DNA from: a bacterium
Lineage (GTDB): Bacteria; Arandabacterota; Arandabacteria; Arandabacterales; Arandabacteraceae
Assembly (NCBI GenBank): GCA_029933125.1
Contig: JAOZOU010000001.1
Coordinates: 392,702-456,701 of the forward strand
Length of the DNA: 64,000 nt
Direction: 5' to 3'
The notes beneath the pieces were generated by a model. The model saw only the letters and a list, made by a program, of their open reading frames with translations, did not search any database and was not told the DNA's origin. The translations under genes and the position numbers were made by a program. This document shows, in pieces, positions 1-64,000 of the stretch; position 1 is the stretch's first letter, and every line of letters starts with the position of its first letter.

Positions 1-241
1 AGATCCTCGGACTGGCAACTGGCATCGTGCCATAGCCAATTTCAAGTGAAGTGGGTGTCTCTGTGCCCTGGCGCGGCACAGATGCAGGAGCACGATTGGT
101 CTGGTAGAACAGATCCTGAAATTCTACCTTGCTTCGCTTGAAGCCCGTTGTATTTATATTAGCAAGGTTGTTTGCAATGTTATCGACATTGAGTTGCTGA
201 GCCAGCATTCCTGTTGCTGCTGTCTTGAGTGCCCTGATCAT
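1..241 (-). CDS. flgG: Flagellar basal-body rod protein FlgG, N-terminal part; the gene continues beyond the window start.
   Basis: The reverse-strand translation begins [44 protein letters not shown], which is the canonical flagellar rod/hook N-terminal motif. An AGGAGGTG ribosome-binding site lies 6 nt upstream of the ATG at 241. Confidence 0.85.
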
Positions 242-253
242 CCATTACACCTC

Positions 254-961
254 CTACCTCTGCCCAATGCGACCTGCCTGCTCAATGAGTTGACGAGCGC
301 TTTGATCCTGTAGTTTTATGCTTCGCTGGGCTGTTTCAAAGTTGCGATGCAGATTTATCATCTCAACCATCTCATCGATGGGATTTACATTTGAGCGTTC
401 AAGTGCACCCTGGATTATCTCCGTCTCTTCAGGGTTGATAGGAATGGGGGGTTGCTTTCCTGCGGCAAAGCGATTGCCTTCCCTTAGAAGTCCTTGGGGA
501 TCTTCAAAGCGAACTATCCTTAGAGTTCCAACCTCATCACCATCAACATAGATCGTGCCATCTTTGCCTATAGTCACCTGCTGACCATCTATGGGGATGG
601 GACCGCCATTTCCGAGAACGGGTTCACCTGAGAGTGTTGTGAGAATACCCGATTGAGAAAGTGTGAATGCTCCACATCTGGTGTAGCGCTCACCATAAGG
701 AGTCTGTATGACGAAAAACCCTTCGCCGTTGATAGCAACATCAAGCGGGCGGTCAGTTTGCTCAATGGGACCCTGCTCGAAAGATGTATAGAGTCTTAAA
801 GTTGTGTTGGAAGCACTGACGCTTTCATTCAGGATAGCCTTGAAGGCACGCTGAGATTTGAATCCTGCAGTATTCACATTGGCAAGATTGTTGGCTATCA
901 ATTCCTGCCCGAGAATTCTTGCTTTCATATCATTTGCGAGTCGCTCGATACCACGAAGCAT
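254..961 (-). CDS. Flagellar basal-body rod protein of the FlgF/FlgG family.
   Basis: The 235-aa product has the rod-family N-terminus (ANNLANVNTAGFK) and the C-terminal DEMVEMI..HRNFETAQRSIKLQDQ motif. A GGAGG ribosome-binding site lies 5 nt before the ATG, and flgG follows immediately downstream. Confidence 0.8.
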   Translation of the reverse strand: MLRGIERLANDMKARILGQELIANNLANVNTAGFKSQRAFKAILNESVSASNTTLRLYTSFEQGPIEQTDRPLDVAINGEGFFVIQTPYGERYTRCGAFTLSQSGILTTLSGEPVLGNGGPIPIDGQQVTIGKDGTIYVDGDEVGTLRIVRFEDPQGLLREGNRFAAGKQPPIPINPEETEIIQGALERSNVNPIDEMVEMINLHRNFETAQRSIKLQDQSARQLIEQAGRIGQR

Positions 962-994
962 ACCAACCTCCGATTAGAGTCCGCCCGTAGTTAG

Positions 995-1010
995 AGCAAG
1001 ACGCTTGCCA
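995..1010 (-). promoter_or_regulatory. Predicted sigma-54 (-24/-12) promoter for flgF-flgG.
   Basis: The minus strand reads TGGCAAGCGTCTTGCT, giving GG-N10-GC with TGGCA and TTGC elements. The -12 GC lies about 36 nt upstream of the flgF ATG. Confidence 0.5.
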
Positions 1011-1162
1011 GAGGAGAGACAAAGTGGGAAATAATCTGAGTCCAGATTATCTCATGTTATACCAAGGAATTACGTCTCTATAGGCAGTACCAGGCGAGGG
1101 TAAAGGTTTAAGGATGCTCACCCGGGTGGGAAGTTTTTTCCGCCTACGGAGGTCATTGTTTC

Positions 1163-2050
1163 TCACTCAAGGGGCTTGGCTACTTCTTCGGCAGCGGCTT
1201 GGAGGAGCTCCTTGGATGATGTGATCATTGCTGGAAGCTCATCTGAAAGCTGCCTGAGCATCTTCACATCGGGAATGTAACTGCCTTCAGGCAGACCTTG
1301 GAATTCATGAATGTGCAATGTGGTAGCTCCTTCGAGGAGAAGTCGGGAGCACCTGTCGGCTGTTGAGACGATTCCTGCTGCAAGGCTGTTGGTGCCAGCT
1401 TCGAGTGGCTTGTGGTGATATCCAACCGCATCTATTATCTCTTCGGGGAGATTCCACCTGCGACAGATCTCCATTCCAACCGCGGCATGTGTGACCCCAA
1501 TGATTTCGCCTTCTGCTCTCATCACTCCAACGGATCTTATAAGGGCTAGCATCCTTTCCTTATCTTCATCTCTAAGGGCTAAATCGATCGCGACCTTCCC
1601 CACATCATGGAGCAAGCCACAGCTGAAAGCCATACTATAGATTTGCATACTCGCCTTTCGACTTATCATTTGAGAAGCATAGGCAGTTCCCACTGAATGC
1701 TCCCACAGGCGACCGGCGTCCAGACCGTAGGCCTCAACTGCCTTTGAAAGAATATTTGAAGCTGATGCTGAGATGAGCACGTTACGGACATTTGAATATC
1801 CCAGCAAGACCAGGGCTTCAGTAACATTATAGACACGCCGGGGCAATCCAAAGTAAGCCGAGTTGGCCATGCGAAGTACCTTACCGGCAAAACCCTGATC
1901 AAGTGAGACAACCTCGGCAACCTTTGTCAGCTGAATCCTGGGATCTCTCAACATCATAAGAACCTTTTGAACACATTTCGGGAAAGGAGGAATGTTTGAA
2001 GTAAACTTAGTAAGATCAACCTGTCTCTCATCCTCGCTGGGCTTCATCAC
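1163..2050 (-). CDS. HDOD-domain signalling protein.
   Basis: The 295-aa product carries HDOD hallmarks: PPFPKCVQKVLMMLRDP, NSAYFGL, LLHDVGK and HH. It sits inside the flagellar locus. Confidence 0.75.
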   Translation of the reverse strand: MMKPSEDERQVDLTKFTSNIPPFPKCVQKVLMMLRDPRIQLTKVAEVVSLDQGFAGKVLRMANSAYFGLPRRVYNVTEALVLLGYSNVRNVLISASASNILSKAVEAYGLDAGRLWEHSVGTAYASQMISRKASMQIYSMAFSCGLLHDVGKVAIDLALRDEDKERMLALIRSVGVMRAEGEIIGVTHAAVGMEICRRWNLPEEIIDAVGYHHKPLEAGTNSLAAGIVSTADRCSRLLLEGATTLHIHEFQGLPEGSYIPDVKMLRQLSDELPAMITSSKELLQAAAEEVAKPLE

Positions 2051-2873
2051 TTTTGCTCCTCAACCAGGGTCTACGAACAATCTCCTCACCGCGAAGACTG
2101 AACTCAACTCCACCTGTCTCAACCTCATTCACGATCTGAGCAAAGCATATAGAGATCTCAACGGGCGGATGGCAAGTCTCACGGATGATTACTTTGCCAT
2201 CGTAATTGAGTGTTGCATGCTCCCTGAGTTTGATTATCTGCTCCCCTATTGTGATAACATCGCCATGAATGGCATTAGCTGCTGCTTCAAGATCCTTCAC
2301 TCTTTCGAGTCTATGGGAATCGGGCGATCCGGTTGAAAGCGACTTAAGATTCTTAAGGAGATCCAATCTCCTCCTGGTGAGCTCCATTGCCTCATGTTCA
2401 AGCTCCTCAATTCTCAACGCGATGACTGGATCAACTCCAGTCTCTATTCTTGTCATAACGGGGCGTTTGCTTCCAACCGTCACGGCATCTACCCTGCCAA
2501 GAGCGTGGATTTCACCTCCGACTATGCTTCCCTTGACAAGGACATCGCCCGAGGAGAAGATCATCCCGGAAAGTATTGAACGCTCAACTACAACGTTGCC
2601 TTTAGCTATTACTCGCTCCTTTTGAATGAAGCGACACTTAAGACTTCCATCGCAGATGATTCTGCCATTGCCACCTCCCAGGAAGCCACCATCTATGATC
2701 ACATCTCCCTTAGCCTCAATTGTAGCATCCTCGACATTGCCATAGATCGTAACATCACCTGCAACCTCGAGGGCAGCCCCCGATCTGACGCTTCCGAGCA
2801 CCTCGATGTTGCCATCATAGGTTAAGGGAACCGGCGTCCTTCTTATGTCTTCAGTTATGAGCCCCATCCTCAT
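2028..2873 (-). CDS. FapA/DUF342-like protein (flagellar assembly protein A family).
   Basis: The protein has repeated G-D/N-V/I beta-helix-type repeats (GDVTIYGNVEDATIEAKGDVIIDGG..GNVVVERSILSG..GDVLVKGSIVGGEIHALG), then a coiled-coil segment and a second short repeat block. The start was moved to an internal Met (MRMGL) to avoid overlapping the upstream PilZ gene. Confidence 0.55.
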   Translation of the reverse strand: MRMGLITEDIRRTPVPLTYDGNIEVLGSVRSGAALEVAGDVTIYGNVEDATIEAKGDVIIDGGFLGGGNGRIICDGSLKCRFIQKERVIAKGNVVVERSILSGMIFSSGDVLVKGSIVGGEIHALGRVDAVTVGSKRPVMTRIETGVDPVIALRIEELEHEAMELTRRRLDLLKNLKSLSTGSPDSHRLERVKDLEAAANAIHGDVITIGEQIIKLREHATLNYDGKVIIRETCHPPVEISICFAQIVNEVETGGVEFSLRGEEIVRRPWLRSKSDEAQRG

Positions 2874-3279
2874 CTTCGAGCTCCTGCTTGATGGGATTAC
2901 TTGTTTCTTCTGAGCCCTTGCGTCTTCTAATCTGTTCTCGGAATGCATAGCGAAGTATCTTGCCCCGCTGGACTTCAGAGAGCTCAACGAACTTTATGCA
3001 CACCTCCTTACCCCCTTCACACCTTGAGACAACCCTTGCATATGCTCTTATCTCCTCGAGGGTGTCAGGTATGGCAAATCTCAAGCAAAGGACATCGCCT
3101 TCTTCAATCAAGCTATGAGCCTCCAACCTTGCCCCTCCTCCGCCAATCTCCACCATGCTGCTCCTTGTCCACTCTCCTTCAGGAACTGAACCATCACGAG
3201 ATATGTGTATGAATTCAACCGGCAGGGAAAGCCTTATCCTCAAGAATTCACGCCTATCTGGAATGATTTTATCTGTCAT
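2851..3279 (-). CDS. PilZ-domain c-di-GMP receptor protein.
   Basis: The 142-aa product has RREFLRIR (RxxxR) and an EIGGGGARL (D/NxSxxG-like) motif. It is a single-domain PilZ located in the flagellar locus. Confidence 0.7.
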   Translation of the reverse strand: MTDKIIPDRREFLRIRLSLPVEFIHISRDGSVPEGEWTRSSMVEIGGGGARLEAHSLIEEGDVLCLRFAIPDTLEEIRAYARVVSRCEGGKEVCIKFVELSEVQRGKILRYAFREQIRRRKGSEETSNPIKQELEDEDGAHN

Positions 3280-3283
3280 AGCA

Positions 3284-3496
3284 TTACGCCTCTAAGTCAA
3301 TTCGCTTTCCTAGGTCTTTCTCCTGCGTCTCGCTTTCTTCAGGCTTCCCCTCTTCCGCTGGAGCCCTCTTCGCACCATGATTGGTGTTGCGTCTTCTGCG
3401 GTCTTCCTGCCTCGGCTTCTCGACCTTTGCTATACCTTCGGGTCTTCCTATCATGAAAGGATTATCGTACTCAATCCTCGGTTCCATAAGGATCAC
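3284..3496 (-). CDS. Hypothetical small, highly charged protein of 70 aa.
   Basis: The ORF is packed tightly between fliA and the PilZ gene on the same strand. I recognise no family. Confidence 0.25.
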   Translation of the reverse strand: MILMEPRIEYDNPFMIGRPEGIAKVEKPRQEDRRRRNTNHGAKRAPAEEGKPEESETQEKDLGKRIDLEA

Positions 3497-4252
3497 CTAC
3501 TTCGATAGGTGTGTTCTCAGTCTTCCTCGCAGAAAAAGGATGGCTTTTGAATGTATCTGTGAAACCCTCGACTCACTTATTCCGAGAACTTCACCTATCT
3601 CCTTCATGCGAAGACCTTCGTAGTAGTAAAGGCCCAATATGCTCCTTTCAGTCTCAGGAAGCTCCTTAATGGCATCAGCCAGAACCTCTACCAATTCCTC
3701 TCTTTCGAGCTTGCTTAAAGGATCTGGCCAAGCACTAGCAGCGTCTTCCTGGGTTATGTCGATTGACAGATTGCCATTCTCGAGAAGCTCCTCAAGTGAG
3801 TAAAGATCAAGGCTACTCGACGTTGCAAGCAGATGGGAAATCTCGTTTACGTCCAGACCCGATCGCTCAGCGATCTCATGGTCCTCCGGATATCTGCCCA
3901 GCTCGCGCTCAAGCTCGCTGATAGCTCTGCCGACTTGCTTGACCTTGGCCCTTATCGAATAGGGAAGAAAATCCTGCTTTCTCAACTCATCAAAGATTGC
4001 TCCTCTTATCCTGTAGCGTGCATAGGTTTCAAGCTTTGCTCCCTTCGCAGGCTCATAATCATCAATTGCCTTTATGAGCCCAACGGTGCCAGCACTTATG
4101 AGGTCAGATATATCTACACTTCTGGGAAGAAGTTCTGCGATATCCTGGGCGATGCATCTAACAAGCCACAGATACTGCTTTACAATCTCGTCCCGATCGG
4201 CAAGAGCTGTGTTTTCCTTCACTGGAGTTCTTATGTGCTCATGATTTTTCAT
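3497..4252 (-). CDS. fliA: Flagellar sigma factor sigma-28 (FliA/WhiG/SigD).
   Basis: Region 2 (DLISAGTVGLIKAIDDYEP) and the region-4 helix-turn-helix (LRMKEIGEVLGISESRVSQIHSKAI) are present in a 251-aa product. Confidence 0.9.
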   Translation of the reverse strand: MKNHEHIRTPVKENTALADRDEIVKQYLWLVRCIAQDIAELLPRSVDISDLISAGTVGLIKAIDDYEPAKGAKLETYARYRIRGAIFDELRKQDFLPYSIRAKVKQVGRAISELERELGRYPEDHEIAERSGLDVNEISHLLATSSSLDLYSLEELLENGNLSIDITQEDAASAWPDPLSKLEREELVEVLADAIKELPETERSILGLYYYEGLRMKEIGEVLGISESRVSQIHSKAILFLRGRLRTHLSK

Positions 4253-4261
4253 CCCGAATCC

Positions 4262-5329
4262 TCAGGCAACTTCATTCAAACCCTCAAATATCTTTTCGGC
4301 AATTACTTCATAGTCAGCAACAAAGATGCCATCGGTAGATCGTGCCCCTCCAGTCACATAGGTCAGGGGTACGGCACTCGATAGGGCAACCGAAAGAGCT
4401 CCGCCAATACGCGTTGCCTCATCCATCTTTGTAAGCACAAGCCCCATGTTGGGCGAACCAGGGATACATGAGACAAGGGCGAACATGTTCTGGGGATCCA
4501 TTGTTGCCTCGATGACCAGATTTAACCGCACTGAGTCAAGGGCCTTACTGAGATCAACAAGTGAACGCAGAAGGGTATCCTCAATCTTCGAAATGCCTGG
4601 CGTATCAACCAGGATTGTTGTTTTGGGATGCTTTTCGATCAATCTCTCAAGATGAGAGCATGAGTCGATATGATGAAACTTTGCCTTGAGATTCCTTGCC
4701 TCACGCTTAAGCCATATAATGTCTCGCGATGACTTCGGGCCGAGGAAGGCAACTATGGGTCTCGCCTTTCCTCTGGTTGCACAGCGTCTCGCAACCTTTA
4801 GAAGTGAAGTTGTCTTCCCTGAGCCTGAAGGTCCAACAAATATGGAGACACGTTCTGTTGGATTGACAATAGGTATGCCCTCAAGGATACTCCTCACAAA
4901 GCCTTGTTGGGATTGAGCTCTTGCGAGGTCTTCAAGTTTGATGCTGTCCCTTAAGAGCATAGGATCGAAGCCAGCCGTAAGAAGACCCCTCACAAATGAG
5001 TTTGAGCTATCAGGGCACAGATAGGCATCAGCTATTACCGATTCAACTATGTCCTGGAGACGCATCTCTATCTGCCTGAGCTCTGAAAGGATGTCGCGAT
5101 CAAGTTTCCTCATCTCAGTCAGGTTAGTTCGACTATTACTTGGCTTCGCAGAAACCTTTGCCATTTGTTCCACCTCCTCGCCCACTGCCGCAACGACTTC
5201 GACCAAATCAGCGCGACCCTTGACGCGGCGCCTCGCTGTCCCGAGAACTATAGCCTCAGGACCCATCTCACGCTTGATCTGAGTCAGAGCCTCCGGAATA
5301 GTTTGGGCTGAGAACTTCTTGATCTTCAT
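4262..5329 (-). CDS. flhF: Flagellar biosynthesis SRP-type GTPase FlhF.
   Basis: The N-terminus MKIKKFSAQTIPEALTQIKREMGPEAIVL is typical of FlhF. The GTPase motifs GPSGSGKTT and DTPG are present. Confidence 0.85.
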   Translation of the reverse strand: MKIKKFSAQTIPEALTQIKREMGPEAIVLGTARRRVKGRADLVEVVAAVGEEVEQMAKVSAKPSNSRTNLTEMRKLDRDILSELRQIEMRLQDIVESVIADAYLCPDSSNSFVRGLLTAGFDPMLLRDSIKLEDLARAQSQQGFVRSILEGIPIVNPTERVSIFVGPSGSGKTTSLLKVARRCATRGKARPIVAFLGPKSSRDIIWLKREARNLKAKFHHIDSCSHLERLIEKHPKTTILVDTPGISKIEDTLLRSLVDLSKALDSVRLNLVIEATMDPQNMFALVSCIPGSPNMGLVLTKMDEATRIGGALSVALSSAVPLTYVTGGARSTDGIFVADYEVIAEKIFEGLNEVA

Positions 5330-7388
5330 CGAATCTCACCATCCCTACTGAATGCACTTCACAGTCAGTTGTTATTTCACCAAACGAGATTACTGTTACC
5401 TTCGGCAGGCTACTTTCTATAAGACGCTTAAGCGCTAGTCTGACATTGGGAGAGCAGATGATGATCGGTCTGTGATTGCTTGCAAGCATGCTCCTCGAGA
5501 CTTTCTCGACAGCTTTGATAACTTGCTGAGCAGTCTGGGGTTCAAGTACGGCAGCTATACCACTCCGCGTTACTTGAATCGAATCAGCAACGATCTGCTC
5601 TATTTTAGGATCAACGGTGGCCGCATAAATGACACCGTCGCTGCTCTCACACATGTTACAAATTGTTCGCTGAAGCGAGGAGCGCACATATTCTGAAAGC
5701 ACATCTATGTCCTTGGTATGAGGAGCATAGTCAGCCAATGTTTCTATAATCGTTAGGGCGTCCTTGATCGGAATCTGTTCTCTGAGAAGGTTTTGCATCA
5801 CCCTGTGGACAGTGCCTAGGTTCACAGCCTGTGGGATCGCTTCTTCGATTGCTGCTGGATAATCCTTCTTGAGGGAATCGATGATATTCTGAACATCCTG
5901 TCTGCTTAGGATTTCGCTTGCATGAGCTTTTATCACCTCTGAAAGATGGGTGCCGAGAGCAACAGGTGCTTCGACGACTGTGAGCCCCATACCTTCAGCC
6001 TTGTCTTTCTCACGGGGGTGTATCCACTTTGCCATAAGGCCAAAGGCAGGATCACGCGTTTCCTCTCCTTCTATCTCATCAAGCATATCCTTTGTGCCAA
6101 TGACGAGGTACTTGCCTGGGTAAACTTCTCCTTTTGCAACCCTTGCTCCTTTGAGCCTTATCTCATATTCATACGGCCTGAGCTTGACATCATCCCTTAT
6201 TCGTATCGGGGGAACAACGAGCCCCATATCGACTGCTATCTGTCGTCTCAATCCCTTTATTCTTTCAAGGAAGTCACCACCTTCTGCCGGATCAACCATG
6301 GAGATGAGTCCATAGCCAATCGTCACCTCGAGGCGATCAACCTTGACGAGATCCTCAAGTGCTTCCTGCTTCTTTTCCTTCGGCTTAGGAGCTTCTTCCT
6401 TAGGCTCAACTGCTGTTTTCCTCGTCTTGTATCTGGCGTAGCCAGCGCTGGCAGCAACAGAGCCGAGCAGGAGAAATGGCACAGTTGGAAGACCAGGTAC
6501 AAATGCAAGTACTACAAGGGTTGCTCCCACTATCGCCAGCGGCTTATATCCTGAGAACAGCTGAGTACCAATGTCCACGCCAAGGTTCGACTGGGCAGCT
6601 GCTCTGCTCACAACTATTCCAGCGGATGTCGATACGATGAGAGCCGGAACCTGGGTGACAAGCCCATCACCTATGGTCAGTCGCGTGTATGTGCGAACAG
6701 CCTCGCCAAGAGGCATACCCTGCTGGAGAACTCCGATTGCCAGTCCGCCAATTATGTTTACGATATTGATGATGATGCCAGCAATTGCATCACCTCTTAC
6801 GAACTTGCTAGCTCCGTCCATCGCTCCATAGAAATCTGCCTCTCGGGTTATCTCAGCCCGTCTCCTCATCGCCTCCTTATCGTCGATGAGACCAGCATTG
6901 AGATCTGCATCAATACTCATTTGCTTACCCGGCATTGCATCGAGCGTAAATCTTGCGCTCACCTCGGCATTACGCTGAGTACCGCGCACAACAACCACAT
7001 ACTGAATAACTACAATGATTACGAAGATGACAAATCCAACCACATAGTTACCCTTTACAACAAAGGAGCCAAAAGCCGAGATAACTTCACCAGCATTTGC
7101 CTGTCCAAGAATGAGCCTGGTTGATGCCACATTGAGTGAGAGTCTGAAAAGGGTTACAACGAGCATGAGGCTCGGGAAGACAGAAAGCTCAAGGGGAGCC
7201 GTCACATAGATGGCAGTGAGAAGTAAGACAAGCGAGAATGCAATATTGAAGGATAGAAGGACGTCAAGCAGGAAAGTTGGAAGAGGCACTATCATGATGC
7301 CAATGATTGAGATTACGCAGATGGCAAAAACAACATCACCATGCCTCAGCAATCCATTTTGTGGTCCCAAAGTCATTGGTGTCGCCAC
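5268..7388 (-). CDS. flhA: Flagellar export apparatus protein FlhA.
   Basis: The 706-aa product has an N-terminal transmembrane domain with FGSFVVKGNYVVGFVIF and a large cytoplasmic C-terminal domain. Confidence 0.95.
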   Translation of the reverse strand: MATPMTLGPQNGLLRHGDVVFAICVISIIGIMIVPLPTFLLDVLLSFNIAFSLVLLLTAIYVTAPLELSVFPSLMLVVTLFRLSLNVASTRLILGQANAGEVISAFGSFVVKGNYVVGFVIFVIIVVIQYVVVVRGTQRNAEVSARFTLDAMPGKQMSIDADLNAGLIDDKEAMRRRAEITREADFYGAMDGASKFVRGDAIAGIIINIVNIIGGLAIGVLQQGMPLGEAVRTYTRLTIGDGLVTQVPALIVSTSAGIVVSRAAAQSNLGVDIGTQLFSGYKPLAIVGATLVVLAFVPGLPTVPFLLLGSVAASAGYARYKTRKTAVEPKEEAPKPKEKKQEALEDLVKVDRLEVTIGYGLISMVDPAEGGDFLERIKGLRRQIAVDMGLVVPPIRIRDDVKLRPYEYEIRLKGARVAKGEVYPGKYLVIGTKDMLDEIEGEETRDPAFGLMAKWIHPREKDKAEGMGLTVVEAPVALGTHLSEVIKAHASEILSRQDVQNIIDSLKKDYPAAIEEAIPQAVNLGTVHRVMQNLLREQIPIKDALTIIETLADYAPHTKDIDVLSEYVRSSLQRTICNMCESSDGVIYAATVDPKIEQIVADSIQVTRSGIAAVLEPQTAQQVIKAVEKVSRSMLASNHRPIIICSPNVRLALKRLIESSLPKVTVISFGEITTDCEVHSVGMVRFDEDQEVLSPNYSGGSDSDQA

Positions 7389-8483
7389 TTAACCTTCTCC
7401 CTTTGTTTGGGTTCCGATTACCGAATCAACTTTGTTCTTGAGTCTGTAAACATAGCTCAGCACTTCAGCTACTGCTCGATAGAGACTTTCGGGTATCTCA
7501 GCACCAACCTCAACAAGCTCATAGAGACTATGGGCAAGAGCTCTGTTCTCATAGATTGGGATACCATGCTTAATTGCAATTTCCTTTATCTTTTCGGCAA
7601 TCAGGCGCTTGCCCTTCGCAACGACCATTGGCGCATTCATGGTTTCGCCATCGTATTTGAGAGCTACAGCAATGTGAACCGGATTGGTGACAACGACGTC
7701 AGCCGTAGGCACTGCATTCATCATCCTCCGCCTTGCAAGCTCTTTCTGTGCCGCCCTTATTCGGCTCTTTATGAGGGGACTTCCTTCGAGTTCCTTGTAT
7801 TCTTCCTTAAGCTCGTGTTTGGTCATCATGAGACTTTTAGTGTGCTGGCGGCGCTGATAGGCGTAATCCGCCATGCCAAGAATAGCCAAGATCAAACCGG
7901 CTTTAAGGCTAGCAACGAATGCCTGCTTGGCAAGAAAGCCAATTGTATCTCCGATGCCACAGTCACCGAGGGAGAGATACCCATTTATCCCATTCTTTAT
8001 GGAATGGTAGAAAACCAATCCAACGAGAAGGGCTTTGGCTGAGTTTATTGCAACCATAACAAGGGATCTCATGGAGAAAAGGCGCTTGAAGCCGGAGATA
8101 GGATTTATTTTTTCGAGCGATGGTGTTATGGGCTCGGTTGAGACAAGGAAACCAACCTGCATGAAATTAGCCGCAAGCGCTATTGAAACGATCACCAGCA
8201 TAAACGGAGCGAGAATCCTTATGCCACCCACTATGGTTTCAATGGCAATCAATCGCACATCATCAGCGCTTTCAATAAGAGGAATGCTTGAAAAGCTCTT
8301 GATTGTAAATTCCGAAGCCGCACGTGTTATCCAGGGGAGAAGCAGCTTGAGAGCTACTATCCCACCAATAACGACTGCAGCCGATGTGAGCTCTGTACTT
8401 CTTGCAACCTTTCCTTTCTCTCGCGCTTTTTCGCGTTTGCGATGAGTTGGTTGCTCAGTTCTTTGTTCCTGCGATTCCTCCAT
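7389..8483 (-). CDS. flhB: Flagellar export apparatus protein FlhB.
   Basis: The N-terminus reads EQRTEQPTHRKREKAREKGKVARS. The NPVH autocleavage motif (VVVTNPVHIAVAL) is present. Confidence 0.9.
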   Translation of the reverse strand: MEESQEQRTEQPTHRKREKAREKGKVARSTELTSAAVVIGGIVALKLLLPWITRAASEFTIKSFSSIPLIESADDVRLIAIETIVGGIRILAPFMLVIVSIALAANFMQVGFLVSTEPITPSLEKINPISGFKRLFSMRSLVMVAINSAKALLVGLVFYHSIKNGINGYLSLGDCGIGDTIGFLAKQAFVASLKAGLILAILGMADYAYQRRQHTKSLMMTKHELKEEYKELEGSPLIKSRIRAAQKELARRRMMNAVPTADVVVTNPVHIAVALKYDGETMNAPMVVAKGKRLIAEKIKEIAIKHGIPIYENRALAHSLYELVEVGAEIPESLYRAVAEVLSYVYRLKNKVDSVIGTQTKGEG

Positions 8484-8487
8484 TTAT

Positions 8488-9264
8488 TTAGCCGCCTCCT
8501 ATGGCAGTCAGTATGTTCTTAAGATCTGCGTTTGTCCCAAGGATTCCCTTGGCAAGCACATATGCAAAGTAGGGGATTGAGATTGCAAGCATTGCCAGCC
8601 CCATGCTTATCTTCAGAGGAAAACCAACAACAAAGATGTTCATCTGAGGAACTGTCTTGGCAAGCAAGGCAAGTCCAACCTCAACCATGAAAATCGCACT
8701 AAGTACTGGCATCGCAACCCTTACAGCTAGCGTGAATATCCCTGCTGTTGCGAGTATAAGCTGTTTTGCTCCCTCACCACTCAGCGCTGTTACCGAGGGG
8801 GGAACCAGACTATAGCTGGCTCTGAAACTACTGAGCATTATGTGGTGTCCGTTCATAGCAAGGAAGAGCACAATCGCAAGTAAGCCTTGAAATCTTCCAA
8901 TGACTGAGACATCTGTTCTCGAAATGGGATCGAACAGCGTCGAAGAAGCAAATCCCATCTGGAGCCCCACAACGTGGCCTGCGAATTGGACTCCGTGGAG
9001 AAAGAAGTTGCAGACAAAGCCTATCATCAACCCGATGAGAACCTCTCTGATTCCTAGAAGCATGTAGGTGAAACTTGGAAATTGTGGAAGTCTGGCATTT
9101 GAACTTAGAAGTGGCATCAGAGCAAATGCAAATATAAGCGAAACCCAAACCTTCACAATCTTTGGCAGAAATTGCGAGCCAAAGACAGGTGCAACAAAGA
9201 CGAATCCACTTACTCTGAGAAAACAGAGTAAGAGCAGTTCAGGCTTTATGGTTGCTAGCTCCAT
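8488..9264 (-). CDS. fliR: Flagellar export apparatus protein FliR.
   Basis: It is a 258-aa polytopic membrane protein in the canonical fliP-fliQ-fliR-flhB order. Confidence 0.9.
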   Translation of the reverse strand: MELATIKPELLLLCFLRVSGFVFVAPVFGSQFLPKIVKVWVSLIFAFALMPLLSSNARLPQFPSFTYMLLGIREVLIGLMIGFVCNFFLHGVQFAGHVVGLQMGFASSTLFDPISRTDVSVIGRFQGLLAIVLFLAMNGHHIMLSSFRASYSLVPPSVTALSGEGAKQLILATAGIFTLAVRVAMPVLSAIFMVEVGLALLAKTVPQMNIFVVGFPLKISMGLAMLAISIPYFAYVLAKGILGTNADLKNILTAIGGG

Positions 9265-9267
9265 CGC

Positions 9268-9537
9268 TTATCTTCCTGCGGTTATCATCTTCTCAAATGC
9301 TAGAAGTGAAAATCCTGTCAGCCTTGAGATTATCCATGGCATAAAGAGTACAAGAGCTACCGCAACTGCAACGATCTTGGGAATGAATGTCAGAGTCATT
9401 TCGTGAATCTGGGTAACCGCCTGTATGAGCCCGATGATAAGTCCAGTCAAGAGGCCAAAGAGCAGCATAGGCCCTGCAACTGAAAGACAGGTAAACACAG
9501 CCTGCTTGGCTATTTCCTGACAAAGCTCTTGCGTCAT
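9268..9537 (-). CDS. fliQ: Flagellar export apparatus protein FliQ.
   Basis: The product is about 89 aa starting at the internal Met MTQELCQEIAKQAV and has two transmembrane helices. Confidence 0.85.
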   Translation of the reverse strand: MTQELCQEIAKQAVFTCLSVAGPMLLFGLLTGLIIGLIQAVTQIHEMTLTFIPKIVAVAVALVLFMPWIISRLTGFSLLAFEKMITAGR

Positions 9538-9547
9538 TGCTGACCTC

Positions 9548-10312
9548 CTAAGCGAATCCTGTAACAGTTGACTGAACAACGAGACGCCAACCATCAACGA
9601 GGACGAAAAGCAATATCTTTAGAGGAAGTGAAATCATTACGGGCGGAACCATCATCATACCCATTGACATGAGTACACTAGCCACAGCCATGTCTATTAC
9701 CATGAATGGAAGAAAGAGGAAGAAACCGATCTGAAAAGCTGTCTTGAGCTCACTGGTTATGAAGGCGGGGATAAGAACATAAGTCGGGATGCCGGACCTA
9801 TTCTCAGGTTGGGGAAGATTCGCCATCTGAACAAACAAAGCAAGATCCTTCTCACGAACGTGCTTGAACATGAATTCGCGGATAGGCTGGATGGATCTTG
9901 CAAGAGCTTCCTGCTCAGTTATCTCACCATGGGTCAGGGGCTGGATGGCATTGGTATTGATATCCGTCCAGACTGGCATCATAACGAAATATGTAAGAAA
10001 GAGAGCAAGCCCAACGAGAAGCTGGCTTGGTGGCATCTGATGTGTACCAAGAGCATGTTTGAGGAAAGAAAGCACCACAACTATCCTTGTAAATGAGGTG
10101 ACCATCACCATAATCGCGGGCGCGAGCGACAGGATTGTGAGGAAGAATATGATTCTTATTGGCAGAGATATCTTGCTAGCGCTGTCACCAAGATCGACAC
10201 TAATGGTCGGGGTTGCGGCAGAGGCTGAAGCAGATGAGATCACTAGCAAGAGTCCTATGGCAACCAGCACTGTCGCTGGGAAATTTCCTCTTAAGATCTT
10301 CGCCGTCCTCAT
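9548..10312 (-). CDS. fliP: Flagellar export apparatus protein FliP.
   Basis: It has a signal peptide and the conserved core IRIIFFLTILSLAPAIMVMVTSFTRIVVVLSFLKHALGT. Confidence 0.9.
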   Translation of the reverse strand: MRTAKILRGNFPATVLVAIGLLLVISSASASAATPTISVDLGDSASKISLPIRIIFFLTILSLAPAIMVMVTSFTRIVVVLSFLKHALGTHQMPPSQLLVGLALFLTYFVMMPVWTDINTNAIQPLTHGEITEQEALARSIQPIREFMFKHVREKDLALFVQMANLPQPENRSGIPTYVLIPAFITSELKTAFQIGFFLFLPFMVIDMAVASVLMSMGMMMVPPVMISLPLKILLFVLVDGWRLVVQSTVTGFA

Positions 10313-10315
10313 CGT

Positions 10316-10816
10316 TTAGCCCCTATCAGCAAATCCCAGAGCTCCAAGAAGACTCCTCTTGAAGGATCTTTCATCCCTCTGTGCCTTCCTTATTCCCTCG
10401 AGATCCTGTTCCGAGAGATCTGCAAGGTGGCTTATTTGTGAATCAGTAACCCCGACAACCATGGTTCTGTTTGCGACCTTAAGGATGTAAATCGCCTTCT
10501 TGGGCGCTATGTGCTGCTTATGAAGCACACTTATTGCCCCATCCACCAGCCTGCCTGCCCCGGTCTTGCCAGAAAGGCGCTTCAACGCATAGACACCGCC
10601 GTAGAGGAGTGCTACCAGGAAAGCAAGCGAAAGAATCACCTTGGCAATCATTCCTCCTGTAGCTGTGCCCGGGGTTGCGAGACCTTGCATTTCTGAACCT
10701 GGGTCGGCTCTCAAAGCCTTACCTCCGAATTGGCCTGCCACAAGCACAAGCACTACAACAAAGGCAAGCAGTAGCAATCTCTTGTGTTTCATGACTCCGG
10801 AGAAGACCTTCTTCAT
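10316..10816 (-). CDS. fliO: Flagellar protein FliO/FliZ.
   Basis: It is a single-pass membrane protein lying between fliN and fliP, which is the FliO position. Confidence 0.6.
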   Translation of the reverse strand: MKKVFSGVMKHKRLLLLAFVVVLVLVAGQFGGKALRADPGSEMQGLATPGTATGGMIAKVILSLAFLVALLYGGVYALKRLSGKTGAGRLVDGAISVLHKQHIAPKKAIYILKVANRTMVVGVTDSQISHLADLSEQDLEGIRKAQRDERSFKRSLLGALGFADRG

Positions 10817-11241
10817 TGCTTGCCACCTTCGATGGGATTGATGAGATCGGTGATCCTTACACCAAACCTTCCATTGACAACGACAACCTCACCTTTACCA
10901 AGAAGCCTGCCACCTACGATTATGTCCACGGGTTCATTCGTCGATCGCTCGAGCTGGATCACGGCACCTTCGCCAAGGTTGATTACTTCCTTGATCAGCA
11001 TCGTTGTGCGTCCGAGCTCAACCGTGACAGGCAAACTCACATCCATGAGCAAGCCCATGCTTCCCGAAACCGCTCTTGTCTTGTCTTCAGTTACAGGTTG
11101 AAATTCAGCTTTTTTGACTTCACTCGATTCATCAAGGGTTGCCTTTCCTCCATCCTGGGAGGTACTTTCCTGTGTGAGGCTGGTCTCCACATTCTCAGTT
11201 GGTTCTGCGGTCGCCTGTGCATTTTGATTCTCAGCCGACAT
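10813..11241 (-). CDS. fliN: Flagellar motor switch protein FliN.
   Basis: The C-terminal SpoA domain is present (LLMDVSLPVTVELGRTTMLIKEVINLGEGAVIQLERSTNEPVDIIVGGRLLGKGEVVVV). Confidence 0.85.
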   Translation of the reverse strand: MSAENQNAQATAEPTENVETSLTQESTSQDGGKATLDESSEVKKAEFQPVTEDKTRAVSGSMGLLMDVSLPVTVELGRTTMLIKEVINLGEGAVIQLERSTNEPVDIIVGGRLLGKGEVVVVNGRFGVRITDLINPIEGGKQ

Positions 11242-12166
11242 TCCCCATTCCTCCTTCTACAGGTCGTGTGATTTTTACCGCAATTCTTCCACCAAGATTG
11301 CCTGGCCTGCCAAGGTAGAGGCAGGTGCCACCAATTGCAATTTCGACTTCGTCATTGACATGGTTATCCAAGAGGAGTACGTCACCTGGTTCGAGGCTCA
11401 GAAGGTGTTTTAGACCAATAAGCGATGGAGACAAACGAGCGCTAACAGTCAGAGGTACATCCTTTAGAAAAGCCTCCATCCTTGCACGGTTGCCACCGCG
11501 CTTCCTCGTTGGCTGCGTCTTTGCAAGGGCCTTGATCACTGGTTCGAACATCAAATAGGGATAGACGATCTTGAGAGAACCACTGAGCTCGGTAAGCCTC
11601 ATGCTAAGTGAAACGCTTATGGCTGTATCATTCAGCCCTAAAGATGGTATGAACTCTGGTGTTGAAACATAGTCACCAGGTATGAAATCGAGATTTTTAT
11701 AGCTCTTCCACGCCTCCCCAGCACTTTTCACCACCTGATCAACAAATCTCGCAAGGAGTCGCTGTTCAATTGATGTGAGCTCTCTTGCCTCATCAATGGG
11801 TTTGCCTTTTCCCCCCAGAAGCCTGTCAACAATTGCAAAGGCAAATCCTATGTCGATATTGAGAATGCCAAATCCTTCAAGGGGTGATGCTGTAAATGTG
11901 TAGACGACACAAGGAGATGGGATTTCGCTTAGTACTGCTTCCCAGGATGATTCACCAATCTCAGATATTGTAACTTCCACGTATTCCCGTAGGAGTCCTG
12001 CAAGGACGACACTTAGTTTGCGGGCAAAGTCTCCATGGGAACGCTCAATCAGTCTGATCTGATGTTCAGCCAGGCGCTTCGCTGAGCCAAAATCCCAAAC
12101 GTCAACTCTGGTATCTTGCCCAGGGGCACCTGGGTCTACGGCTTTATCACTCATGCCGACCCCCAC
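11231..12166 (-). CDS. fliM: Flagellar motor switch protein FliM.
   Basis: The 311-aa product has the CheC-like middle domain and a C-terminal SpoA domain, with conserved LSEIPSPCVVYTF. Confidence 0.9.
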   Translation of the reverse strand: MGVGMSDKAVDPGAPGQDTRVDVWDFGSAKRLAEHQIRLIERSHGDFARKLSVVLAGLLREYVEVTISEIGESSWEAVLSEIPSPCVVYTFTASPLEGFGILNIDIGFAFAIVDRLLGGKGKPIDEARELTSIEQRLLARFVDQVVKSAGEAWKSYKNLDFIPGDYVSTPEFIPSLGLNDTAISVSLSMRLTELSGSLKIVYPYLMFEPVIKALAKTQPTRKRGGNRARMEAFLKDVPLTVSARLSPSLIGLKHLLSLEPGDVLLLDNHVNDEVEIAIGGTCLYLGRPGNLGGRIAVKITRPVEGGMGNVG

Positions 12167-12184
12167 TGCTTACTTTGATCTCAA

Positions 12185-12922
12185 TTACTGCAATACGAAG
12201 TTAGCGAAATAGACCCCAGTCACATCTCCAGTTTTGAGGAGATCGTTGACTGAAGTCTCTATTTCACTCCTTATCGTCTCGCGTGTCTTGAGATCGCTCA
12301 ATTCATCTACAGTCCTTCGACCCAATATCTCTATAAGAAGATCCCTGATCTGGGGCTCTCTGCTCTGGATCTCTTCGGCAACTGCCGGATCGGCCGTTTC
12401 CAGGGCGACCGTTGTACAAAGGTAGCGCGTTCCGCTCGTAGCTGAAGGATTCACGACCACATCCTTGATGGGTGTAATGGTTCCAACGGTAGGAGGTTGA
12501 GTAGCCTCAGGAGTTTCCGCGGCAGCTGCCTCGGGCGGCTCCTCTGCTTGCCGCATTGCATTGACAACACGCGTCTCAAGCAAGCGCGGTGCAAGAGCTC
12601 TGGCCACCAGGTAGTAAGCAGCAAAGGCATCGGCAACGATGATGGCCAGAATGACCAGAGTACGAATGGCAAGAGCGAGAGTTGGTGCAAGCAACACGCG
12701 AAGTGGAACGCTTGGCTGCTCAGGCTTCTCAACCACTGCTGCAGCTTCTGGCACGTTTTCCTCAGCAGGTTCGGTGGTTGCTTCCTTTGCCTCCGGAGTC
12801 TCCTCCGGTGCTTCCTCCACCTGGACTGCTCCCTGCGCGCTTGCTTTGGCCTTCTTGAAGAACTTTAGATTCTCCTTTGACCCTTCTTCCCTTGCCTGCT
12901 CCTCGGCCATTCTGACCACCAC
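12185..12922 (-). CDS. fliL: Flagellar basal-body-associated protein FliL.
   Basis: It has a single transmembrane helix and the C-terminus DVTGVYFANFVLQ. The N-terminal segment is low-complexity and rich in E, A and P. Confidence 0.8.
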   Translation of the reverse strand: MVVRMAEEQAREEGSKENLKFFKKAKASAQGAVQVEEAPEETPEAKEATTEPAEENVPEAAAVVEKPEQPSVPLRVLLAPTLALAIRTLVILAIIVADAFAAYYLVARALAPRLLETRVVNAMRQAEEPPEAAAAETPEATQPPTVGTITPIKDVVVNPSATSGTRYLCTTVALETADPAVAEEIQSREPQIRDLLIEILGRRTVDELSDLKTRETIRSEIETSVNDLLKTGDVTGVYFANFVLQ

Positions 12923-12934
12923 CTTTCACTACGA

Positions 12935-14863
12935 CTACCTTGTCATGTTCACGAGCTCAGTGAGCATCTGATCGCTCGCGCTCAGCACCCTGGCATTTGC
13001 CTGGAAACCACGCTGAGCAACCACCATATTCACGAATTCCTCAGCAAGATCGACATTTGACATCTCGAGAGCTCCGCCCGAGATGCTCGCACTCACGATC
13101 TTGCCAGGTTCACCCCTCATAGGCAGACCCGAGTTGCTGGAGGTCACATAGAGTCCGTCACCAACCTTCTCAAGTCCTGCCGGATTATTGAACTTCGCAA
13201 GGATGATCTGAGCTATTGGCTTCGAGACTCCGTTGGAGAAGAAACCCGTAATTATACCACCGGAGTCGATCGAGATAGACGTCAGAGCACCCATACCGTA
13301 GCCATCTTGGCCCTTAGCTGTTGTGCTGAAGGGGGATGAGAACTGGGTGATGCCATCAAAGCTGCCTGGGGTACCCGCATCAAACACTACTGACATCTCA
13401 TCAGCTCCATTTGCCGGACTGAAGGTAAACGCAAGGCTACCACCGTCGTAGACGAATGAGGCAAGTGAGCCGTCCTCATTGAAGCTCACCGTACCCGATT
13501 GACCACCCTTTATCTGTTCAATTCCATCCAATGAAGCATCCCAGTACCACATGCCAGCAACTGGAGACCTGCTGAATCTCACGGTGAGGTTATGCTCCAC
13601 ACCGAGTGAATCGTAGATGCCGATCGAGGTATAGTGCTCAGTAGGAGCAGTATCAACGACCGCGGTACCAGCCTTGAGCCCATTGTTGGCATCAATCACC
13701 ACACCTCCACCACCAAGTCCCTCAATACCTGTAACAAGACCTGTGGTCTCATTGATAACCAGGGAGAGGCTAACAGCGCCCATGGGTGCTTTTCCTTCTG
13801 GTGTGAAGACGTCAGTTGCAACGAGTGTGCTGGCTGTACCGTTATCCACAACAAAGGAATTGCCAACTGCCGCACCAAATATTTGGCGCGTTATATTGCC
13901 ATCAGCAGCTACTGAAGTTGTTATGTTGTAGGTGGCACCATCTCCTGCATAGTCTCTTGTGAGGACAACCTCGCCTCCTTCGAGACTTGCAGTAACCCCC
14001 GTCACGGTGGAGTTGATGATATTGATGAGATCCGTGATGGTCGAGCTCTCATTGAGACCCGTAATCGCAATTGGATCCCCGCCATCAACGCCAATTGTGA
14101 AGTCGTTGAATTCTGTTACGCCAAGACTGCCGAGAGTTTCCGATCCATCAAGAGCTCCAGGCTTGACAAGGTTGCTTCCAGCCAGACTGCTTGCCACAGC
14201 ATTCTCACCTGTTATGGTGATCTCATGGCGTCCGCCGGCCCCATTTATTGCCGTTCCATAGACTGAGGTTATGCCTGTGGTTCCGGCAGAGACCAGGGAG
14301 GCTGTCGCAGTTGTCGCCGAAGCATCGAGGTTACAGCCAAAGGTTATCCTGGTTGTCGATTTCGCAGGTACCTTCCTTCCAAAAGGAAGTGTTATGTTCT
14401 CGATTGCAGCCCCTGGGCTTATCACCCCATTGCTGTCAGCAAGACGTCCCTGGAGAATGAGCCCTGTGGACGGGTCGATAAGGTTACCATCTGCATCGTA
14501 ACCAAATGATCCAACCCTCGTATAGTATTCCTGGTTGCCATCTGAGAGGATAAAGAAACCTTCACCATTTATGCCAAGATCTGTTGGTACACCGGTATTC
14601 TGGAGAACGCCCTGCGAGAAAATATTGTCGATGGTGCCAACGCCCATACCCAGACCAAGCTGGAGTGGACTTATCCCACCGAGGCCGTTCTGCGGACGCG
14701 ATGCACCACGAAGCGTTTGCACCAGAGTCTCACGGAAGGTTACTCTTCCTCCCTTGAAGCCTATGGAATTTATGTTGGATATGTTGTTACCCGAAACGTT
14801 AAGCGCTGTCAGATGACCCTTGAGTCCTGAAACGCTTGTGTAAAGTGAACCTAACATCTTCAC
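12935..14863 (-). CDS. flgE: Flagellar hook protein FlgE, an extended 642-aa form.
   Basis: The N-terminus is MLGSLYTSVSGLKGHLTALNVSGNNISNINSIGFK and the C-terminus is VNMVVAQRGFQANARVLSASDQMLTELVNMTR. A long Gly/Thr-rich central insertion separates them. Confidence 0.9.
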   Translation of the reverse strand: MKMLGSLYTSVSGLKGHLTALNVSGNNISNINSIGFKGGRVTFRETLVQTLRGASRPQNGLGGISPLQLGLGMGVGTIDNIFSQGVLQNTGVPTDLGINGEGFFILSDGNQEYYTRVGSFGYDADGNLIDPSTGLILQGRLADSNGVISPGAAIENITLPFGRKVPAKSTTRITFGCNLDASATTATASLVSAGTTGITSVYGTAINGAGGRHEITITGENAVASSLAGSNLVKPGALDGSETLGSLGVTEFNDFTIGVDGGDPIAITGLNESSTITDLINIINSTVTGVTASLEGGEVVLTRDYAGDGATYNITTSVAADGNITRQIFGAAVGNSFVVDNGTASTLVATDVFTPEGKAPMGAVSLSLVINETTGLVTGIEGLGGGGVVIDANNGLKAGTAVVDTAPTEHYTSIGIYDSLGVEHNLTVRFSRSPVAGMWYWDASLDGIEQIKGGQSGTVSFNEDGSLASFVYDGGSLAFTFSPANGADEMSVVFDAGTPGSFDGITQFSSPFSTTAKGQDGYGMGALTSISIDSGGIITGFFSNGVSKPIAQIILAKFNNPAGLEKVGDGLYVTSSNSGLPMRGEPGKIVSASISGGALEMSNVDLAEEFVNMVVAQRGFQANARVLSASDQMLTELVNMTR

Positions 14864-14939
14864 TTACCTCCTCTCTGGCTGCTTCTGTCATTCCACAGCC
14901 GGAGGGCCTCCTCATAAGAGGTCCAGCCCTTTGTAAACC

Positions 14940-15308
14940 TCAAGCAATGACCGTGCTGTCGATTGAGGTGAAGACACCGCCCTTGGTCTCCCCGGCTGAC
15001 ATGGCAGTGATCACTGTGCGATTCTTGACGCTTACGATCAATGCCAGCTCATCCATGAGGACCAGGGACTCATTGGCTCCTTTGCTTCGGGCAGCGTCAA
15101 CAGCTGCGCCAAGCTTCTCGAGATCCGCTCTATCGAGAGTGAGACCTCGAGCTGCCAACCTGTTCAAGGCGTGCTTGGAAAACTTGAGCCCGCTTGAACT
15201 GGCAATGCCATTGAGAACCTTGCTGAAGTCCTCACCCAGCAGACGCGGCTTTGCCTTAAGATCGCCTATGCCGCCTTGCTTAGGAAGCGGACCATGAATT
15301 CGATTCAC
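14940..15308 (-). CDS. Flagellar operon protein of the TIGR02530-like family found between flgD and flgE in Firmicutes-type operons.
   Basis: This 122-aa protein occupies the conserved slot between flgD and flgE. The family assignment is from memory of position and size, not from a strong motif. Confidence 0.5.
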   Translation of the reverse strand: MNRIHGPLPKQGGIGDLKAKPRLLGEDFSKVLNGIASSSGLKFSKHALNRLAARGLTLDRADLEKLGAAVDAARSKGANESLVLMDELALIVSVKNRTVITAMSAGETKGGVFTSIDSTVIA

Positions 15309-15320
15309 GCTATCACCTCC

Positions 15321-16013
15321 TCATCCCATTGAAGGGTTACGTAGCTCAATAATGTCCGAAATCTTGACTTCAACCCCATTGACGACGAAGACCGCTTCGC
15401 CATCAACGAACTTCACTGATGAGACCGTTCCTGTGAGAAGTGTCATGACATCGATCGCCTCTCCGTCACGATCAAAAGCCTCAACCCTCACAGTGTAATT
15501 GCCTTCTGCCCGGTCATGCCCTTCATCATCCTTTCCATCCCAGATAACCGTGTTCTCACCTGAGACCAAATCCTGGCGTTCAAATTTCCTAATCTCGGTT
15601 CCATTCTCATCCATAATGGTGACAACAACCCGGTGTGCAGGCTCATTGAGTTTGAAGTGGATCTCGGCACTTCCCGAGGAATCGAGATGGATTGTCTCAC
15701 CCACCGCCACGACCTCCTTGCCTATGAGCCCGGCGGCAGTTGTGTTGTTGAGAACTTGAGTCAGTAACAGATCAAGATCATTGTTGCGCTCAAGATTGGC
15801 GTTGATGTTTTCCAGTTGCTCAAGCGAACTGAACTGAGCAAGCTGCGCAATCATGTCCTCATTGTTGAGTGGCGAGAGAGGATCCTGATTCTCAAGCTGC
15901 ACAGTGAGCAATCTCAGAAAATCATCCTTGCCCAGCGTGCGCAACGGATCTCTTGAAGCCTGGTGAGAACTCTGGTAGAGCTGATTCACTCCATTTACGT
16001 CCAAAACCTTCAC
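15321..16013 (-). CDS. flgD: Flagellar hook capping/assembly protein FlgD.
   Basis: The conserved N-terminal motif TLGKDDFLRLLTVQLENQDPLSPL is present. The C-terminal FlgD Ig-like domain is present (NTVIWDGKDDEGHDRAEGNYTVRVEAFD). A non-ATG start is likely (GTG near 16013 after GGAAGGGGG), so the 5' end is uncertain. Confidence 0.8.
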   Translation of the reverse strand: MKVLDVNGVNQLYQSSHQASRDPLRTLGKDDFLRLLTVQLENQDPLSPLNNEDMIAQLAQFSSLEQLENINANLERNNDLDLLLTQVLNNTTAAGLIGKEVVAVGETIHLDSSGSAEIHFKLNEPAHRVVVTIMDENGTEIRKFERQDLVSGENTVIWDGKDDEGHDRAEGNYTVRVEAFDRDGEAIDVMTLLTGTVSSVKFVDGEAVFVVNGVEVKISDIIELRNPSMG

Positions 16014-16020
16014 CCCCTTC

Positions 16021-18393
16021 CTATGCCCATTTATCAAAAGTTGATGCCAAAGCCTCGACTCTTTCGATTTCCTCTTCTTCGTTAAGCACAAGATCACCAC
16101 CCATGATGTGGACATGTCCTCTGCGATCCCTGCGTTGCGAATCGTCTCGATCGCCAAGGAGCAAGAATTCAAAGTCATCAGGAATGAATCCCTGCAGCTC
16201 AAGACGCTGGTTGAGCTCCCAGCTGTGATTTACGAGAGCTTCACGAAGCTGAGTGCTGGTGACTGCAATCCTCGCTCTCACGACGTTTGAAACTACACTC
16301 ATGCGAACCCGTACAACATCTCCACTATCAGTCCTGAGCTCGAAACCAATATCATGTCTTGGCTTGCCTTTTTCGAGATGCTCAACAATTGCATTGATTA
16401 GTCTTTGATGAATCATCTGTGGTGGCCGAAGCTCATCGGTGCTGACCATCTCCACTTGATGCATGGATGAGGCTTGCATGGCATGATTGGGTTGAAACCT
16501 CACCTTGGATGGCTGCCGAAGTGTACTCTTCACCGGCGCTGTTTGCCGCGCAATCTGAGCGATCTCTCTTTCTGAAGCAGTCGCCGACCTGGGTGCCACC
16601 TTTGGAGGCCTTGGCCTGGGCATGTTATCATGCCCAAAATCGCTTGAGTCTTGCCCATCCCTCGCTAGATCCTTATATGCACCGATCGCATGACTAATCT
16701 CACCTCGCACCTGGCCTCCCTGCCCACGGTCGAAAATTGAAGGTACTGATTGCTTACCGTAGCTCAACCTTATGAGATAATCTACTGCCGCCTTTTCATT
16801 ATCGATACCTTGATCGAAAGACGCCTGGGAAGTTTGGGTTGCATCCCTTCCATGTTGGACTGCACTCTGGGATGGATTTATCTGTCTTGCTTGATCTGTA
16901 GTTGCTTCGGCCGATCCTGCTGCACGGTTAGATTGACCGAGCACCTGCCCCACCTCGTGAGGCACCTTATCCAGGCGGTGTATTCCCCGACTTACCATGC
17001 GCATTGAAACAAGTTCGAGAGAAGATTGCCTCTGAGAAGGCTCAAACCATTCAAAGGCATCCCAATTACGCATCTTCGTCCGTGAGGTGCCAAGTGCGTC
17101 AGCAGGGGTGCTCGAGCGCGGCTTATTCCTAACAGCCTCTCCTGTTTGCGATCGCGAAAGCCGGAGCCCATCCATGTTTTTCTGAGGCGAGATCCGAGTC
17201 TTGCGTTGCGTGATGATCTCAGCTATCCGCCCTGGATTGAACTTGGTTGAAACGGAGTGATCTTGCGTCTCAATCTCAGACGGTGTCTCGACGATATCGG
17301 CGACCTTGACTCCAAGAGTATGTTTTGCACTCCGAGAAACAAGATTGGCCGAAACCCCATTCCGAGATCCGTTGGAAGTCTCATCCGTAAAGGGGCTCAC
17401 GCTCAACTGGGAATCGCCAAATCCTCCATTGCCGTAGCTTCCCGCTTCTGTCTCCTCGTTGGTGACAAAGCCCATAACGTGTTTTCTCACTGCTCGTGGT
17501 GCGGCATCGACTCGGGCTGTGCTCAAGTCAAGGAGCTCGGCATCTGAGCTCAAATTACTTGATTCTTCATGCTGCCCCAGATCGGCTAGTGCTTGCTGGC
17601 CGCTAGAGATTTGGATTCGCATCATAAACTTAGGAGCCCTGTGTTCACTTGAGTCTTGCAGAGATTGACTTGAGATACTCAACTCCGAAGGTGTTGGGGA
17701 ATCAATCAAATTAGCACCGCCTCGGGAAGGGGATTCTACTTGGACGATTTCGCCTGAACTTCCATTCGGAGCCTTACAGTTGTCTGAAACTTGCCTTACG
17801 CCACCTGCGTTGGCCACGGCACTCTCAGCAGGCTCCTCCCTAGGCTTGAAGATGTGGCCCTCAACCTCAGGCACGAGTTCGATAATTGAGCCCCTTTCGG
17901 GCCGCTCAAAGCTAAATGGGCTTTCCTCCAAGACCTTCTCCCCATTTTGCTTTCCAGGTGGATATGCCTTAACTGACTGCGTGTTAACCAGAACATCACC
18001 ATCTTGGGGTGGTCCTGAGAGGCCGGCCTTGCTCTTAAGGGTTTGCTGAGAAAGAATGGGAAGCACCAATGGCAGACGGGCGGCCATATTCCTACCAGCA
18101 ACGCTACCTTTCTCTTTTACAGTCTCGCTGCTCTCGTCTGTCGCCAAGAAACTCCACCTCTGCCCGCTCCCAACCCCCAGCTTTGCCTTTGCAGCCAGAT
18201 CTGATGCGATCGTCTGCGGGTACCCCTGATTTAATGCCACCAAAGCAGTTTGAGAGCCTAGAGCACCCAAAAGGATCTCAAGGAAGCCCAATCCAGCGGC
18301 ACTTCCTCCAAGAGGAGAGGGTGCTTTGCGCTGTCCACCGAGTTTGCAATTCAGCAGACAACCGATAAGGCTTTGTGTACCCTGCGAATTCAA
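16021..18393 (-). CDS. fliK: Flagellar hook-length control protein FliK, an unusually long form of about 790 aa.
   Basis: The C-terminal FliK domain is recognisable (GFELRTDSGDVVRVRMSVVSNVVRARIAVTSTQLREALVNHSWELNQRLELQGF). Several hundred residues upstream of it are low-complexity S/G/P/Q-rich sequence. The gene lies between ylxF/flbB and flgD. Confidence 0.7.
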   Translation of the reverse strand: MNSQGTQSLIGCLLNCKLGGQRKAPSPLGGSAAGLGFLEILLGALGSQTALVALNQGYPQTIASDLAAKAKLGVGSGQRWSFLATDESSETVKEKGSVAGRNMAARLPLVLPILSQQTLKSKAGLSGPPQDGDVLVNTQSVKAYPPGKQNGEKVLEESPFSFERPERGSIIELVPEVEGHIFKPREEPAESAVANAGGVRQVSDNCKAPNGSSGEIVQVESPSRGGANLIDSPTPSELSISSQSLQDSSEHRAPKFMMRIQISSGQQALADLGQHEESSNLSSDAELLDLSTARVDAAPRAVRKHVMGFVTNEETEAGSYGNGGFGDSQLSVSPFTDETSNGSRNGVSANLVSRSAKHTLGVKVADIVETPSEIETQDHSVSTKFNPGRIAEIITQRKTRISPQKNMDGLRLSRSQTGEAVRNKPRSSTPADALGTSRTKMRNWDAFEWFEPSQRQSSLELVSMRMVSRGIHRLDKVPHEVGQVLGQSNRAAGSAEATTDQARQINPSQSAVQHGRDATQTSQASFDQGIDNEKAAVDYLIRLSYGKQSVPSIFDRGQGGQVRGEISHAIGAYKDLARDGQDSSDFGHDNMPRPRPPKVAPRSATASEREIAQIARQTAPVKSTLRQPSKVRFQPNHAMQASSMHQVEMVSTDELRPPQMIHQRLINAIVEHLEKGKPRHDIGFELRTDSGDVVRVRMSVVSNVVRARIAVTSTQLREALVNHSWELNQRLELQGFIPDDFEFLLLGDRDDSQRRDRRGHVHIMGGDLVLNEEEEIERVEALASTFDKWA

Positions 18394-18403
18394 CCTCTTC
18401 CTC

Positions 18404-19072
18404 CTAGTCAGTCAAAAGCCGACTCAGTTTGGCTGCTCTTTCAGGCTCGAGTGCGGCAAGAACTTTTGCAGCATTGCGTGGCTTCATATTGACAAGCACT
18501 TGGATGGCTTCCTCATCAGACATCTTGGTCACAATTGCAGCCACGCTTGATGCCTTCATCTGCTCATAAACCTTCGCCAGTTGCTTAAACTTGTTTGTGC
18601 GATCTATCTCCTCGCTTGCCTTCTCCTCGACCTCTTCCGTTTCGGAACCAGCTACCTGCTCCTTGGCTTTGCTCTCTTGAGACTTGGCAACCTCGGGTTG
18701 AGGCTGTGTGGTTTCTGCTTTCGAGTTCCCTGCCTCAGGTTCGGCGGTCTCTGCTGGCTGTCCAGCGGTGGTATCCTCAAGTGCAGGAGCCTCAACCTGG
18801 GATTGCCGCTCGGTAGCCTGCCTCTGTTGTGTCTCTTCCACAGGAGCTTGAGACAAGTTACCATGGGTCTGTTCAGCCTGTGCTGGTGGAGTTATAACCT
18901 TTATCCTTAAAGGCTGAGGCGGCAGAAATCCCATCACATGCATGAAGAGAATGACAAAGACAACAAAGGGAACTGCGACAAGCAGAACAGCATCAAGCGG
19001 AATCTTCGATGCCAAGCCTTGCTTCTTTCCCTCTGCCTTTTCGGCATCTTCAGGTTTGACTTCATCAGCCAT
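18404..19072 (-). CDS. FlbB/YlxF-like flagellar protein with an MgtE-N-type domain.
   Basis: It has an N-terminal transmembrane helix, an acidic linker, and a C-terminal MgtE-N-like segment (VAAIVTKMSDEEAIQVLVNMKPRNAAKVLAALEPERAAKL). It occupies the ylxF slot between fliJ and fliK. Confidence 0.65.
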   Translation of the reverse strand: MADEVKPEDAEKAEGKKQGLASKIPLDAVLLVAVPFVVFVILFMHVMGFLPPQPLRIKVITPPAQAEQTHGNLSQAPVEETQQRQATERQSQVEAPALEDTTAGQPAETAEPEAGNSKAETTQPQPEVAKSQESKAKEQVAGSETEEVEEKASEEIDRTNKFKQLAKVYEQMKASSVAAIVTKMSDEEAIQVLVNMKPRNAAKVLAALEPERAAKLSRLLTD

Positions 19073-19074
19073 GA

Positions 19075-19548
19075 TTACTTCTCCTTCTTCCGGATAGGTC
19101 CATGATTATTGCGCCTATGCACTTGAGCAGCTGTTTCATCGAGAGCTGCCTGCTCCATCTTCTTGAGCTGCTTGATATAGCGCTCCCTCATCCGCTGCTT
19201 GAGCTTCTCGAGAGTTTTCTTCTCTCTTGAGCTCTCAAGCAGAAGCTCACGCTTAACCACTACATCCTCAACCGATCGCGAAACCTCCTCCCTGTGATTG
19301 GCAATCTCATCAGCCAAACGCTCAAGATAGGCATAGAAGATAAGTTTGCGCGATATATCGAGAGCACCTGCTTCCATTTCAGTAGTGAGCATGCGCTGGC
19401 AATCATCCTTGTGTTCACAGAGATTGACAAGTCGTGCCTCCTTGCGCTTGAGATCCTCCTTGGCTCGAGCCAGCGCTGTCTTTCGTATATCCTCCTGCTG
19501 CTTTTTCAAACTCACCACCGGCTCAAGTCTGAACTTAAAAGCAGCCAT
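19075..19548 (-). CDS. fliJ: Flagellar export chaperone FliJ.
   Basis: The N-terminus is MAAFKFRLEPVVSLKK and the protein is a 157-aa coiled coil lying between fliI and ylxF. Confidence 0.75.
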   Translation of the reverse strand: MAAFKFRLEPVVSLKKQQEDIRKTALARAKEDLKRKEARLVNLCEHKDDCQRMLTTEMEAGALDISRKLIFYAYLERLADEIANHREEVSRSVEDVVVKRELLLESSREKKTLEKLKQRMRERYIKQLKKMEQAALDETAAQVHRRNNHGPIRKKEK

Positions 19549-19556
19549 ACTACCTC

Positions 19557-20864
19557 CTAGGATGCTAGCTCTATCAAGCGCCTAACCGTTGTCTCATAGC
19601 TCGTTGATTCATTTATCCCCTGACGCAGGAAATTGTTGATTGCTCCAATCTTCTCAATCGCCAGATCTATTTTGGGATTGCTTCCCTTTGTATAAGCACC
19701 AATGTTGATGAGATCTTCTGAATCGCGATAGGTTGCAAGGATTTCCCTTATGCGGTTGGCTGCATTGCGATGTTCCTCCGAGACGACATCGATCATGAGA
19801 CGACTCACACTATCGAGAACATCTATTGCAGGATAGTGGTTCTGATTTGCGAGTTTGCGTGACAGCACGATGTGCCCATCGAGAATAGAGCGGACGGCAT
19901 CCGCAATGGGCTCAGTCATATCGTCACCTTCAACAAGGACGGTATAGAGACCCGTTATGCTTCCAAGCTCTGATGTGCCTGAGCGTTCGAGCAATCTTGG
20001 GAGCATAGCGAAAACACTGGGGGTATAACCCTTCGATGTTGGGGGCTCACCAATCGCAAGTCCTATTTCTCTTTGTGCCATAGCCACACGCGTTACCGAA
20101 TCCATCATGAGCATCACATCGAGCCCAAGATCTCGGAAGTATTCAGCGATAGCTGTTGCCGTCATCGCACCCTTCACCCTTATGAGGGAAGCCTCATCTG
20201 AGGTGACCGCAACTACTACCGATCTCGCAATCCCTTCCTTAAGATCCTTGTCAAGAAAATCACGCACCTCTCGACCTCGTTCACCAACAAGAGCAATGAC
20301 ATTGACATCAGCCTCGCTATTCCTTGCGATCATTCCAAGAAGAACGCTTTTGCCAACACCACTGCCAGAGAAGATGCCAACACGCTGCCCTTTACCGCAG
20401 GTTAGCATCCCATCAACAGCTCTTATGCCGGTGGCAAGAGGCTGAGTGATGCGCTTGCGGCGTAGTGGATCTGGTGCGGAATGAGATACGCTGCGCTTGG
20501 CTGGTGCATTTATGGGCCCTTTACCATCAATTGGTCTTCCAAGTCCATCGACAACACGCCCCAGTAGCTCATGTCCAACATTTATTACAAAAGGCTCTCG
20601 GGTTGCGGTTACTCGACTTCCAGGGGCTATCCCGGCAACATCGCCAAGAGGCATGAGCAGAACCTTGTCATCTCTGAAGCCCACTACTTCACAGGGAACA
20701 GCCCTGTCTCCACTCTGATTTTCAATAATGCAATTTTCACCGATGGAGACCGGCGGACCGTCAGCTTCGATAACGAGTCCAATCACCTGGCACACCCTTC
20801 CACAGAGTGTGATGGGATCAAGGGTATCGACAATCGCCATATACTTTTCAGGATCTATCTTCAT
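19557..20864 (-). CDS. fliI: Flagellum-specific ATPase FliI.
   Basis: The Walker A motif GIFSGSGVGKS and an F1-ATPase-like fold are present in a 435-aa product. Confidence 0.95.
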   Translation of the reverse strand: MKIDPEKYMAIVDTLDPITLCGRVCQVIGLVIEADGPPVSIGENCIIENQSGDRAVPCEVVGFRDDKVLLMPLGDVAGIAPGSRVTATREPFVINVGHELLGRVVDGLGRPIDGKGPINAPAKRSVSHSAPDPLRRKRITQPLATGIRAVDGMLTCGKGQRVGIFSGSGVGKSVLLGMIARNSEADVNVIALVGERGREVRDFLDKDLKEGIARSVVVAVTSDEASLIRVKGAMTATAIAEYFRDLGLDVMLMMDSVTRVAMAQREIGLAIGEPPTSKGYTPSVFAMLPRLLERSGTSELGSITGLYTVLVEGDDMTEPIADAVRSILDGHIVLSRKLANQNHYPAIDVLDSVSRLMIDVVSEEHRNAANRIREILATYRDSEDLINIGAYTKGSNPKIDLAIEKIGAINNFLRQGINESTSYETTVRRLIELAS

Positions 20865-21499
20865 TTTGCTGCTCCCAACAGAGCCTTCTCGATTACATCA
20901 ATCTGACTATCTATCTGCGCATCAACACTTCCTGTCTCACCCTCAACAAGACAGCCGCCTCGCTTTATACGCTTGTCAGGTTTGATCTCAACACCCTCAT
21001 TGCTTGTGAGCCAGCCGTTTTCATGCTTTCGCAGAATTTCGAAATCGAGGTCACTCACCCTTATCACCATGCGCTGCCTCTCAGCCAGATGGTTTACGGC
21101 GTTCTTGACTACCTCACCTATGAGGCTTTCCTCAACCTCAGCAACCTTGCCAACAATCCTTCTCGCAATCTGACAGGAAAGCTTAAGTACTGCTTCTTCG
21201 GATTCCTTCAAGAGTCGTTTCCTTTGAGAAACGAGATCGTCAACCATCGACTTGAATGCCTCTATTTGCTCTTTAATCTCGCCCTCAGTAGCCTTTGCGC
21301 AGGCAGCATAGCCATCTTCATAGCCCTTGCGGTAAATCTGCGACATGGCGGATTCGGTTTGCTCATCATCGGTCTCGCCGAGTTGCTCCTCATGAGCAAT
21401 TGCTTCTTCAGCCTTGACGGGATAAGACTCCTTAGGTGTCGGCACACGTCTTATGAGCCTAAACGATAAGGTCATCTGAGGCTCCTCCACGTCCTGCAA
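20861..21499 (-). CDS. fliH: Flagellar assembly protein FliH.
   Basis: The 212-aa product has the central YEDGYAAC-type FliH region and lies between fliG and fliI. Confidence 0.7.
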   Translation of the reverse strand: MQDVEEPQMTLSFRLIRRVPTPKESYPVKAEEAIAHEEQLGETDDEQTESAMSQIYRKGYEDGYAACAKATEGEIKEQIEAFKSMVDDLVSQRKRLLKESEEAVLKLSCQIARRIVGKVAEVEESLIGEVVKNAVNHLAERQRMVIRVSDLDFEILRKHENGWLTSNEGVEIKPDKRIKRGGCLVEGETGSVDAQIDSQIDVIEKALLGAAK

Positions 21500-22490
21500 T
21501 AACTATTTCACCTGAATCCTCAAGATTTCTTATGACCTCTATGATTGCTTGCTGAGCAGCTTCGACTTCGCTTACACGCTTGGGTCCCATGTAGTCGATC
21601 TCTTCCTGAATCATCGCTGCTGCGCGTTCAGAGATGTTCTTGAATATCTTTTCCTTTATCTTCTCGTCTGCTCCCTTCAGAGCAACTGCAAGGTTCTTGC
21701 TGTCAACTTCACGGAGCACACGCTGCATCGAGCGATCGTCAAGCAGGAGAATGTCATCGAAGACAAACATGAGTTTCCTGACCTGGCCAGCAACCTCACC
21801 ATCCTTCTCCTCAATCGCGCTCAGGATCTCATCCTCAAGTGTCCTCTCTCCTTGATTGAGAATGTCAGCAAGCGTCTTGACGCCACCCGCTACAGTCTTC
21901 TGACCACCACCTACGCCCTCGAGCTGACTCGCAAGGATACGGTTTATTTCGTGGGTAGCGTCAGGTGATATGGCATCCATAGTAGCGATCCGTAGAGCAA
22001 CCTCACCCTTTAAGCCCTCAGGCAAGGCTGCAAGAACTCTGGCAGCGAAGTCTGGCTCAAACTGAGCAACTATGAGTGCAATTGTTTGAGGATGTTCATT
22101 CTTGAGAAACTCAGCAACTGTTGGCGGACTCATCTCTTCGAGCTTGCTTATAGCTCCGGTAGTCTTCTGGCGCTTTATCCTGCCAACGATTTCGGAGGCT
22201 TTGGCTTTCCCAAGAGCTGCTTCAAGAATTTCAGCAACCTTCTCCTCACCGCCACCAGCCACCCGTGCTCCTGAAGCCATCGCACCGGTGAATTCGGCAA
22301 GAATCTGCTCCTGAAGCTCCTTTGAAACAGGTCCAAGATTTGCCATTTCCATAGCGATCTTCTCAATGTCACTTTCCTTGAGATTCTTGATGATCTTAGC
22401 CGCAGCTTCCTTGCCGAGTGTAAGCAGCACTACCGCTGCCTTTTTCGCACCCGAGAGTTCCTCCCTGGTCGCCACCTGTGCCAAGATCAC
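21459..22490 (-). CDS. fliG: Flagellar motor switch protein FliG.
   Basis: The C-terminal torque-generating domain is present (FVFDDILLLDDRSMQRVLREVD...KIFKNISERAAAMIQEEIDYMGPKRVSEVEAAQQ). Confidence 0.9.
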   Translation of the reverse strand: MILAQVATREELSGAKKAAVVLLTLGKEAAAKIIKNLKESDIEKIAMEMANLGPVSKELQEQILAEFTGAMASGARVAGGGEEKVAEILEAALGKAKASEIVGRIKRQKTTGAISKLEEMSPPTVAEFLKNEHPQTIALIVAQFEPDFAARVLAALPEGLKGEVALRIATMDAISPDATHEINRILASQLEGVGGGQKTVAGGVKTLADILNQGERTLEDEILSAIEEKDGEVAGQVRKLMFVFDDILLLDDRSMQRVLREVDSKNLAVALKGADEKIKEKIFKNISERAAAMIQEEIDYMGPKRVSEVEAAQQAIIEVIRNLEDSGEIVIAGRGGASDDLIV

Positions 22491-23998
22491 TTACCTCCTT
22501 CTACCATTGAGCTGATGACACCTGCCGCTTGATCGGGATTGCGTTCAGCGAGTCTGGCGATCTGGGCGGCAATTCGAGTTGCTTCGACATCACCGGCTTC
22601 ACTCACGCCTTTGCGACTTTCACCGCCTACAGTTAGATTGACTGAGGAGTACGAGGCGGCACCGATGATGCCAGCAACCTTTTTGATCATCTTGAGAATC
22701 ATGATGAGCGCGAAGACAAGCCCAGCAAGATAAGCACCTTTGCGGGCAATTGACAGATAGAATTGCATCCTGAGCATCTTCTCCATCCCTTGCTCTTCAT
22801 CTGCCAGATAGCTCCTGTCAAAGGCGATGCTCGCTATTTCAAAATAGTCATTACGCATATCATCAAAGCCAACAGCGCTCTTTACGATGCTTGCGATCTT
22901 GGCAAGCTCCTCATCGGAGCGCGGCACAAAGCGCTTGGTTGCATTCTCACCTTCACCTTCGGTCTCATACTTCCCATCAACCATGACAGCAACTGAAAGC
23001 CGCTCGATGTTGCCAACCTCACCAGCGATGTTTTCGATTGTCTTGTCGAATTCATAATTGGTGACAGATGATTCACTTGTTCCTCCGGCACCACCATCAC
23101 TGCTTTCAGTGCGTTCCTCACTTATCACAACCCCGCTTTCGGGGTCATTGCGCTGAATTGTTCTCTCAATCCTTTCGAGATTGAGCTCAGCTGCAACACG
23201 GACGATGCTCTTTCCGGGTCCGAGCACACCATCAAGAAGGGTTTGGGCTTTGCCCTCAAGATATGCTTCGACTTGCTGTTTGAGCTCGAGTGCATCGCCC
23301 GGCTGACCCTGGCCATTGAAGAAACCCTTCGAGAGCAAGGTACCTTTAGAATCGAGGATCGTCACACGCTCTGGATCAAGTCCCTCAACAGCGCTTGCTA
23401 CCAGATAGGCTATTCCCTCGACGTGCTTGCGTGAGAGACTGCTTGCGGGATTTGTTTTGAGCACAACCGAGGCTGTGGCTGCCTGCTGATCCTCCTTGAA
23501 GAGGGATTTCTCAGGTACCACGATGTGCACCCTTACGCCTTCGACCTCATCCATCTGCATTATCGTCTTAGCAAGCTCACCTTCGAGAGCACGCCTGTAG
23601 TTTACCTTTTGAAGAAACTCCGTCATTCCGAAGACAGTCTTATCGAAGATCTCAAAACCTACCGTTCCACTCCTGGGATAGCCTTCGCTCGCTAGCTCTA
23701 TACGTGCGTCATAGACCTTACTGCTGGGAACAAGGATTGTTCCCCCTCCGCCCGCGAGGCGATAGGGTATGTTACGTTGCTCAAGCTTCTCAACGATCTG
23801 GCCTGCCTCCTCAGGTGCTAGGCCAGAATAGAGAACAGAATAGCCAGCACGAGAGATCACCCATGCCCCAACCACCACAGCAATGATTACGGCTGCAATC
23901 GTGCCTCCGACCATGATCCTTTGGCCAGGTGTTAAGTTTTTCCAAACCGAAAAGACCCGAGGAGTTTGACCTTGTTCTGCCATGCTATCCCCCGTCAC
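22487..23998 (-). CDS. fliF: Flagellar MS-ring protein FliF.
   Basis: The 503-aa product has an N-terminal transmembrane helix, the YP domain motif (LYSGLAPEEAGQIVEKLEQRNIPYRL) and a C-terminal transmembrane helix. Confidence 0.9.
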   Translation of the reverse strand: MTGDSMAEQGQTPRVFSVWKNLTPGQRIMVGGTIAAVIIAVVVGAWVISRAGYSVLYSGLAPEEAGQIVEKLEQRNIPYRLAGGGGTILVPSSKVYDARIELASEGYPRSGTVGFEIFDKTVFGMTEFLQKVNYRRALEGELAKTIMQMDEVEGVRVHIVVPEKSLFKEDQQAATASVVLKTNPASSLSRKHVEGIAYLVASAVEGLDPERVTILDSKGTLLSKGFFNGQGQPGDALELKQQVEAYLEGKAQTLLDGVLGPGKSIVRVAAELNLERIERTIQRNDPESGVVISEERTESSDGGAGGTSESSVTNYEFDKTIENIAGEVGNIERLSVAVMVDGKYETEGEGENATKRFVPRSDEELAKIASIVKSAVGFDDMRNDYFEIASIAFDRSYLADEEQGMEKMLRMQFYLSIARKGAYLAGLVFALIMILKMIKKVAGIIGAASYSSVNLTVGGESRKGVSEAGDVEATRIAAQIARLAERNPDQAAGVISSMVEGGK

Positions 23999-24018
23999 TT
24001 GAGATCAATTTCCGTTAA

Positions 24019-24327
24019 CTAAACCGTGATTCTTGAAAGCTCATGATAGGTTTCGAGAATCCCATTCCTTATCTGGACAAGCAATTCGATCGCCAGATTT
24101 GCCTTGTTCACAGCCATGATGACGTCATGGACATCATTTATGTTGCCCGATGCAAAGTCCTCTATTGCCCTGTTAGCATCTCCTTCAGCCTGAACAGCCT
24201 CTTCGAGCACCCCTTTGATTATCTTTGTAAAAGATTGAGCCTTACCTGGTTCAGCCTGTGGCACCTCAGGTTTGGGCTTGAAAATGTCAGGATGCTGAAT
24301 GATGCGGTCGATGCGTATATCCGACAT
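24019..24327 (-). CDS. fliE: Flagellar hook-basal body protein FliE.
   Basis: The product is about 102 aa from the internal Met MSDIRID, with the conserved C-terminus DVHDVIMAVNKANLAIELLVQIRNGIL. Confidence 0.8.
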   Translation of the reverse strand: MSDIRIDRIIQHPDIFKPKPEVPQAEPGKAQSFTKIIKGVLEEAVQAEGDANRAIEDFASGNINDVHDVIMAVNKANLAIELLVQIRNGILETYHELSRITV

Positions 24328-24337
24328 CCTTACCCTC

Positions 24338-24841
24338 CTATATCTCGAGTGCCTTCTCCACCATAGACTTAAAGGCATCCATGGCAGCAATGTTGGCTTC
24401 GTAGGCTCGAGTTGCTGCCATCATGTCAACCATCTCCTCAACGGGATTGATATCCGGGTAAGCCACATACCCATCGCTATTGGCATCAGGATGACTTGGA
24501 TCATAGACGTACTTGACACGGTCAGGTGGAGCTTCGACAACCTCAGCCTCAATTGTCGGTTCCTCGCTCTCAACAGCTCTTGAGACATCCCTGCTCATGT
24601 GCCTTATGTGCTGAGGAGATGTGATCCTGAGAGCAAGCCGTGGAGAACTCGCTTTCACCCTATGAGTCCTCGTTTGCGTCTTTTCACGAACCCGTATTGT
24701 CTTCTTGCGGTACGGAAGCCCATCCTTGGCTCGAGTTGTCTCAGCATTTGCAATATTTGAAGCAATTGCTTCCATCTTTTTGCGTTGTGCTGCAAGTCCA
24801 CTGCCTATCGTCCTCATGATTCCAAACAAGAGGTCCGACAT
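24338..24841 (-). CDS. flgC: Flagellar basal-body rod protein FlgC.
   Basis: The N-terminal motif LAAQRKKMEAIASNIANAETTR and the C-terminal motif VDMMAATRAYEANIAAMDAFKSM are both present. Confidence 0.9.
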   Translation of the reverse strand: MSDLLFGIMRTIGSGLAAQRKKMEAIASNIANAETTRAKDGLPYRKKTIRVREKTQTRTHRVKASSPRLALRITSPQHIRHMSRDVSRAVESEEPTIEAEVVEAPPDRVKYVYDPSHPDANSDGYVAYPDINPVEEMVDMMAATRAYEANIAAMDAFKSMVEKALEI

Positions 24842-24857
24842 CAGCTAATCCTCCTCA

Positions 24858-25259
24858 TCAAGGCTTTCCGGTTATGGCTGTTCTTAAAGTTGCGAGTCTT
24901 CGTGACATGAGCTTGGCAACGGTCTCGTAGGCAAGCTGTGCATCAGCGAGTTCAGCAGCACTTCTTTCAAGCTGATATGTCTCATCCCCTCCAGCCTCAT
25001 AATCGATAACTTCTCTGATCTGCCCCTCGCTTCGCGAAGTCTTGAGAGATCCAAGGTGGCGAGGATTGGTTTGCTTGAGCTCGACCTTGCCTAGTGCCCT
25101 GTTGAGCTCGCCTGTGAACTCAACTCTGCGAGGTATATATTCGTCACTCCCTGCATTCGCCAGGTTGCGGGCAGCAACTTTCTGCCTTGCTGCCTGTACA
25201 TCCAGCAAATGCCTAAGCAGGTCAACCGTGTTCTCGTTGTTTATGCCAATTCCGCTCAC
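24858..25259 (-). CDS. flgB: Flagellar basal-body rod protein FlgB.
   Basis: The N-terminal rod motif is present (AARQKVAARNLANAGSDEY). It uses a GTG start after a GAGGAGGAG ribosome-binding site. Confidence 0.85.
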   Translation of the reverse strand: MSGIGINNENTVDLLRHLLDVQAARQKVAARNLANAGSDEYIPRRVEFTGELNRALGKVELKQTNPRHLGSLKTSRSEGQIREVIDYEAGGDETYQLERSAAELADAQLAYETVAKLMSRRLATLRTAITGKP

Positions 25260-25303
25260 GACTCCTCCTCAACATATTCACATTCCAGCGCTTTTAGCCT
25301 ATG

Positions 25304-25319
25304 AGCAAGTTCTGCGCCA
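25304..25319 (-). promoter_or_regulatory. Predicted sigma-54 (-24/-12) promoter upstream of flgB.
   Basis: The minus strand reads TGGCGCAGAACTTGCT, giving GG-N10-GC about 45 nt upstream of the flgB start. A sigma-54-dependent activator gene lies immediately upstream. Confidence 0.5.
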
Positions 25320-25376
25320 GAGAGACACCCTTGATCTTCATACACATAATTTCTTGGAAACAAAGAAGTTACCTTT

Positions 25377-26777
25377 CTAAGGAACCGTCACGGTTCGCTT
25401 CTGGTGCGGAAGCGGGTGGGACATTTCTTCCGCACCCTGAGAAATGTCTTCCTCTCGATAGGCTTTGAGCTTGTTGCGAAGTGTTCGCGTGGATATGCCC
25501 AGCTTCCTGGCTGCCTTAGTGCGATTCCAACCGACTGCCTCCAGCGTCTTGAGAACCATCATCTTTTCCATCTCACGCAGACTCGTTCCTGGATCAAGAT
25601 TGAGAGCATCTTTCCTTATGTGAGTAATTGGCGGAATTATGTCACCTCGAGTGATCACATCGCCGCGCGTGACAATCATCGCTCTTTCAATACAATTCTC
25701 AAGCTCGCGCACATTCCCGGGCCAGTTGTGCTCCATAAGGAGCTCAAGAGCATCTTGAGCTATCCCCTTTACACGACCATTGCACAGTGGACGATAGCGC
25801 CGTATGAAGTGTTCGACGAGCTCAGGAATGTCCTCACGCCTCTCCCTGAGAGGAGGAAGATCTATTGGAAAAACGTTGAGTCGATAGAAGAGATCCTCCC
25901 TGAAGCGTCCAGCCTTCATCTCCTCAGCCAGACATTTGTTGGTAGTTGCAATCACTCGCACATCCACTTTGCGAGTTTCATGAGCTCCAATTCTTTCAAA
26001 TTCCTTCTCCTGAAGCACCCTCAGCACTTTTGCCTGCGTCTGGACACCTATCTCGCCGATCTCATCGAGAAGAATCGTTCCCCCATCGGCGAGTTCAAAT
26101 TTACCCCTGCGAGTGCGCAAGGCGCCAGTGAAGGCACCCCTTTCGTGTCCGAAGAGCTCACTTTCGATCAAACCATCCGGCAGGGCTGCACAATTCAGCC
26201 TGATGAAGGGTTTGTCAGCACGCTTGCTGAGCCGCTGAATCTCCCTGGCAACAAGCTCTTTACCTGTTCCTGTCTCCCCTGTGATTAGTACAGTCGACGA
26301 TGTAGGAGCTACTATCTGGATCATCTCGAGAACCTCTAGCATCTTCGGGCTCGAGCCGACAATTTGGATAGAGGCATCACTTCGCGGACCCTTCTCAAGT
26401 CTCTCATCAAGGGCTTTCTCAACGAGAGATTCTATCTGGCTGGCATCAAATGGCTTTATGATGTAGTCGAAAGCCCCAAGCTTCATAGCCTCCACAGCGC
26501 CATCAATTGTGCCATAGGCAGTCATCATGATAAGTGGAGTCCTCGGATGCTCACTCATGAGAGCCTTAAGTACTTCGATGCCATCACAATCAGGTAGTCT
26601 GCGGTCCACAAGAACAACATCATAGCGATGCTTGTGAATCATCTGCGTAGCGGTTTTTCCGTCAAATACCTGGTCAACATGGTAGCCCTTGCGCACAAAT
26701 ATCTCTTTGAGAAAGTCGTTAATCAGCTTTTCGTCGTCCGCTATGAGCATCCTTTTGGCTTCGCATCGCTCCTTCAT
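25377..26777 (-). CDS. Sigma-54-dependent response regulator (REC + AAA+ sigma-54 activator + Fis HTH), FlrC/FleR-like.
   Basis: It has a REC domain (MLIADDEKL...DVVLVDRRLPDCDGIEV), the GAFTGA motif within GETGTGKELVAREIQ...ESELFGHERGAFTGA, and a C-terminal helix-turn-helix (RTKAARKLGISTRTLRNKLK). Confidence 0.85.
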   Translation of the reverse strand: MKERCEAKRMLIADDEKLINDFLKEIFVRKGYHVDQVFDGKTATQMIHKHRYDVVLVDRRLPDCDGIEVLKALMSEHPRTPLIMMTAYGTIDGAVEAMKLGAFDYIIKPFDASQIESLVEKALDERLEKGPRSDASIQIVGSSPKMLEVLEMIQIVAPTSSTVLITGETGTGKELVAREIQRLSKRADKPFIRLNCAALPDGLIESELFGHERGAFTGALRTRRGKFELADGGTILLDEIGEIGVQTQAKVLRVLQEKEFERIGAHETRKVDVRVIATTNKCLAEEMKAGRFREDLFYRLNVFPIDLPPLRERREDIPELVEHFIRRYRPLCNGRVKGIAQDALELLMEHNWPGNVRELENCIERAMIVTRGDVITRGDIIPPITHIRKDALNLDPGTSLREMEKMMVLKTLEAVGWNRTKAARKLGISTRTLRNKLKAYREEDISQGAEEMSHPLPHQKRTVTVP

Positions 26778-26807
26778 ATCAGCCCCTCCACTTTAGGCTC
26801 TCTAATC

Positions 26808-28091
26808 TCATCTCCTTGGAATAAGTAGAATGAACTTGCTACCACCCTTGTCCTGTCTTTCATAGCGAACCTCGCCACCGTGAAGGGTGACAGCTCGCTG
26901 AACAGCTGAAAGTCCAAGCCCCATTCCACTGGACTTGGTCGTGAAGAAGGGAGTAAAGACATCCTTGATGATCTCATCAGGAATGCCAGGACCCGTATCG
27001 CAAACCTCTATGCAAACATAATCACGCAAAGATTTTTCGCTATCGCCGCGATTTGATCTGCTTCTGTAGCTTGAAGTGCCTACCTTAACCGAGATCTTGC
27101 CCTCATTGCCGACGGCTTCAAGAGAGTTTCTCAGAAGGTTCACGAGAGCTTGCCTCATGCGTGCCCTATCGACCCTGCACAACAGGCTGGTGTCAGAAGC
27201 AAGAACCTCAAAACTTACATTTCTGTCCTCACCCCGAGCTGCCATCTCAAACATCTCAACTATCCGCCTTACCTCATCAAGCAGATCGATGTGCTCAAGC
27301 TTGAGTGAGATATCGCATCCCGCATCAAGGAGATCTCTTACTATTCCCTCCAGGGTAGCGATTCCCTCGCTGAGACGCTTTACGAGCCTGGTTGCCCCAG
27401 GATTGTCAACGAGATCTCTTTCTAGGAGATTGGCAAAACCCTTTATTCCGCCAAGTGGATTGCGGATTTCGTGAGCTATCGTAGCTGCCACCTCCCCCAT
27501 GGCAGCCAGCTTTCGCATCCTTTCAAGCTCCTCCTCAAGAAGCTTCATCCTCCGAAGATCGTTTAAGATTTCAATCGCACCAGCTAGAGTTCCGTCAGCA
27601 TCAACAATTAGGGAAGTACTGAAACTGACAGGGACACTTTCCCCATCCCGAGTAAGAATTGTCTTCTCCTCCTGATCAATCGGATAGCCAGAAGCCAGCG
27701 TGTAAAGTGGGGTTTGCCTTACTGGAACGTCCCTACCGATTGTTTGGCAGTAGTGCTCCCCAAGTATGCTTTCACAAGAGTAACCCGTAAGTATCTCAGT
27801 AGCTTTGTTGATGACGGCAATGCGACCTCGGGTATCGACTGCAACAACACCGGAAGGTATGGCAGTTAGAACATTTTCCAAGAAGACAGACGTTTCGGCA
27901 TAACGGCGGAGTGCAGCGGCAAGCCGCTTGTTTGTCACCTCAAGATCGCTGTTTATACCCTGTACTGAAGCCTGAAGCTTGCTGCATGCCCCACGCAGCT
28001 CGTCTATTGCCTCTTTGAGATTTCCTACGGGAATGGCAACTGATGCGGCCTCAGAAACTTGCTCTTTCACCTTTGTCGTTGAAGATGTCAT
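26808..28091 (-). CDS. Cytoplasmic PAS-domain sensor histidine kinase, FlrB/FleS-like.
   Basis: It has a PAS segment, the HisKA H-box (AATIAHEIRNPLGGI) and the HATPase_c G-boxes (DTGPGIPDEI, GMGLGLSAV). It sits directly upstream of the sigma-54 response regulator. Confidence 0.85.
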   Translation of the reverse strand: MTSSTTKVKEQVSEAASVAIPVGNLKEAIDELRGACSKLQASVQGINSDLEVTNKRLAAALRRYAETSVFLENVLTAIPSGVVAVDTRGRIAVINKATEILTGYSCESILGEHYCQTIGRDVPVRQTPLYTLASGYPIDQEEKTILTRDGESVPVSFSTSLIVDADGTLAGAIEILNDLRRMKLLEEELERMRKLAAMGEVAATIAHEIRNPLGGIKGFANLLERDLVDNPGATRLVKRLSEGIATLEGIVRDLLDAGCDISLKLEHIDLLDEVRRIVEMFEMAARGEDRNVSFEVLASDTSLLCRVDRARMRQALVNLLRNSLEAVGNEGKISVKVGTSSYRSRSNRGDSEKSLRDYVCIEVCDTGPGIPDEIIKDVFTPFFTTKSSGMGLGLSAVQRAVTLHGGEVRYERQDKGGSKFILLIPRR

Positions 28092-28094
28092 GAT

Positions 28095-28454
28095 TTAGAC
28101 CATCCTCCCTGATATGGGAATGCCCTTCGAACAAAGCAGGCACTCAAGTTTTGTTTCAGCCTCTATGAGCTGGCGAAGTTCCATCATGAGCTCGCCAAAG
28201 CTCATCTTGAGATCTTCGGGAATGCTTATGCTCGGCCGACCCGCTTGATCAATGCGGAGTTCGGACGTGATCGTGCTTGAGAGCTGCCTCAAGCTATCAA
28301 CGCGCTCCTTCTTGGCTTCGAGAATCGATACAACCTCATCTATAGCTGCACCCTCATTGAGTCTCCCATCAAGATGGCGCGTTAGACCATGCAGTTCACT
28401 TACAATGTCATGTGCAGTCTCGATCATGAGTTTTATATCCTCAACTGAAGTCAC
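28095..28454 (-). CDS. Hypothetical helical protein of 119 aa, the second gene of the operon headed by the 79-aa ORF upstream of the kinase.
   Basis: It is tightly packed upstream of the kinase on the same strand and starts with GTG. No family is recognised, so a flagellar chaperone or regulator is only a guess. Confidence 0.3.
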   Translation of the reverse strand: MTSVEDIKLMIETAHDIVSELHGLTRHLDGRLNEGAAIDEVVSILEAKKERVDSLRQLSSTITSELRIDQAGRPSISIPEDLKMSFGELMMELRQLIEAETKLECLLCSKGIPISGRMV

Positions 28455-28462
28455 TTTCCCTA

Positions 28463-28699
28463 TCTCACAGCTGTTCTCGTATCCCTATGTATGCGACTTA
28501 GCCTTCTTACGATAGTCTCCCCAGGAGTTGGGAATCCTTTTGTAAAATCTGGAATTTTTTGCCCACCCGAGCTTGGCTTCCTTAGAGGCGGCAATTCTTG
28601 CCGCATCAACTCATCGCTTGTCATATGTTGTGGGCTTTCCTCTTGCTTAGCTAACCGTAGGCGATTTCGTGCACGCATTACGCTTTTGGAAATCGACAT
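28463..28699 (-). CDS. Hypothetical basic protein of 79 aa.
   Basis: This is the first ORF on the minus-strand run, in a different frame from the 119-aa ORF. It could be spurious. Confidence 0.2.
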
Positions 28700-28846
28700 A
28701 TTGTTGCCTGAAGTTTAGCTTTTTTGGCAGGAGCCTGAAAGAAAGAGCTCAAATAGGCACATTTTTCCGCTGTGGTGGTTGCAGTCAAAGGGGGAAATTC
28801 TTGCCTGTTAGTATCTTGACCCCAGATGCCAAAGCAGATCAGGTCT

Positions 28847-28875
28847 TTCGCATCGCAAATACTTTTTGCTATATT
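28847..28875 (+). promoter_or_regulatory. Predicted sigma-70-type promoter for the metallophosphoesterase gene.
   Basis: TTCGCA (-35), a 17-nt spacer and TATATT (-10) are followed by a GAAGGAG ribosome-binding site and a GTG start at 28899. Confidence 0.35.
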
Positions 28876-28898
28876 AAGAATATGCGAAGGAGTATGAG

Positions 28899-31232
28899 GT
28901 GAAAACCGGATTTCGTTGCGCGCTCATTGGGCTATTTTTCTTTCTGAGTTTTTCGAACATATCGCTAAGTGCCCCTCTTGGTGATACCCTAACAGTCATC
29001 CAGAGACCAATCCTCAATATCCCTGCCATTGTAAGACCAGGTGATACCTTGAAGATTGAATGTGAGGCTGCAGGTGGTGCAGGTGGATGGGCGGCAGCCC
29101 TGGCTAGAGGCAGCGTGACTATTCCCCTGCCAATTATTGAATCCTCTTACGATGCTTCAACTCTGTGGTGGGAAATAGATGCCCTTGTACCAGATGTTCG
29201 CACATATGAACTTTACGATCTCATTGTGAGGTCTACCTCTCTGGTAGATACTGCTCGCCATGCTGTCAAGATTATACCTGAGTTCAAGACTGACTACTAT
29301 TTCATCCACATCACCGATACCCATCTGCCCACCCACCTTTATTACTTCGAGAACGGTGCAGCAACAGATACTTCGGAGATAGCAGACCTTAGAGAGGTCA
29401 TCAAGGATATCAATATCATCAATCCCGAATTTGTGCTCATAACTGGTGATCTAGTCAATGAGGGTGAGCTAGAAGATTATCTTTCGAGGAGGTATTTCAG
29501 TCGTGCTCAGCATCTCCTTCAGGAATTCCAATTACCCATATACCTCACATCTGGCAACCATGATATTGGGGGTTGGGGCGCCACCCCACCCCCTGATGGT
29601 ACAGCTCGCAAGAACTGGTGGAAATTCTTCGGCTGGAAGCGGCTTAACAATCCTCCCCAAGGCGCACCTTATTACACTCAGGATTATACATTCAACTATG
29701 GCAAGGTTCACTATGTCGGACTCGAAGCTTATATCAACTATGATGGCTGGCGGAGCCAGATATACGGAAGCCAAAGCTTCACAACAGGACAGATGCAATG
29801 GCTGGTTGCTGATCTTTCCCAATCTTCTGCCCCAACCAAGGTTCTCTTCTATCACCGCGACTTTTCCCACCAGATAAATCTGAGTCGTCTTGGAGCTGAC
29901 ATGGCCCTATCTGGTCACATCCATCGTGATGTGGATGATTTCACTCCTCCATATGACATTGCCACCAACAATGTCTGCGATGGTGAAAGATCCTATCGCT
30001 TGATAAGGGTTTCAGATGGCGAGCTCCAACCAGCGCGTACCATCTCAGCCGGCACTGATGGCCGCAATCTTGATGTGAGATACGAGCCATCCAATGACGG
30101 GAGCAACTATGTTGTCACCGCCCTTATAAGCAATAGATTCAATCAACGTTTTGAGAATGCGATGCTGCGATTTTCTATGCCTAATGAAGGCGGTATCAAG
30201 ACTGTCGAGGGGGGCGATCTCTTCCAAATAGAAACAAATGGTGAATATGCCACCTGGTATGTTAATGTTGACATCCATCCAACCTCCGAACAGAAAGTGA
30301 TTGCAAGGCTCGATGTAGTTCCGTCAACTCCACCAAGTGTGACTGTGGTTCAGCCAAACGGTGGCGAGCAGTGGAGTGTCGGCTCAAGGCATGAGATCGT
30401 GTGGAATGCTGAGGATGATCAAGGGATTGAGTCGCTTGACATCCTACTCTCAGGCGATGGTGGGCTTTCATTTGCTGATACGATCGCATCTGGGCAACCT
30501 GACAGTGGCTCCTTTCTCTGGACCGTTTCTCCACTTTCCACATCGCAAGCACGCATAAAGATCGTCGCTCATGATGTAGAAGGGAAAACAGGAGAGGACA
30601 TTAGCGACAATAACTTTTCAATACTTGATATTACACCTCCCGCAGTTACGCTTTATGAGCCCCAGGGTGGTGAGATCTGGGCAATTGATTCCATATATAC
30701 CATAACCTGGTCCGCAAGCGATGACGTAGATGTGACAGCAATTACGATCCTTCTTTCGCGAGATGGCGCTCTGAGTTTTCCCGAAACGTTGGTAACCAAT
30801 GAGACCAACGATGGCACTTATGACTGGAAGGTTTGTGGCGAGCCGACCCGACATGCAAGGGTGATGATAATCGCCTCCGATGAAAGCGGAAATGCTTCGA
30901 GTGATATGAGCTTGAGTGACTTTGAGATCTATGATTCTTCCGCGCCAGGTTCCGAGATCCCTTCTGGGGTTATCATAAGGGCGAGCGCGCCTAATCCCTT
31001 TGATCAGACACTCGTCATCGACTTTGGAATACCAAGTGATGGACAAGTTGATATATCACTCCTTGATGTTAGAGGAAGAAGGGTTTCTCGAGTTGTTGAG
31101 AGAACCTACACTGCGGGATATCACAGGATCGTCTGGACACCTCAAGGTAATCTTAAGCCGGGCATCTATTGGCTTGTTGTTGAGATGGGAGATAGGGTAG
31201 CAGCCTGTAAGATCGTTCGCCTTAGAACTTAA
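28899..31232 (+). CDS. Secreted calcineurin-like metallophosphoesterase with tandem Ig-like domains and a T9SS-type C-terminal sorting domain.
   Basis: It has a signal peptide and the metallophosphatase motifs FIHITDTH, ITGDLVNEG and LTSGNHD. Two internal repeats of about 100 aa follow (VTVVQPNGGEQWSVGSRHEIVWNAEDD and VTLYEPQGGEIWAIDSIYTITWSASDD). The C-terminus NPFDQTLVIDFGIPSDGQVDISLLDVRGRRV...GIYWLVVEMGDRVAACKIVRLR is a Por/T9SS-type C-terminal domain. Confidence 0.75.
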   Translation: MKTGFRCALIGLFFFLSFSNISLSAPLGDTLTVIQRPILNIPAIVRPGDTLKIECEAAGGAGGWAAALARGSVTIPLPIIESSYDASTLWWEIDALVPDVRTYELYDLIVRSTSLVDTARHAVKIIPEFKTDYYFIHITDTHLPTHLYYFENGAATDTSEIADLREVIKDINIINPEFVLITGDLVNEGELEDYLSRRYFSRAQHLLQEFQLPIYLTSGNHDIGGWGATPPPDGTARKNWWKFFGWKRLNNPPQGAPYYTQDYTFNYGKVHYVGLEAYINYDGWRSQIYGSQSFTTGQMQWLVADLSQSSAPTKVLFYHRDFSHQINLSRLGADMALSGHIHRDVDDFTPPYDIATNNVCDGERSYRLIRVSDGELQPARTISAGTDGRNLDVRYEPSNDGSNYVVTALISNRFNQRFENAMLRFSMPNEGGIKTVEGGDLFQIETNGEYATWYVNVDIHPTSEQKVIARLDVVPSTPPSVTVVQPNGGEQWSVGSRHEIVWNAEDDQGIESLDILLSGDGGLSFADTIASGQPDSGSFLWTVSPLSTSQARIKIVAHDVEGKTGEDISDNNFSILDITPPAVTLYEPQGGEIWAIDSIYTITWSASDDVDVTAITILLSRDGALSFPETLVTNETNDGTYDWKVCGEPTRHARVMIIASDESGNASSDMSLSDFEIYDSSAPGSEIPSGVIIRASAPNPFDQTLVIDFGIPSDGQVDISLLDVRGRRVSRVVERTYTAGYHRIVWTPQGNLKPGIYWLVVEMGDRVAACKIVRLRT

Positions 31233-31252
31233 GCAAATGGGGATTCAGAGGA

Positions 31253-31849
31253 ATGTCTAAAACAGAATCAGGAGTAATCTGCATCCTTGGAAGCCCGAGG
31301 CGAGAGGGCAACACTGACAGACTTGCAAGCGAATTCCTGAAGGGTGTGGAAAGCAAGGGCTATCACTCAAGAGTGATAATCCCGACCGAGCTCGATATAA
31401 GTTGGTGTGACGGCTCCAATCAGTGCTTCCGTGATGGGCTATGCATCATTCGTGATGGAATGAATGAGATCTATGAGGAAATCCTAGAGGCGTCGCATCT
31501 CGTAATTGCGACACCTGTTTACTTCATGGGTCCACCTGGATCACTTAAATCCTTTATCGACCGCTTCCAGGCTGTCTGGGCACGTACAGCGATTCTAAAG
31601 ACCTTTGATCCAGATGATGAGCTCTGGCGCTCGAAACACAAAGCCTTTGTCATCATTGCAGCTGCATCTGAAAAGCCAAATATGATTCGTCCTACGAGGA
31701 GCATTTTGAAAGCCTTTCTCAACATAATAGGTTTCACCTACGCTGGGGAGCTCATAGCAACTGGCCTCGACCGAAGAGGCGATGTTCTGATTCGCGAGGA
31801 TCTCCTCAAGAAGGCTTATGAGGCTGGCTCTTGCTTTGTAGGATCATAG
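31253..31849 (+). CDS. NADPH-dependent FMN reductase / flavodoxin-like fold protein.
   Basis: The N-terminus ICILGSPRREGNTDRLA and HLVIATPVYFMGPPGSLKSFIDR are typical of the FMN_red/flavodoxin_2 family. It is probably co-transcribed with the upstream gene (20-nt gap). Confidence 0.7.
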   Translation: MSKTESGVICILGSPRREGNTDRLASEFLKGVESKGYHSRVIIPTELDISWCDGSNQCFRDGLCIIRDGMNEIYEEILEASHLVIATPVYFMGPPGSLKSFIDRFQAVWARTAILKTFDPDDELWRSKHKAFVIIAAASEKPNMIRPTRSILKAFLNIIGFTYAGELIATGLDRRGDVLIREDLLKKAYEAGSCFVGS

Positions 31850-31906
31850 CTAAGAAGTTCACCAGATTTTGAAAGCCTTAGTGCACAAGCACATTCCTGG
31901 GACTTC

Positions 31907-33058
31907 CTACTTAAGCATCTCCGCAGGACGTGTAAAGTCCCTGTAGAGGCTAAAGCTTGAGAAGATATCCTGCGCTATGATTGGCTTGCCGGTTGTCATG
32001 AGGCTAACAATATTCCTGGCGATGCCAGGTCCCAACATGAGCCCCTGTCCACAGAAGCCAACCGCAACAAAGAGGGTTTCACTCCCCTCAAGGCGATCAA
32101 CTATAGGCACGCCATCTGGTGTCATCGGGTAAAGACCACGCCATGTGCGTCTTACCCTGATATTTCTCAATCTTGGGAAGAGGCGAATCAGGCGCCTTGC
32201 TGCCTGAGGTAGAAACCCAGAAGTTGCATTGCGACTGAAGCCGGGTATGATGGGATCTGGTGTGAGGCAAAAAACAATGTGCCCGCCTTGCTCCTGATAG
32301 AAATAGAAATTCTTTGAGCCCGGGAATCTTCTCATATCAACAACGAGAGGCTTGAAGAAAGTTTGCACAGGTTCGGTGACACCACCCTCGTGGCAGTCAG
32401 GTTCGACGGGAAGATCAACGCCCATGAGTTTGCCAACCCGGTATGCATTAGCGCCAGCAGCATTAAGAACCTTCCCGGTTGAATATGAACCCTTGGTGGT
32501 GACAACATCAACTGACTTACCCCTATCCTTTATTCCTACAACCTTCTCACCAAATGCAAACTCGACGCCAATCTTCAACGCCTGGCGATAGAATGCTCGG
32601 TTGGCAAGTAAGGGTGAGACATTTCCATCCTCGGGTGAATAGGTACCACCGCGTAGACCATTTCCATCAAGTCCTGGCAGAAGTTTGAGGATTTCATGGC
32701 AATCCAGCCAGTCGATGTTCAACCCGTAGCGCTTCTGGACCTTTAGAAGTTCCTTGAGACTGTTCTCATCGTCCTCGTCATAGACAGGAAAGCAATAGCC
32801 ACCCCTCTGGAAATGGATATCATCGCCATAGGTCTCCTTCCAGGTGCTGAAGATTTCGAGACTGAGCTGGCAAACCTGGATCTTGGCAGGGTCCGAATGA
32901 GTTGCCCTTACCCCACCAATTGCGCTCTTATTCTGGCCCTGGCCAGGCGAAACAAGTTCATCTACGACAAGGACTCGGAGTCCCTCCTTACCAAGAAAAA
33001 AGGCGGTTGGCAGACCCACGCTACCAGCTCCAATAACCACTACATCGTAAGATGCCAT
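31907..33058 (-). CDS. FAD-dependent oxidoreductase of the DAO family (SoxB/HcnC/OoxB-like beta subunit).
   Basis: The N-terminal dinucleotide-binding motif is YDVVVIGAGSVGLPTAFFL. The 383-aa product lies 5 nt downstream of the alpha-like subunit. Confidence 0.7.
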   Translation of the reverse strand: MASYDVVVIGAGSVGLPTAFFLGKEGLRVLVVDELVSPGQGQNKSAIGGVRATHSDPAKIQVCQLSLEIFSTWKETYGDDIHFQRGGYCFPVYDEDDENSLKELLKVQKRYGLNIDWLDCHEILKLLPGLDGNGLRGGTYSPEDGNVSPLLANRAFYRQALKIGVEFAFGEKVVGIKDRGKSVDVVTTKGSYSTGKVLNAAGANAYRVGKLMGVDLPVEPDCHEGGVTEPVQTFFKPLVVDMRRFPGSKNFYFYQEQGGHIVFCLTPDPIIPGFSRNATSGFLPQAARRLIRLFPRLRNIRVRRTWRGLYPMTPDGVPIVDRLEGSETLFVAVGFCGQGLMLGPGIARNIVSLMTTGKPIIAQDIFSSFSLYRDFTRPAEMLK

Positions 33059-33063
33059 CTCGT

Positions 33064-35148
33064 TTACTTATTTCCTTCCTTATCCGCTCCTCGTTGCTCG
33101 GAGACTTCACCTGCAAGCACACGAAGCGTGACCTCCGCAACAAGTGGACGCTTGGTGAAGCGTACAACCTCTTCCGTATTAATTCCCTCCTCCTGGAATA
33201 GCTGGAGTATGAGCGGCTCACATGTTTTCCCACCACATGCCCCCATGCCACACCTCAGCACCTTAAGCTGGTTGAGATCCCTCACGCCAGATCTTATCAA
33301 TTGACGTATCTCGCCAGCCGTCACACGCTCGCACCTGCAAACGATGTAATCATCATCTCCCAGGGTCTTCTCTGATCGCCTTGCATCAAAAGACTCCTGG
33401 AGCCGCAATCCCGCAATGCGAATAGCCTCATCAGGTCGGACTCTCAGCTTCACAAGCTTTGTGCGGTCATAAACCTTCCTTTCCAGGATGTCCTCAATGC
33501 TTGCCTTGCAGACAAAGTTGCCATCGATATCAACTGCCTCGACTGTTCCACCCACCTTGACCCGCTCATCATTCACCTCAAGGGGGACGGTGACATAGGC
33601 TTGGTCATCATTGCGAAGGTCAACCAGTGTGATGGCAAGCCCTGGGCAGGCTGCAACACAAAGTGTGCAGCCCGTGCATTCATCTTTTACAACCTGGGGG
33701 ATACCAAGTACTGGATCTCCCTTCATCTCGATCATGTTCTTGGGACAAACGTGGATACAGGGATCGCACGGAATCTCCTGGATACACCTTATGATGGGAA
33801 AGAGCTTCGATGGCGGAATAGTGACATCGAGGCTAGTTGTCTTTCCAGGCTTGCTTTTAAGAATATTGAGCCGTACTTGCCAATCACCGGGTATATCGCA
33901 AGCCTTACCGAGACTCCTCGCAATCTCTCTTCCAGCAATTCTGCCTGAGAAGATTGCAGCTGATGCTTCAGCAATCTCAAGAGCATCACCTGCACAGTAG
34001 GCTTTCATACCAAATGATCTTGCCTGCTCATAGAGCTCACTAATCGGATTGAGCCCGACAGCAACCAGCACTGTATCAGCCTCAAAGGTTCGCTCCGTGC
34101 CATCGATGGGTCGGAAGCGTTTATCCACCTTAGCGATTGTCACCGATTCAACCCTGTCAGTGCCGTCCACCCTCTTGATCGTATGTGAAGTCCAGACGGG
34201 CACTCCAAGGCGCTTTATCTTGTCCTGATGCACCTTGTAGCCTCCAACTTGCGGCATGGCTTCAACCAGTCCAACGACATTTATGCCAGCCTGAATTGCA
34301 TGGTAGGCAGCTATGAGACCTACGTTGCCCCCACCAACTACAAACAGCCTATGAGCTGCTTTGACGAGATCTCGGTTGACAAGAGTCTGGAAGGCACCAG
34401 CACCATAGACGCCTGGGAGATCACATCCCGGGAAGGCAAGTGCACGCTCACGAGCACCAGCAGCCACCAGGAGACGTTTAGGTTTTATGAGAAGATACTT
34501 CTCGCCACTTACAATTCCTATTTTGCGATCCTCAAAGCAGCCAACAGCAGTCGAGTTAAGCATAACTCTGATGTTGGGGAATTTGCTCACCTCATCACTT
34601 AGTTTCTTTGCAATATCGATCCCGCGAGTTCCTGCATAACAATCAGCAACTGTACCAAAGAAGGAATGGGTTTGGAGAACAAGCTTGCCTCCGAGAATGT
34701 GCTTGTCATCAACTATGATTACATCAATCCCGTAAGCTGCCAGCTCTAAGGAAGCAGTTATTCCCGAGGGTCCACCGCCTATTATGAGCACATCTGTCCC
34801 AAGTGTTTCGATCTCCTCGAAGTGCTCAGGGGGTCTGTCATCGGGGGGGAGCTCCGGCAACTCATCACAGGGAACGATATGCATACCTGGCTTCACCTGT
34901 GTCATGCAACCCTTCACAGGAATCCCATCAGCAATGACCATACATTGAGCACATTGACCATTTGCACAGAAAAGTCCCTGAGGGCTGCCATCCTTGACAT
35001 GATGACCAAATATCTTTATGCCATTGGCAAAAAGAGCCGATGTGATGACCTCACCCTGCCTGGCAAGGAGCTCCTTCCCCTTGAAATAGAAACGTACCTT
35101 AGGCTTGTCCTCAACCTCAAGGATAGGATGTCTCTCTATTCGATCCAT
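33064..35148 (-). CDS. Multidomain Fe-S flavoprotein alpha-like subunit of the SoxA/HcnB/OoxA class (2Fe-2S + FAD/NAD(P)-binding + 4Fe-4S + BFD-like 2Fe-2S).
   Basis: It has an N-terminal 2Fe-2S-type Cys cluster (CANGQCAQCMV...GC), two GxGxxG Rossmann motifs (IIGGGPSGITASL, VVGGGNVGLIAA), a CTGCTLCVAACP ferredoxin motif, and a C-terminal BFD-like CRCERVTAGEI...CGMGACGGKTC. Confidence 0.7.
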   Translation of the reverse strand: MDRIERHPILEVEDKPKVRFYFKGKELLARQGEVITSALFANGIKIFGHHVKDGSPQGLFCANGQCAQCMVIADGIPVKGCMTQVKPGMHIVPCDELPELPPDDRPPEHFEEIETLGTDVLIIGGGPSGITASLELAAYGIDVIIVDDKHILGGKLVLQTHSFFGTVADCYAGTRGIDIAKKLSDEVSKFPNIRVMLNSTAVGCFEDRKIGIVSGEKYLLIKPKRLLVAAGARERALAFPGCDLPGVYGAGAFQTLVNRDLVKAAHRLFVVGGGNVGLIAAYHAIQAGINVVGLVEAMPQVGGYKVHQDKIKRLGVPVWTSHTIKRVDGTDRVESVTIAKVDKRFRPIDGTERTFEADTVLVAVGLNPISELYEQARSFGMKAYCAGDALEIAEASAAIFSGRIAGREIARSLGKACDIPGDWQVRLNILKSKPGKTTSLDVTIPPSKLFPIIRCIQEIPCDPCIHVCPKNMIEMKGDPVLGIPQVVKDECTGCTLCVAACPGLAITLVDLRNDDQAYVTVPLEVNDERVKVGGTVEAVDIDGNFVCKASIEDILERKVYDRTKLVKLRVRPDEAIRIAGLRLQESFDARRSEKTLGDDDYIVCRCERVTAGEIRQLIRSGVRDLNQLKVLRCGMGACGGKTCEPLILQLFQEEGINTEEVVRFTKRPLVAEVTLRVLAGEVSEQRGADKEGNK

Positions 35149-35422
35149 CGCTATGGCTGCCTTCCCATATCAATCAGCCATCGAGTAACTGCCTATGTTC
35201 AATGGCGTTAGCATACATCCAGATATCCTTGTGATGATAACATTGAAGCAGGCGATAGTCAAAACTCATAAAATTCCCATTGCGGGCAAATGTTACCCTG
35301 GATTCGCCATCCTGCTTGTGAGCTTGAAACACACGACAGGCAAGAATTGACACAGCCATGAGCGAGTGATAAACTCACCGAGTTCTTTGTGAAGAATATG
35401 GCGCTCATCTGGAGAAGAGCTC

Positions 35423-36544
35423 ATGAAACTATTCTTCCACCATATTGCAATTGGGTTTTGTGTTATCATCACTTCCGGGATATGTTTTGGCGCAGCCTCA
35501 ATAACCTCCGTCACGGCAATTGATACCCCAGACGATGCTGGTGAGAGCATTATGCTTGAGTGGGAGGCGACGGGGGAGAGCCCCATAATCATAACGCGGG
35601 CGCCTAAGCCTGAAGGCCCCTTCGAAGTGATCGGTAAAGGACTGGCATCTGATGGTCATTACACTGACAATGGCGTAGAGGATGGGAAACCCTATTACTA
35701 CCGCATTGGAATTGTCACTGATCACGATACGACTTATACCACCGCAGCAGGGCCTGCCATATCCAAAAGTAACTGGTTTCGTAAGCATCGCCTCAATGCT
35801 CTGATCCTCACAATCCTAATGTTCGCACTTCTTGTCTACTTCATTGAGGCAGCGAAGAAGGGTAAGAACCTTTACATAAGGCGCATAGCAGGACTGAGTG
35901 CGCTTGAGGAGGCAATAGGCAGAGCAACTGAGATGGGAAAGAAGATTCTCTATATTCCTGGTATCCTAAGTATCAGTGAGATTCAGACAATTGCAAGCCT
36001 TTCCATCTTGGGATACGTGGCCAAACTCACTGCTACCTATGGTGCTAACATGGAAGTCCCCAACATCGATCCCCTCACATATTCGGCTGCCCGTGAGACA
36101 GTGAAGCAATCCTATATGGAAGCAGGTAAGCCTGATAAGTTCAGGGATGATATGGTCACATACATTACCTATGATCAGTTTGCTTATGCAGCTGCGGTTA
36201 CCGGTAAGATGGTAAGAGAGAGGCCTGCTGCTCACTTCTTCATAGGTTCCTTCTATGCTGAATCCCTGATTCTTGCTGAAACTGGCTACAGTACTGGCGC
36301 TATCCAGATTGCCGGCACAGCCGATCTTGCCCAGCTTCCCTTCTTCGTTACAACGTGCGATTACACTTTGATCGGTGAGGAACTCTATGCAGCAAGCGCT
36401 TACCTTTCACGTGAACCAGTGCTCCTCGGTAGCATAAAGGCGCAGGATATCATCAAGGCCATTCTTATGATGGTGATTGGCGCTGGAATCATAAGTTTCG
36501 CCTTTGGATCTGAGTTCATACGCAATCTTCTCCTCACAAAATAA
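35423..36544 (+). CDS. Membrane protein of unknown function with an Fn3-like ectodomain.
   Basis: It has a signal peptide, an extracytoplasmic domain of about 90 aa with W...YYYRIG hallmarks, a transmembrane helix, and a conserved-looking cytoplasmic domain of about 230 aa ending in a second hydrophobic helix. No family is recognised. Confidence 0.5.
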   Translation: MKLFFHHIAIGFCVIITSGICFGAASITSVTAIDTPDDAGESIMLEWEATGESPIIITRAPKPEGPFEVIGKGLASDGHYTDNGVEDGKPYYYRIGIVTDHDTTYTTAAGPAISKSNWFRKHRLNALILTILMFALLVYFIEAAKKGKNLYIRRIAGLSALEEAIGRATEMGKKILYIPGILSISEIQTIASLSILGYVAKLTATYGANMEVPNIDPLTYSAARETVKQSYMEAGKPDKFRDDMVTYITYDQFAYAAAVTGKMVRERPAAHFFIGSFYAESLILAETGYSTGAIQIAGTADLAQLPFFVTTCDYTLIGEELYAASAYLSREPVLLGSIKAQDIIKAILMMVIGAGIISFAFGSEFIRNLLLTK

Positions 36545-36563
36545 GAAACGCCAGCCTTGCGTA

Positions 36564-36770
36564 TCACTCTGTTCCCGTGCTTTTCCCCTGCAATGCTGGC
36601 CATTCAGCGAATGCGAGGTAAAAGATCATGACAAGATTAACAATTGGTAGGACCATGAGAAGTGAAAGCGCTCCAGGGAATCCAGCCTTGCTGAAGATAC
36701 GCCAGAATGGTAAGACCACAATAAGCGCTATCAGAATCATCGACAAGAGTATGCTGCCTGCAGTCACCAT
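36564..36770 (-). CDS. Small two-transmembrane membrane protein of the DUF5684-like type.
   Basis: It is 68 aa with the motif WRIFSKAGFPGALSLLMVLPIVNLVMIFYLAF, which is typical of a widespread family of tiny membrane proteins. Confidence 0.45.
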   Translation of the reverse strand: MVTAGSILLSMILIALIVVLPFWRIFSKAGFPGALSLLMVLPIVNLVMIFYLAFAEWPALQGKSTGTE

Positions 36771-36892
36771 CTTCGCCCTCCTTTGCAGAAACGATTAGCG
36801 CGGCACCCAATGTGGGCAATATGTTTCTCATACTGCTATTTAGCTCCACAATACCGCCGGGAGATCTGAGAAACTCCTGATGAGTGTGTAGC

Positions 36893-37486
36893 CTAAGGTT
36901 TCCACACCTCCCAGACTTTGCCAACAAGCCCTGGTCCAGGCTTCAGAGTAACCTGCCCGACCTGCCACCCCGATGGTGTCACCTCGCCTGTGTTCCGCAC
37001 ATGCTGAAATGCCTTTATCTGACGAATGAGCTCATCAGGATTACGGCCCACCTCCGGTGTCAGGACTTCCATTGCACGAATCACAAAATCGGGATCGATT
37101 ATGAAACGCCCTCTGATATCAACACCAGCCGCTTCATCATAAACACCATAGATTGCTCCAATCCTGCCGCCGGCATCCGAAAGCATGGGGAAGGGAACAC
37201 CACCCTCAACCATCTTTGAAAGCTCCTGCTCCTGCCAGATCTTATGAACGAAACGGCTATCGGTACTCATTGAGAGCACTTCAACTCCCATTGCCTTAAG
37301 CTCCTGATAGCGGGCAGCGACCGCTGCCAATTCTGTCGGTCAGACAAATGTGAAGTCACCAGGATAGAAGCAAAGCACAATCCATTGACCCTTGTAGTCG
37401 GATAGTTTTACTGGCTTGAATCCATAGTCTCTTACAAATGCGGTAGCTTCAAAATCAGGAGCTGGTTTGCCAACTCTTGCAATCAT
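36893..37486 (-). CDS. Selenocysteine-containing peroxiredoxin (AhpC/Prx1 family, PrxU-like), with an in-frame UGA at the peroxidatic Cys position.
   Basis: Two collinear in-frame ORFs are separated only by TGA at 37340..37342. The joined product reads [14 protein letters not shown]...[34 protein letters not shown], which matches the FYPxDFTFVCPTE peroxiredoxin active site. An AGGAGG ribosome-binding site lies 7 nt before the ATG at 37486. The C-terminal resolving Cys is absent (GEVTPSGW), so this is a 1-Cys/Sec type. Confidence 0.8.
37313..37328 (-). promoter_or_regulatory. Putative SECIS hairpin 11 nt downstream of the in-frame UGA.
   Basis: The mRNA reads UGA-CCGACAGAAUU-GGCAGC-GGUC-GCUGCC, giving a perfect 6-bp GC-rich stem with a GGUC apical loop (G/U-containing, as in bacterial SECIS elements). 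Confidence 0.45.
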
Positions 37487-37827
37487 CCCGACTCCTCCTG
37501 AAAGCTTTCTTCCCCCGTATGCCTCTCCCGCTTCTTCCTCAGGGAGCAGCGGACCCCTTGCAGGCTGGACACATCCATCCTTAAGCTCTGCCATAGCCAC
37601 CTCCTCGTTTAAGAGCGACCTATTCTCGAAATGACACCTTTGGCTAATCTTGAATCCGTAACAATCCTGTCAACTTTCTCCTTATAGCTCAAACCAAAAC
37701 CTCGTAAAGGTCAATCGGATTTTTGGCAATCGCAATATCGCTGGGCCCAAGGGTAGGATGCCAACATGCGGATATACTTACCAAGGGAAAGATCCTAGCC
37801 CTGCATGAAGAACTGCTAACCCTCTTC

Positions 37828-37850
37828 GAAGGCTCCGTCAAGGAGCCTTC
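37828..37850. other. Perfect 9-bp inverted repeat (GAAGGCTCC-N5-GGAGCCTTC) in the intergenic region between the M1 peptidase and the peroxiredoxin. It may be a terminator or a regulatory hairpin.
   Basis: The repeat is visible in the sequence and has no flanking U-tract on either strand. Confidence 0.3.
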
Positions 37851-37882
37851 CTTCGGCAAGATGCCTTATCCTAGGCCAAACC

Positions 37883-40606
37883 TTACTTGATCAGCACGAG
37901 CTTGCGCCTTAGGGCACGGTCATCAACCTTGAGCAGGTACCAGTAGACACCTGATGCAACATTCTCCCCCCACCTGTCGCGCCCATTCCAGCTAACAGTA
38001 TGGTTCCCCGCATCCATGACTTCATCCACGAGTCTTGTCACTTCTCTCCCTCTCACATCGTAGATGCTGAGGAGAACACGAGCCCTATTCGAGAGACTAT
38101 ACTTAATGCGGGTCGCGCTCACGAATGGGTTTGGAGTATTTTGCCCAAGCCAGATACGGGGTTTGATTTCATCAGCTATGCCACTCGGATTATAGGGCTC
38201 ACCAAAGAAGTTGCGAAGGATGAACTCACAATTGCTACGCATTGCATCATGGTCATAGCGATAAGGACGCCCAGCGATGAAAACGAACTGTCCGCCGTCC
38301 GCTCGCTGAGTTCCGCCAGAGGAAGGATTGCGCCAGACACCAAGCCCACGTGGGATTGGAAACATATTATATTGCATGAACAATACAGTGCTTTCATCGC
38401 CAACAGATGCTGAATCAAAAACAGCATTATAGGTCTGGGAACCGCCCGAGCGCGGCATATCAACGAGTCCAGGATAAACGCTCGTTGCTCGGCGTGTTGT
38501 GTTCTCCTTATCCTCCGCCCACTGGATGTCAAGATAGGCTCTTAAGGCTTCGTAAATAAAGTCCTGACCCATGCGCGTAAGAAGCAAGACGTTGCCGCCC
38601 GCCTTAAGATATGAAACTATTGGAGCATTGTACCAGGCAGTTAGATCACCATTGTAGTTGTTGCCTACCCAGACAACCGATGAGAATTGCTTGAGTGTAT
38701 CGGCGGGAATGTCACCATGTCCAAGAGGTTGTGGGAGCGGTGAAGGATAGCCACCAGCAGGCTCAGCAAAGATATCCCAGAAGGATATGTCAAGTGACCC
38801 CCAGAAGATACTATCTTCATAAGCCGAAGTTATCTCAGTGCCATAAGTGTTCCAATCAACCCCATTGACAACAAGGATACCACGATCGAAGGTTGCATCC
38901 TTAAGCTCCTCAGAGACCATGCGCAGAATCCATTCATCCTTGTCAAGTTGAACATCCTGTGGTTCATCACTTACAAGAAGCGTAAATTGCTGACTCGCAA
39001 GGCTATCTTCGACAACGAGTGTGGTCTCCCCTGATGCTGTTGTAACACTTATCTGGATAGGCATATTAAAGATCTGATTCTCTTGTAGCCGGTCAATCGT
39101 CAACGATATTTCATAGCCATCTACAACTGGCTGATAATCCCAAGAAAACATGTAATGCGGGAAACCCTCCCCATATATCCACTCCTGGAAGAAGGCATCG
39201 AAATCTCTTCCAGCAACCTGCTCGCAGATATCTCTGAATTGCTCCGTGGTTGCTGAACCATACTGATATTGGCTGTTATAATAAGCATGGAGAATATCGA
39301 AGAAAGTTGAATCCCCCACAATTCCCCTCAACATATGGAGTACCCAGGATGCTTTGTTGTATGACAGATCCGGATCGAAGATACGATCCCAATCAGAAAG
39401 GTCGGGCACGTAGATTGTGCCTGGTCCGTAATACTTAGCATATTCCATTTGATTCTTATATTCGTCCCACCCGTATTCATGTTCTGCCCAGAGCGCTTCA
39501 CTGTATGTTGCAAAGCCTTCATTGAGCCAGATGTGATTGAAGGTATTGCAGGTTATCATATCTCCCCACCACTGATGCGAAAGCTCATGAAGCACAAGAT
39601 ACTCGCCCCAGCCCCAGAGGCTGGTAATCGTCTGGTGCTCCATGCCACCACCCCATGTAAACTCCGCCTGACCGTATTTTTCCTCGATGAAGGGGTACTC
39701 ACCATACAGATTGGCAAAAAGACCAATCATATCGGTTATCTTGGCATAGTTGGTTACACAATCAGGATAGTGGCTAGCGAAAACATAGTGGCGAATTTCC
39801 ATCGAATCAGTAGGTGAATAGTGATAGTAATCGGAATAGACGATGTAGGGATGAATTGCTACAGAGACAAGATAAGTAGCTATGGGATAGCCTTCGTGCC
39901 ACTTGTAGGTCTTTGTGCTTCCATTGTCGATGGTTGCTCTGAGAACCCCGTTTGAAGCATCAATAAGATTGCTAGGCACTGTGATCCAGATATCAACCGA
40001 GTCTGGCTTATCGTTGGGATAATCCTTGCAAGGCCACCACGTTCTTGCCCCAAATGGCTCACTCAGGCTCCATATCATATCCTCGCCATCGAAGGACTCG
40101 AAAGCAAAGGCACCAGCCGAAGACGATGGAGTGCCATGATAATAGACTGTAAAGGAAAAGGCCTCACCTGTTGAATAGGAGCGGTCAAGATTGACAGTGA
40201 GGATGTCGTTGGCATGGCTGAAGGTGAGATTACCGCTCGCAGATGTGATACTGTCCACAGTCATGTTGGAATAGAGGTCAACATCGACTTGAGAAAGCGG
40301 TCCAGTAGTAACCTCAGCCCTCATCTCGACCCCGCCTGAAACCGTTTGAGTTGCTGGATCTATGTTGAGATCAAGATGATAGTACTTGGCATCGTAGCAA
40401 TTCTGATTTGGCGTAGGCTCCGTTGCAAGAGCCTCCATGCGGGCAAAGAAACGTGCCTTTGCCTCCGCAACCTGGCAGGCTATGTCACCAGGGCGCTCTG
40501 GTTGTATCCACCTTGGCTGGGGTTGTGCAAGCCCAAGCACAGAGAAAGAAATCACGAAGGCAACAAGAAAGCAAAGCTTGAAGACCAAGTGAGTTTGATG
40601 TCCCAT
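37883..40606 (-). CDS. Secreted M1-family zinc aminopeptidase with a T9SS-type C-terminal sorting domain.
   Basis: The HEXXH-X18-E zinc motif is present (VLHELSHQWWGD...WLNEGFATY). It has a signal peptide (start placed at MGHQTHLVFKLCFLVAF). The C-terminus is NPFVSATRIKYSL...LLSIYDVRGREV...GVYWYLLKVDDRALRRKLVLIK. Confidence 0.85.
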   Translation of the reverse strand: MGHQTHLVFKLCFLVAFVISFSVLGLAQPQPRWIQPERPGDIACQVAEAKARFFARMEALATEPTPNQNCYDAKYYHLDLNIDPATQTVSGGVEMRAEVTTGPLSQVDVDLYSNMTVDSITSASGNLTFSHANDILTVNLDRSYSTGEAFSFTVYYHGTPSSSAGAFAFESFDGEDMIWSLSEPFGARTWWPCKDYPNDKPDSVDIWITVPSNLIDASNGVLRATIDNGSTKTYKWHEGYPIATYLVSVAIHPYIVYSDYYHYSPTDSMEIRHYVFASHYPDCVTNYAKITDMIGLFANLYGEYPFIEEKYGQAEFTWGGGMEHQTITSLWGWGEYLVLHELSHQWWGDMITCNTFNHIWLNEGFATYSEALWAEHEYGWDEYKNQMEYAKYYGPGTIYVPDLSDWDRIFDPDLSYNKASWVLHMLRGIVGDSTFFDILHAYYNSQYQYGSATTEQFRDICEQVAGRDFDAFFQEWIYGEGFPHYMFSWDYQPVVDGYEISLTIDRLQENQIFNMPIQISVTTASGETTLVVEDSLASQQFTLLVSDEPQDVQLDKDEWILRMVSEELKDATFDRGILVVNGVDWNTYGTEITSAYEDSIFWGSLDISFWDIFAEPAGGYPSPLPQPLGHGDIPADTLKQFSSVVWVGNNYNGDLTAWYNAPIVSYLKAGGNVLLLTRMGQDFIYEALRAYLDIQWAEDKENTTRRATSVYPGLVDMPRSGGSQTYNAVFDSASVGDESTVLFMQYNMFPIPRGLGVWRNPSSGGTQRADGGQFVFIAGRPYRYDHDAMRSNCEFILRNFFGEPYNPSGIADEIKPRIWLGQNTPNPFVSATRIKYSLSNRARVLLSIYDVRGREVTRLVDEVMDAGNHTVSWNGRDRWGENVASGVYWYLLKVDDRALRRKLVLIK

Positions 40607-40836
40607 GGCATACTCCTTCCTGTTTAGAAACTGCGAGCGTTGCACAAATGGCTTAGCCAGATAATTCTCACACATCAAACTGCAACAGTTCAATTATACC
40701 ACAACCAGGCACTTTTGCATAGACGCATAGGTGCGCATTACCCCAGGTTGGGGTTGGAATTGTATCGAGCAAGAAAAGGGGATATCGGAGGCGCCCGTCC
40801 TGTTCGTTGGCTGATGATTGAGCCTATTGCGAGAAG

Positions 40837-42408
40837 CTACTTGACAACACCGATCTTAACCACCAAACTTCTCTGGCGTGTCTTTATCTGGCAGAAGTAG
40901 ATTCCCGAGCTAATGCGAGAACTTCCACCCTCTAAAGTGCTTAGATCAAGCAGGAGAGCATTGCTCATCCCATCCTGAATGGGTCTAAGTGAGCATATGA
41001 ATCTACCCATGATATCATAGAGCCTTGCAGACCTCACGGATTGCGCGGACAAAGTTTCAGGGAGCTCGAGAACCATACCTCTGTCACTCAGGCGCTTACA
41101 AGAAAGTGTACGCGGTAGGTAATCGGATGATGCCTTCCAGCCGTGGACTTCCAAGCCGTTATCTTGCCGAGAAGCGAGACTTTCGCCAGCCAGATCGCGT
41201 GGCCTAATCCTTGAACGGCAAGCAGGATTGGTAAGCACCTCATCAATATTAGCTACCTTGAGCCTCTTCCCTACAGCGTAGTCGATAATGTCAGATAGCA
41301 TGCTTGTCTCGATACACCACAATCCGTAGCAGGTATCGGCAACAACATGATTGTTGAGGATATACCACAAGCCATCGTCGGCGGCAGCATCGATATATTG
41401 CCGATAATGATTGAGAAGCCAGTAATCCTGGCTGCAATAAGACTTGAGGAAACATCGATTCATTAGGATCGGAAAGCGATTTAATGCATCATCCCCAAGC
41501 CTGCATGACTCGTAATAGTGGCGTACACTATCAATAACTGTATCGTTGTATGCAGAATAGGGAACGGCAAAGTGCTTAACAGGAAATCCCATCTTCTCCA
41601 GTATTTCCTTGGATAGCGTGAGCTCCTTCATCAAACTGTCACCGCTTATCTCAGTGAGTCTTGGATGCGTCATACTGTGACTGCCGATATCCCACCCGGC
41701 TGCCTGGAGTGCATGCAGTTCATTCCAAGTCAAATATCCGGGCTTTTCAAGCCACGTTGGGACAACATAGGCAGTTGCTGTCACATTCTTGCTTTCAAGA
41801 AGCGGCAGAGCGTATTCATAGAGGCTGCTTGAGCCATCATCGAAGGTGAGGGTGAGCACCCCAGTGTATCCTGAAACCGCCACTCTTCGCGTTAGTGTCC
41901 TGCCATCGCCCAGGTGAATAGTCACACGGACAGCATAGTCAATGGGTTGAGTGAAGGTGTGGGTGACCTTAATGCCCGTCGCATCAACGATACCATCATT
42001 TTCAAAATCCCATAGGATCTCGCTTTCGCCCTCAGGATCAAGGATCACTTCAAAATCAACAGCGAAGGGAACTACACCCCAATTGGTAGAAGCTTTAATT
42101 TTGACCTGTGATGTGGGCTCTGTGCAACCCGTCGGCTCAACGGGAGCTGCTGCTTGAGTGTCCGAATAAAGGGGTACCGCGAGAAGCATGGTAATACCTA
42201 AAGCAGCTGCTATGGAAAGTACAAAGGCCCACCCGCTTACGTTTCCCCCAGCTTTAACAAAAGATAGGTCAGGTGGGGTGCCATGATCCTGGTCTGGCCT
42301 TGCCTGTTTAGGCCCCTTGTTACAAAGGTGGGCAGGGATGGCTGTTAAGGCTTTTCTCAGGGGATTCGAGACCTCGGAAAATGGGGCATTGCTCTCCATG
42401 ACACGCAT
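40837..42408 (-). CDS. Secreted polysaccharide deacetylase (NodB/CE4 domain) with a PKD-like domain and a T9SS-type C-terminal sorting domain.
   Basis: The NodB motifs LTLTFDDGSSS and WDIGSHSMTHPRL are present. A PKD-like segment (ILWDFENDGIVDATG) precedes them. The C-terminus is LYDIMGRFICSL...SGIYFCQIKTRQRSLVVKIGVVK. The start codon is uncertain. Confidence 0.75.
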   Translation of the reverse strand: MRVMESNAPFSEVSNPLRKALTAIPAHLCNKGPKQARPDQDHGTPPDLSFVKAGGNVSGWAFVLSIAAALGITMLLAVPLYSDTQAAAPVEPTGCTEPTSQVKIKASTNWGVVPFAVDFEVILDPEGESEILWDFENDGIVDATGIKVTHTFTQPIDYAVRVTIHLGDGRTLTRRVAVSGYTGVLTLTFDDGSSSLYEYALPLLESKNVTATAYVVPTWLEKPGYLTWNELHALQAAGWDIGSHSMTHPRLTEISGDSLMKELTLSKEILEKMGFPVKHFAVPYSAYNDTVIDSVRHYYESCRLGDDALNRFPILMNRCFLKSYCSQDYWLLNHYRQYIDAAADDGLWYILNNHVVADTCYGLWCIETSMLSDIIDYAVGKRLKVANIDEVLTNPACRSRIRPRDLAGESLASRQDNGLEVHGWKASSDYLPRTLSCKRLSDRGMVLELPETLSAQSVRSARLYDIMGRFICSLRPIQDGMSNALLLDLSTLEGGSSRISSGIYFCQIKTRQRSLVVKIGVVK

Positions 42409-42573
42409 TCTCCCTTCCCTGGTAGAATGTAAGTGGATCCCATTGGCTCAAAGCCATGGTGATGTCATCTTTTTTCACCATGTCCCGCACCGAGCTTCAT
42501 TCCGACTTCTACTACCCTCCTTTAATCAAATTATCACATCCTTGTCAAGTAGCGAAAGTCAAAGCGGGTTGCA

Positions 42574-42602
42574 TTGAAATGCAGGCGCATTTATGGTAAA
42601 AT
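42574..42602 (+). promoter_or_regulatory. Predicted sigma-70 promoter for the C25 peptidase gene.
   Basis: TTGAAA (-35), a 17-nt spacer and TAAAAT (-10) are followed by a GGGAGG ribosome-binding site before the ATG at 42678. Confidence 0.45.
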
Positions 42603-42677
42603 GGCAAAAATAGATAGCGAGGTCAGATCTGATTCGTATCCTCGCCCCGCATAGACCACCGAGCTGGGAGGATAGCT

Positions 42678-45600
42678 ATGCGTAAGTCATCCCCGATCTT
42701 TTTGTTACTCAGCCTCTTTGCAGTCACTTCAGTAGCAGGTCCCCCTTCCCCAAAGTGGGTAGGGTTAGGAGGTAAGCCCTATCAGGCACAACCCCAAGTT
42801 GAAGTCAGCACTCAATTCTCTGAAGAAATTGTCATCCAGGTCAACATGGCAGGCTTCATTGCAGACCGCGTTGAGTCAAAAGTCGGTTGGTTTGCATCGA
42901 TTGAGATACCCGGCTGTGGCCAGACCAATGCGATTGGCAAAGCCAGACTTCCAGTTCTAAGGCGTGCCATTGAGATACCTCAGGGAGCAGCTCCTAATGT
43001 CGAGGTCATAGAATACACTACCACCACATACGCACTCGCCGATCTCAACCTTCCGCCAAGGATCTACCCAGTTCAACCCCCGATTGAGAAGATTCCAGGA
43101 GCCAGGCAAAGAGCTCCGTTTAAGATGTCCGAATCTTTTTATGCCTCCTCCAAGCCCTATCCTTCCTACAAGGCATGCATTGTTGAGATTGGGCAGATGC
43201 GTGGGCACAGATTTGCTGTTCTCGAGATCCCTGCAGCTATTTACATCCCAGCCTCAGGTACTTTGGAGATTGTGACAAACATAGGTTTGAGAGTCACCGT
43301 TAAAGGAGCGGATGAAGCAGCCACACGAGCAACAATTGATCGTTACGCTTCACCCTATTTTGAAGCCATTGCCTCAAAAGCACTTCTTAACTACAAGCAT
43401 CCGACAATTAAGGCCATCCCTCAAGCGCCTGTCGGCTTTCTTGTCATCACTTCACCAGACTACTACACAGAAATTCTCCCACTTGCTGAGTGGAAGAGCC
43501 AGCGAGGCTATTACACCACTGTCACTCAAACACCAGACATACCAGGCGGCGCAACTACGACAGCGATCAAGTCCTACATTCAAGATGCCTATGAGAATTG
43601 GGATGTCCCGCCAACCTTCGTGCTCCTGGTTGGAGATGTCGATGCCATTCCCAACTGGACAGGAACCGAGATTGACAATCCTCCAACCGATCTGTATTAC
43701 ACCACCATGACTGAACCCGACTACATCCCCGACATTGCAATTGGACGTATCTCAGTATCAAGTGCTACCGAAGCACAGGCTGCGGTCGGAAAGATCCTCA
43801 ACTATGAGAAGCGCCTTTTTAGCCACACCTCATGGCTTAAAAAAGCGGTCTTCATGGCCTCTGAAGACAACTGGGACATAACAGAGGGCACCCACAACTA
43901 TGTCATATCCACCTATATGGATCCTGCAGGTTTCACATCTCTGAAGCTATATTGCCACACCTACAATGCTACAACCCAGGATGTCAGCGATGCTTTCAAT
44001 GAGGGAACAGGCCTTGGAATCTACTCAGGTCATGGTGCAACGACCTACTGGGCGGATGGACCTCAATTCATGCAAAGTAACGTTGCTGCCCTAACTAATC
44101 TCGATATGTATCCCTTCGTTCAGAGCTATGCTTGCCTCACAGGGAGATATACCGAAGCCGAATGCTTCGCCGAAACATGGATCAGGCAGGCTGACAAAGC
44201 TGCAGTTGGCTTCTGGGCATCATCGGTGACCTCCTACTGGGATGAGGATGACGTACTTGAGAAGGGTGTTTTCAAGGCACTCTTCGAAGATAGCCTTACC
44301 TGGATTGGCGGGATGATAGACCAGGGCAAGTGGCATCTTTATGAATATTATGGAGGTGCTGGCTCAACCAGGCGCTATTATGAGATGTATAATCTCCTTG
44401 GGGATCCATCAGTTGATATTTGGACAGATGAGCCCCACACTATGGATGTTGCCTATGCAACAGCCATCCCGGTTGGTGCGACGAGTTACGAAGTCCATGC
44501 GAGCGAGAATTCAACCCCTCTTCCAGATGCAATGGCTTCGCTTTTCTGGCCAGGTACACTCTTCGGCAGTGGCTATACGAATTCGAGCGGTGATGCAATG
44601 CTCGACCTCAATCCAAGCCCGAATGAGCCAGGTGAGATGATTCTCACCCTGACACACCACAACTTCACTCCTTTTAGTGATACGCTTCAAGTTGTTGTCC
44701 CTGCTACTGTCGTGATAGATCCGGATACGATTGAAGTTGGGGTCACAACAGCAGTTAGTGTGGCTGTGCTTGATACGCTTTCTGCTCCAGTGGAAAGCGT
44801 CGAAGTGACAATTGATGGTTGGGGAATTGAACCGCCTCTGCATGATACTACAGATGCTTCAGGCCAGGCCTACTTCAGCATTAGCGCCCCATACGGCGAG
44901 GCTCTCTCGGTCAAGGGAAGCAAACTCAATCAATCCTATGATCTCTTCAATGATTCGCTATATGTTGTCGGAGCAATTGCCCTACCCAACCCTGCGATTG
45001 AAGCTCGTGTTGATGCCGTTGGTCTTGTCGGCGCTCTCACACCCGATTTTGAGGGAACGATCGTGGGTAGAAGCGACCACGCAGGCCTCGACATCTTTGC
45101 CAGAGGCTGTGGCATTGACACTTCAGCTTCTTCATCCTCAGACTCAGTCATAGTCGCTGCCACGCCAGATTGTGTCGGTCAAGTCAAGGTTGCTTTAGCT
45201 TCTCCAGGCTATGAGGTCTATGAAGATGAGATCAGCGTGATCATTGCCTACGGAACACTTGCAGGCACAGTACTGGACTCAACCACAGCTCAACCCATCG
45301 AAGGTGCCTTGCTGAGGGCTTATCCATCTGGCTCAGATACCTCGAGTACTCCATCATCCTTTGAAACGTTAAGTCAGGCTGATGGATCATATGCCTCGAG
45401 CGATAGTCTTCGCGTCGGCGCATATCAAGTCTATTCAACCAAGTTCGGCTATCTTGCTTCTGCTGGCTCAACCATGATCCGGGTGGGTGCAAACACCTAT
45501 GACATCCTCATGATTCCAGCCCCTGCTGGGATTGTCACCGGTACAGTGACTGAGGAAGGCACAGGTAAACCCCTGAGTGCTACACTTGAGATATATCGGA

Positions 45601-47459
45601 GTGATGACATGTCGCTTTACTCCGAGGCAACCTCGGATTCGCTTTCGGGTGGAAGTTACACAACTGAGCCCCTCCCTTACTTCACGTATGTGTTCACAGT
45701 AAAAGCAACGCACTACATAACAAAGAGCATCAATGTGACTGTTGCTGAAAGCACCCAAACAGTCAACTTTGAGCTTACACCCACTGAGGGCAATCTGCTT
45801 GTAATCGATGATGACACAGGGGATTTGCTTGCCGAGGTGAAGGTGGGTGAGAAAGGTGAAACCTTATCAAGCCTCACAAGGGCACTTGACTACGAGGCTA
45901 AATCCTCGGCTAGTCTCATCGCTGAGGATCTCGCCTCGCTTGGCTATGATGTGACAACTCAGAGTTCAGCGGCAACCGATCCAGCTACCTGGCAAGACTA
46001 CGACCTTATCATCTGGAGCTCAGGTGATGATACTTCCCCTGTTTCTGTTTCATCTTACCGTAGCAATCTCAACTCCTATGTTGCATCGGGGGGCAAACTT
46101 CTCATCGAGGGCGGTGAGATTGGCTATGATGCTGCTTCAAGCCCTGGTTATCCAAATCTCGCCGATACCACCCTCCATATTGTGGAGTGGCAGCATGATT
46201 CATCCGGAGATCTTTCACTCGCCATGCCAAATCATCCAGTCGCTACAACTCCGAACATTCTACCTTCTACCATAACGATGAGCTATGTTGGATACGGTGA
46301 TGAGGATGCTTTGACGGGTGATGCACAAACCCAGGCCATCTTTGAATGGAGTTCCTATCCTGGACTCGCTGGTGTGTTCGCATATGACAATAACCCTGAT
46401 ACCACAAGCTGCCAGATAATCTTCTTCTCCTTCGACTACTCAAATGCGGCTGATTCAACTTCTCGAGTCAATCTACTTGAAAACGCCGTTTCCTATCTTC
46501 TGAGACCCGAGCCCGGCGCTGAGGGTTCAATCAGTGGCATCGTTGAACTCTATGGCGAGACAAACTATGAGGGCACGATCGTCAGGCTTAGCCCTATGGG
46601 ACTTGCCGACACTACGGATGCAGCTGGTAACTATTACATCTCAGGTCTCTTTGATGGTGCATACAAGGTTACCGCAACAAAGCAAGGTTTTGCTGATTCG
46701 AGCCGAACAGTTGTGATTTCGGGTGGATCACACGTCGGCGATGTCAATTTCACTCTTTACCCAGTAATAGAGTACATGGACAGTCCAGAGATCGCCATAC
46801 CCGATAATGATCCAGCTGGCATAAGGGCTTACATCAATGTCGATGCCGACCAGCCAATTGCTTCCGTCGATTGTTATGTCAACATCTCCCACACTTATGT
46901 TGGTGATCTCATAGTTGAGCTCACATCGCCGGAAGGATCGACTGTCAGGCTTCACAATCGAACAGGTGGATCAAGTAATGACATAGTAACCTGGTACGAT
47001 ACGGATACTGAGCCTGATGGTCCTGGAACAATGTCTGACTTTACAGGTGAGATTGCAGCAGGCCAATGGGAGCTCTGGGTAAGCGATCAAGCTGGTGCAG
47101 ATACTGGAACGCTCCATACCTGGGGACTTCATCTAAGCTTCCCTTGGACAAGTGCAGGGCTAAGTCAAGGCACAGAAATTTACGTTACCCGTCTTATAGG
47201 TATAAGCCCCTTGCCGTTATCAAGCTGCGCCAGCTTCACTTTTTCCCTTGCAAAGGCTGAGCAGGTGGATATAGCAATTTACAATGTTTGTGGGCAGCGC
47301 CTTGCAGAGATCACTTCTGCAAAGTACGAACCTGGGCTTCATTCGCTCATCTGGAGAATAGAGAATCAAGAAAGACAGAGTTTAGCAAGCGGTATTTACT
47401 TCTGTCGTTTCAAGGCGGGTGAGTATCAAACTACAAGGCGCATCGTCATAATACGGTAA
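42678..47459 (+). CDS. Giant secreted gingipain-like cysteine peptidase (family C25) with CarboxypepD_reg-like repeats, a proprotein-convertase P-domain and a T9SS-type C-terminal domain.
   Basis: It has a signal peptide and a propeptide. The C25 catalytic region is FLVITSPDYY...LLVGDVDAIPNWTG, with His in YSGHGATTYW and Cys in SYACLTGRYTE. Three GT(V/I)xD-type beta-sandwich repeats follow. A P-domain-like segment reads VNISHTYVGDLIVELTSPEGSTVRLHNRTGG. The C-terminus is SGIYFCRFKAGEYQTTRRIVIIR. Confidence 0.85.
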   Translation: MRKSSPIFLLLSLFAVTSVAGPPSPKWVGLGGKPYQAQPQVEVSTQFSEEIVIQVNMAGFIADRVESKVGWFASIEIPGCGQTNAIGKARLPVLRRAIEIPQGAAPNVEVIEYTTTTYALADLNLPPRIYPVQPPIEKIPGARQRAPFKMSESFYASSKPYPSYKACIVEIGQMRGHRFAVLEIPAAIYIPASGTLEIVTNIGLRVTVKGADEAATRATIDRYASPYFEAIASKALLNYKHPTIKAIPQAPVGFLVITSPDYYTEILPLAEWKSQRGYYTTVTQTPDIPGGATTTAIKSYIQDAYENWDVPPTFVLLVGDVDAIPNWTGTEIDNPPTDLYYTTMTEPDYIPDIAIGRISVSSATEAQAAVGKILNYEKRLFSHTSWLKKAVFMASEDNWDITEGTHNYVISTYMDPAGFTSLKLYCHTYNATTQDVSDAFNEGTGLGIYSGHGATTYWADGPQFMQSNVAALTNLDMYPFVQSYACLTGRYTEAECFAETWIRQADKAAVGFWASSVTSYWDEDDVLEKGVFKALFEDSLTWIGGMIDQGKWHLYEYYGGAGSTRRYYEMYNLLGDPSVDIWTDEPHTMDVAYATAIPVGATSYEVHASENSTPLPDAMASLFWPGTLFGSGYTNSSGDAMLDLNPSPNEPGEMILTLTHHNFTPFSDTLQVVVPATVVIDPDTIEVGVTTAVSVAVLDTLSAPVESVEVTIDGWGIEPPLHDTTDASGQAYFSISAPYGEALSVKGSKLNQSYDLFNDSLYVVGAIALPNPAIEARVDAVGLVGALTPDFEGTIVGRSDHAGLDIFARGCGIDTSASSSSDSVIVAATPDCVGQVKVALASPGYEVYEDEISVIIAYGTLAGTVLDSTTAQPIEGALLRAYPSGSDTSSTPSSFETLSQADGSYASSDSLRVGAYQVYSTKFGYLASAGSTMIRVGANTYDILMIPAPAGIVTGTVTEEGTGKPLSATLEIYRSDDMSLYSEATSDSLSGGSYTTEPLPYFTYVFTVKATHYITKSINVTVAESTQTVNFELTPTEGNLLVIDDDTGDLLAEVKVGEKGETLSSLTRALDYEAKSSASLIAEDLASLGYDVTTQSSAATDPATWQDYDLIIWSSGDDTSPVSVSSYRSNLNSYVASGGKLLIEGGEIGYDAASSPGYPNLADTTLHIVEWQHDSSGDLSLAMPNHPVATTPNILPSTITMSYVGYGDEDALTGDAQTQAIFEWSSYPGLAGVFAYDNNPDTTSCQIIFFSFDYSNAADSTSRVNLLENAVSYLLRPEPGAEGSISGIVELYGETNYEGTIVRLSPMGLADTTDAAGNYYISGLFDGAYKVTATKQGFADSSRTVVISGGSHVGDVNFTLYPVIEYMDSPEIAIPDNDPAGIRAYINVDADQPIASVDCYVNISHTYVGDLIVELTSPEGSTVRLHNRTGGSSNDIVTWYDTDTEPDGPGTMSDFTGEIAAGQWELWVSDQAGADTGTLHTWGLHLSFPWTSAGLSQGTEIYVTRLIGISPLPLSSCASFTFSLAKAEQVDIAIYNVCGQRLAEITSAKYEPGLHSLIWRIENQERQSLASGIYFCRFKAGEYQTTRRIVIIR

Positions 47460-47732
47460 GCGAATAACATTGCAGCCGTCGTGTTATTCTGCACTACAAT
47501 GGCAGGACGTTGCTTACCCTGAGCTGAGACTCTTACCCTGATTGGTGATGGGGAAATCTGAAAAATAGTTGCTGCCGTTGCGTGACCATTTTTGTCTTGC
47601 TATCGACCTCTGTCAAAATGGCAACAACCGCAGCATCGGCACCCCTCGCCTACCCCATCACACTCACTAGCGCCCAAATCTTAGCCAGTCGGTAATCCGA
47701 TCTCAAGCCAATCAGTCTGCCTGGCCCCAGGA

Positions 47733-49727
47733 ATGTTGCTCAAGTTTACCCCTTCGAGTGTCGATAAGACATGTGGAGGTGTCTACACTCGGAGGAGAAT
47801 CTTGTCCTCAGAGACAACAGTTGCTCGTGACCCATTTGAGGACCTCCTGCTCAAGGAAGGGCTGGTAACCGAGGAGCAGCTCAAGCGCGCCCACCGCATT
47901 ATTGCACGAATGCAGCATCCCCGACCAGTCGGGGAAGTGCTCGTGCAAATGGGTCAACTAGCGCGCTCAGAGCATGAGCGTATCCTCCGCCTTTACCGTT
48001 CCCAACTCAGTATTGTCAAAATCCTCGAGGAAGAAGGTGCACTCGATGCGAAAAAGGTGGCTCGCTATGAAAAGCTCAAGGCTGACAATCCTCATTACAG
48101 CGAGCGTGAACTCCTGGTCGGGAGCGATCTCGTAACTGAGGAACAATTCCTTAAGGCTCTTTCAGTCAAGCATGATATCCCTTACGTCGAACCCGACGTT
48201 AGCCTAGTTGATACGAAGCTTCTCGACAAGGTATCCATCACTTACCTCATTCGCAACCAAGCCCTTCCCTTCAGAGTTAGCGACGGACATCTCAACGTCA
48301 TAATGGCAGATCCTCTCAATGCAGAGCTTATTCAGGAGCTTGAGCGAACATATCACATGCCCGTAAGGGCATGTACTGCGCCATCAAACAAGATTGTCGA
48401 TGCCATCAAGACGCTTGAAAGATTGCGCGACTCTGGCGAAGACGTAACAACAACCCTTGAATACCATGAGATCCATGAAACACCTGCCAGTGACGACTCC
48501 AGCGAAGGGGCAATAAGAATAGTCGATCACCTCCTCTACGAAGCTATCAAGTTGGGAGCAAGTGATCTCCACATAGAACCCATGAGGAGCAAGATAAGGG
48601 TAAGGGTAAGGGTTGATGGCGTGCTCCGCCATCTCACCGATCTCCCCGTCGATTTCACGCCCAGGGTTATTTCACGTGTGAAGATTCTCGCTTCCATGGA
48701 CATAGCGGAGCGCCGCCTTCATCAGGACGGGCGCTTTTTCGTTCGTACCGATGGTAGAGACATTGACATAAGGGTTTCATCCTATGCTTCCATATCAGGT
48801 GAGACCCTTGTGCTACGCCTTCTTGATCGCCGGCGTGGGCTTATTCCGATTGACTCACTTGGTTTTGAACCCAGGGTTCTTACGACCTTGCGTGAGATTG
48901 TCCTAAGGGCTTCATCTGGACTTATCCTAGTTACAGGTCCCACCGGTAGCGGCAAGACGACAACCATGTATTCGTTTGTTGATTATATAAACGACGAAAC
49001 CATCAAGGTCATCACATGTGAGAATCCAGTGGAGTATGTTCTCGAGGGCACAACCCAGTGCTCGGTCAACGAAAAGACAGGACCAACATTTGCAGACTCT
49101 CTCAAGGCAATCGTAAGACAGGATCCGGATGTGATTGTTGTAGGTGAGATTCGCGATCAAACAACAGCATCTATGGCCGCCGAGGCAGCCCTGACAGGTC
49201 ATATGGTCCTCGCAACATTTCATACTGAGGATTCTGTCTCTGCCGTTATTCGCTTGCTTGACATGGGGCTTGAACCTTTTCTCGTATCTTCGACCCTACG
49301 CTGCGTAGTTGCCCAAAGACTTGTACGCAAGATCTGCCGCAACTGCATACAACCAGGCAGGTACACAAGAAGAGATTTACGCTACTTGGGACTTACAAGT
49401 GAGGATCTGAGTGGTATTCCCATAATGGAAGGAGCAGGCTGTGCAAAGTGCGGAGGATCAGGCTATAAGGGGCGCACAGGGATTCATGAAGTCCTTCTGC
49501 TCGATGATGACTTCCGTGATGCTATTCTACGCAAAGCCCCCTCAAAGGAACTGAGGATTGCAGCTCGCAAAATAAAGGGCTTCCTTACACTTCAGGAAGA
49601 CGGCATGCTCAAGGTTGTTTCGGGCATAACAACACTTTCTGAGATAGCTGACAACGCACCGCGCGATCCAGACGCACGTCCCGTTGCGATGATCCGCGAG
49701 GTCGCCGCTATGAGGAGGCTTAAGTGA
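47733..49727 (+). CDS. GspE/PilB/MshE-family secretion ATPase with N-terminal tandem MshEN-like (c-di-GMP-binding type) motifs. It is orphan, with no other T2SS/T4P genes nearby.
   Basis: It has Walker A (LVTGPTGSGKTT), Asp and His boxes, and a tetracysteine (CRNC...CAKCGGSGYKGR). The N-terminal region carries three repeats resembling the MshEN motif (FEDLLLKEGLVTEEQLKRAHRI, VGEVLVQMGQLARSEHERILRL, ERELLVGSDLVTEEQFLKALSV). Confidence 0.85.
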   Translation: MLLKFTPSSVDKTCGGVYTRRRILSSETTVARDPFEDLLLKEGLVTEEQLKRAHRIIARMQHPRPVGEVLVQMGQLARSEHERILRLYRSQLSIVKILEEEGALDAKKVARYEKLKADNPHYSERELLVGSDLVTEEQFLKALSVKHDIPYVEPDVSLVDTKLLDKVSITYLIRNQALPFRVSDGHLNVIMADPLNAELIQELERTYHMPVRACTAPSNKIVDAIKTLERLRDSGEDVTTTLEYHEIHETPASDDSSEGAIRIVDHLLYEAIKLGASDLHIEPMRSKIRVRVRVDGVLRHLTDLPVDFTPRVISRVKILASMDIAERRLHQDGRFFVRTDGRDIDIRVSSYASISGETLVLRLLDRRRGLIPIDSLGFEPRVLTTLREIVLRASSGLILVTGPTGSGKTTTMYSFVDYINDETIKVITCENPVEYVLEGTTQCSVNEKTGPTFADSLKAIVRQDPDVIVVGEIRDQTTASMAAEAALTGHMVLATFHTEDSVSAVIRLLDMGLEPFLVSSTLRCVVAQRLVRKICRNCIQPGRYTRRDLRYLGLTSEDLSGIPIMEGAGCAKCGGSGYKGRTGIHEVLLLDDDFRDAILRKAPSKELRIAARKIKGFLTLQEDGMLKVVSGITTLSEIADNAPRDPDARPVAMIREVAAMRRLK

Positions 49728-50584
49728 TGGACACTGAGACAATTGCTGTTGAGCCCCTTACTGATCAGATAAGGAAGGCGGTTGAGGCTGGAAAACTCTC
49801 TCTTCCGCCACTACCAAGAATCGTTAACCAGCTCGAGGAACTTCTTGCTGATAGTGAGCGAGCAAGTTCGAAGGAAGTCGCAAACCTCATACGCAATGAG
49901 CCTGCAATAGCAGCAAGTCTGCTGCGAATGGCCAATTCAGCTGCATTCGGTGGGCTTCATCCCATCTCCAATCTCACCCACGCTATAGCCCGACTGGGCT
50001 TCAAGCAGGTTTCATCTGTTGTGACAGCTCTGGCACATAGCAGCCACTTCCATTCTGATGATCCCGCAATGAAGCGCTGGCTCGAAACCCTCTGGGGCCA
50101 TGCAGTTGCAACTGCACTCGGAGCAAGAGCGGTTGCAAACCTTACGGCTGGTGATCCCGAAGAAGCCTTTATGGCTGGACTTTTGCACGATACAGGAAAA
50201 CTCCTCGTTCTTAAGGCAGTTGACTATATCGAAAACAAACGCAAGCTGGCGGTGGTCACGCCCACGGTGCTGGATGAGCTCATGGATATACTCCATACCG
50301 AACTTGGTCACCGCACACTTGTGGCCTGGCATCTACCTCAGGAGATTTGTGAGGTCGCTCTGCGGCATCACGATAAGAACCTTGATCTCGGTGACTCACT
50401 CATAATCCGCGTGCAGGTCGCTGATGCGATAGCTCGCAAGATAGGGGAACATCCTGAGCCGAGGCCAGACCTTGATCTCCTTGAGGTTCCTGCTGTTGAG
50501 CAGTTAAGCCTTGACGATATTGAGCTCGCAAGCTTGACCGTTGATCTTGAGGACGAGATTGCTGAGGTCAAACAGCTCCTCTAG
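49724..50584 (+). CDS. HDOD-domain protein translationally coupled to the GspE-like ATPase.
   Basis: HDOD hallmarks are present (LPPLPRIVNQLEELL, EPAIAASLLRMANSAAFG, GLLHDTGKL, HH). Its ATG overlaps the ATPase stop as ATGA. Confidence 0.75.
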   Translation: MMDTETIAVEPLTDQIRKAVEAGKLSLPPLPRIVNQLEELLADSERASSKEVANLIRNEPAIAASLLRMANSAAFGGLHPISNLTHAIARLGFKQVSSVVTALAHSSHFHSDDPAMKRWLETLWGHAVATALGARAVANLTAGDPEEAFMAGLLHDTGKLLVLKAVDYIENKRKLAVVTPTVLDELMDILHTELGHRTLVAWHLPQEICEVALRHHDKNLDLGDSLIIRVQVADAIARKIGEHPEPRPDLDLLEVPAVEQLSLDDIELASLTVDLEDEIAEVKQLL

Positions 50585-50630
50585 GAGATCTCGTCAAAGC
50601 CGATATGATATTGCCTGAGAAAAATCTCCA

Positions 50631-51674
50631 TCATGAGACAACTATGTTGAGCTTCTCGCCGCACTCACTGCAAGATGTATCTTTGAGGCCAACTTTGCGG
50701 GATGTAAATCCATAGCGCTCTATGACGAGGTTCCCACACTTCGGACACCATGTATGCTCATATCTGCCACCCGGCAGATTTCCAGCATAGACATACTTAA
50801 GCCCCCTGGCTTTTCCGATTTCAAGCGCTTTGAAGATACTTTCGGGCTGCGTCCAGGGCTTGCTTCTCTGTTTATAGTGAGGATAGAAACGCGAAACATG
50901 CCACGGAATCTCCGGTGAAACCGATACTATGAAGTCCGCGATCTCAGTTATTTCATCAGGTGAGTCATTCTCCCCCGGAATCAAGAGGGTTGTCACCTCA
51001 AGGAAGATGCCAGCTTCGTGCATTGCCTTGATCGCCTCAAGCACAGGGCGTAGGCGTGCGCCACATCTCTCTCGATAGAATCGATCACTGAAGGCTTTGA
51101 GATCAACATTGGCTGCATCGATAACTCCTGCCATCTTATCAATTGCATCTCGTGACTCATAGCCATTGGTTACAAAGATGTTCTTGAGACCAAGATCGTG
51201 CGCAATCCTTCCGGTATCGATTGCAAATTCGAAAAATACCGTCGGCTCAGTATAGGTATACGCTATGCTCTGGCAACCCCTCTGGCGGGCGTCACCAGCG
51301 ATCTCCTCAGGTTGAAACTCTTCACCATAAATCCTGCCGCCGTCATGGGAAACCTGGGATATCTCCCAGTTCTGGCAGAAATCACAGAAGAAATTGCACC
51401 CAACAGTTGCAATTGAATACGTCATCGTGCCTGGCAAGAAATGATAGAGAGGCTTTTTCTCAACGGGATCTATCGCTCGCGTGATGAGCTTACCGTAGAC
51501 GAGCGAATAGAGCGTGCCGTTGGAGTTAAGTCTGACTCCACAGATTCCCCGCTTGCCATCGGCTATCACACAGCGATGGGCACAGAGAAAACAAAGCACA
51601 TCGCCATTTTTCTTCTTCCAGAGCATTGCTTCCTTCATGCTTGCCTCCACGCAACATGGTAGCCATTTCACCAT
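50631..51674 (-). CDS. AmmeMemoRadiSam-system radical SAM enzyme (AmrS; pyruvate formate-lyase activating enzyme-like).
   Basis: It has CNFFCDFCQN (CxxxCxxC), an N-terminal Cys pair (CFLCAHRCV) and C-terminal CPKCG...CSECG. The overall similarity is to the AmrS family. Confidence 0.75.
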   Translation of the reverse strand: MVKWLPCCVEASMKEAMLWKKKNGDVLCFLCAHRCVIADGKRGICGVRLNSNGTLYSLVYGKLITRAIDPVEKKPLYHFLPGTMTYSIATVGCNFFCDFCQNWEISQVSHDGGRIYGEEFQPEEIAGDARQRGCQSIAYTYTEPTVFFEFAIDTGRIAHDLGLKNIFVTNGYESRDAIDKMAGVIDAANVDLKAFSDRFYRERCGARLRPVLEAIKAMHEAGIFLEVTTLLIPGENDSPDEITEIADFIVSVSPEIPWHVSRFYPHYKQRSKPWTQPESIFKALEIGKARGLKYVYAGNLPGGRYEHTWCPKCGNLVIERYGFTSRKVGLKDTSCSECGEKLNIVVS

Positions 51675-51764
51675 CTAATGTAAAGGAGGAGGAAAGGATG
51701 GGAAAAACCAAAGCATTGACACTTCCTCTTTCCCGGGTAATATAGCAAGTGAAAGGAGGATGGA

Positions 51765-52217
51765 ATGTCAAACTCAAGTGTTGATGAGATTCTCAAGTTT
51801 GCAATCGATAAGGAAAGGGATGCCATAAGTTTCTATGAGCTGTTGGTGCAAAAGGTTGATGATCCTCTTGTGAGGGATGAGATTCTCAAGATGGCTGATG
51901 AGGAACGCAAACATGAGAAGCTCCTCAAGAACATCTCCCCGAAGCAAATATCTATGGCACATCAACCTTTTGAGAGTGATATGAAGATTGGTGACTATGT
52001 GGACGATGTCTCCGTTAGAAAAGATATGACCTATCGCGAACTTCTCATGATAGCCATGAAACGCGAGAAGATGGCTTACGACTTTTACACAGAACTTGAA
52101 CTGAGAGCCTCAGACGATGCTACACGTAAGGTCTTCACACTTCTCAAGGGGGAGGAACTGAGACACAAAACCAAACTCGAGAAGGAATATGAAAAAGGCA
52201 TAATGCGAGAGGATTGA
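51765..52217 (+). CDS. Rubrerythrin/ferritin-like diiron protein lacking a rubredoxin domain.
   Basis: Two ExxH motifs in a four-helix pattern are present (ADEERKHEKLL and LKGEELRHKTKLE). The product is 150 aa. Confidence 0.6.
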   Translation: MSNSSVDEILKFAIDKERDAISFYELLVQKVDDPLVRDEILKMADEERKHEKLLKNISPKQISMAHQPFESDMKIGDYVDDVSVRKDMTYRELLMIAMKREKMAYDFYTELELRASDDATRKVFTLLKGEELRHKTKLEKEYEKGIMRED

Positions 52218-52223
52218 ATCAAG

Positions 52224-52877
52224 TTGCTGACCGGCAAGTCCATCCCTTTCTTCCGAAGATCTTTTACACTGCTTCTCCTTCTGCCCCTTTTTGGGCAAGT
52301 TGCCAATGCATCCCCACCCCCTCCATCACGCTTTTTCTCTGTTGATGCGGGATATGTCACAACAAGTAGCTCAAACTACGGTAACGGCTTAGTTTATGGA
52401 ATAAGCATCATAGAGGGTGAAGGGAGAATTGGCTTTGCAATTGTGACGTCAGCCTTCTCAAACTCGATCTTCTATGATGCAGAAGTTATGTCGGGTGAGG
52501 CACAAAAGATTTACCGTTATGAGGAGAAGTTCTCCGACTTTTACATTACCATTCTAGCAACTTTTCGACCCAGTATCTTCGATAGCAGCAGCCGGATCCT
52601 TGGCGGAATTGGTCCTCAGGTCCATTTCCTGAGAGCAACCAAGTACTATATCACTGATGGCTATTCTGTATCAGCTCGGGATTTCCGCCTTGGCATGGGC
52701 ATCTGGTTAAGATTCCATAGGCAGATCCACATCTTCGGGAATACCGCTATCGTGATAACTGCCACCCATTCGTGGGCTCAAGGCGCAGGTGAAAATATTG
52801 AACCATTTGAATACACGGTTCCGGATGAGGGATTGGCTTTCCCAGCAGTAACTGCTGGGCTTGCTTTCCCTTTCTAG
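52224..52877 (+). CDS. Putative outer-membrane beta-barrel protein.
   Basis: It has a signal peptide, alternating hydrophobic beta-strand pattern, and a C-terminal ...AGLAFPF aromatic terminus typical of outer-membrane proteins. Confidence 0.4.
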   Translation: MLTGKSIPFFRRSFTLLLLLPLFGQVANASPPPPSRFFSVDAGYVTTSSSNYGNGLVYGISIIEGEGRIGFAIVTSAFSNSIFYDAEVMSGEAQKIYRYEEKFSDFYITILATFRPSIFDSSSRILGGIGPQVHFLRATKYYITDGYSVSARDFRLGMGIWLRFHRQIHIFGNTAIVITATHSWAQGAGENIEPFEYTVPDEGLAFPAVTAGLAFPF

Positions 52878-52886
52878 TCGAGCACC

Positions 52887-53585
52887 ATGTCTCTTCTTGA
52901 AGACCTTATTGCAAGTGTGCACTCGAGCAACGATCGCGTGAAACGTATCGTCTACGGGCCCCGCTGGATACTCGTTGAGGGTACAAGGTGCGGACTTGCT
53001 CGCAACTTCGGAAACCCCGAGACCCCACGTATCGATCAAACCCTCGCTGGAAAGCCTATGGCAGATCTCCTCAAGATGGCGTTGTCCGACGAATCATGTG
53101 AAGCGGCAGTGGGGCTGGCTAGTCTAAACAGTCTTCTCATAGCGAAGGCGGAGTTTGAAAGTTTTCGTATTAGCTATCTGCCGAGAGCAAGCGGAAAGCG
53201 CGTAATGATAGTAGGTCAGGTAAGTTTTATGGACAACCTTCGCGAAACAGCAGCTGAGGTGCGAAGTGTATCTCCAGAGGAGATTCGAAACTCGCAAGAT
53301 CTTGAAGCTGCCAGACGAGACATGGTCCTCATCTCAGCCAATCATGTGCCCCTAGACGAAATTGAGAATCTACTCGAGCTTACAGGCAGTGCCTATACAA
53401 TCATATTTGGTGCTCCGACACCGCTTTCACCACTTGTTTTCAACTACGGCTGTGATCAGCTTGTAGGTGCAATGGTAACCAATCCAGAGCAAGCCATAAA
53501 CCAGGTGCTCAAGGCTGACGAGGATTTCGAGCTTTCAGCAGCTTTCAGACCTGTTGTAATGGCAAGACATCAGCAATCGAGGTAA
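52887..53585 (+). CDS. DUF4213/DUF364-type Rossmann-like protein (putative metal-chelation domain family).
   Basis: It is a two-lobed protein of 232 aa with the VGxV...GAPTPL pattern of DUF364. The assignment is from memory of family traits. Confidence 0.45.
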   Translation: MSLLEDLIASVHSSNDRVKRIVYGPRWILVEGTRCGLARNFGNPETPRIDQTLAGKPMADLLKMALSDESCEAAVGLASLNSLLIAKAEFESFRISYLPRASGKRVMIVGQVSFMDNLRETAAEVRSVSPEEIRNSQDLEAARRDMVLISANHVPLDEIENLLELTGSAYTIIFGAPTPLSPLVFNYGCDQLVGAMVTNPEQAINQVLKADEDFELSAAFRPVVMARHQQSR

Positions 53586-55012
53586 AGCTGGATCTCGATA
53601 GGATGGGGATGGCGCGAGATTTCACGCACCTCTTTGGTTTTTATATCTATCCAGGTCTCAATGAGATCACGTGTAAAGACATCTCTTCTGAGCAAGAATT
53701 CATGATCTTCACGCAAGGCCTCAAGTGCCTCTTGGAGACTGAAGGGAACAGGCTGAATACCTCTCGACTCCATATCGTTGAGCCCGAAAACGTTGAGATC
53801 ATAAGGTCCAAAACCCTCTTCCTCTGGATCGATACCCTGGATTATGCCGTCAATTCCTGCCAGAAGCATTGCAGCCATGCTAAGGTAGGGATTGCCGCTA
53901 GCGTCAGATGGGCGGAATTCAACTCTTGCCTCCCGCGCAAGTGCCAGACCCTTCGGGATTCTCACCGCTGCGCTCCTATTGCCAACACCGTAAACAAAAC
54001 AGGTTGGAGCCTCAAATCCTGGAACAAGCCTGCGATATGAGTTGGTGCTGGCACATGTGAAGGCGAGTAGAGATCTACCATGCCTAAGTAAGCCGCCAAT
54101 ATAGTTGAGAGCGATCTTGCTCAGATTGCCATATCCACCCTTCCTGAAGAAAATGTTCCTGCCTCGCTTGATGAGATGCTGATGAAAGTGCATCCCATTG
54201 CCTGGCTGACCATGGAGGGGTTTGGGAATGAAGGTTGCTACAACGCCTTCCCGAGCTGCCGCTATCTTTATAAGGTACTTGGCAATAAGGATGTGGTCAC
54301 CCGTAAGCCTGGGAGTATTGGGCCGAATTTCAATTTCGCACTGACCGGCTGAACCCACCTCGTGATGTGAGTACTTTACCGGGATACCTGCTTGCTCCAT
54401 AGCAGAGACCATTGAGCACCGTAATGCCCAGAACTTGTCACCGGGAGGCATAGCATGATAACCCGCCTTATCAATCAGCCATGGGAAGTGCCTGCTGTAG
54501 GACGACGGCACAAGACCCGCTTCACCTGATGTGATTGCATAGCCTGTGGCGTGTGGTAAACCCAACACCTCAACGTCATCAAGAAGGTTGAACTCAAGCT
54601 CCGGCATGAAGAAAGCCTTATCAGCAATTCCTGTTGTCACCAGGAAGCGTTCAGCTTTTTCAACAACAAGTCTTGGGTCTCTTGAGAAAGGCTTGCCAGT
54701 ATCCACCTCGACACAATTACAAATGAAACTTGCCGACCGCGTTGAATCGCCCTCCTCAATGAAATAGGTTTCGGGATCTGGTATCAGTCTGAGATCACCA
54801 CTTTCAAGGCGGGTAAAGCCAGCTACACTTGAGCCGTCGAATGCCACACCTCTGTCAAAAGTGTGAGGGCCAAAATTCGAGATGGGTACTGTAACCTGAT
54901 GCCATCTACCAATAAGATCAGCAAATCTCAGATTTACATATCCAGCATGCGACCGCTTGATAGCATCTATCGCGCGCTTGATAGCATTGGCCCTCCGTGC
55001 CATCCTTTCCAC
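53570..55012 (-). CDS. glnA: Glutamine synthetase type I.
   Basis: It has VNLRFADLIG, FDGSSVAGF, HHEVGSAGQCEI, GNGMHFHQ and RIP motifs in a 480-aa product. Confidence 0.9.
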   Translation of the reverse strand: MERMARRANAIKRAIDAIKRSHAGYVNLRFADLIGRWHQVTVPISNFGPHTFDRGVAFDGSSVAGFTRLESGDLRLIPDPETYFIEEGDSTRSASFICNCVEVDTGKPFSRDPRLVVEKAERFLVTTGIADKAFFMPELEFNLLDDVEVLGLPHATGYAITSGEAGLVPSSYSRHFPWLIDKAGYHAMPPGDKFWALRCSMVSAMEQAGIPVKYSHHEVGSAGQCEIEIRPNTPRLTGDHILIAKYLIKIAAAREGVVATFIPKPLHGQPGNGMHFHQHLIKRGRNIFFRKGGYGNLSKIALNYIGGLLRHGRSLLAFTCASTNSYRRLVPGFEAPTCFVYGVGNRSAAVRIPKGLALAREARVEFRPSDASGNPYLSMAAMLLAGIDGIIQGIDPEEEGFGPYDLNVFGLNDMESRGIQPVPFSLQEALEALREDHEFLLRRDVFTRDLIETWIDIKTKEVREISRHPHPIEIQLYLDC

Positions 55013-55013
55013 C

Positions 55014-56216
55014 TCACTTGGATGGTTGGAATCCCAGAATTGATCTTATGATGGCGTTAAGGTCAGTATTATCGTGTATGCCACCAAACATCTTATTTCC
55101 AGGGCCACTTGCAAAAACCGGGACCATGTTGCCAGTGTGGTATCCAGATGTCCACTGCACTATGGGACACTGCTCACCTACAAGACTCTCGAGGTCATCA
55201 TAGGATGGATACCCATATTCGTCACCGGTGATTCCAGGTCCACCACAGTCATGGTCAGCTGTCACAACTATGGTAAAGAGAGAATCCTCCTCCTGGAAAT
55301 GCATAGCCCTTCCGATTGCGTCATCAAATGCCAGAAACTCTCCAATTGCATCACTTATGGAATTATCATGCTCAGCATGGTCGATCCTTCCACCCTCGAC
55401 AACGAGGAGAAACCCATCAGGGTCCTGAGACAGAACATCGAGTGCAACTTGTGTCATCTCACCAAGTGAAGGCACCTCTGTTTCAAGTCTTGATCGCTCG
55501 AAGGGAAGATTCTCGCGACTGAATAGTCCGAGGATTCTCTCTCCGTCAAAATCGAGAAGCCCCTTACGATCAAGCACGACTTCGAAACCATTCTTCCTTG
55601 CGACTTCGAGAAGATCCCTTCCATCATCCCGCATACCACTGTCTGGAGGTAGAAAGTACCAGTAGCCGCCACCGAGAACAACACTCGCAGGTCCGCCAAT
55701 GATCTGTTCAGCAATTTCAGGGTGCATTTCACGTGCGGGTACATGGGCTAAGAACGATGCAGGAGTTGCATCCGTTACAGATGTGGTGGTAACAACCCCC
55801 ACTGACATCCCCCCCCTGGCAGCCACCTCGAAAAGATTCTCAAGAACAGTACTATCCCGGCTCATGCCAACCATACCGTTAGCAGTCTTGTGACCAGTTG
55901 CAAGAGCAGTACCTGAAGCAGCCGAATCTGTGACAGGACCTGTAGCAGAATGCGTGGTTACATAGCCAGAAGTGCCAGAGTTAGCAAGATCGATGAGGTT
56001 AAGCTCAGTACCAAGCGAGATCTCCGAGTAGATCTTTGCTATGCTTAGGATGCCCACACCCATTCCGTCCCCTATGAAGAGAACCAAACTGTGACTCTGC
56101 GGCAGTCTCGATTGTTCTGCTGGCTCGCTGTGCTCATATGTACGAAAGCGTGCTGGCGCACAAGCCAGACTGATGAGAAGCACCCCAACAAAAATCAATC
56201 CAAGACGTCGTATCAA
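55014..56216 (-). CDS. Secreted alkaline phosphatase of the PhoA family.
   Basis: It has a signal peptide, LFIGDGMG, the active-site DSAASGTA, EGGRIDHAEHDN and VTADHDCGG motifs. Confidence 0.85.
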   Translation of the reverse strand: MIRRLGLIFVGVLLISLACAPARFRTYEHSEPAEQSRLPQSHSLVLFIGDGMGVGILSIAKIYSEISLGTELNLIDLANSGTSGYVTTHSATGPVTDSAASGTALATGHKTANGMVGMSRDSTVLENLFEVAARGGMSVGVVTTTSVTDATPASFLAHVPAREMHPEIAEQIIGGPASVVLGGGYWYFLPPDSGMRDDGRDLLEVARKNGFEVVLDRKGLLDFDGERILGLFSRENLPFERSRLETEVPSLGEMTQVALDVLSQDPDGFLLVVEGGRIDHAEHDNSISDAIGEFLAFDDAIGRAMHFQEEDSLFTIVVTADHDCGGPGITGDEYGYPSYDDLESLVGEQCPIVQWTSGYHTGNMVPVFASGPGNKMFGGIHDNTDLNAIIRSILGFQPSK

Positions 56217-56270
56217 TCCTTACCCCCTTTAGACGAGGTTAGCTAATATCAGCACCAAGAGCAACAAATT

Positions 56271-56735
56271 CTAGGCAGCAATTATCTCATTTATGATAGC
56301 AGCGAGCTCGTGCGCTGCATTCTCCACGGCTTCACTCATCGCCTCACCCACTCTCGTTGTCTCGGGCTGTATGGCGAGAAAGAAAACTGTAGCTCCCGAC
56401 TGACACTCAATGTAGTCAGAAAAAATGGTAAGAATTGCATCGTGGGTCGATGCTCCACCACCAGTTATTTGCTCCTTACGAACAAGCCTGATTTCACCAG
56501 GTTTGCCCCCAAAGTAGGCAGCATCGATTATCACTACCTTCTCAGGTTTGAGATTTGCTATCTTGCCCAGGAAATTCTCAGGCGTCTCCCCACAATTTAT
56601 GACCTTCACCCTATCTGTTTCCTCAATAAGCCGAGCAAGCAGAGGTCCCACTGCATCATCTCCACGCATCTCATTACCGATGCAGGCAATTACAACCTTC
56701 CCTGAAAGAATGCTGGCGAGGGCTGTTCGATCCAT
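56271..56735 (-). CDS. hycI: [NiFe]-hydrogenase maturation endopeptidase of the HycI/HyaD family.
   Basis: It has VVIACIGNEMRGDDAVGPLLA and the CGETPENF/IIDA pattern, and lies at the end of the hydrogenase operon. Confidence 0.8.
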   Translation of the reverse strand: MDRTALASILSGKVVIACIGNEMRGDDAVGPLLARLIEETDRVKVINCGETPENFLGKIANLKPEKVVIIDAAYFGGKPGEIRLVRKEQITGGGASTHDAILTIFSDYIECQSGATVFFLAIQPETTRVGEAMSEAVENAAHELAAIINEIIAA

Positions 56736-56753
56736 GTTGAGATGCGCCTTGCC

Positions 56754-57362
56754 CTATGCCCCCAGCTGAATCTTGCGGCGACACTTGGCGCAAAGCATCC
56801 TAACCACATCGTGCCTGCCAGGTTCAAGCTCCTTTTCTCGAGGAGGTAGTTGATCAAGAACCTTGGTATCTTGCAATGCGGTAAGTATCAGGGTGGGATT
56901 TGAGAAGGCAAGTGGACCAAGTCGCTTGGTGACCCAGCGAATATGATCTTTGGTCGAGATCACATCACCACAAACTTCACAAAGAACCAATTCCTTCTCG
57001 ACACTTGTTCTGGCCTGACTTCTATCAAAATAGATCATGTCGTATTCACGTGTCAGCTTAACTCCCTTACCAGTTATGCAATTTGCCTCACACTGCCCAC
57101 ACTGGATACATTTATCATAGTAGAGGGTAATAACGCGTTTGCGCTCGTCAAGATTGTCAACAACCTTGATATCATTCGCGGGGCAAACCATTGCACAGGC
57201 TCCACAGCCCACACATTCGTCATCATCGAACTTAGGCTTACCTCTAAATCGCTTCTGGGGTTCCAAAGGCTCTTTGGGAAAGGGATGAGTATACGGTCCT
57301 TTGAAAAGGGCAGTTAGTGCCTCCTTAAGTAGCGTTGCCTGAAGAATCCCTGGTAACTTCAT
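56754..57362 (-). CDS. 2x[4Fe-4S] ferredoxin subunit of a group-4 hydrogenase / complex I NuoI family (HycF/MbhN-like) with an extra C-terminal Cys-rich extension.
   Basis: It has CVGCGACAMVCP and CIQCGQCEANC motifs, plus additional CEVCGD...CAKCRRK pairs. Confidence 0.75.
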   Translation of the reverse strand: MKLPGILQATLLKEALTALFKGPYTHPFPKEPLEPQKRFRGKPKFDDDECVGCGACAMVCPANDIKVVDNLDERKRVITLYYDKCIQCGQCEANCITGKGVKLTREYDMIYFDRSQARTSVEKELVLCEVCGDVISTKDHIRWVTKRLGPLAFSNPTLILTALQDTKVLDQLPPREKELEPGRHDVVRMLCAKCRRKIQLGA

Positions 57363-57724
57363 TTTGCCTCCCCACTATAAGATTTCTTGATTTCCTCCGC
57401 CCTCTGCTCAAACTTGTTGGTTACACTCTTGTCCCAAAGCTTCACACCTGAAAGATAGGATCCCCGAGCCAGCGCATGTGCTCCAGTTGGAGATGTGATC
57501 AAGATAAATAGCGCACACAGAATTGCCTTTATAGCAATAGCCGGAGTCGCTGTTGCCACAGCAGCACCAACAAGTATAAAGATTGTTCCAAGTGTTACAC
57601 ACTTGGTCGCCGCCTGGAGTCTATTATAAACATCTGGCAATCTGACCAATCCCATACAGCCAAAGAAATCGAAAACGGCACCAATGCATATCAAGATATA
57701 ACCTACAATTTCATGGCTACTCAT
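57359..57724 (-). CDS. Mrp antiporter subunit G (MnhG/MbhC-like).
   Basis: It is a small three-transmembrane protein with GxxxDxxNRLQAxTK-type motifs (RLPDVYNRLQAATK). Confidence 0.7.
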   Translation of the reverse strand: MSSHEIVGYILICIGAVFDFFGCMGLVRLPDVYNRLQAATKCVTLGTIFILVGAAVATATPAIAIKAILCALFILITSPTGAHALARGSYLSGVKLWDKSVTNKFEQRAEEIKKSYSGEAK

Positions 57725-57980
57725 CGAATCTTCTCCCCTCGAGATGTTTTGAGAGGGCAAGGGTACCGATGAAACTGACCAGTGCCCAAGCAATTGCAAG
57801 ATTCATGTAGAAATCCTTATGCATTACGACAGCTGAAAGAGCAACGAAACCAACAACAACTGTTCCAAGAATGTCGATTGCGACACTCCTATCGGGTGCA
57901 GTCGGTCCGTGACCGATGCGATATAGACACATGAAACAGGCAGCAGCGAGTACACTGGCTATGAAATATATGAACGTCAT
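57717..57980 (-). CDS. Mrp antiporter subunit F (MnhF/MbhB-like).
   Basis: It is an 87-aa three-transmembrane protein at the MrpF position in the Mrp E-F-G order. Confidence 0.7.
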   Translation of the reverse strand: MTFIYFIASVLAAACFMCLYRIGHGPTAPDRSVAIDILGTVVVGFVALSAVVMHKDFYMNLAIAWALVSFIGTLALSKHLEGRRFDE

Positions 57981-58486
57981 TCAAAAATCCTCCTCAGAAC
58001 TGGCTCGAATCTTGAAACTATGTGGTGCGTTGCCTGTTCAATGTCATCACTCTTGACATTTATCCAGTGAATGTAAAGATAACCGTCGTCAGTTATGTCA
58101 ACAGTTAGAGTTCCGGGGGTAAGAGTTATGGAGTTGGCGAGCATAACCCTTCCAGGTGTACTCTTCAAAGAAGTTTTAACCTTCACAATGCCCGGATGGA
58201 TTGGCATATCCGGATGTATGACCCGGTAAACTACGTCAAGATTTGCAAGAAGTACATACCAGAGAAACATGGGCACATATACGATGAGCCAGAATATCCG
58301 CTTGATAACGGTACCCGGGCTCAGTTTGGCTGGGATTCTATCACCAAGCAACAATCCCACAAAGATAGCCACCACCAAACCTATTATGGTGCTCTCAAGA
58401 TCAAGAGCTTTGGTGACTGGATCAAATGGCCAGACAAGCAAGAACCATATGATGAACCCGAGTATGATGAGGGTTACCTTTCTCAA
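57977..58486 (-). CDS. Mrp antiporter subunit E (MnhE/MbhA-like).
   Basis: It is a 169-aa protein with two N-terminal transmembrane helices and a soluble C-terminal domain (ANSITLTPGTLTVD), at the MrpE position. Confidence 0.7.
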   Translation of the reverse strand: MRKVTLIILGFIIWFLLVWPFDPVTKALDLESTIIGLVVAIFVGLLLGDRIPAKLSPGTVIKRIFWLIVYVPMFLWYVLLANLDVVYRVIHPDMPIHPGIVKVKTSLKSTPGRVMLANSITLTPGTLTVDITDDGYLYIHWINVKSDDIEQATHHIVSRFEPVLRRIFE

Positions 58487-58498
58487 ACCAACTCCCCC

Positions 58499-59980
58499 TT
58501 ACATTCCTAATATGTTTGAAGCATAGTTCAAACCTTCCTGAAGCACGCGTGCAGCTGGCATCAGGAAAGTGTCCCTAGCCTGAGGTAGCCAGAGGAATCC
58601 CATTACAATACACAGAACTGCAAGCCCTATCATCGAAGCTTGCATTGTCCCCGGCACTTCCTTGGCTGTCTGCGATGCCTCACGAGGCTCCCCAAAGAAG
58701 GCTCTTCGTTGCAACCTCATGAAGGCAGCCAAAGTAAGCACGCTAACGGCAGCTGCCCACGTGGCAAAGCCATAGCGCTGAGCTTGAATAGCAGCCAGTA
58801 TTATGAAAAGCTTGCTCCAGAAACCGCTGAAAGGCGGAATCCCAGCAATTGCCATAGAGCCAATGAAAGATGTTGTCCCTGTAACGGGCATCTTCTCCCT
58901 GAGACCCCCCATCTTGTTGAGATCACGCGTACCTGTTGCATATTCGATCGCACCTGAATTGAGGAACAGGAGCGATTTGAAGACAGCGTGGTTTATAAGA
59001 TGGAAGAGTCCGGCAGCTATAGCAAACCTCGTTCCGATACCCATTGCCAGGACAACATATCCAACTTGACTGATGCTCGAATAAGCAAGGAAACGTTTTA
59101 TATCATCCTGCCCCATTGCAAGCAGGACTCCAACAATCATTGAGATTGTCCCCAGAACCATGAGCACATAGGAGATCAGAGGTGTCATGCCTACCACATT
59201 GAACATCACCCTCGCCATCGCATAAACACCAATAGTCTTGATGAGAACACCAGAGAGCATAGCAGATATGGGTGCAGGTGCTGATGGATGGGCGTCAGGC
59301 AACCAGGCATGGAAGGGAACCAGAGCAGCCTTAAGCCCAAAGCCAGAGATGAAGAGGGCAACAATAAAGAGATGAATGGGCTTGAGATCCCCACCAATCA
59401 TAGCCGAAACCTGAGCCATGTTAAGGCTCCCGGTCACTGCATATGTCATAGCTACACCGAAGAGGATGAGTGTCGATCCAACGCTCCCAAGGACAAGATA
59501 CTTAAATGACGCCTCGAGCTCCTCATGCTCACATCCAAAAGCAACAAGCGCATAGGATGCAATGGAAGCTATTTCAAGAAAAACATACAGATTGAAAAGG
59601 TCACCTGTCAGGGCAACACCATTCATGCCGGCAACCATAAGCAGGAAGAGAGCATAGAATCTCGCCTTGGCAGTGAATTTGTCCATGTACTGGATGGAGT
59701 ATATCGTCACAAGGAAGGATATCAGGGTTATTGTGATAAGCATGAAGACCGAGACCCCGTCAAGAACAAGATCGATTCCCAGCGGGATATGCTTGAGAGG
59801 TCCCCAGCCACCCATCCAGTAAACGCCATTCTTACCTATCACAGATATTGCCATAAGAAGCAGGGCTAAGGTGGTCAAGTTGGCAAGCGTATCCGCTACA
59901 CGGGGCCTCTTGCGTGCAACCATAGGAATGAAGAAAGCTGCCCCAAGCGGAATTGCCACAAACAGTGGAATCATCTGCAT
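58499..59980 (-). CDS. Mrp antiporter subunit D / complex I NuoN-M-like proton-translocating subunit (MbhH-like).
   Basis: It is a 493-aa polytopic protein of the NuoLMN family (WLPDAHPSAPAPISAMLSGVLIK). Confidence 0.85.
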   Translation of the reverse strand: MQMIPLFVAIPLGAAFFIPMVARKRPRVADTLANLTTLALLLMAISVIGKNGVYWMGGWGPLKHIPLGIDLVLDGVSVFMLITITLISFLVTIYSIQYMDKFTAKARFYALFLLMVAGMNGVALTGDLFNLYVFLEIASIASYALVAFGCEHEELEASFKYLVLGSVGSTLILFGVAMTYAVTGSLNMAQVSAMIGGDLKPIHLFIVALFISGFGLKAALVPFHAWLPDAHPSAPAPISAMLSGVLIKTIGVYAMARVMFNVVGMTPLISYVLMVLGTISMIVGVLLAMGQDDIKRFLAYSSISQVGYVVLAMGIGTRFAIAAGLFHLINHAVFKSLLFLNSGAIEYATGTRDLNKMGGLREKMPVTGTTSFIGSMAIAGIPPFSGFWSKLFIILAAIQAQRYGFATWAAAVSVLTLAAFMRLQRRAFFGEPREASQTAKEVPGTMQASMIGLAVLCIVMGFLWLPQARDTFLMPAARVLQEGLNYASNILGM

Positions 59981-59992
59981 CGCTTCTCGCCC

Positions 59993-60340
59993 CTAACCTT
60001 TCAGCCTCTTTATCTCCTGAATATCGTAGGTCCCATATCTCTCATACAAACGCATGGCTATTGCAATTGTCATCGCCGTTACTCCCAGACCGATAACAAT
60101 TGCCGTAAGCACGAGTGCCTGCGGGAGTGGATCCACGGTGCGCCTGATAAATTCCTGATGCTCCATCGTCTTGTTGAGAATAGGTGCAATCCCATTCTTG
60201 CGATAGCCGATCATCACAATGAAAACATTTACGGCACTTTCCATTATGATGAGGCTGATTATTATCTTTATGAGATTACGTTTTACCAGAACCCCATAGA
60301 GTCCAACCATGAACAGCAGGAAGCACAAGGCGTAAAGCAT
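59993..60340 (-). CDS. Mrp antiporter subunit C / NuoK-like (MbhG-like).
   Basis: It is a 115-aa three-transmembrane protein with LIIMESAVN. Confidence 0.75.
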   Translation of the reverse strand: MLYALCFLLFMVGLYGVLVKRNLIKIIISLIIMESAVNVFIVMIGYRKNGIAPILNKTMEHQEFIRRTVDPLPQALVLTAIVIGLGVTAMTIAIAMRLYERYGTYDIQEIKRLKG

Positions 60341-60352
60341 ACCTATCTCCTT

Positions 60353-60832
60353 CTATGCCCTCTCACCAGGACCATGTATGACCCTCATGAGAACAAGAAG
60401 TATGAATACCATAAACAGTGAACTTGCAACCTTGAGTGCTATGGCAATATTGCAGAGCGGTATTATGCCTGAACTGAAAAGGGTAAAGGGCGTACCAGGA
60501 TTTGCCTTGGCAATGTAGTTGATAAAGAACCTGCCGCCAAGGGTGCCCGCGATTCCGAGAACTGCTATCACTAGAAACATAAGAGCACCAACGCTGTCGA
60601 GCTCCGATGCCACACCTATGCGGAAGCGCCTGAGCGATTCCTCCTTACCGTAGGCAAGCGTAAGAAGGACAAAAACCATTGCCAGGATCACGCCACCAGC
60701 GAAGCCGCCACCAGGTGTGAGGTGCCCATAAAGGACAATGTAGATTCCGAAAATCATTATAAGACCCTTAATCCAACCTGTTATCGTCTTGACAATTGGA
60801 GTCATTCCCTTCTCAGCCATTACTCCTCCCAT
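60353..60832 (-). CDS. Mrp antiporter subunit B (MnhB/MbhF-like).
   Basis: The HLTPGGGFAGG motif is typical of MnhB. The product is 159 aa. Confidence 0.7.
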   Translation of the reverse strand: MGGVMAEKGMTPIVKTITGWIKGLIMIFGIYIVLYGHLTPGGGFAGGVILAMVFVLLTLAYGKEESLRRFRIGVASELDSVGALMFLVIAVLGIAGTLGGRFFINYIAKANPGTPFTLFSSGIIPLCNIAIALKVASSLFMVFILLVLMRVIHGPGERA

Positions 60833-61389
60833 TCTCCAACTTCAGGCTCAGTGGGTTTCTTACGCGCTTTCTTACGAATGACTGCAATTGCACCCATAAT
60901 CGCTGTGAAGAGAACAGTCGCCTCACCAAGTGTATCGTATGCTCTGTAGTCGAGCAAAACGGCTGTAACGATATTTGCTGCACCGGTCTCCTTTAAGCCA
61001 TTGGCAATGTAGAGTCTTGTTGGTGCATCAGCGATTCGCTGCATCACTGGATGACCAAACGGAGGAAAATCGTCGAAAACCCTGATTCCGGCCAGGAAGA
61101 TAACAGCCAGCATAGCCATTGTAACCATCATGCCGAAGAAGTCACGGTTCCCAATGAAGGTTCGCAAGCCTACCCTGAGGGTAGCCCTTATCAAGATTAT
61201 CAAGATGAGAACCTCAACCACTATTGGCACTATTGCAACATCAGGTGCCCGCATGTAAAAGAAGGCTATGATAACACCAAAACCAACCGCCGTTACCGAT
61301 ATAACAGCGGCCAGTAGGTCACGTGTCTCGATGGCAACTATTGCAGCTATCACCATAAAGAGCAGCAATAGACCAATGAATTCAAGCAT
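60820..61389 (-). CDS. Fused MbhD/MbhE-like protein (MrpA C-terminal region / MnhB-domain).
   Basis: The N-terminal half is a DUF4040-like three-transmembrane module. The C-terminal half has the MnhB-domain signature VTAVLLDYRAYDTLGEATVLFTAI. Confidence 0.6.
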   Translation of the reverse strand: MLEFIGLLLLFMVIAAIVAIETRDLLAAVISVTAVGFGVIIAFFYMRAPDVAIVPIVVEVLILIILIRATLRVGLRTFIGNRDFFGMMVTMAMLAVIFLAGIRVFDDFPPFGHPVMQRIADAPTRLYIANGLKETGAANIVTAVLLDYRAYDTLGEATVLFTAIMGAIAVIRKKARKKPTEPEVGEWEE

Positions 61390-61392
61390 ACA

Positions 61393-63210
61393 TCACCTCA
61401 GCAATATGATGATTAGAACCATTATCCCTGCAAGCATCCAGCTCAGGTAATGTGGCAATATGCCAGTGTGAATTGCACGGAATCCTCTAACAAAATAGAA
61501 GGAGAATTTTTGTCCTATGTCATATGTGTCAAAGGCATGCTTCTGGGCTGCCCTGTATATCTGACGGAAGAATCCCATATCACTCACTGTGTTATAGAAA
61601 TCCGTTCCTGTTACTCGCACTTCGGCTGGGATGATCTCGCCGCCAACATACATAGAATCTGTTCGTGTGGCTTTGAGCCTACCTGCCAGATAGATTATCA
61701 ATCCAATCACAATCCCGACTACAATGAACAGGGTCGCAAGTCCTGGACTCCACCAACCTAGCCAGGCACTTACCTCAGGCATACCGAGAACTCTCTGAAC
61801 AGCTGGAAGTATGAATCCCCTGAGTGGTATAGAATAGGCAAAGATGCCAAAGCCGAGGCACAGGATGGCGAGCACAAGCATGGGTATCGCCATTGTTGGA
61901 CCAACTTCCTTCGGGCTCTCGCCCTTCTTGGATCTCACCCCGAGAAAGACTGTGTGAAGAACCTTCATAAAGCTAGCAAGGGTTAGAGCGGATCCGAACA
62001 TGGCAGCAACGAGCCATATGACCCAGGCGTGCCCACCACGCTTGCCTAGTTCAATAACACCCTGATAGACCATCCATTTGGAAACAAATCCATTAAGAGG
62101 TGGAACTCCAGAAATTGCAAGGGCAGCTATTACGCAGCTGAAGAACGTAAGTGGCATATAGCGAGCTAGACCGCCAAGCTCATCAAGATTGGTAGTCCCC
62201 TCACGTTTCTCAACAGAACCACCACACAGGAAGAGACAGCCCTTGTATATGGCGTGGTTTACCATGTGGAAGAGGCCACCTGCAACTCCGATCGGGTTCA
62301 AGGTGCCGACTCCCAGTACCATGTAGCCAACCTGGGAGACAGCATGATAGCTTAGCAGACGCTTCAGATCATGCTGGACAAGCGCCATCATTACAGCAGC
62401 TATTATGGTAAATGCACCGACAATCAGCAGCAGGAGCATCATACCGCCGCTCAGATTGAAAAGATAAAGTGAAACCCGTGCAAGGAGGTAGATTCCCAGA
62501 AGCTTATCAACTGAAGCGGGCAGGAAAGCAACAACTGAAGTGGGAGCATGTTCTGCCGTATCGGGTATCCAGCTATGAAATGGCATAGCACCAGCTTTAG
62601 CAAATGCGGCACAGGCGAAGAGGATAAAGGCAAAAACTGAAAGCCCGGTTATTGTTGGAATCGAGGGCTGGCTAAGACTGGTTGAGCCCGTAAGCACCCA
62701 AACAAGGGTTACTGCAAGGACAAGCAGTGCATCGGTCCCGCCAACAATAACCATTGTCTTTTTGGCAGCACCAGAAGCTTGAGGTCCCCCTGTCTCAATC
62801 AGCATGAAAAGTGTGAGCCCTAAGAAACCCCAGAAGGAGAGCAGAACAACGAGATCATTGGCAAGGACTGCACCAAAGGCACCACCAAGAGTAAATAGCA
62901 TATAGGCGTAGTATTGCTTGAGGTAAAGTTTGCCTCGCATGTAGCCCAGAGAGTAAAGAACCATTATAAGCCCGAAGAAGCCAACCCACAGAATGACAAA
63001 GGACGATAAGGTATCAACCTTAAAAATCACTCTCCCGAAGTATTCGCTCTCGAGCCAACCCTGACGGAAGAGCAAGATGGAAATGTAGAAGGTAACTGCT
63101 GAAACAATAAGAGCTATGCCTTCTTTGAGCCCCTTGAAGGCATCAGGAATTATTCTGACAATTGCGCCTGCTACAAGTGGAACGACAATCAAGTATCCAA
63201 CTAGATCCAT
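61393..63210 (-). CDS. NuoL/MrpA/HycC-HyfB-like large antiporter-type membrane subunit.
   Basis: It is a 605-aa polytopic membrane protein of the NuoLMN family (FHSWIPDTAEHAPTSVVAF; WMVYQ). It lies immediately downstream of the hydrogenase large subunit. Confidence 0.8.
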   Translation of the reverse strand: MDLVGYLIVVPLVAGAIVRIIPDAFKGLKEGIALIVSAVTFYISILLFRQGWLESEYFGRVIFKVDTLSSFVILWVGFFGLIMVLYSLGYMRGKLYLKQYYAYMLFTLGGAFGAVLANDLVVLLSFWGFLGLTLFMLIETGGPQASGAAKKTMVIVGGTDALLVLAVTLVWVLTGSTSLSQPSIPTITGLSVFAFILFACAAFAKAGAMPFHSWIPDTAEHAPTSVVAFLPASVDKLLGIYLLARVSLYLFNLSGGMMLLLLIVGAFTIIAAVMMALVQHDLKRLLSYHAVSQVGYMVLGVGTLNPIGVAGGLFHMVNHAIYKGCLFLCGGSVEKREGTTNLDELGGLARYMPLTFFSCVIAALAISGVPPLNGFVSKWMVYQGVIELGKRGGHAWVIWLVAAMFGSALTLASFMKVLHTVFLGVRSKKGESPKEVGPTMAIPMLVLAILCLGFGIFAYSIPLRGFILPAVQRVLGMPEVSAWLGWWSPGLATLFIVVGIVIGLIIYLAGRLKATRTDSMYVGGEIIPAEVRVTGTDFYNTVSDMGFFRQIYRAAQKHAFDTYDIGQKFSFYFVRGFRAIHTGILPHYLSWMLAGIMVLIIILLR

Positions 63211-64000
63211 ACCCTATCCATCCTCGACTTGTATTTCTCCATGAGTTTGCGAGTTTTCTCCTGCGAAAGCCTTAGAAGCTCTTTCCAACCCATGAGTTGC
63301 TTACCGCTGTCTGCATCAACCACAATCGTTCTTTCAGTACAGCAATAGCACGGATCGATGGCTGCCAAAGTGATGGTTGCATCTGATACTGTATAGCCAA
63401 CAACTGCACGATTGTTTGTTGGCACATTCATAAAGCTGGGTGCCCTGATCTTGTATCGGATGGGGCGGTTAGAACCATCAGAACGCACATAGTGGAAAAC
63501 CTCACCACGTGGAGCCTCATGATGACCGATTCCCTCACCAGGTGGAATTTCTTTGTAATTGGCATCAATACCGTCTCTTACTTCTCTCAGTTTCTCAAGG
63601 CACTGTTTGCATATCTTGACCGACTCCAGCATCTCAAGCACACGAACGACAACTTTGTCAAAGACATCACCATTCTCGGTAGTCACAACATCCCATTCAA
63701 CCAAATCATATGCCGCATAGGGATGATCTCTTCTCACATCCCATGGCACACCCGATGCTCTCGAGGTTGGTCCAAGTGCTCCAAGCTCAACACAATCCTC
63801 ATATGTCAGTACACCAACATTCTTCAGCCTTGCCTGCAGCACTGGATCAGCCATGGCAATCTTGGCAAACATAAGAAGCGGTCTCTCAAGCCCATCGAGT
63901 ATGCGCATAGCAGTTGGTAGGTCTTCATCCTCAAAGTCTCGCCTCACACCACCTGGCTTGAACATGGCATAATGGTTGCGGTTACCAGTAAGAAGTTCGA
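63201..64000 (-). CDS. Group-4 [NiFe]-hydrogenase large subunit (NuoD/HycE/MbhL-like), C-terminal part. Its N-terminus lies beyond the window end.
   Basis: It has HHEAPRGEVFHYV and the C-terminal Ni-binding DPCYCCTERT (DPCxxC) motif. The reading frame remains open through position 64000. Confidence 0.85.
   Translation of the reverse strand, partial: ELLTGNRNHYAMFKPGGVRRDFEDEDLPTAMRILDGLERPLLMFAKIAMADPVLQARLKNVGVLTYEDCVELGALGPTSRASGVPWDVRRDHPYAAYDLVEWDVVTTENGDVFDKVVVRVLEMLESVKICKQCLEKLREVRDGIDANYKEIPPGEGIGHHEAPRGEVFHYVRSDGSNRPIRYKIRAPSFMNVPTNNRAVVGYTVSDATITLAAIDPCYCCTERTIVVDADSGKQLMGWKELLRLSQEKTRKLMEKYKSRMDRVWI

Follow-up and report, generated by a model that had tools for sequence, protein, structure and literature searches.

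The PilB/GspE-superfamily ATPase and the HDOD protein encoded side by side in the 64-kb window (the whole stretch of DNA analyzed here) appear to form a self-contained, translationally coupled two-gene module, in which the HDOD protein would serve as a cofactor of the ATPase and the output would be on flagellar motility. We give this reading a probability of roughly 0.45. Gene context, from which the function is deduced, suggests flagellum-linked motility control rather than an orphan pilus motor.

The longest open reading frame for the ATPase runs from an ATG at position 47733 to 49727 on the plus strand (664 residues, the numbering used throughout). Nevertheless, translation probably starts at the TTG at 47802, yielding a 641-residue protein (47802 to 49727, +), since an SD sequence, GGAGGA, is found 5′ of it at 47791 to 47796 and gene callers give 641 residues for this ATPase and its closest homologues; the upstream ATG would merely define the longest frame. 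The preliminary description of the locus had reported two genes, one of them for a full-length secretion- or pilus-type ATPase, and Pfam matches supported both. T2SSE (PF00437) covers residues 258 to 638 of the ATPase (E = 1e-111; 373.7 bits, above the gathering score of 24.9), and MshEN (PF05157) matches residues 147 to 233 (E = 2e-16; 60.3 bits). The closest solved sequence is Thermus thermophilus PilF (E = 1e-108). The N2 and C-terminal ATPase core (48504 to 49646, +) contains a Walker A motif (GPTGSGKTT, residues 402 to 410, nucleotides 48936 to 48962), a Walker B motif (DPDVIVVGEIRD), a His box, and a tetracysteine site (C535, C538, C570, and C573; nucleotides 49335 to 49451). These elements, together with the Asp box and including the His-box histidines and the zinc-site cysteines, are invariant among 27 aligned family members. 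The catalytic motifs are intact, and the enzyme is predicted to be of the hexameric type.

Two hallmark motifs of PilB/GspE proteins are altered in what we call the HQDG/HTED clade: RRLHQDGR (48711 to 48734) stands in place of RxPQDGR, and FHTED (49218 to 49232) in place of HTN(D). The position of H330 is occupied by Pro in all 53 ordinary PilB/GspE homologues compared, and that of E499 by Asn in 50 of them. A clade-specific tail, NAPRDxxxRP..., follows at the C terminus (49650 to 49724, +). Its residues P643, R644, D645, and R649 do not vary within the family but are missing from ordinary PilB/GspE, and remote clade members carry a related tail. Full-length identity is at least 50% within the family and 35 to 45% to ordinary PilB/GspE. 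The NCBIfam models for GspE (TIGR02533) and for PilB of type IVa pili (TIGR02538) gave 494.4 and 487.6 bits, below their equivalog cutoffs of 630.25 and 675.65, respectively. By these sequence characters, the family constitutes a clade distinct from ordinary PilB/GspE.

The Pfam-scanned ORFs, between approximately positions 250 and 56,200 of the window, included no gene for T2SSF, a pilin, a secretin, or a prepilin peptidase; the remaining part, from 56.2 to 64 kb, was covered solely through the annotation of two syntenic loci (L001 and L091). A search of the entire 64-kb window in every frame yielded no prepilin motif. The isolation of the ATPase from pilus and secretion genes, as originally described, is thus upheld. 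The platform protein gene, T2SSF, was present in 0 of 23 family loci versus 38 of 78 ordinary loci (P = 4e-6; here and below, Fisher tests overstate independence because the loci are phylogenetically related), showing that platform genes are missing from family loci. A GspE would be expected beside GspF and other gsp genes, yet T2SSF was found neither in the window ORFs that were scanned nor, as just noted, in any of the 23 family loci.

These observations bear on a different explanation, namely, that the protein is a relocated or paralogous assembly ATPase powering a type IV pilus (T4P), type II secretion (T2SS), or competence machine encoded elsewhere, with the HDOD protein as its regulatory cofactor. 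The flagellar neighborhood described below would then reflect mere co-regulation of two motility or adhesion organelles, of which MshE and the flagellum of Vibrio offer an example. The full PilB/GspE architecture, the complete set of catalytic residues, the zinc site, an ND1 of the kind that binds GspL/PilM, and the fact that PilF, GspE, and PilB are the top matches are all consistent with such a role. Our view of the genome spans 64 kb, and a pilus machine may be encoded beyond it. PilB cofactors encoded apart from pil operons are moreover known (PMC8389850). We nevertheless regard this possibility as doubtful, given the distribution of T2SSF, the P-to-H and N-to-E changes at near-invariant hallmark positions, scores below both equivalog cutoffs, and the lack of prepilin motifs in the window.

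The downstream gene (49727 to 50584, +, or from 49724) encodes a 285-residue protein that matches the HDOD family (PF08668; E = 1e-42; 146.4 bits, above the gathering score of 22.9) and, by profile comparison, the Geobacter sulfurreducens protein of PDB entry 3HC1 (E = 1e-33). The latter harbors a di-iron site made of five His and one Asp (PMC12075610). Residues H125, H154-D155, H190, and H214-H215 of the HDOD protein show little or no variation across 24 sequences and line up with the His and Asp residues of 3HC1, such that the predicted dinuclear-metal pocket is intact. A partner-specific acidic helix forms the C terminus (residues ~258 to 285, “...LTVDLEDEIAEVK”) and is retained in remote partners as well as in a natural fusion protein, P0298.

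The conserved metal site raises the possibility that the HDOD protein is an active metal-dependent phosphohydrolase, acting for instance on a nucleotide signal, and that its link to the ATPase is confined to co-regulation or to control of the ATPase by the reaction product. Besides the five His and the Asp of an HD-type dinuclear site, weak matches to the Pfam HD and TIGR HDIG models point in that direction. However, HDOD domains have been described as lacking HD-GYP phosphodiesterase activity. The sequence contains no GYP motif, and the models that it matched were HDOD and generic HD, with no HD-GYP among them. In addition, P0298 has lost the HD histidine and keeps the partner-type architecture. 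We thus consider a phosphohydrolase very improbable.

The stop and start codons of the two genes overlap in the sequence GTGATG (49724 to 49729, +; junction AAGTGATGG), which indicates translational coupling. The TGA of the ATPase gene occupies 49725 to 49727, and the HDOD gene starts either at the ATG at 49727, with a 1-nucleotide overlap, or at the GTG at 49724, in a GTGA configuration. Its SD sequence, AGGAGG (49712 to 49717), is embedded in the segment encoding the ATPase tail. Among orthologous loci, 17 of 23 display a 4-nucleotide ATGA or GTGA overlap, with GGAGG within the last ATPase codons. The coupling reported earlier is therefore supported, but the ATGA overlap attributed to this locus is not what the sequence reads.

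The ATPase-HDOD pairing is conserved. A gene for an HDOD protein of approximately 285 residues lies downstream of the ATPase gene in 31 of 31 family loci and in 0 of 78 ordinary PilB/GspE loci (P = 3e-23), and chance adjacency is therefore ruled out. Co-occurrence in other genomes, proposed as a check when the locus was first described, was hence borne out. The family loci were searched with an alignment of the core region (A3), which was selected for the clade-specific DIAERRLHQ sequence; a metagenome scan added only some 11 further family loci, mostly short. Genes were called by tblastn with reference proteins, all-versus-all clustering, and precomputed calls, and greedy longest-ORF calling was dropped because of spurious antisense ORFs in high-GC loci. 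The pairing is distributed over many uncultured phyla (Acidobacteriota, Gemmatimonadota, Eisenbacteria, Hydrogenedentota, Thermodesulfobacteriota, and Nitrospirota) and extends to two remote clade members, P0277 and P0346. P0298, a single cluster representative, joins the N-terminal module of the ATPase family to a partner-type HDOD domain whose HD motif is degenerate. Another apparent fusion, P0183 (HDOD plus a T2SSE fragment, 350 residues), was judged to be a gene-call artifact of overlapping frames. A subset of the ATPase orthologues carries an added REC domain. We found no description of the pair in the literature, whether we searched for HDOD proteins together with PilB, GspE, MshE, or T2SSE or for PilB-like ATPases in flagellar clusters, in agreement with its initial presentation as uncharacterized.

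The N-terminal region of the ATPase had been described as containing three tandem motifs of 22 to 24 residues that resemble the MshEN cyclic di-GMP (c-di-GMP)-binding module. An AlphaFold2 (AF2) model (pLDDT 86) instead contains eight helices arranged in four short-long pairs and followed by an alpha/beta subdomain, which brings the count to four helix-hairpin units (M1 to M4, residues 34 to 57, 65 to 88, 93 to 116, and 123 to 146). M1 and M2, whose helices span residues 35 to 41 and 47 to 59, and 66 to 72 and 78 to 90, respectively (pLDDT >90), would form an extra, MshEN_N/ND0-like helical half-domain (47832 to 47996, +), and their profile can be aligned to residues 307 to 382 of PilF. M3 and M4 together with an alpha/beta ND1 (residues 147 to 233) correspond to a complete MshEN-fold domain (48009 to 48431, +). 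Profile searches with the N-terminal region retrieved PilB/MshE N-domains (5zfr, E = 4e-8; 5htl, E = 3e-4; also 7lko), and Foldseek placed 5HTL at the top (E = 5e-7; TM 0.73), with a TM of 0.79 for 7LKO. Pfam, profiles, AF2, and Foldseek hence agree on an MshEN fold, i.e., a four-helix ND0 plus an alpha/beta ND1, and the N terminus is best modeled as two ND0-like helical bundles and one ND1.

The ligand-binding residues have not followed the fold. The canonical MshEN motif, RLGxxhhxxGhhxxxxLxxxLxxQ, occurs as two tandem 24-residue copies separated by a 5-residue spacer. In the window ATPase, all four units have degenerate RLG, G, L, and Q positions, and the two best-scoring ones, M1 and M2, are separated by 7 residues. 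With the relaxed motif of Wang et al. (11 constrained positions), M1, M2, M3, and M4 scored 8, 9, 7, and 7, respectively, against a background of 7 for the ATPase sequence. An intact relaxed motif is present in 0 of 121 family members, whereas the same scan, as a positive control, detected intact motifs in many remoter relatives. The c-di-GMP motif has thus been lost in the lineage of this ATPase.

Direct binding of c-di-GMP, or cGAMP, by the N-terminal repeats, which would make the protein a second-messenger-gated ATPase as initially suggested, is accordingly improbable in our estimation. It would fit the presence of the MshEN fold twice over, the identification of M1-M2 as the best match to the NCBIfam 53-residue motif model (E = 7e-7), and the conservation of R52 and R55 on the second helix of M1, the latter residue, in the “RARRI” helix, being invariant across the family. 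However, the RLG triad is gone from M1, M3, and M4 (SIV and SER in the last two) and reads PVG in M2, and G10 is replaced by Asp in M4. At several positions, the substitutions resemble those that abolished binding in XpsE in the study of Wang et al.; G11V is identical, and the positions of R38, G40, and L29 have been replaced as well. In silico modeling against MshEN, an early suggestion, confirmed the fold (5HTL, 7LKO, and Pfam) but not the ligand motif, as the c-di-GMP motif model NF053729 gave 28.9 bits on residues 37 to 85, below its cutoff of 38. The remote members P0277 and P0346 have kept canonical motifs along with the downstream HDOD gene, and one of them lies near a GGDEF-EAL gene, which partially rescues the second-messenger idea at the sequence level. 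A PilZ protein is encoded in the flagellar cluster of the window, arguing that c-di-GMP signaling exists in the organism. Of the second-messenger-regulated module seen in the preliminary description, the dedicated HDOD pair remains (31 of 31 loci), but the c-di-GMP motif of the ATPase does not.

A 28-kb flagellar gene cluster (254 to 28454, −) encodes FlgG ... FliF, FlgC, FlgB, a sigma-54 response regulator, and a PAS kinase. Within it are also a second HDOD gene (1163 to 2050), fapA (2028 to 2987), and the gene of the PilZ protein (2851 to 3279). Both this cluster and the flagellar placement of the pair in related genomes had been overlooked in the earlier account of the locus.

In the window, 19 kb separate the cluster from the ATPase gene. 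In L010, whose ATPase is 67% identical, the same end of the flagellar cluster lies 1.3 kb from the ATPase gene. In related genomes, the pair is found within or next to operons for the flagellar stator and for late flagellar genes, in at least four different arrangements: csrA, ATPase-HDOD, motAB-fliL (L007 and L013; in L007, the stop of csrA overlaps the start of the ATPase gene within a flagellar operon); fliL-flbD-motAB-X-ATPase-HDOD (L089 and L018), where X is a GTPase-GAF gene; motBA divergent from the ATPase gene (L088, L090, L009, and L017); and motAB downstream of the pair (L002 and L093). MotA/MotB genes are present within 10 kb in 10 of 23 family loci versus 1 of 78 ordinary loci (P = 6e-7; the loci are related by descent), and flagellar genes within the same distance in 11 of 23 versus 3 of 78. 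In the other 12 of the 23 loci, the window among them, the pair is not adjacent to flagellar genes. The pair is thus enriched beside motA/motB, fliL, and late flagellar genes. Approximately half of the family loci lack any flagellar gene within 8 to 10 kb; the window, its nearest relative L001, and the remote members L172 and L175 are among them. No consistent sigma-28 (TAAA-N15-GCCGATAA) or sigma-54 (TGGCAC-N5-TTGCW) promoter was detected in the 450 nucleotides upstream of the ATPase gene in 28 loci, and scanning the window for sigma-70 promoters and terminators gave results at shuffle level.

In the mechanism that we favor, the HDOD protein would act as a regulatory cofactor by docking on the degenerate MshEN-type N terminus of the ATPase. 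By analogy, this docking may parallel that of the protein cofactor PilZ, which binds the degenerate ND0 of Xanthomonas PilB (PMC8389850). The HDOD protein would supply the sensory input, be it metal, redox, or a small ligand, that no longer comes from the N terminus, and the REC domain of some orthologues might add a further one. The output would be on flagellar motility, most probably on the stator and motor or on late flagellar assembly, rather than on polymerization of a pilus or pseudopilus. On the other side, no flagellar partner protein was identified for the pair, and we know of no mechanical substrate for a PilB-type hexameric motor devoid of a PilC-like rotor. A bolder proposal, which we deem unlikely, is that the flagellum of Acidobacteriota, Gemmatimonadota, and related uncultured phyla took over a PilB-type motor ATPase that, with its di-iron HDOD sensor, acts directly on the stator, FliL, or MotAB. 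Such a motor might insert, extract, or lock stator units or work as an ATP-driven brake or clutch.

To our knowledge, the only role understood for PilB/GspE ATPases is that of a rotary motor turning the PilC/GspF platform to build pili or pseudopili, and HDOD is among the commonest bacterial signaling domains still without an assigned mechanism. The obligate, coupled, and widespread pairing provides a concrete, testable partner for each protein. If the flagellar link is functional, a pilus-type motor ATPase would for the first time be known to work at a flagellum, and HDOD would gain a defined output; if it is not, the module nonetheless delineates a clade of ATPases mislabeled PilB, GspE, or TadA by automated annotation.

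Among known systems, the PilB-PilZ-FimX complex of Xanthomonas citri (PDB 7LKO; PMC8389850), structurally the closest match for the modeled N terminus, similarly combines MshEN-fold ND0 and ND1 devoid of the c-di-GMP motif with control by a cofactor. However, that cofactor is PilZ, linked to FimX, rather than an HDOD protein, its gene is uncoupled, and PilB has a single ND0 and canonical RxPQDGR and HTND motifs and serves a complete T4P machine. MshE of Vibrio cholerae (PDB 5HTL; PMC5013675) shares the fold and the order of MshEN and T2SSE, and its canonical 24-residue motifs are retained in remote members of the clade. In contrast, both motif pairs are degenerate in the window family, which has an additional ND0-like bundle and an obligate HDOD partner, with no msh or pil operon in the vicinity. 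T. thermophilus PilF (PDB 6F8L and 8PDK) also has tandem MshEN/GSPII modules before the ATPase, some of which do not bind c-di-GMP. It differs by having three complete GSPII domains and a role in T4P and DNA uptake, whereas the window ATPase has 1.5 domains and is further set apart by its signature motifs, its C-terminal tail, and its HDOD partner.

As for the partner, SadB of Pseudomonas and GsmR of Xanthomonas both contain an HDOD domain and influence flagellar motility, and SadB is an adaptor for an ATP-dependent machine, Lon. Unlike the window protein, SadB is devoid of the metal-binding histidines and carries a YbaK domain. Neither SadB, GsmR, nor 3HC1 has been reported paired with a T2SSE ATPase, and the window protein has its own acidic C-terminal helix. 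Finally, co-option of T4P parts by a flagellar motor is documented for the PilM/N/O (FcpMNO) cage of Helicobacter and Campylobacter, whose components associate with MotB and control stator behavior (PMC10823254, PMC11870540). Those are structural alignment-complex proteins of Campylobacterota, with no PilB-type ATPase or HDOD protein reported there, whereas the link in the window family is one of gene neighborhood. A takeover of the ATPase by the flagellum, if true, would add the pilus motor itself to the parts that flagellar motors are known to have co-opted, as those of Campylobacterota did with PilM/N/O.

The ORF at 47733-49727 (+) of the window encodes a 664-residue protein, whose numbering we use, with Pfam T2SSE (aa 258 to 638, E = 1e-111) and MshEN (aa 147 to 233, E = 2e-16) domains. 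The Walker A and B motifs, the His-box and the CxxC...CxxC tetracysteine recognized in the preliminary description are all present and invariant across 27 aligned homologues, and the ATPase chemistry is predicted to be intact. We corrected the probable start from ATG 47733, where the longest ORF opens, to TTG 47802, which has GGAGGA upstream; gene callers give 641 residues for the window sequence and its nearest homologues. The downstream ORF (49724/49727-50584 (+)) indeed encodes an HDOD protein (PF08668, E = 1e-42). The junction reads AAGTGATGG, with an overlap of GTGA or TGATG rather than the ATGA first reported, with AGGAGG 9 nt ahead of the HDOD ATG.

Many homologues, 50 to 91% identical at full length, make up a family found in metagenome-assembled genomes (MAGs) of Acidobacteriota, Gemmatimonadota, Eisenbacteria and unclassified bacteria; one sub-branch has an N-terminal REC domain. 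An HDOD orthologue of about 285 residues is encoded immediately downstream in 31 of the 31 family loci with DNA there, as opposed to none of 78 canonical (ordinary) PilB/GspE loci. A 4-nt stop/start overlap, with GGAGG within the last ATPase codons, occurs in 17 of 23 family loci. Both the translational coupling and the co-occurrence in other genomes were thus borne out, and the genomic comparison shows a conserved, predicted translationally coupled ATPase-HDOD module. The pairing had been called uncharacterized, and we found no description of it among 7.7 million open-access papers and 0.34 million preprints. Directly downstream of the pair in the window, in convergent orientation, lies a gene for an AmmeMemoRadiSam-system radical SAM enzyme (50631-51674 (-); TIGR04337, 330 bits; cut-off, 220). 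The adjacent genes, none of them recognizable as AMMECR1 or Memo, encode a rubrerythrin, an unannotated 217-residue product (52224-52877) and a DUF4213/DUF364 protein.

Database labels for family proteins range from PilB to GspE/PulE and even TadA. Ordinary PilB/GspE proteins from the same scans are 35 to 45% identical to the window ATPase, do not align with it until about residue 96, and lack its C-terminal tail. Two residues separate the family from them: H330 (RRLHQDGR), replaced by Pro in 53 of 53 ordinary proteins, and E499 (FHTED), replaced by Asn in 50 of 53. Further discriminators are S414/F415, a one-residue insertion and the tail P643-R644-D645...R649. The window ATPase falls below the cut-offs of the NCBI GspE (494 against 630) and PilB (488 against 676) equivalogs. 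By these sequence criteria, the clade is distinct from canonical PilB/GspE. The HQDG, HTED and tail signatures extend to remote relatives outside the family, among them P0346 and P0277, the latter from a Syntrophaceae MAG with nearest homologues in Hydrogenedentota, Thermodesulfobacteriota and Nitrospiraceae MAGs. Both are followed 2 to 4 nt downstream by an HDOD gene, and BLUF and GGDEF-EAL genes come after the pair in one of them. Two other members of this wider clade, P0362 and P0503 (920 aa), carry an N-terminal ParA/MinD/BcsQ-like ATPase domain of about 300 residues before MshEN-T2SSE, a domain type that, broadly, also includes the flagellar regulator FlhG.

The main alternative is that the protein is an orphan assembly ATPase for a pilus or secretion machine encoded elsewhere. 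As initially noted, nothing nearby encodes a platform protein, pilin, secretin or prepilin peptidase: Pfam scans detected none among the ORFs at ~250-56,200, the last 8 kb was covered through the annotated syntenic loci L001 and L091, and all frames across the window are free of prepilin cleavage motifs. We then clustered the neighboring ORFs of family and ordinary loci flanked by 5 kb or more and counted genes within 10 kb. A Pfam-confirmed T2SSF platform protein is encoded in 0 of 23 family loci and 38 of 78 ordinary loci, MotA/MotB in 10 of 23 and 1 of 78, and any flagellar gene in 11 of 23 and 3 of 78 (Fisher p = 4e-6, 6e-7 and 2e-6, respectively, for loci that are related and not phylogenetically independent). 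The missing platform genes and the altered hallmark motifs of the family both weaken the orphan-ATPase explanation, which stays plausible with 64 kb of the genome in view. Among these related loci, the pair is not associated with platform genes of pilus or secretion systems and is strongly enriched beside stator and late flagellar genes, although about half of the family loci have no flagellar neighbor.

The arrangement varies by lineage. In three loci (L007, L013 and L095), flgK-flgL-fliW-csrA is followed by (REC-)ATPase-HDOD and next by motA-motB-fliL, the csrA stop overlapping the ATPase start in L007. L089 and L018 have fliL-flbD-motA-motB-geneX-ATPase-HDOD on a single strand. In L088, L090, L009 and L017, motB-motA is divergent from the ATPase gene at the end of a flhF-fliA-flgF...flgK cluster, and in L002 and L093 motA-motB-flbD-fliD lies a few kilobases downstream of the pair, with more HDOD genes between. 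A conserved protein of about 460 to 470 residues (57 to 65% identical), with a weak Arf/MglA-like small-GTPase N terminus and a weak GAF C terminus, both below Pfam cut-offs, adjoins motAB and the pair in four loci (L089:8545-9960; L018:7740-9092; L007:18564-19928 (-); L013:15029-16390 (-)), whose hosts include one Terriglobia and one Polarisedimenticolaceae MAG.

In L010, whose ATPase is 67% identical to that of the window, the pair lies 1.3 kb past a flagellar cluster ending FlgC-FlgB-sigma54 regulator-PAS kinase-small ORF. The window's own flagellar cluster (254-28454), unused in the preliminary description, shares this end at 24338-28454; the 19 kb from there to the ATPase contain T9SS-cargo peptidases and redox genes. 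Embedded in the window's cluster, between flgG and fliA, is what looks like a c-di-GMP/HDOD signaling block, coding for another stand-alone HDOD protein (1163-2050 (-)), for FapA (2028-2987 (-)) and for a small protein with a PilZ domain (2851-3279 (-)). The intervening segment (28899-47459) is rich in genes for large secreted enzymes whose C termini are T9SS sorting domains, namely a metallophosphatase (28899-31232), an M1 peptidase (37883-40693) and a gingipain-like C25 peptidase of 1593 residues (42678-47459), as well as a PKD-polysaccharide deacetylase. Since it has both a flagellar cluster and these sorting domains, the organism would combine flagella with a type IX secretion system. The same segment contains a 2-Cys peroxiredoxin gene (36893-37600 (-)), divided into two ORFs in ORF lists, with an in-frame TGA (37342-37340) exactly at the peroxidatic cysteine. 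A perfect hairpin resembling a bacterial SECIS element, GGCAGC-GGTC-GCTGCC, starts 14 nt past this TGA; the product is probably a selenocysteine peroxiredoxin. Genes for a DUF6754 protein and an FMN reductase occur upstream of the pair both here (35423-36544 (+)) and in L002 (1232-2575), whose ATPase is also 67% identical, probably as residual synteny rather than a functional link.

An AlphaFold2 model of ATPase residues 34 to 262 (pLDDT 86; above 90 for the first 200 residues) has eight helices, paired into four short-long hairpins, and then an alpha/beta subdomain. Its top structural match is Vibrio cholerae MshE with c-di-GMP (5HTL, E = 5e-7); the Xanthomonas citri PilB N-domain of the PilB-PilZ complex (7LKO, TM 0.79) and PilF GSPII-B are also among the best, each match spanning about 141 of 229 columns. 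In the family profile, hairpins 3 and 4 with the alpha/beta part align to complete MshEN domains, and hairpins 1 and 2 to a helical pair of PilF. These matches and alignments argue for four units instead of the three tandem MshEN-like motifs first described; the N terminus is modeled as one complete MshEN fold preceded by an additional ND0-like bundle.

The MshEN assignment therefore held for the fold, but not for the ligand-binding residues. Against the relaxed Wang et al. motif (PMC5013675), hairpins 1 to 4 score 8, 9, 7 and 7 out of 11; unrelated helices within the protein also reach 7. The motif is intact in none of 121 family proteins, while the same scan detects it in most remoter MshEN-bearing ATPases, our positive control. 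The NCBIfam 53-residue c-di-GMP-motif model gives 28.9 bits on residues 37 to 85, below its 38-bit cut-off. Because the remote relatives P0277 and P0346 both keep canonical motifs, the predicted site looks ancestral to the wider clade and shows loss in the window's lineage. Direct c-di-GMP binding by the window ATPase, as proposed initially, is thus unlikely.

In 24 aligned HDOD partners, H125, H154-D155, H190 and H214-H215 are invariant or nearly so. Their profile matches the Geobacter sulfurreducens HDOD structure 3HC1 (E = 1e-33), in which five His and one Asp hold two iron ions (PMC12075610), and the metal pocket is predicted to be intact. The partners, including remote ones, share an acidic C-terminal helix (...LxVDLEDE...) that the window's other HDOD protein lacks. 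P0298 (588 aa; L174:8001-9767, on a 434-kb contig) is a natural fusion in which a CxxC...CxxC linker connects a family-type N-terminal module that has all four hairpins and the ND1 subdomain (E = 7e-21 against the window ATPase) to an HDOD of the partner type, acidic helix included (E = 3e-32); the protein has no ATPase domain. This Rosetta-stone-type fusion points to the ATPase-type N terminus and HDOD working together. Its HD histidine is replaced (LTKD), which is more in keeping with an adaptor than with an enzyme. Two MCP genes lie 5 to 8 kb downstream.

We propose that the HDOD protein is a cofactor of the ATPase that would dock on its degenerate N terminus, and that the output of the module may concern flagellar motility, judging from context. 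The ATPase would then be a cofactor-controlled member of the PilB superfamily whose partner is new and whose genomic link is unexpected. The conserved pairing, the P0298 fusion and the location beside flagellar genes are striking, and they open both the HDOD protein and the ATPase clade to testing. Flagellar motors have already been found to incorporate the pilus proteins PilM/N/O, which make contact with MotB there; no PilB-type ATPase is reported in these motors (PMC10823254, PMC11870540). The HDOD proteins SadB and GsmR affect flagellar behavior, SadB being an adaptor for an ATP-dependent machine. The docking proposal follows the precedent of Xanthomonas and Pseudomonas, in which a PilB ND0 without the c-di-GMP motif, like that of the window ATPase, binds PilZ and leaves sensing to FimX (PMC8389850); in the module described here, HDOD would take the place of PilZ.
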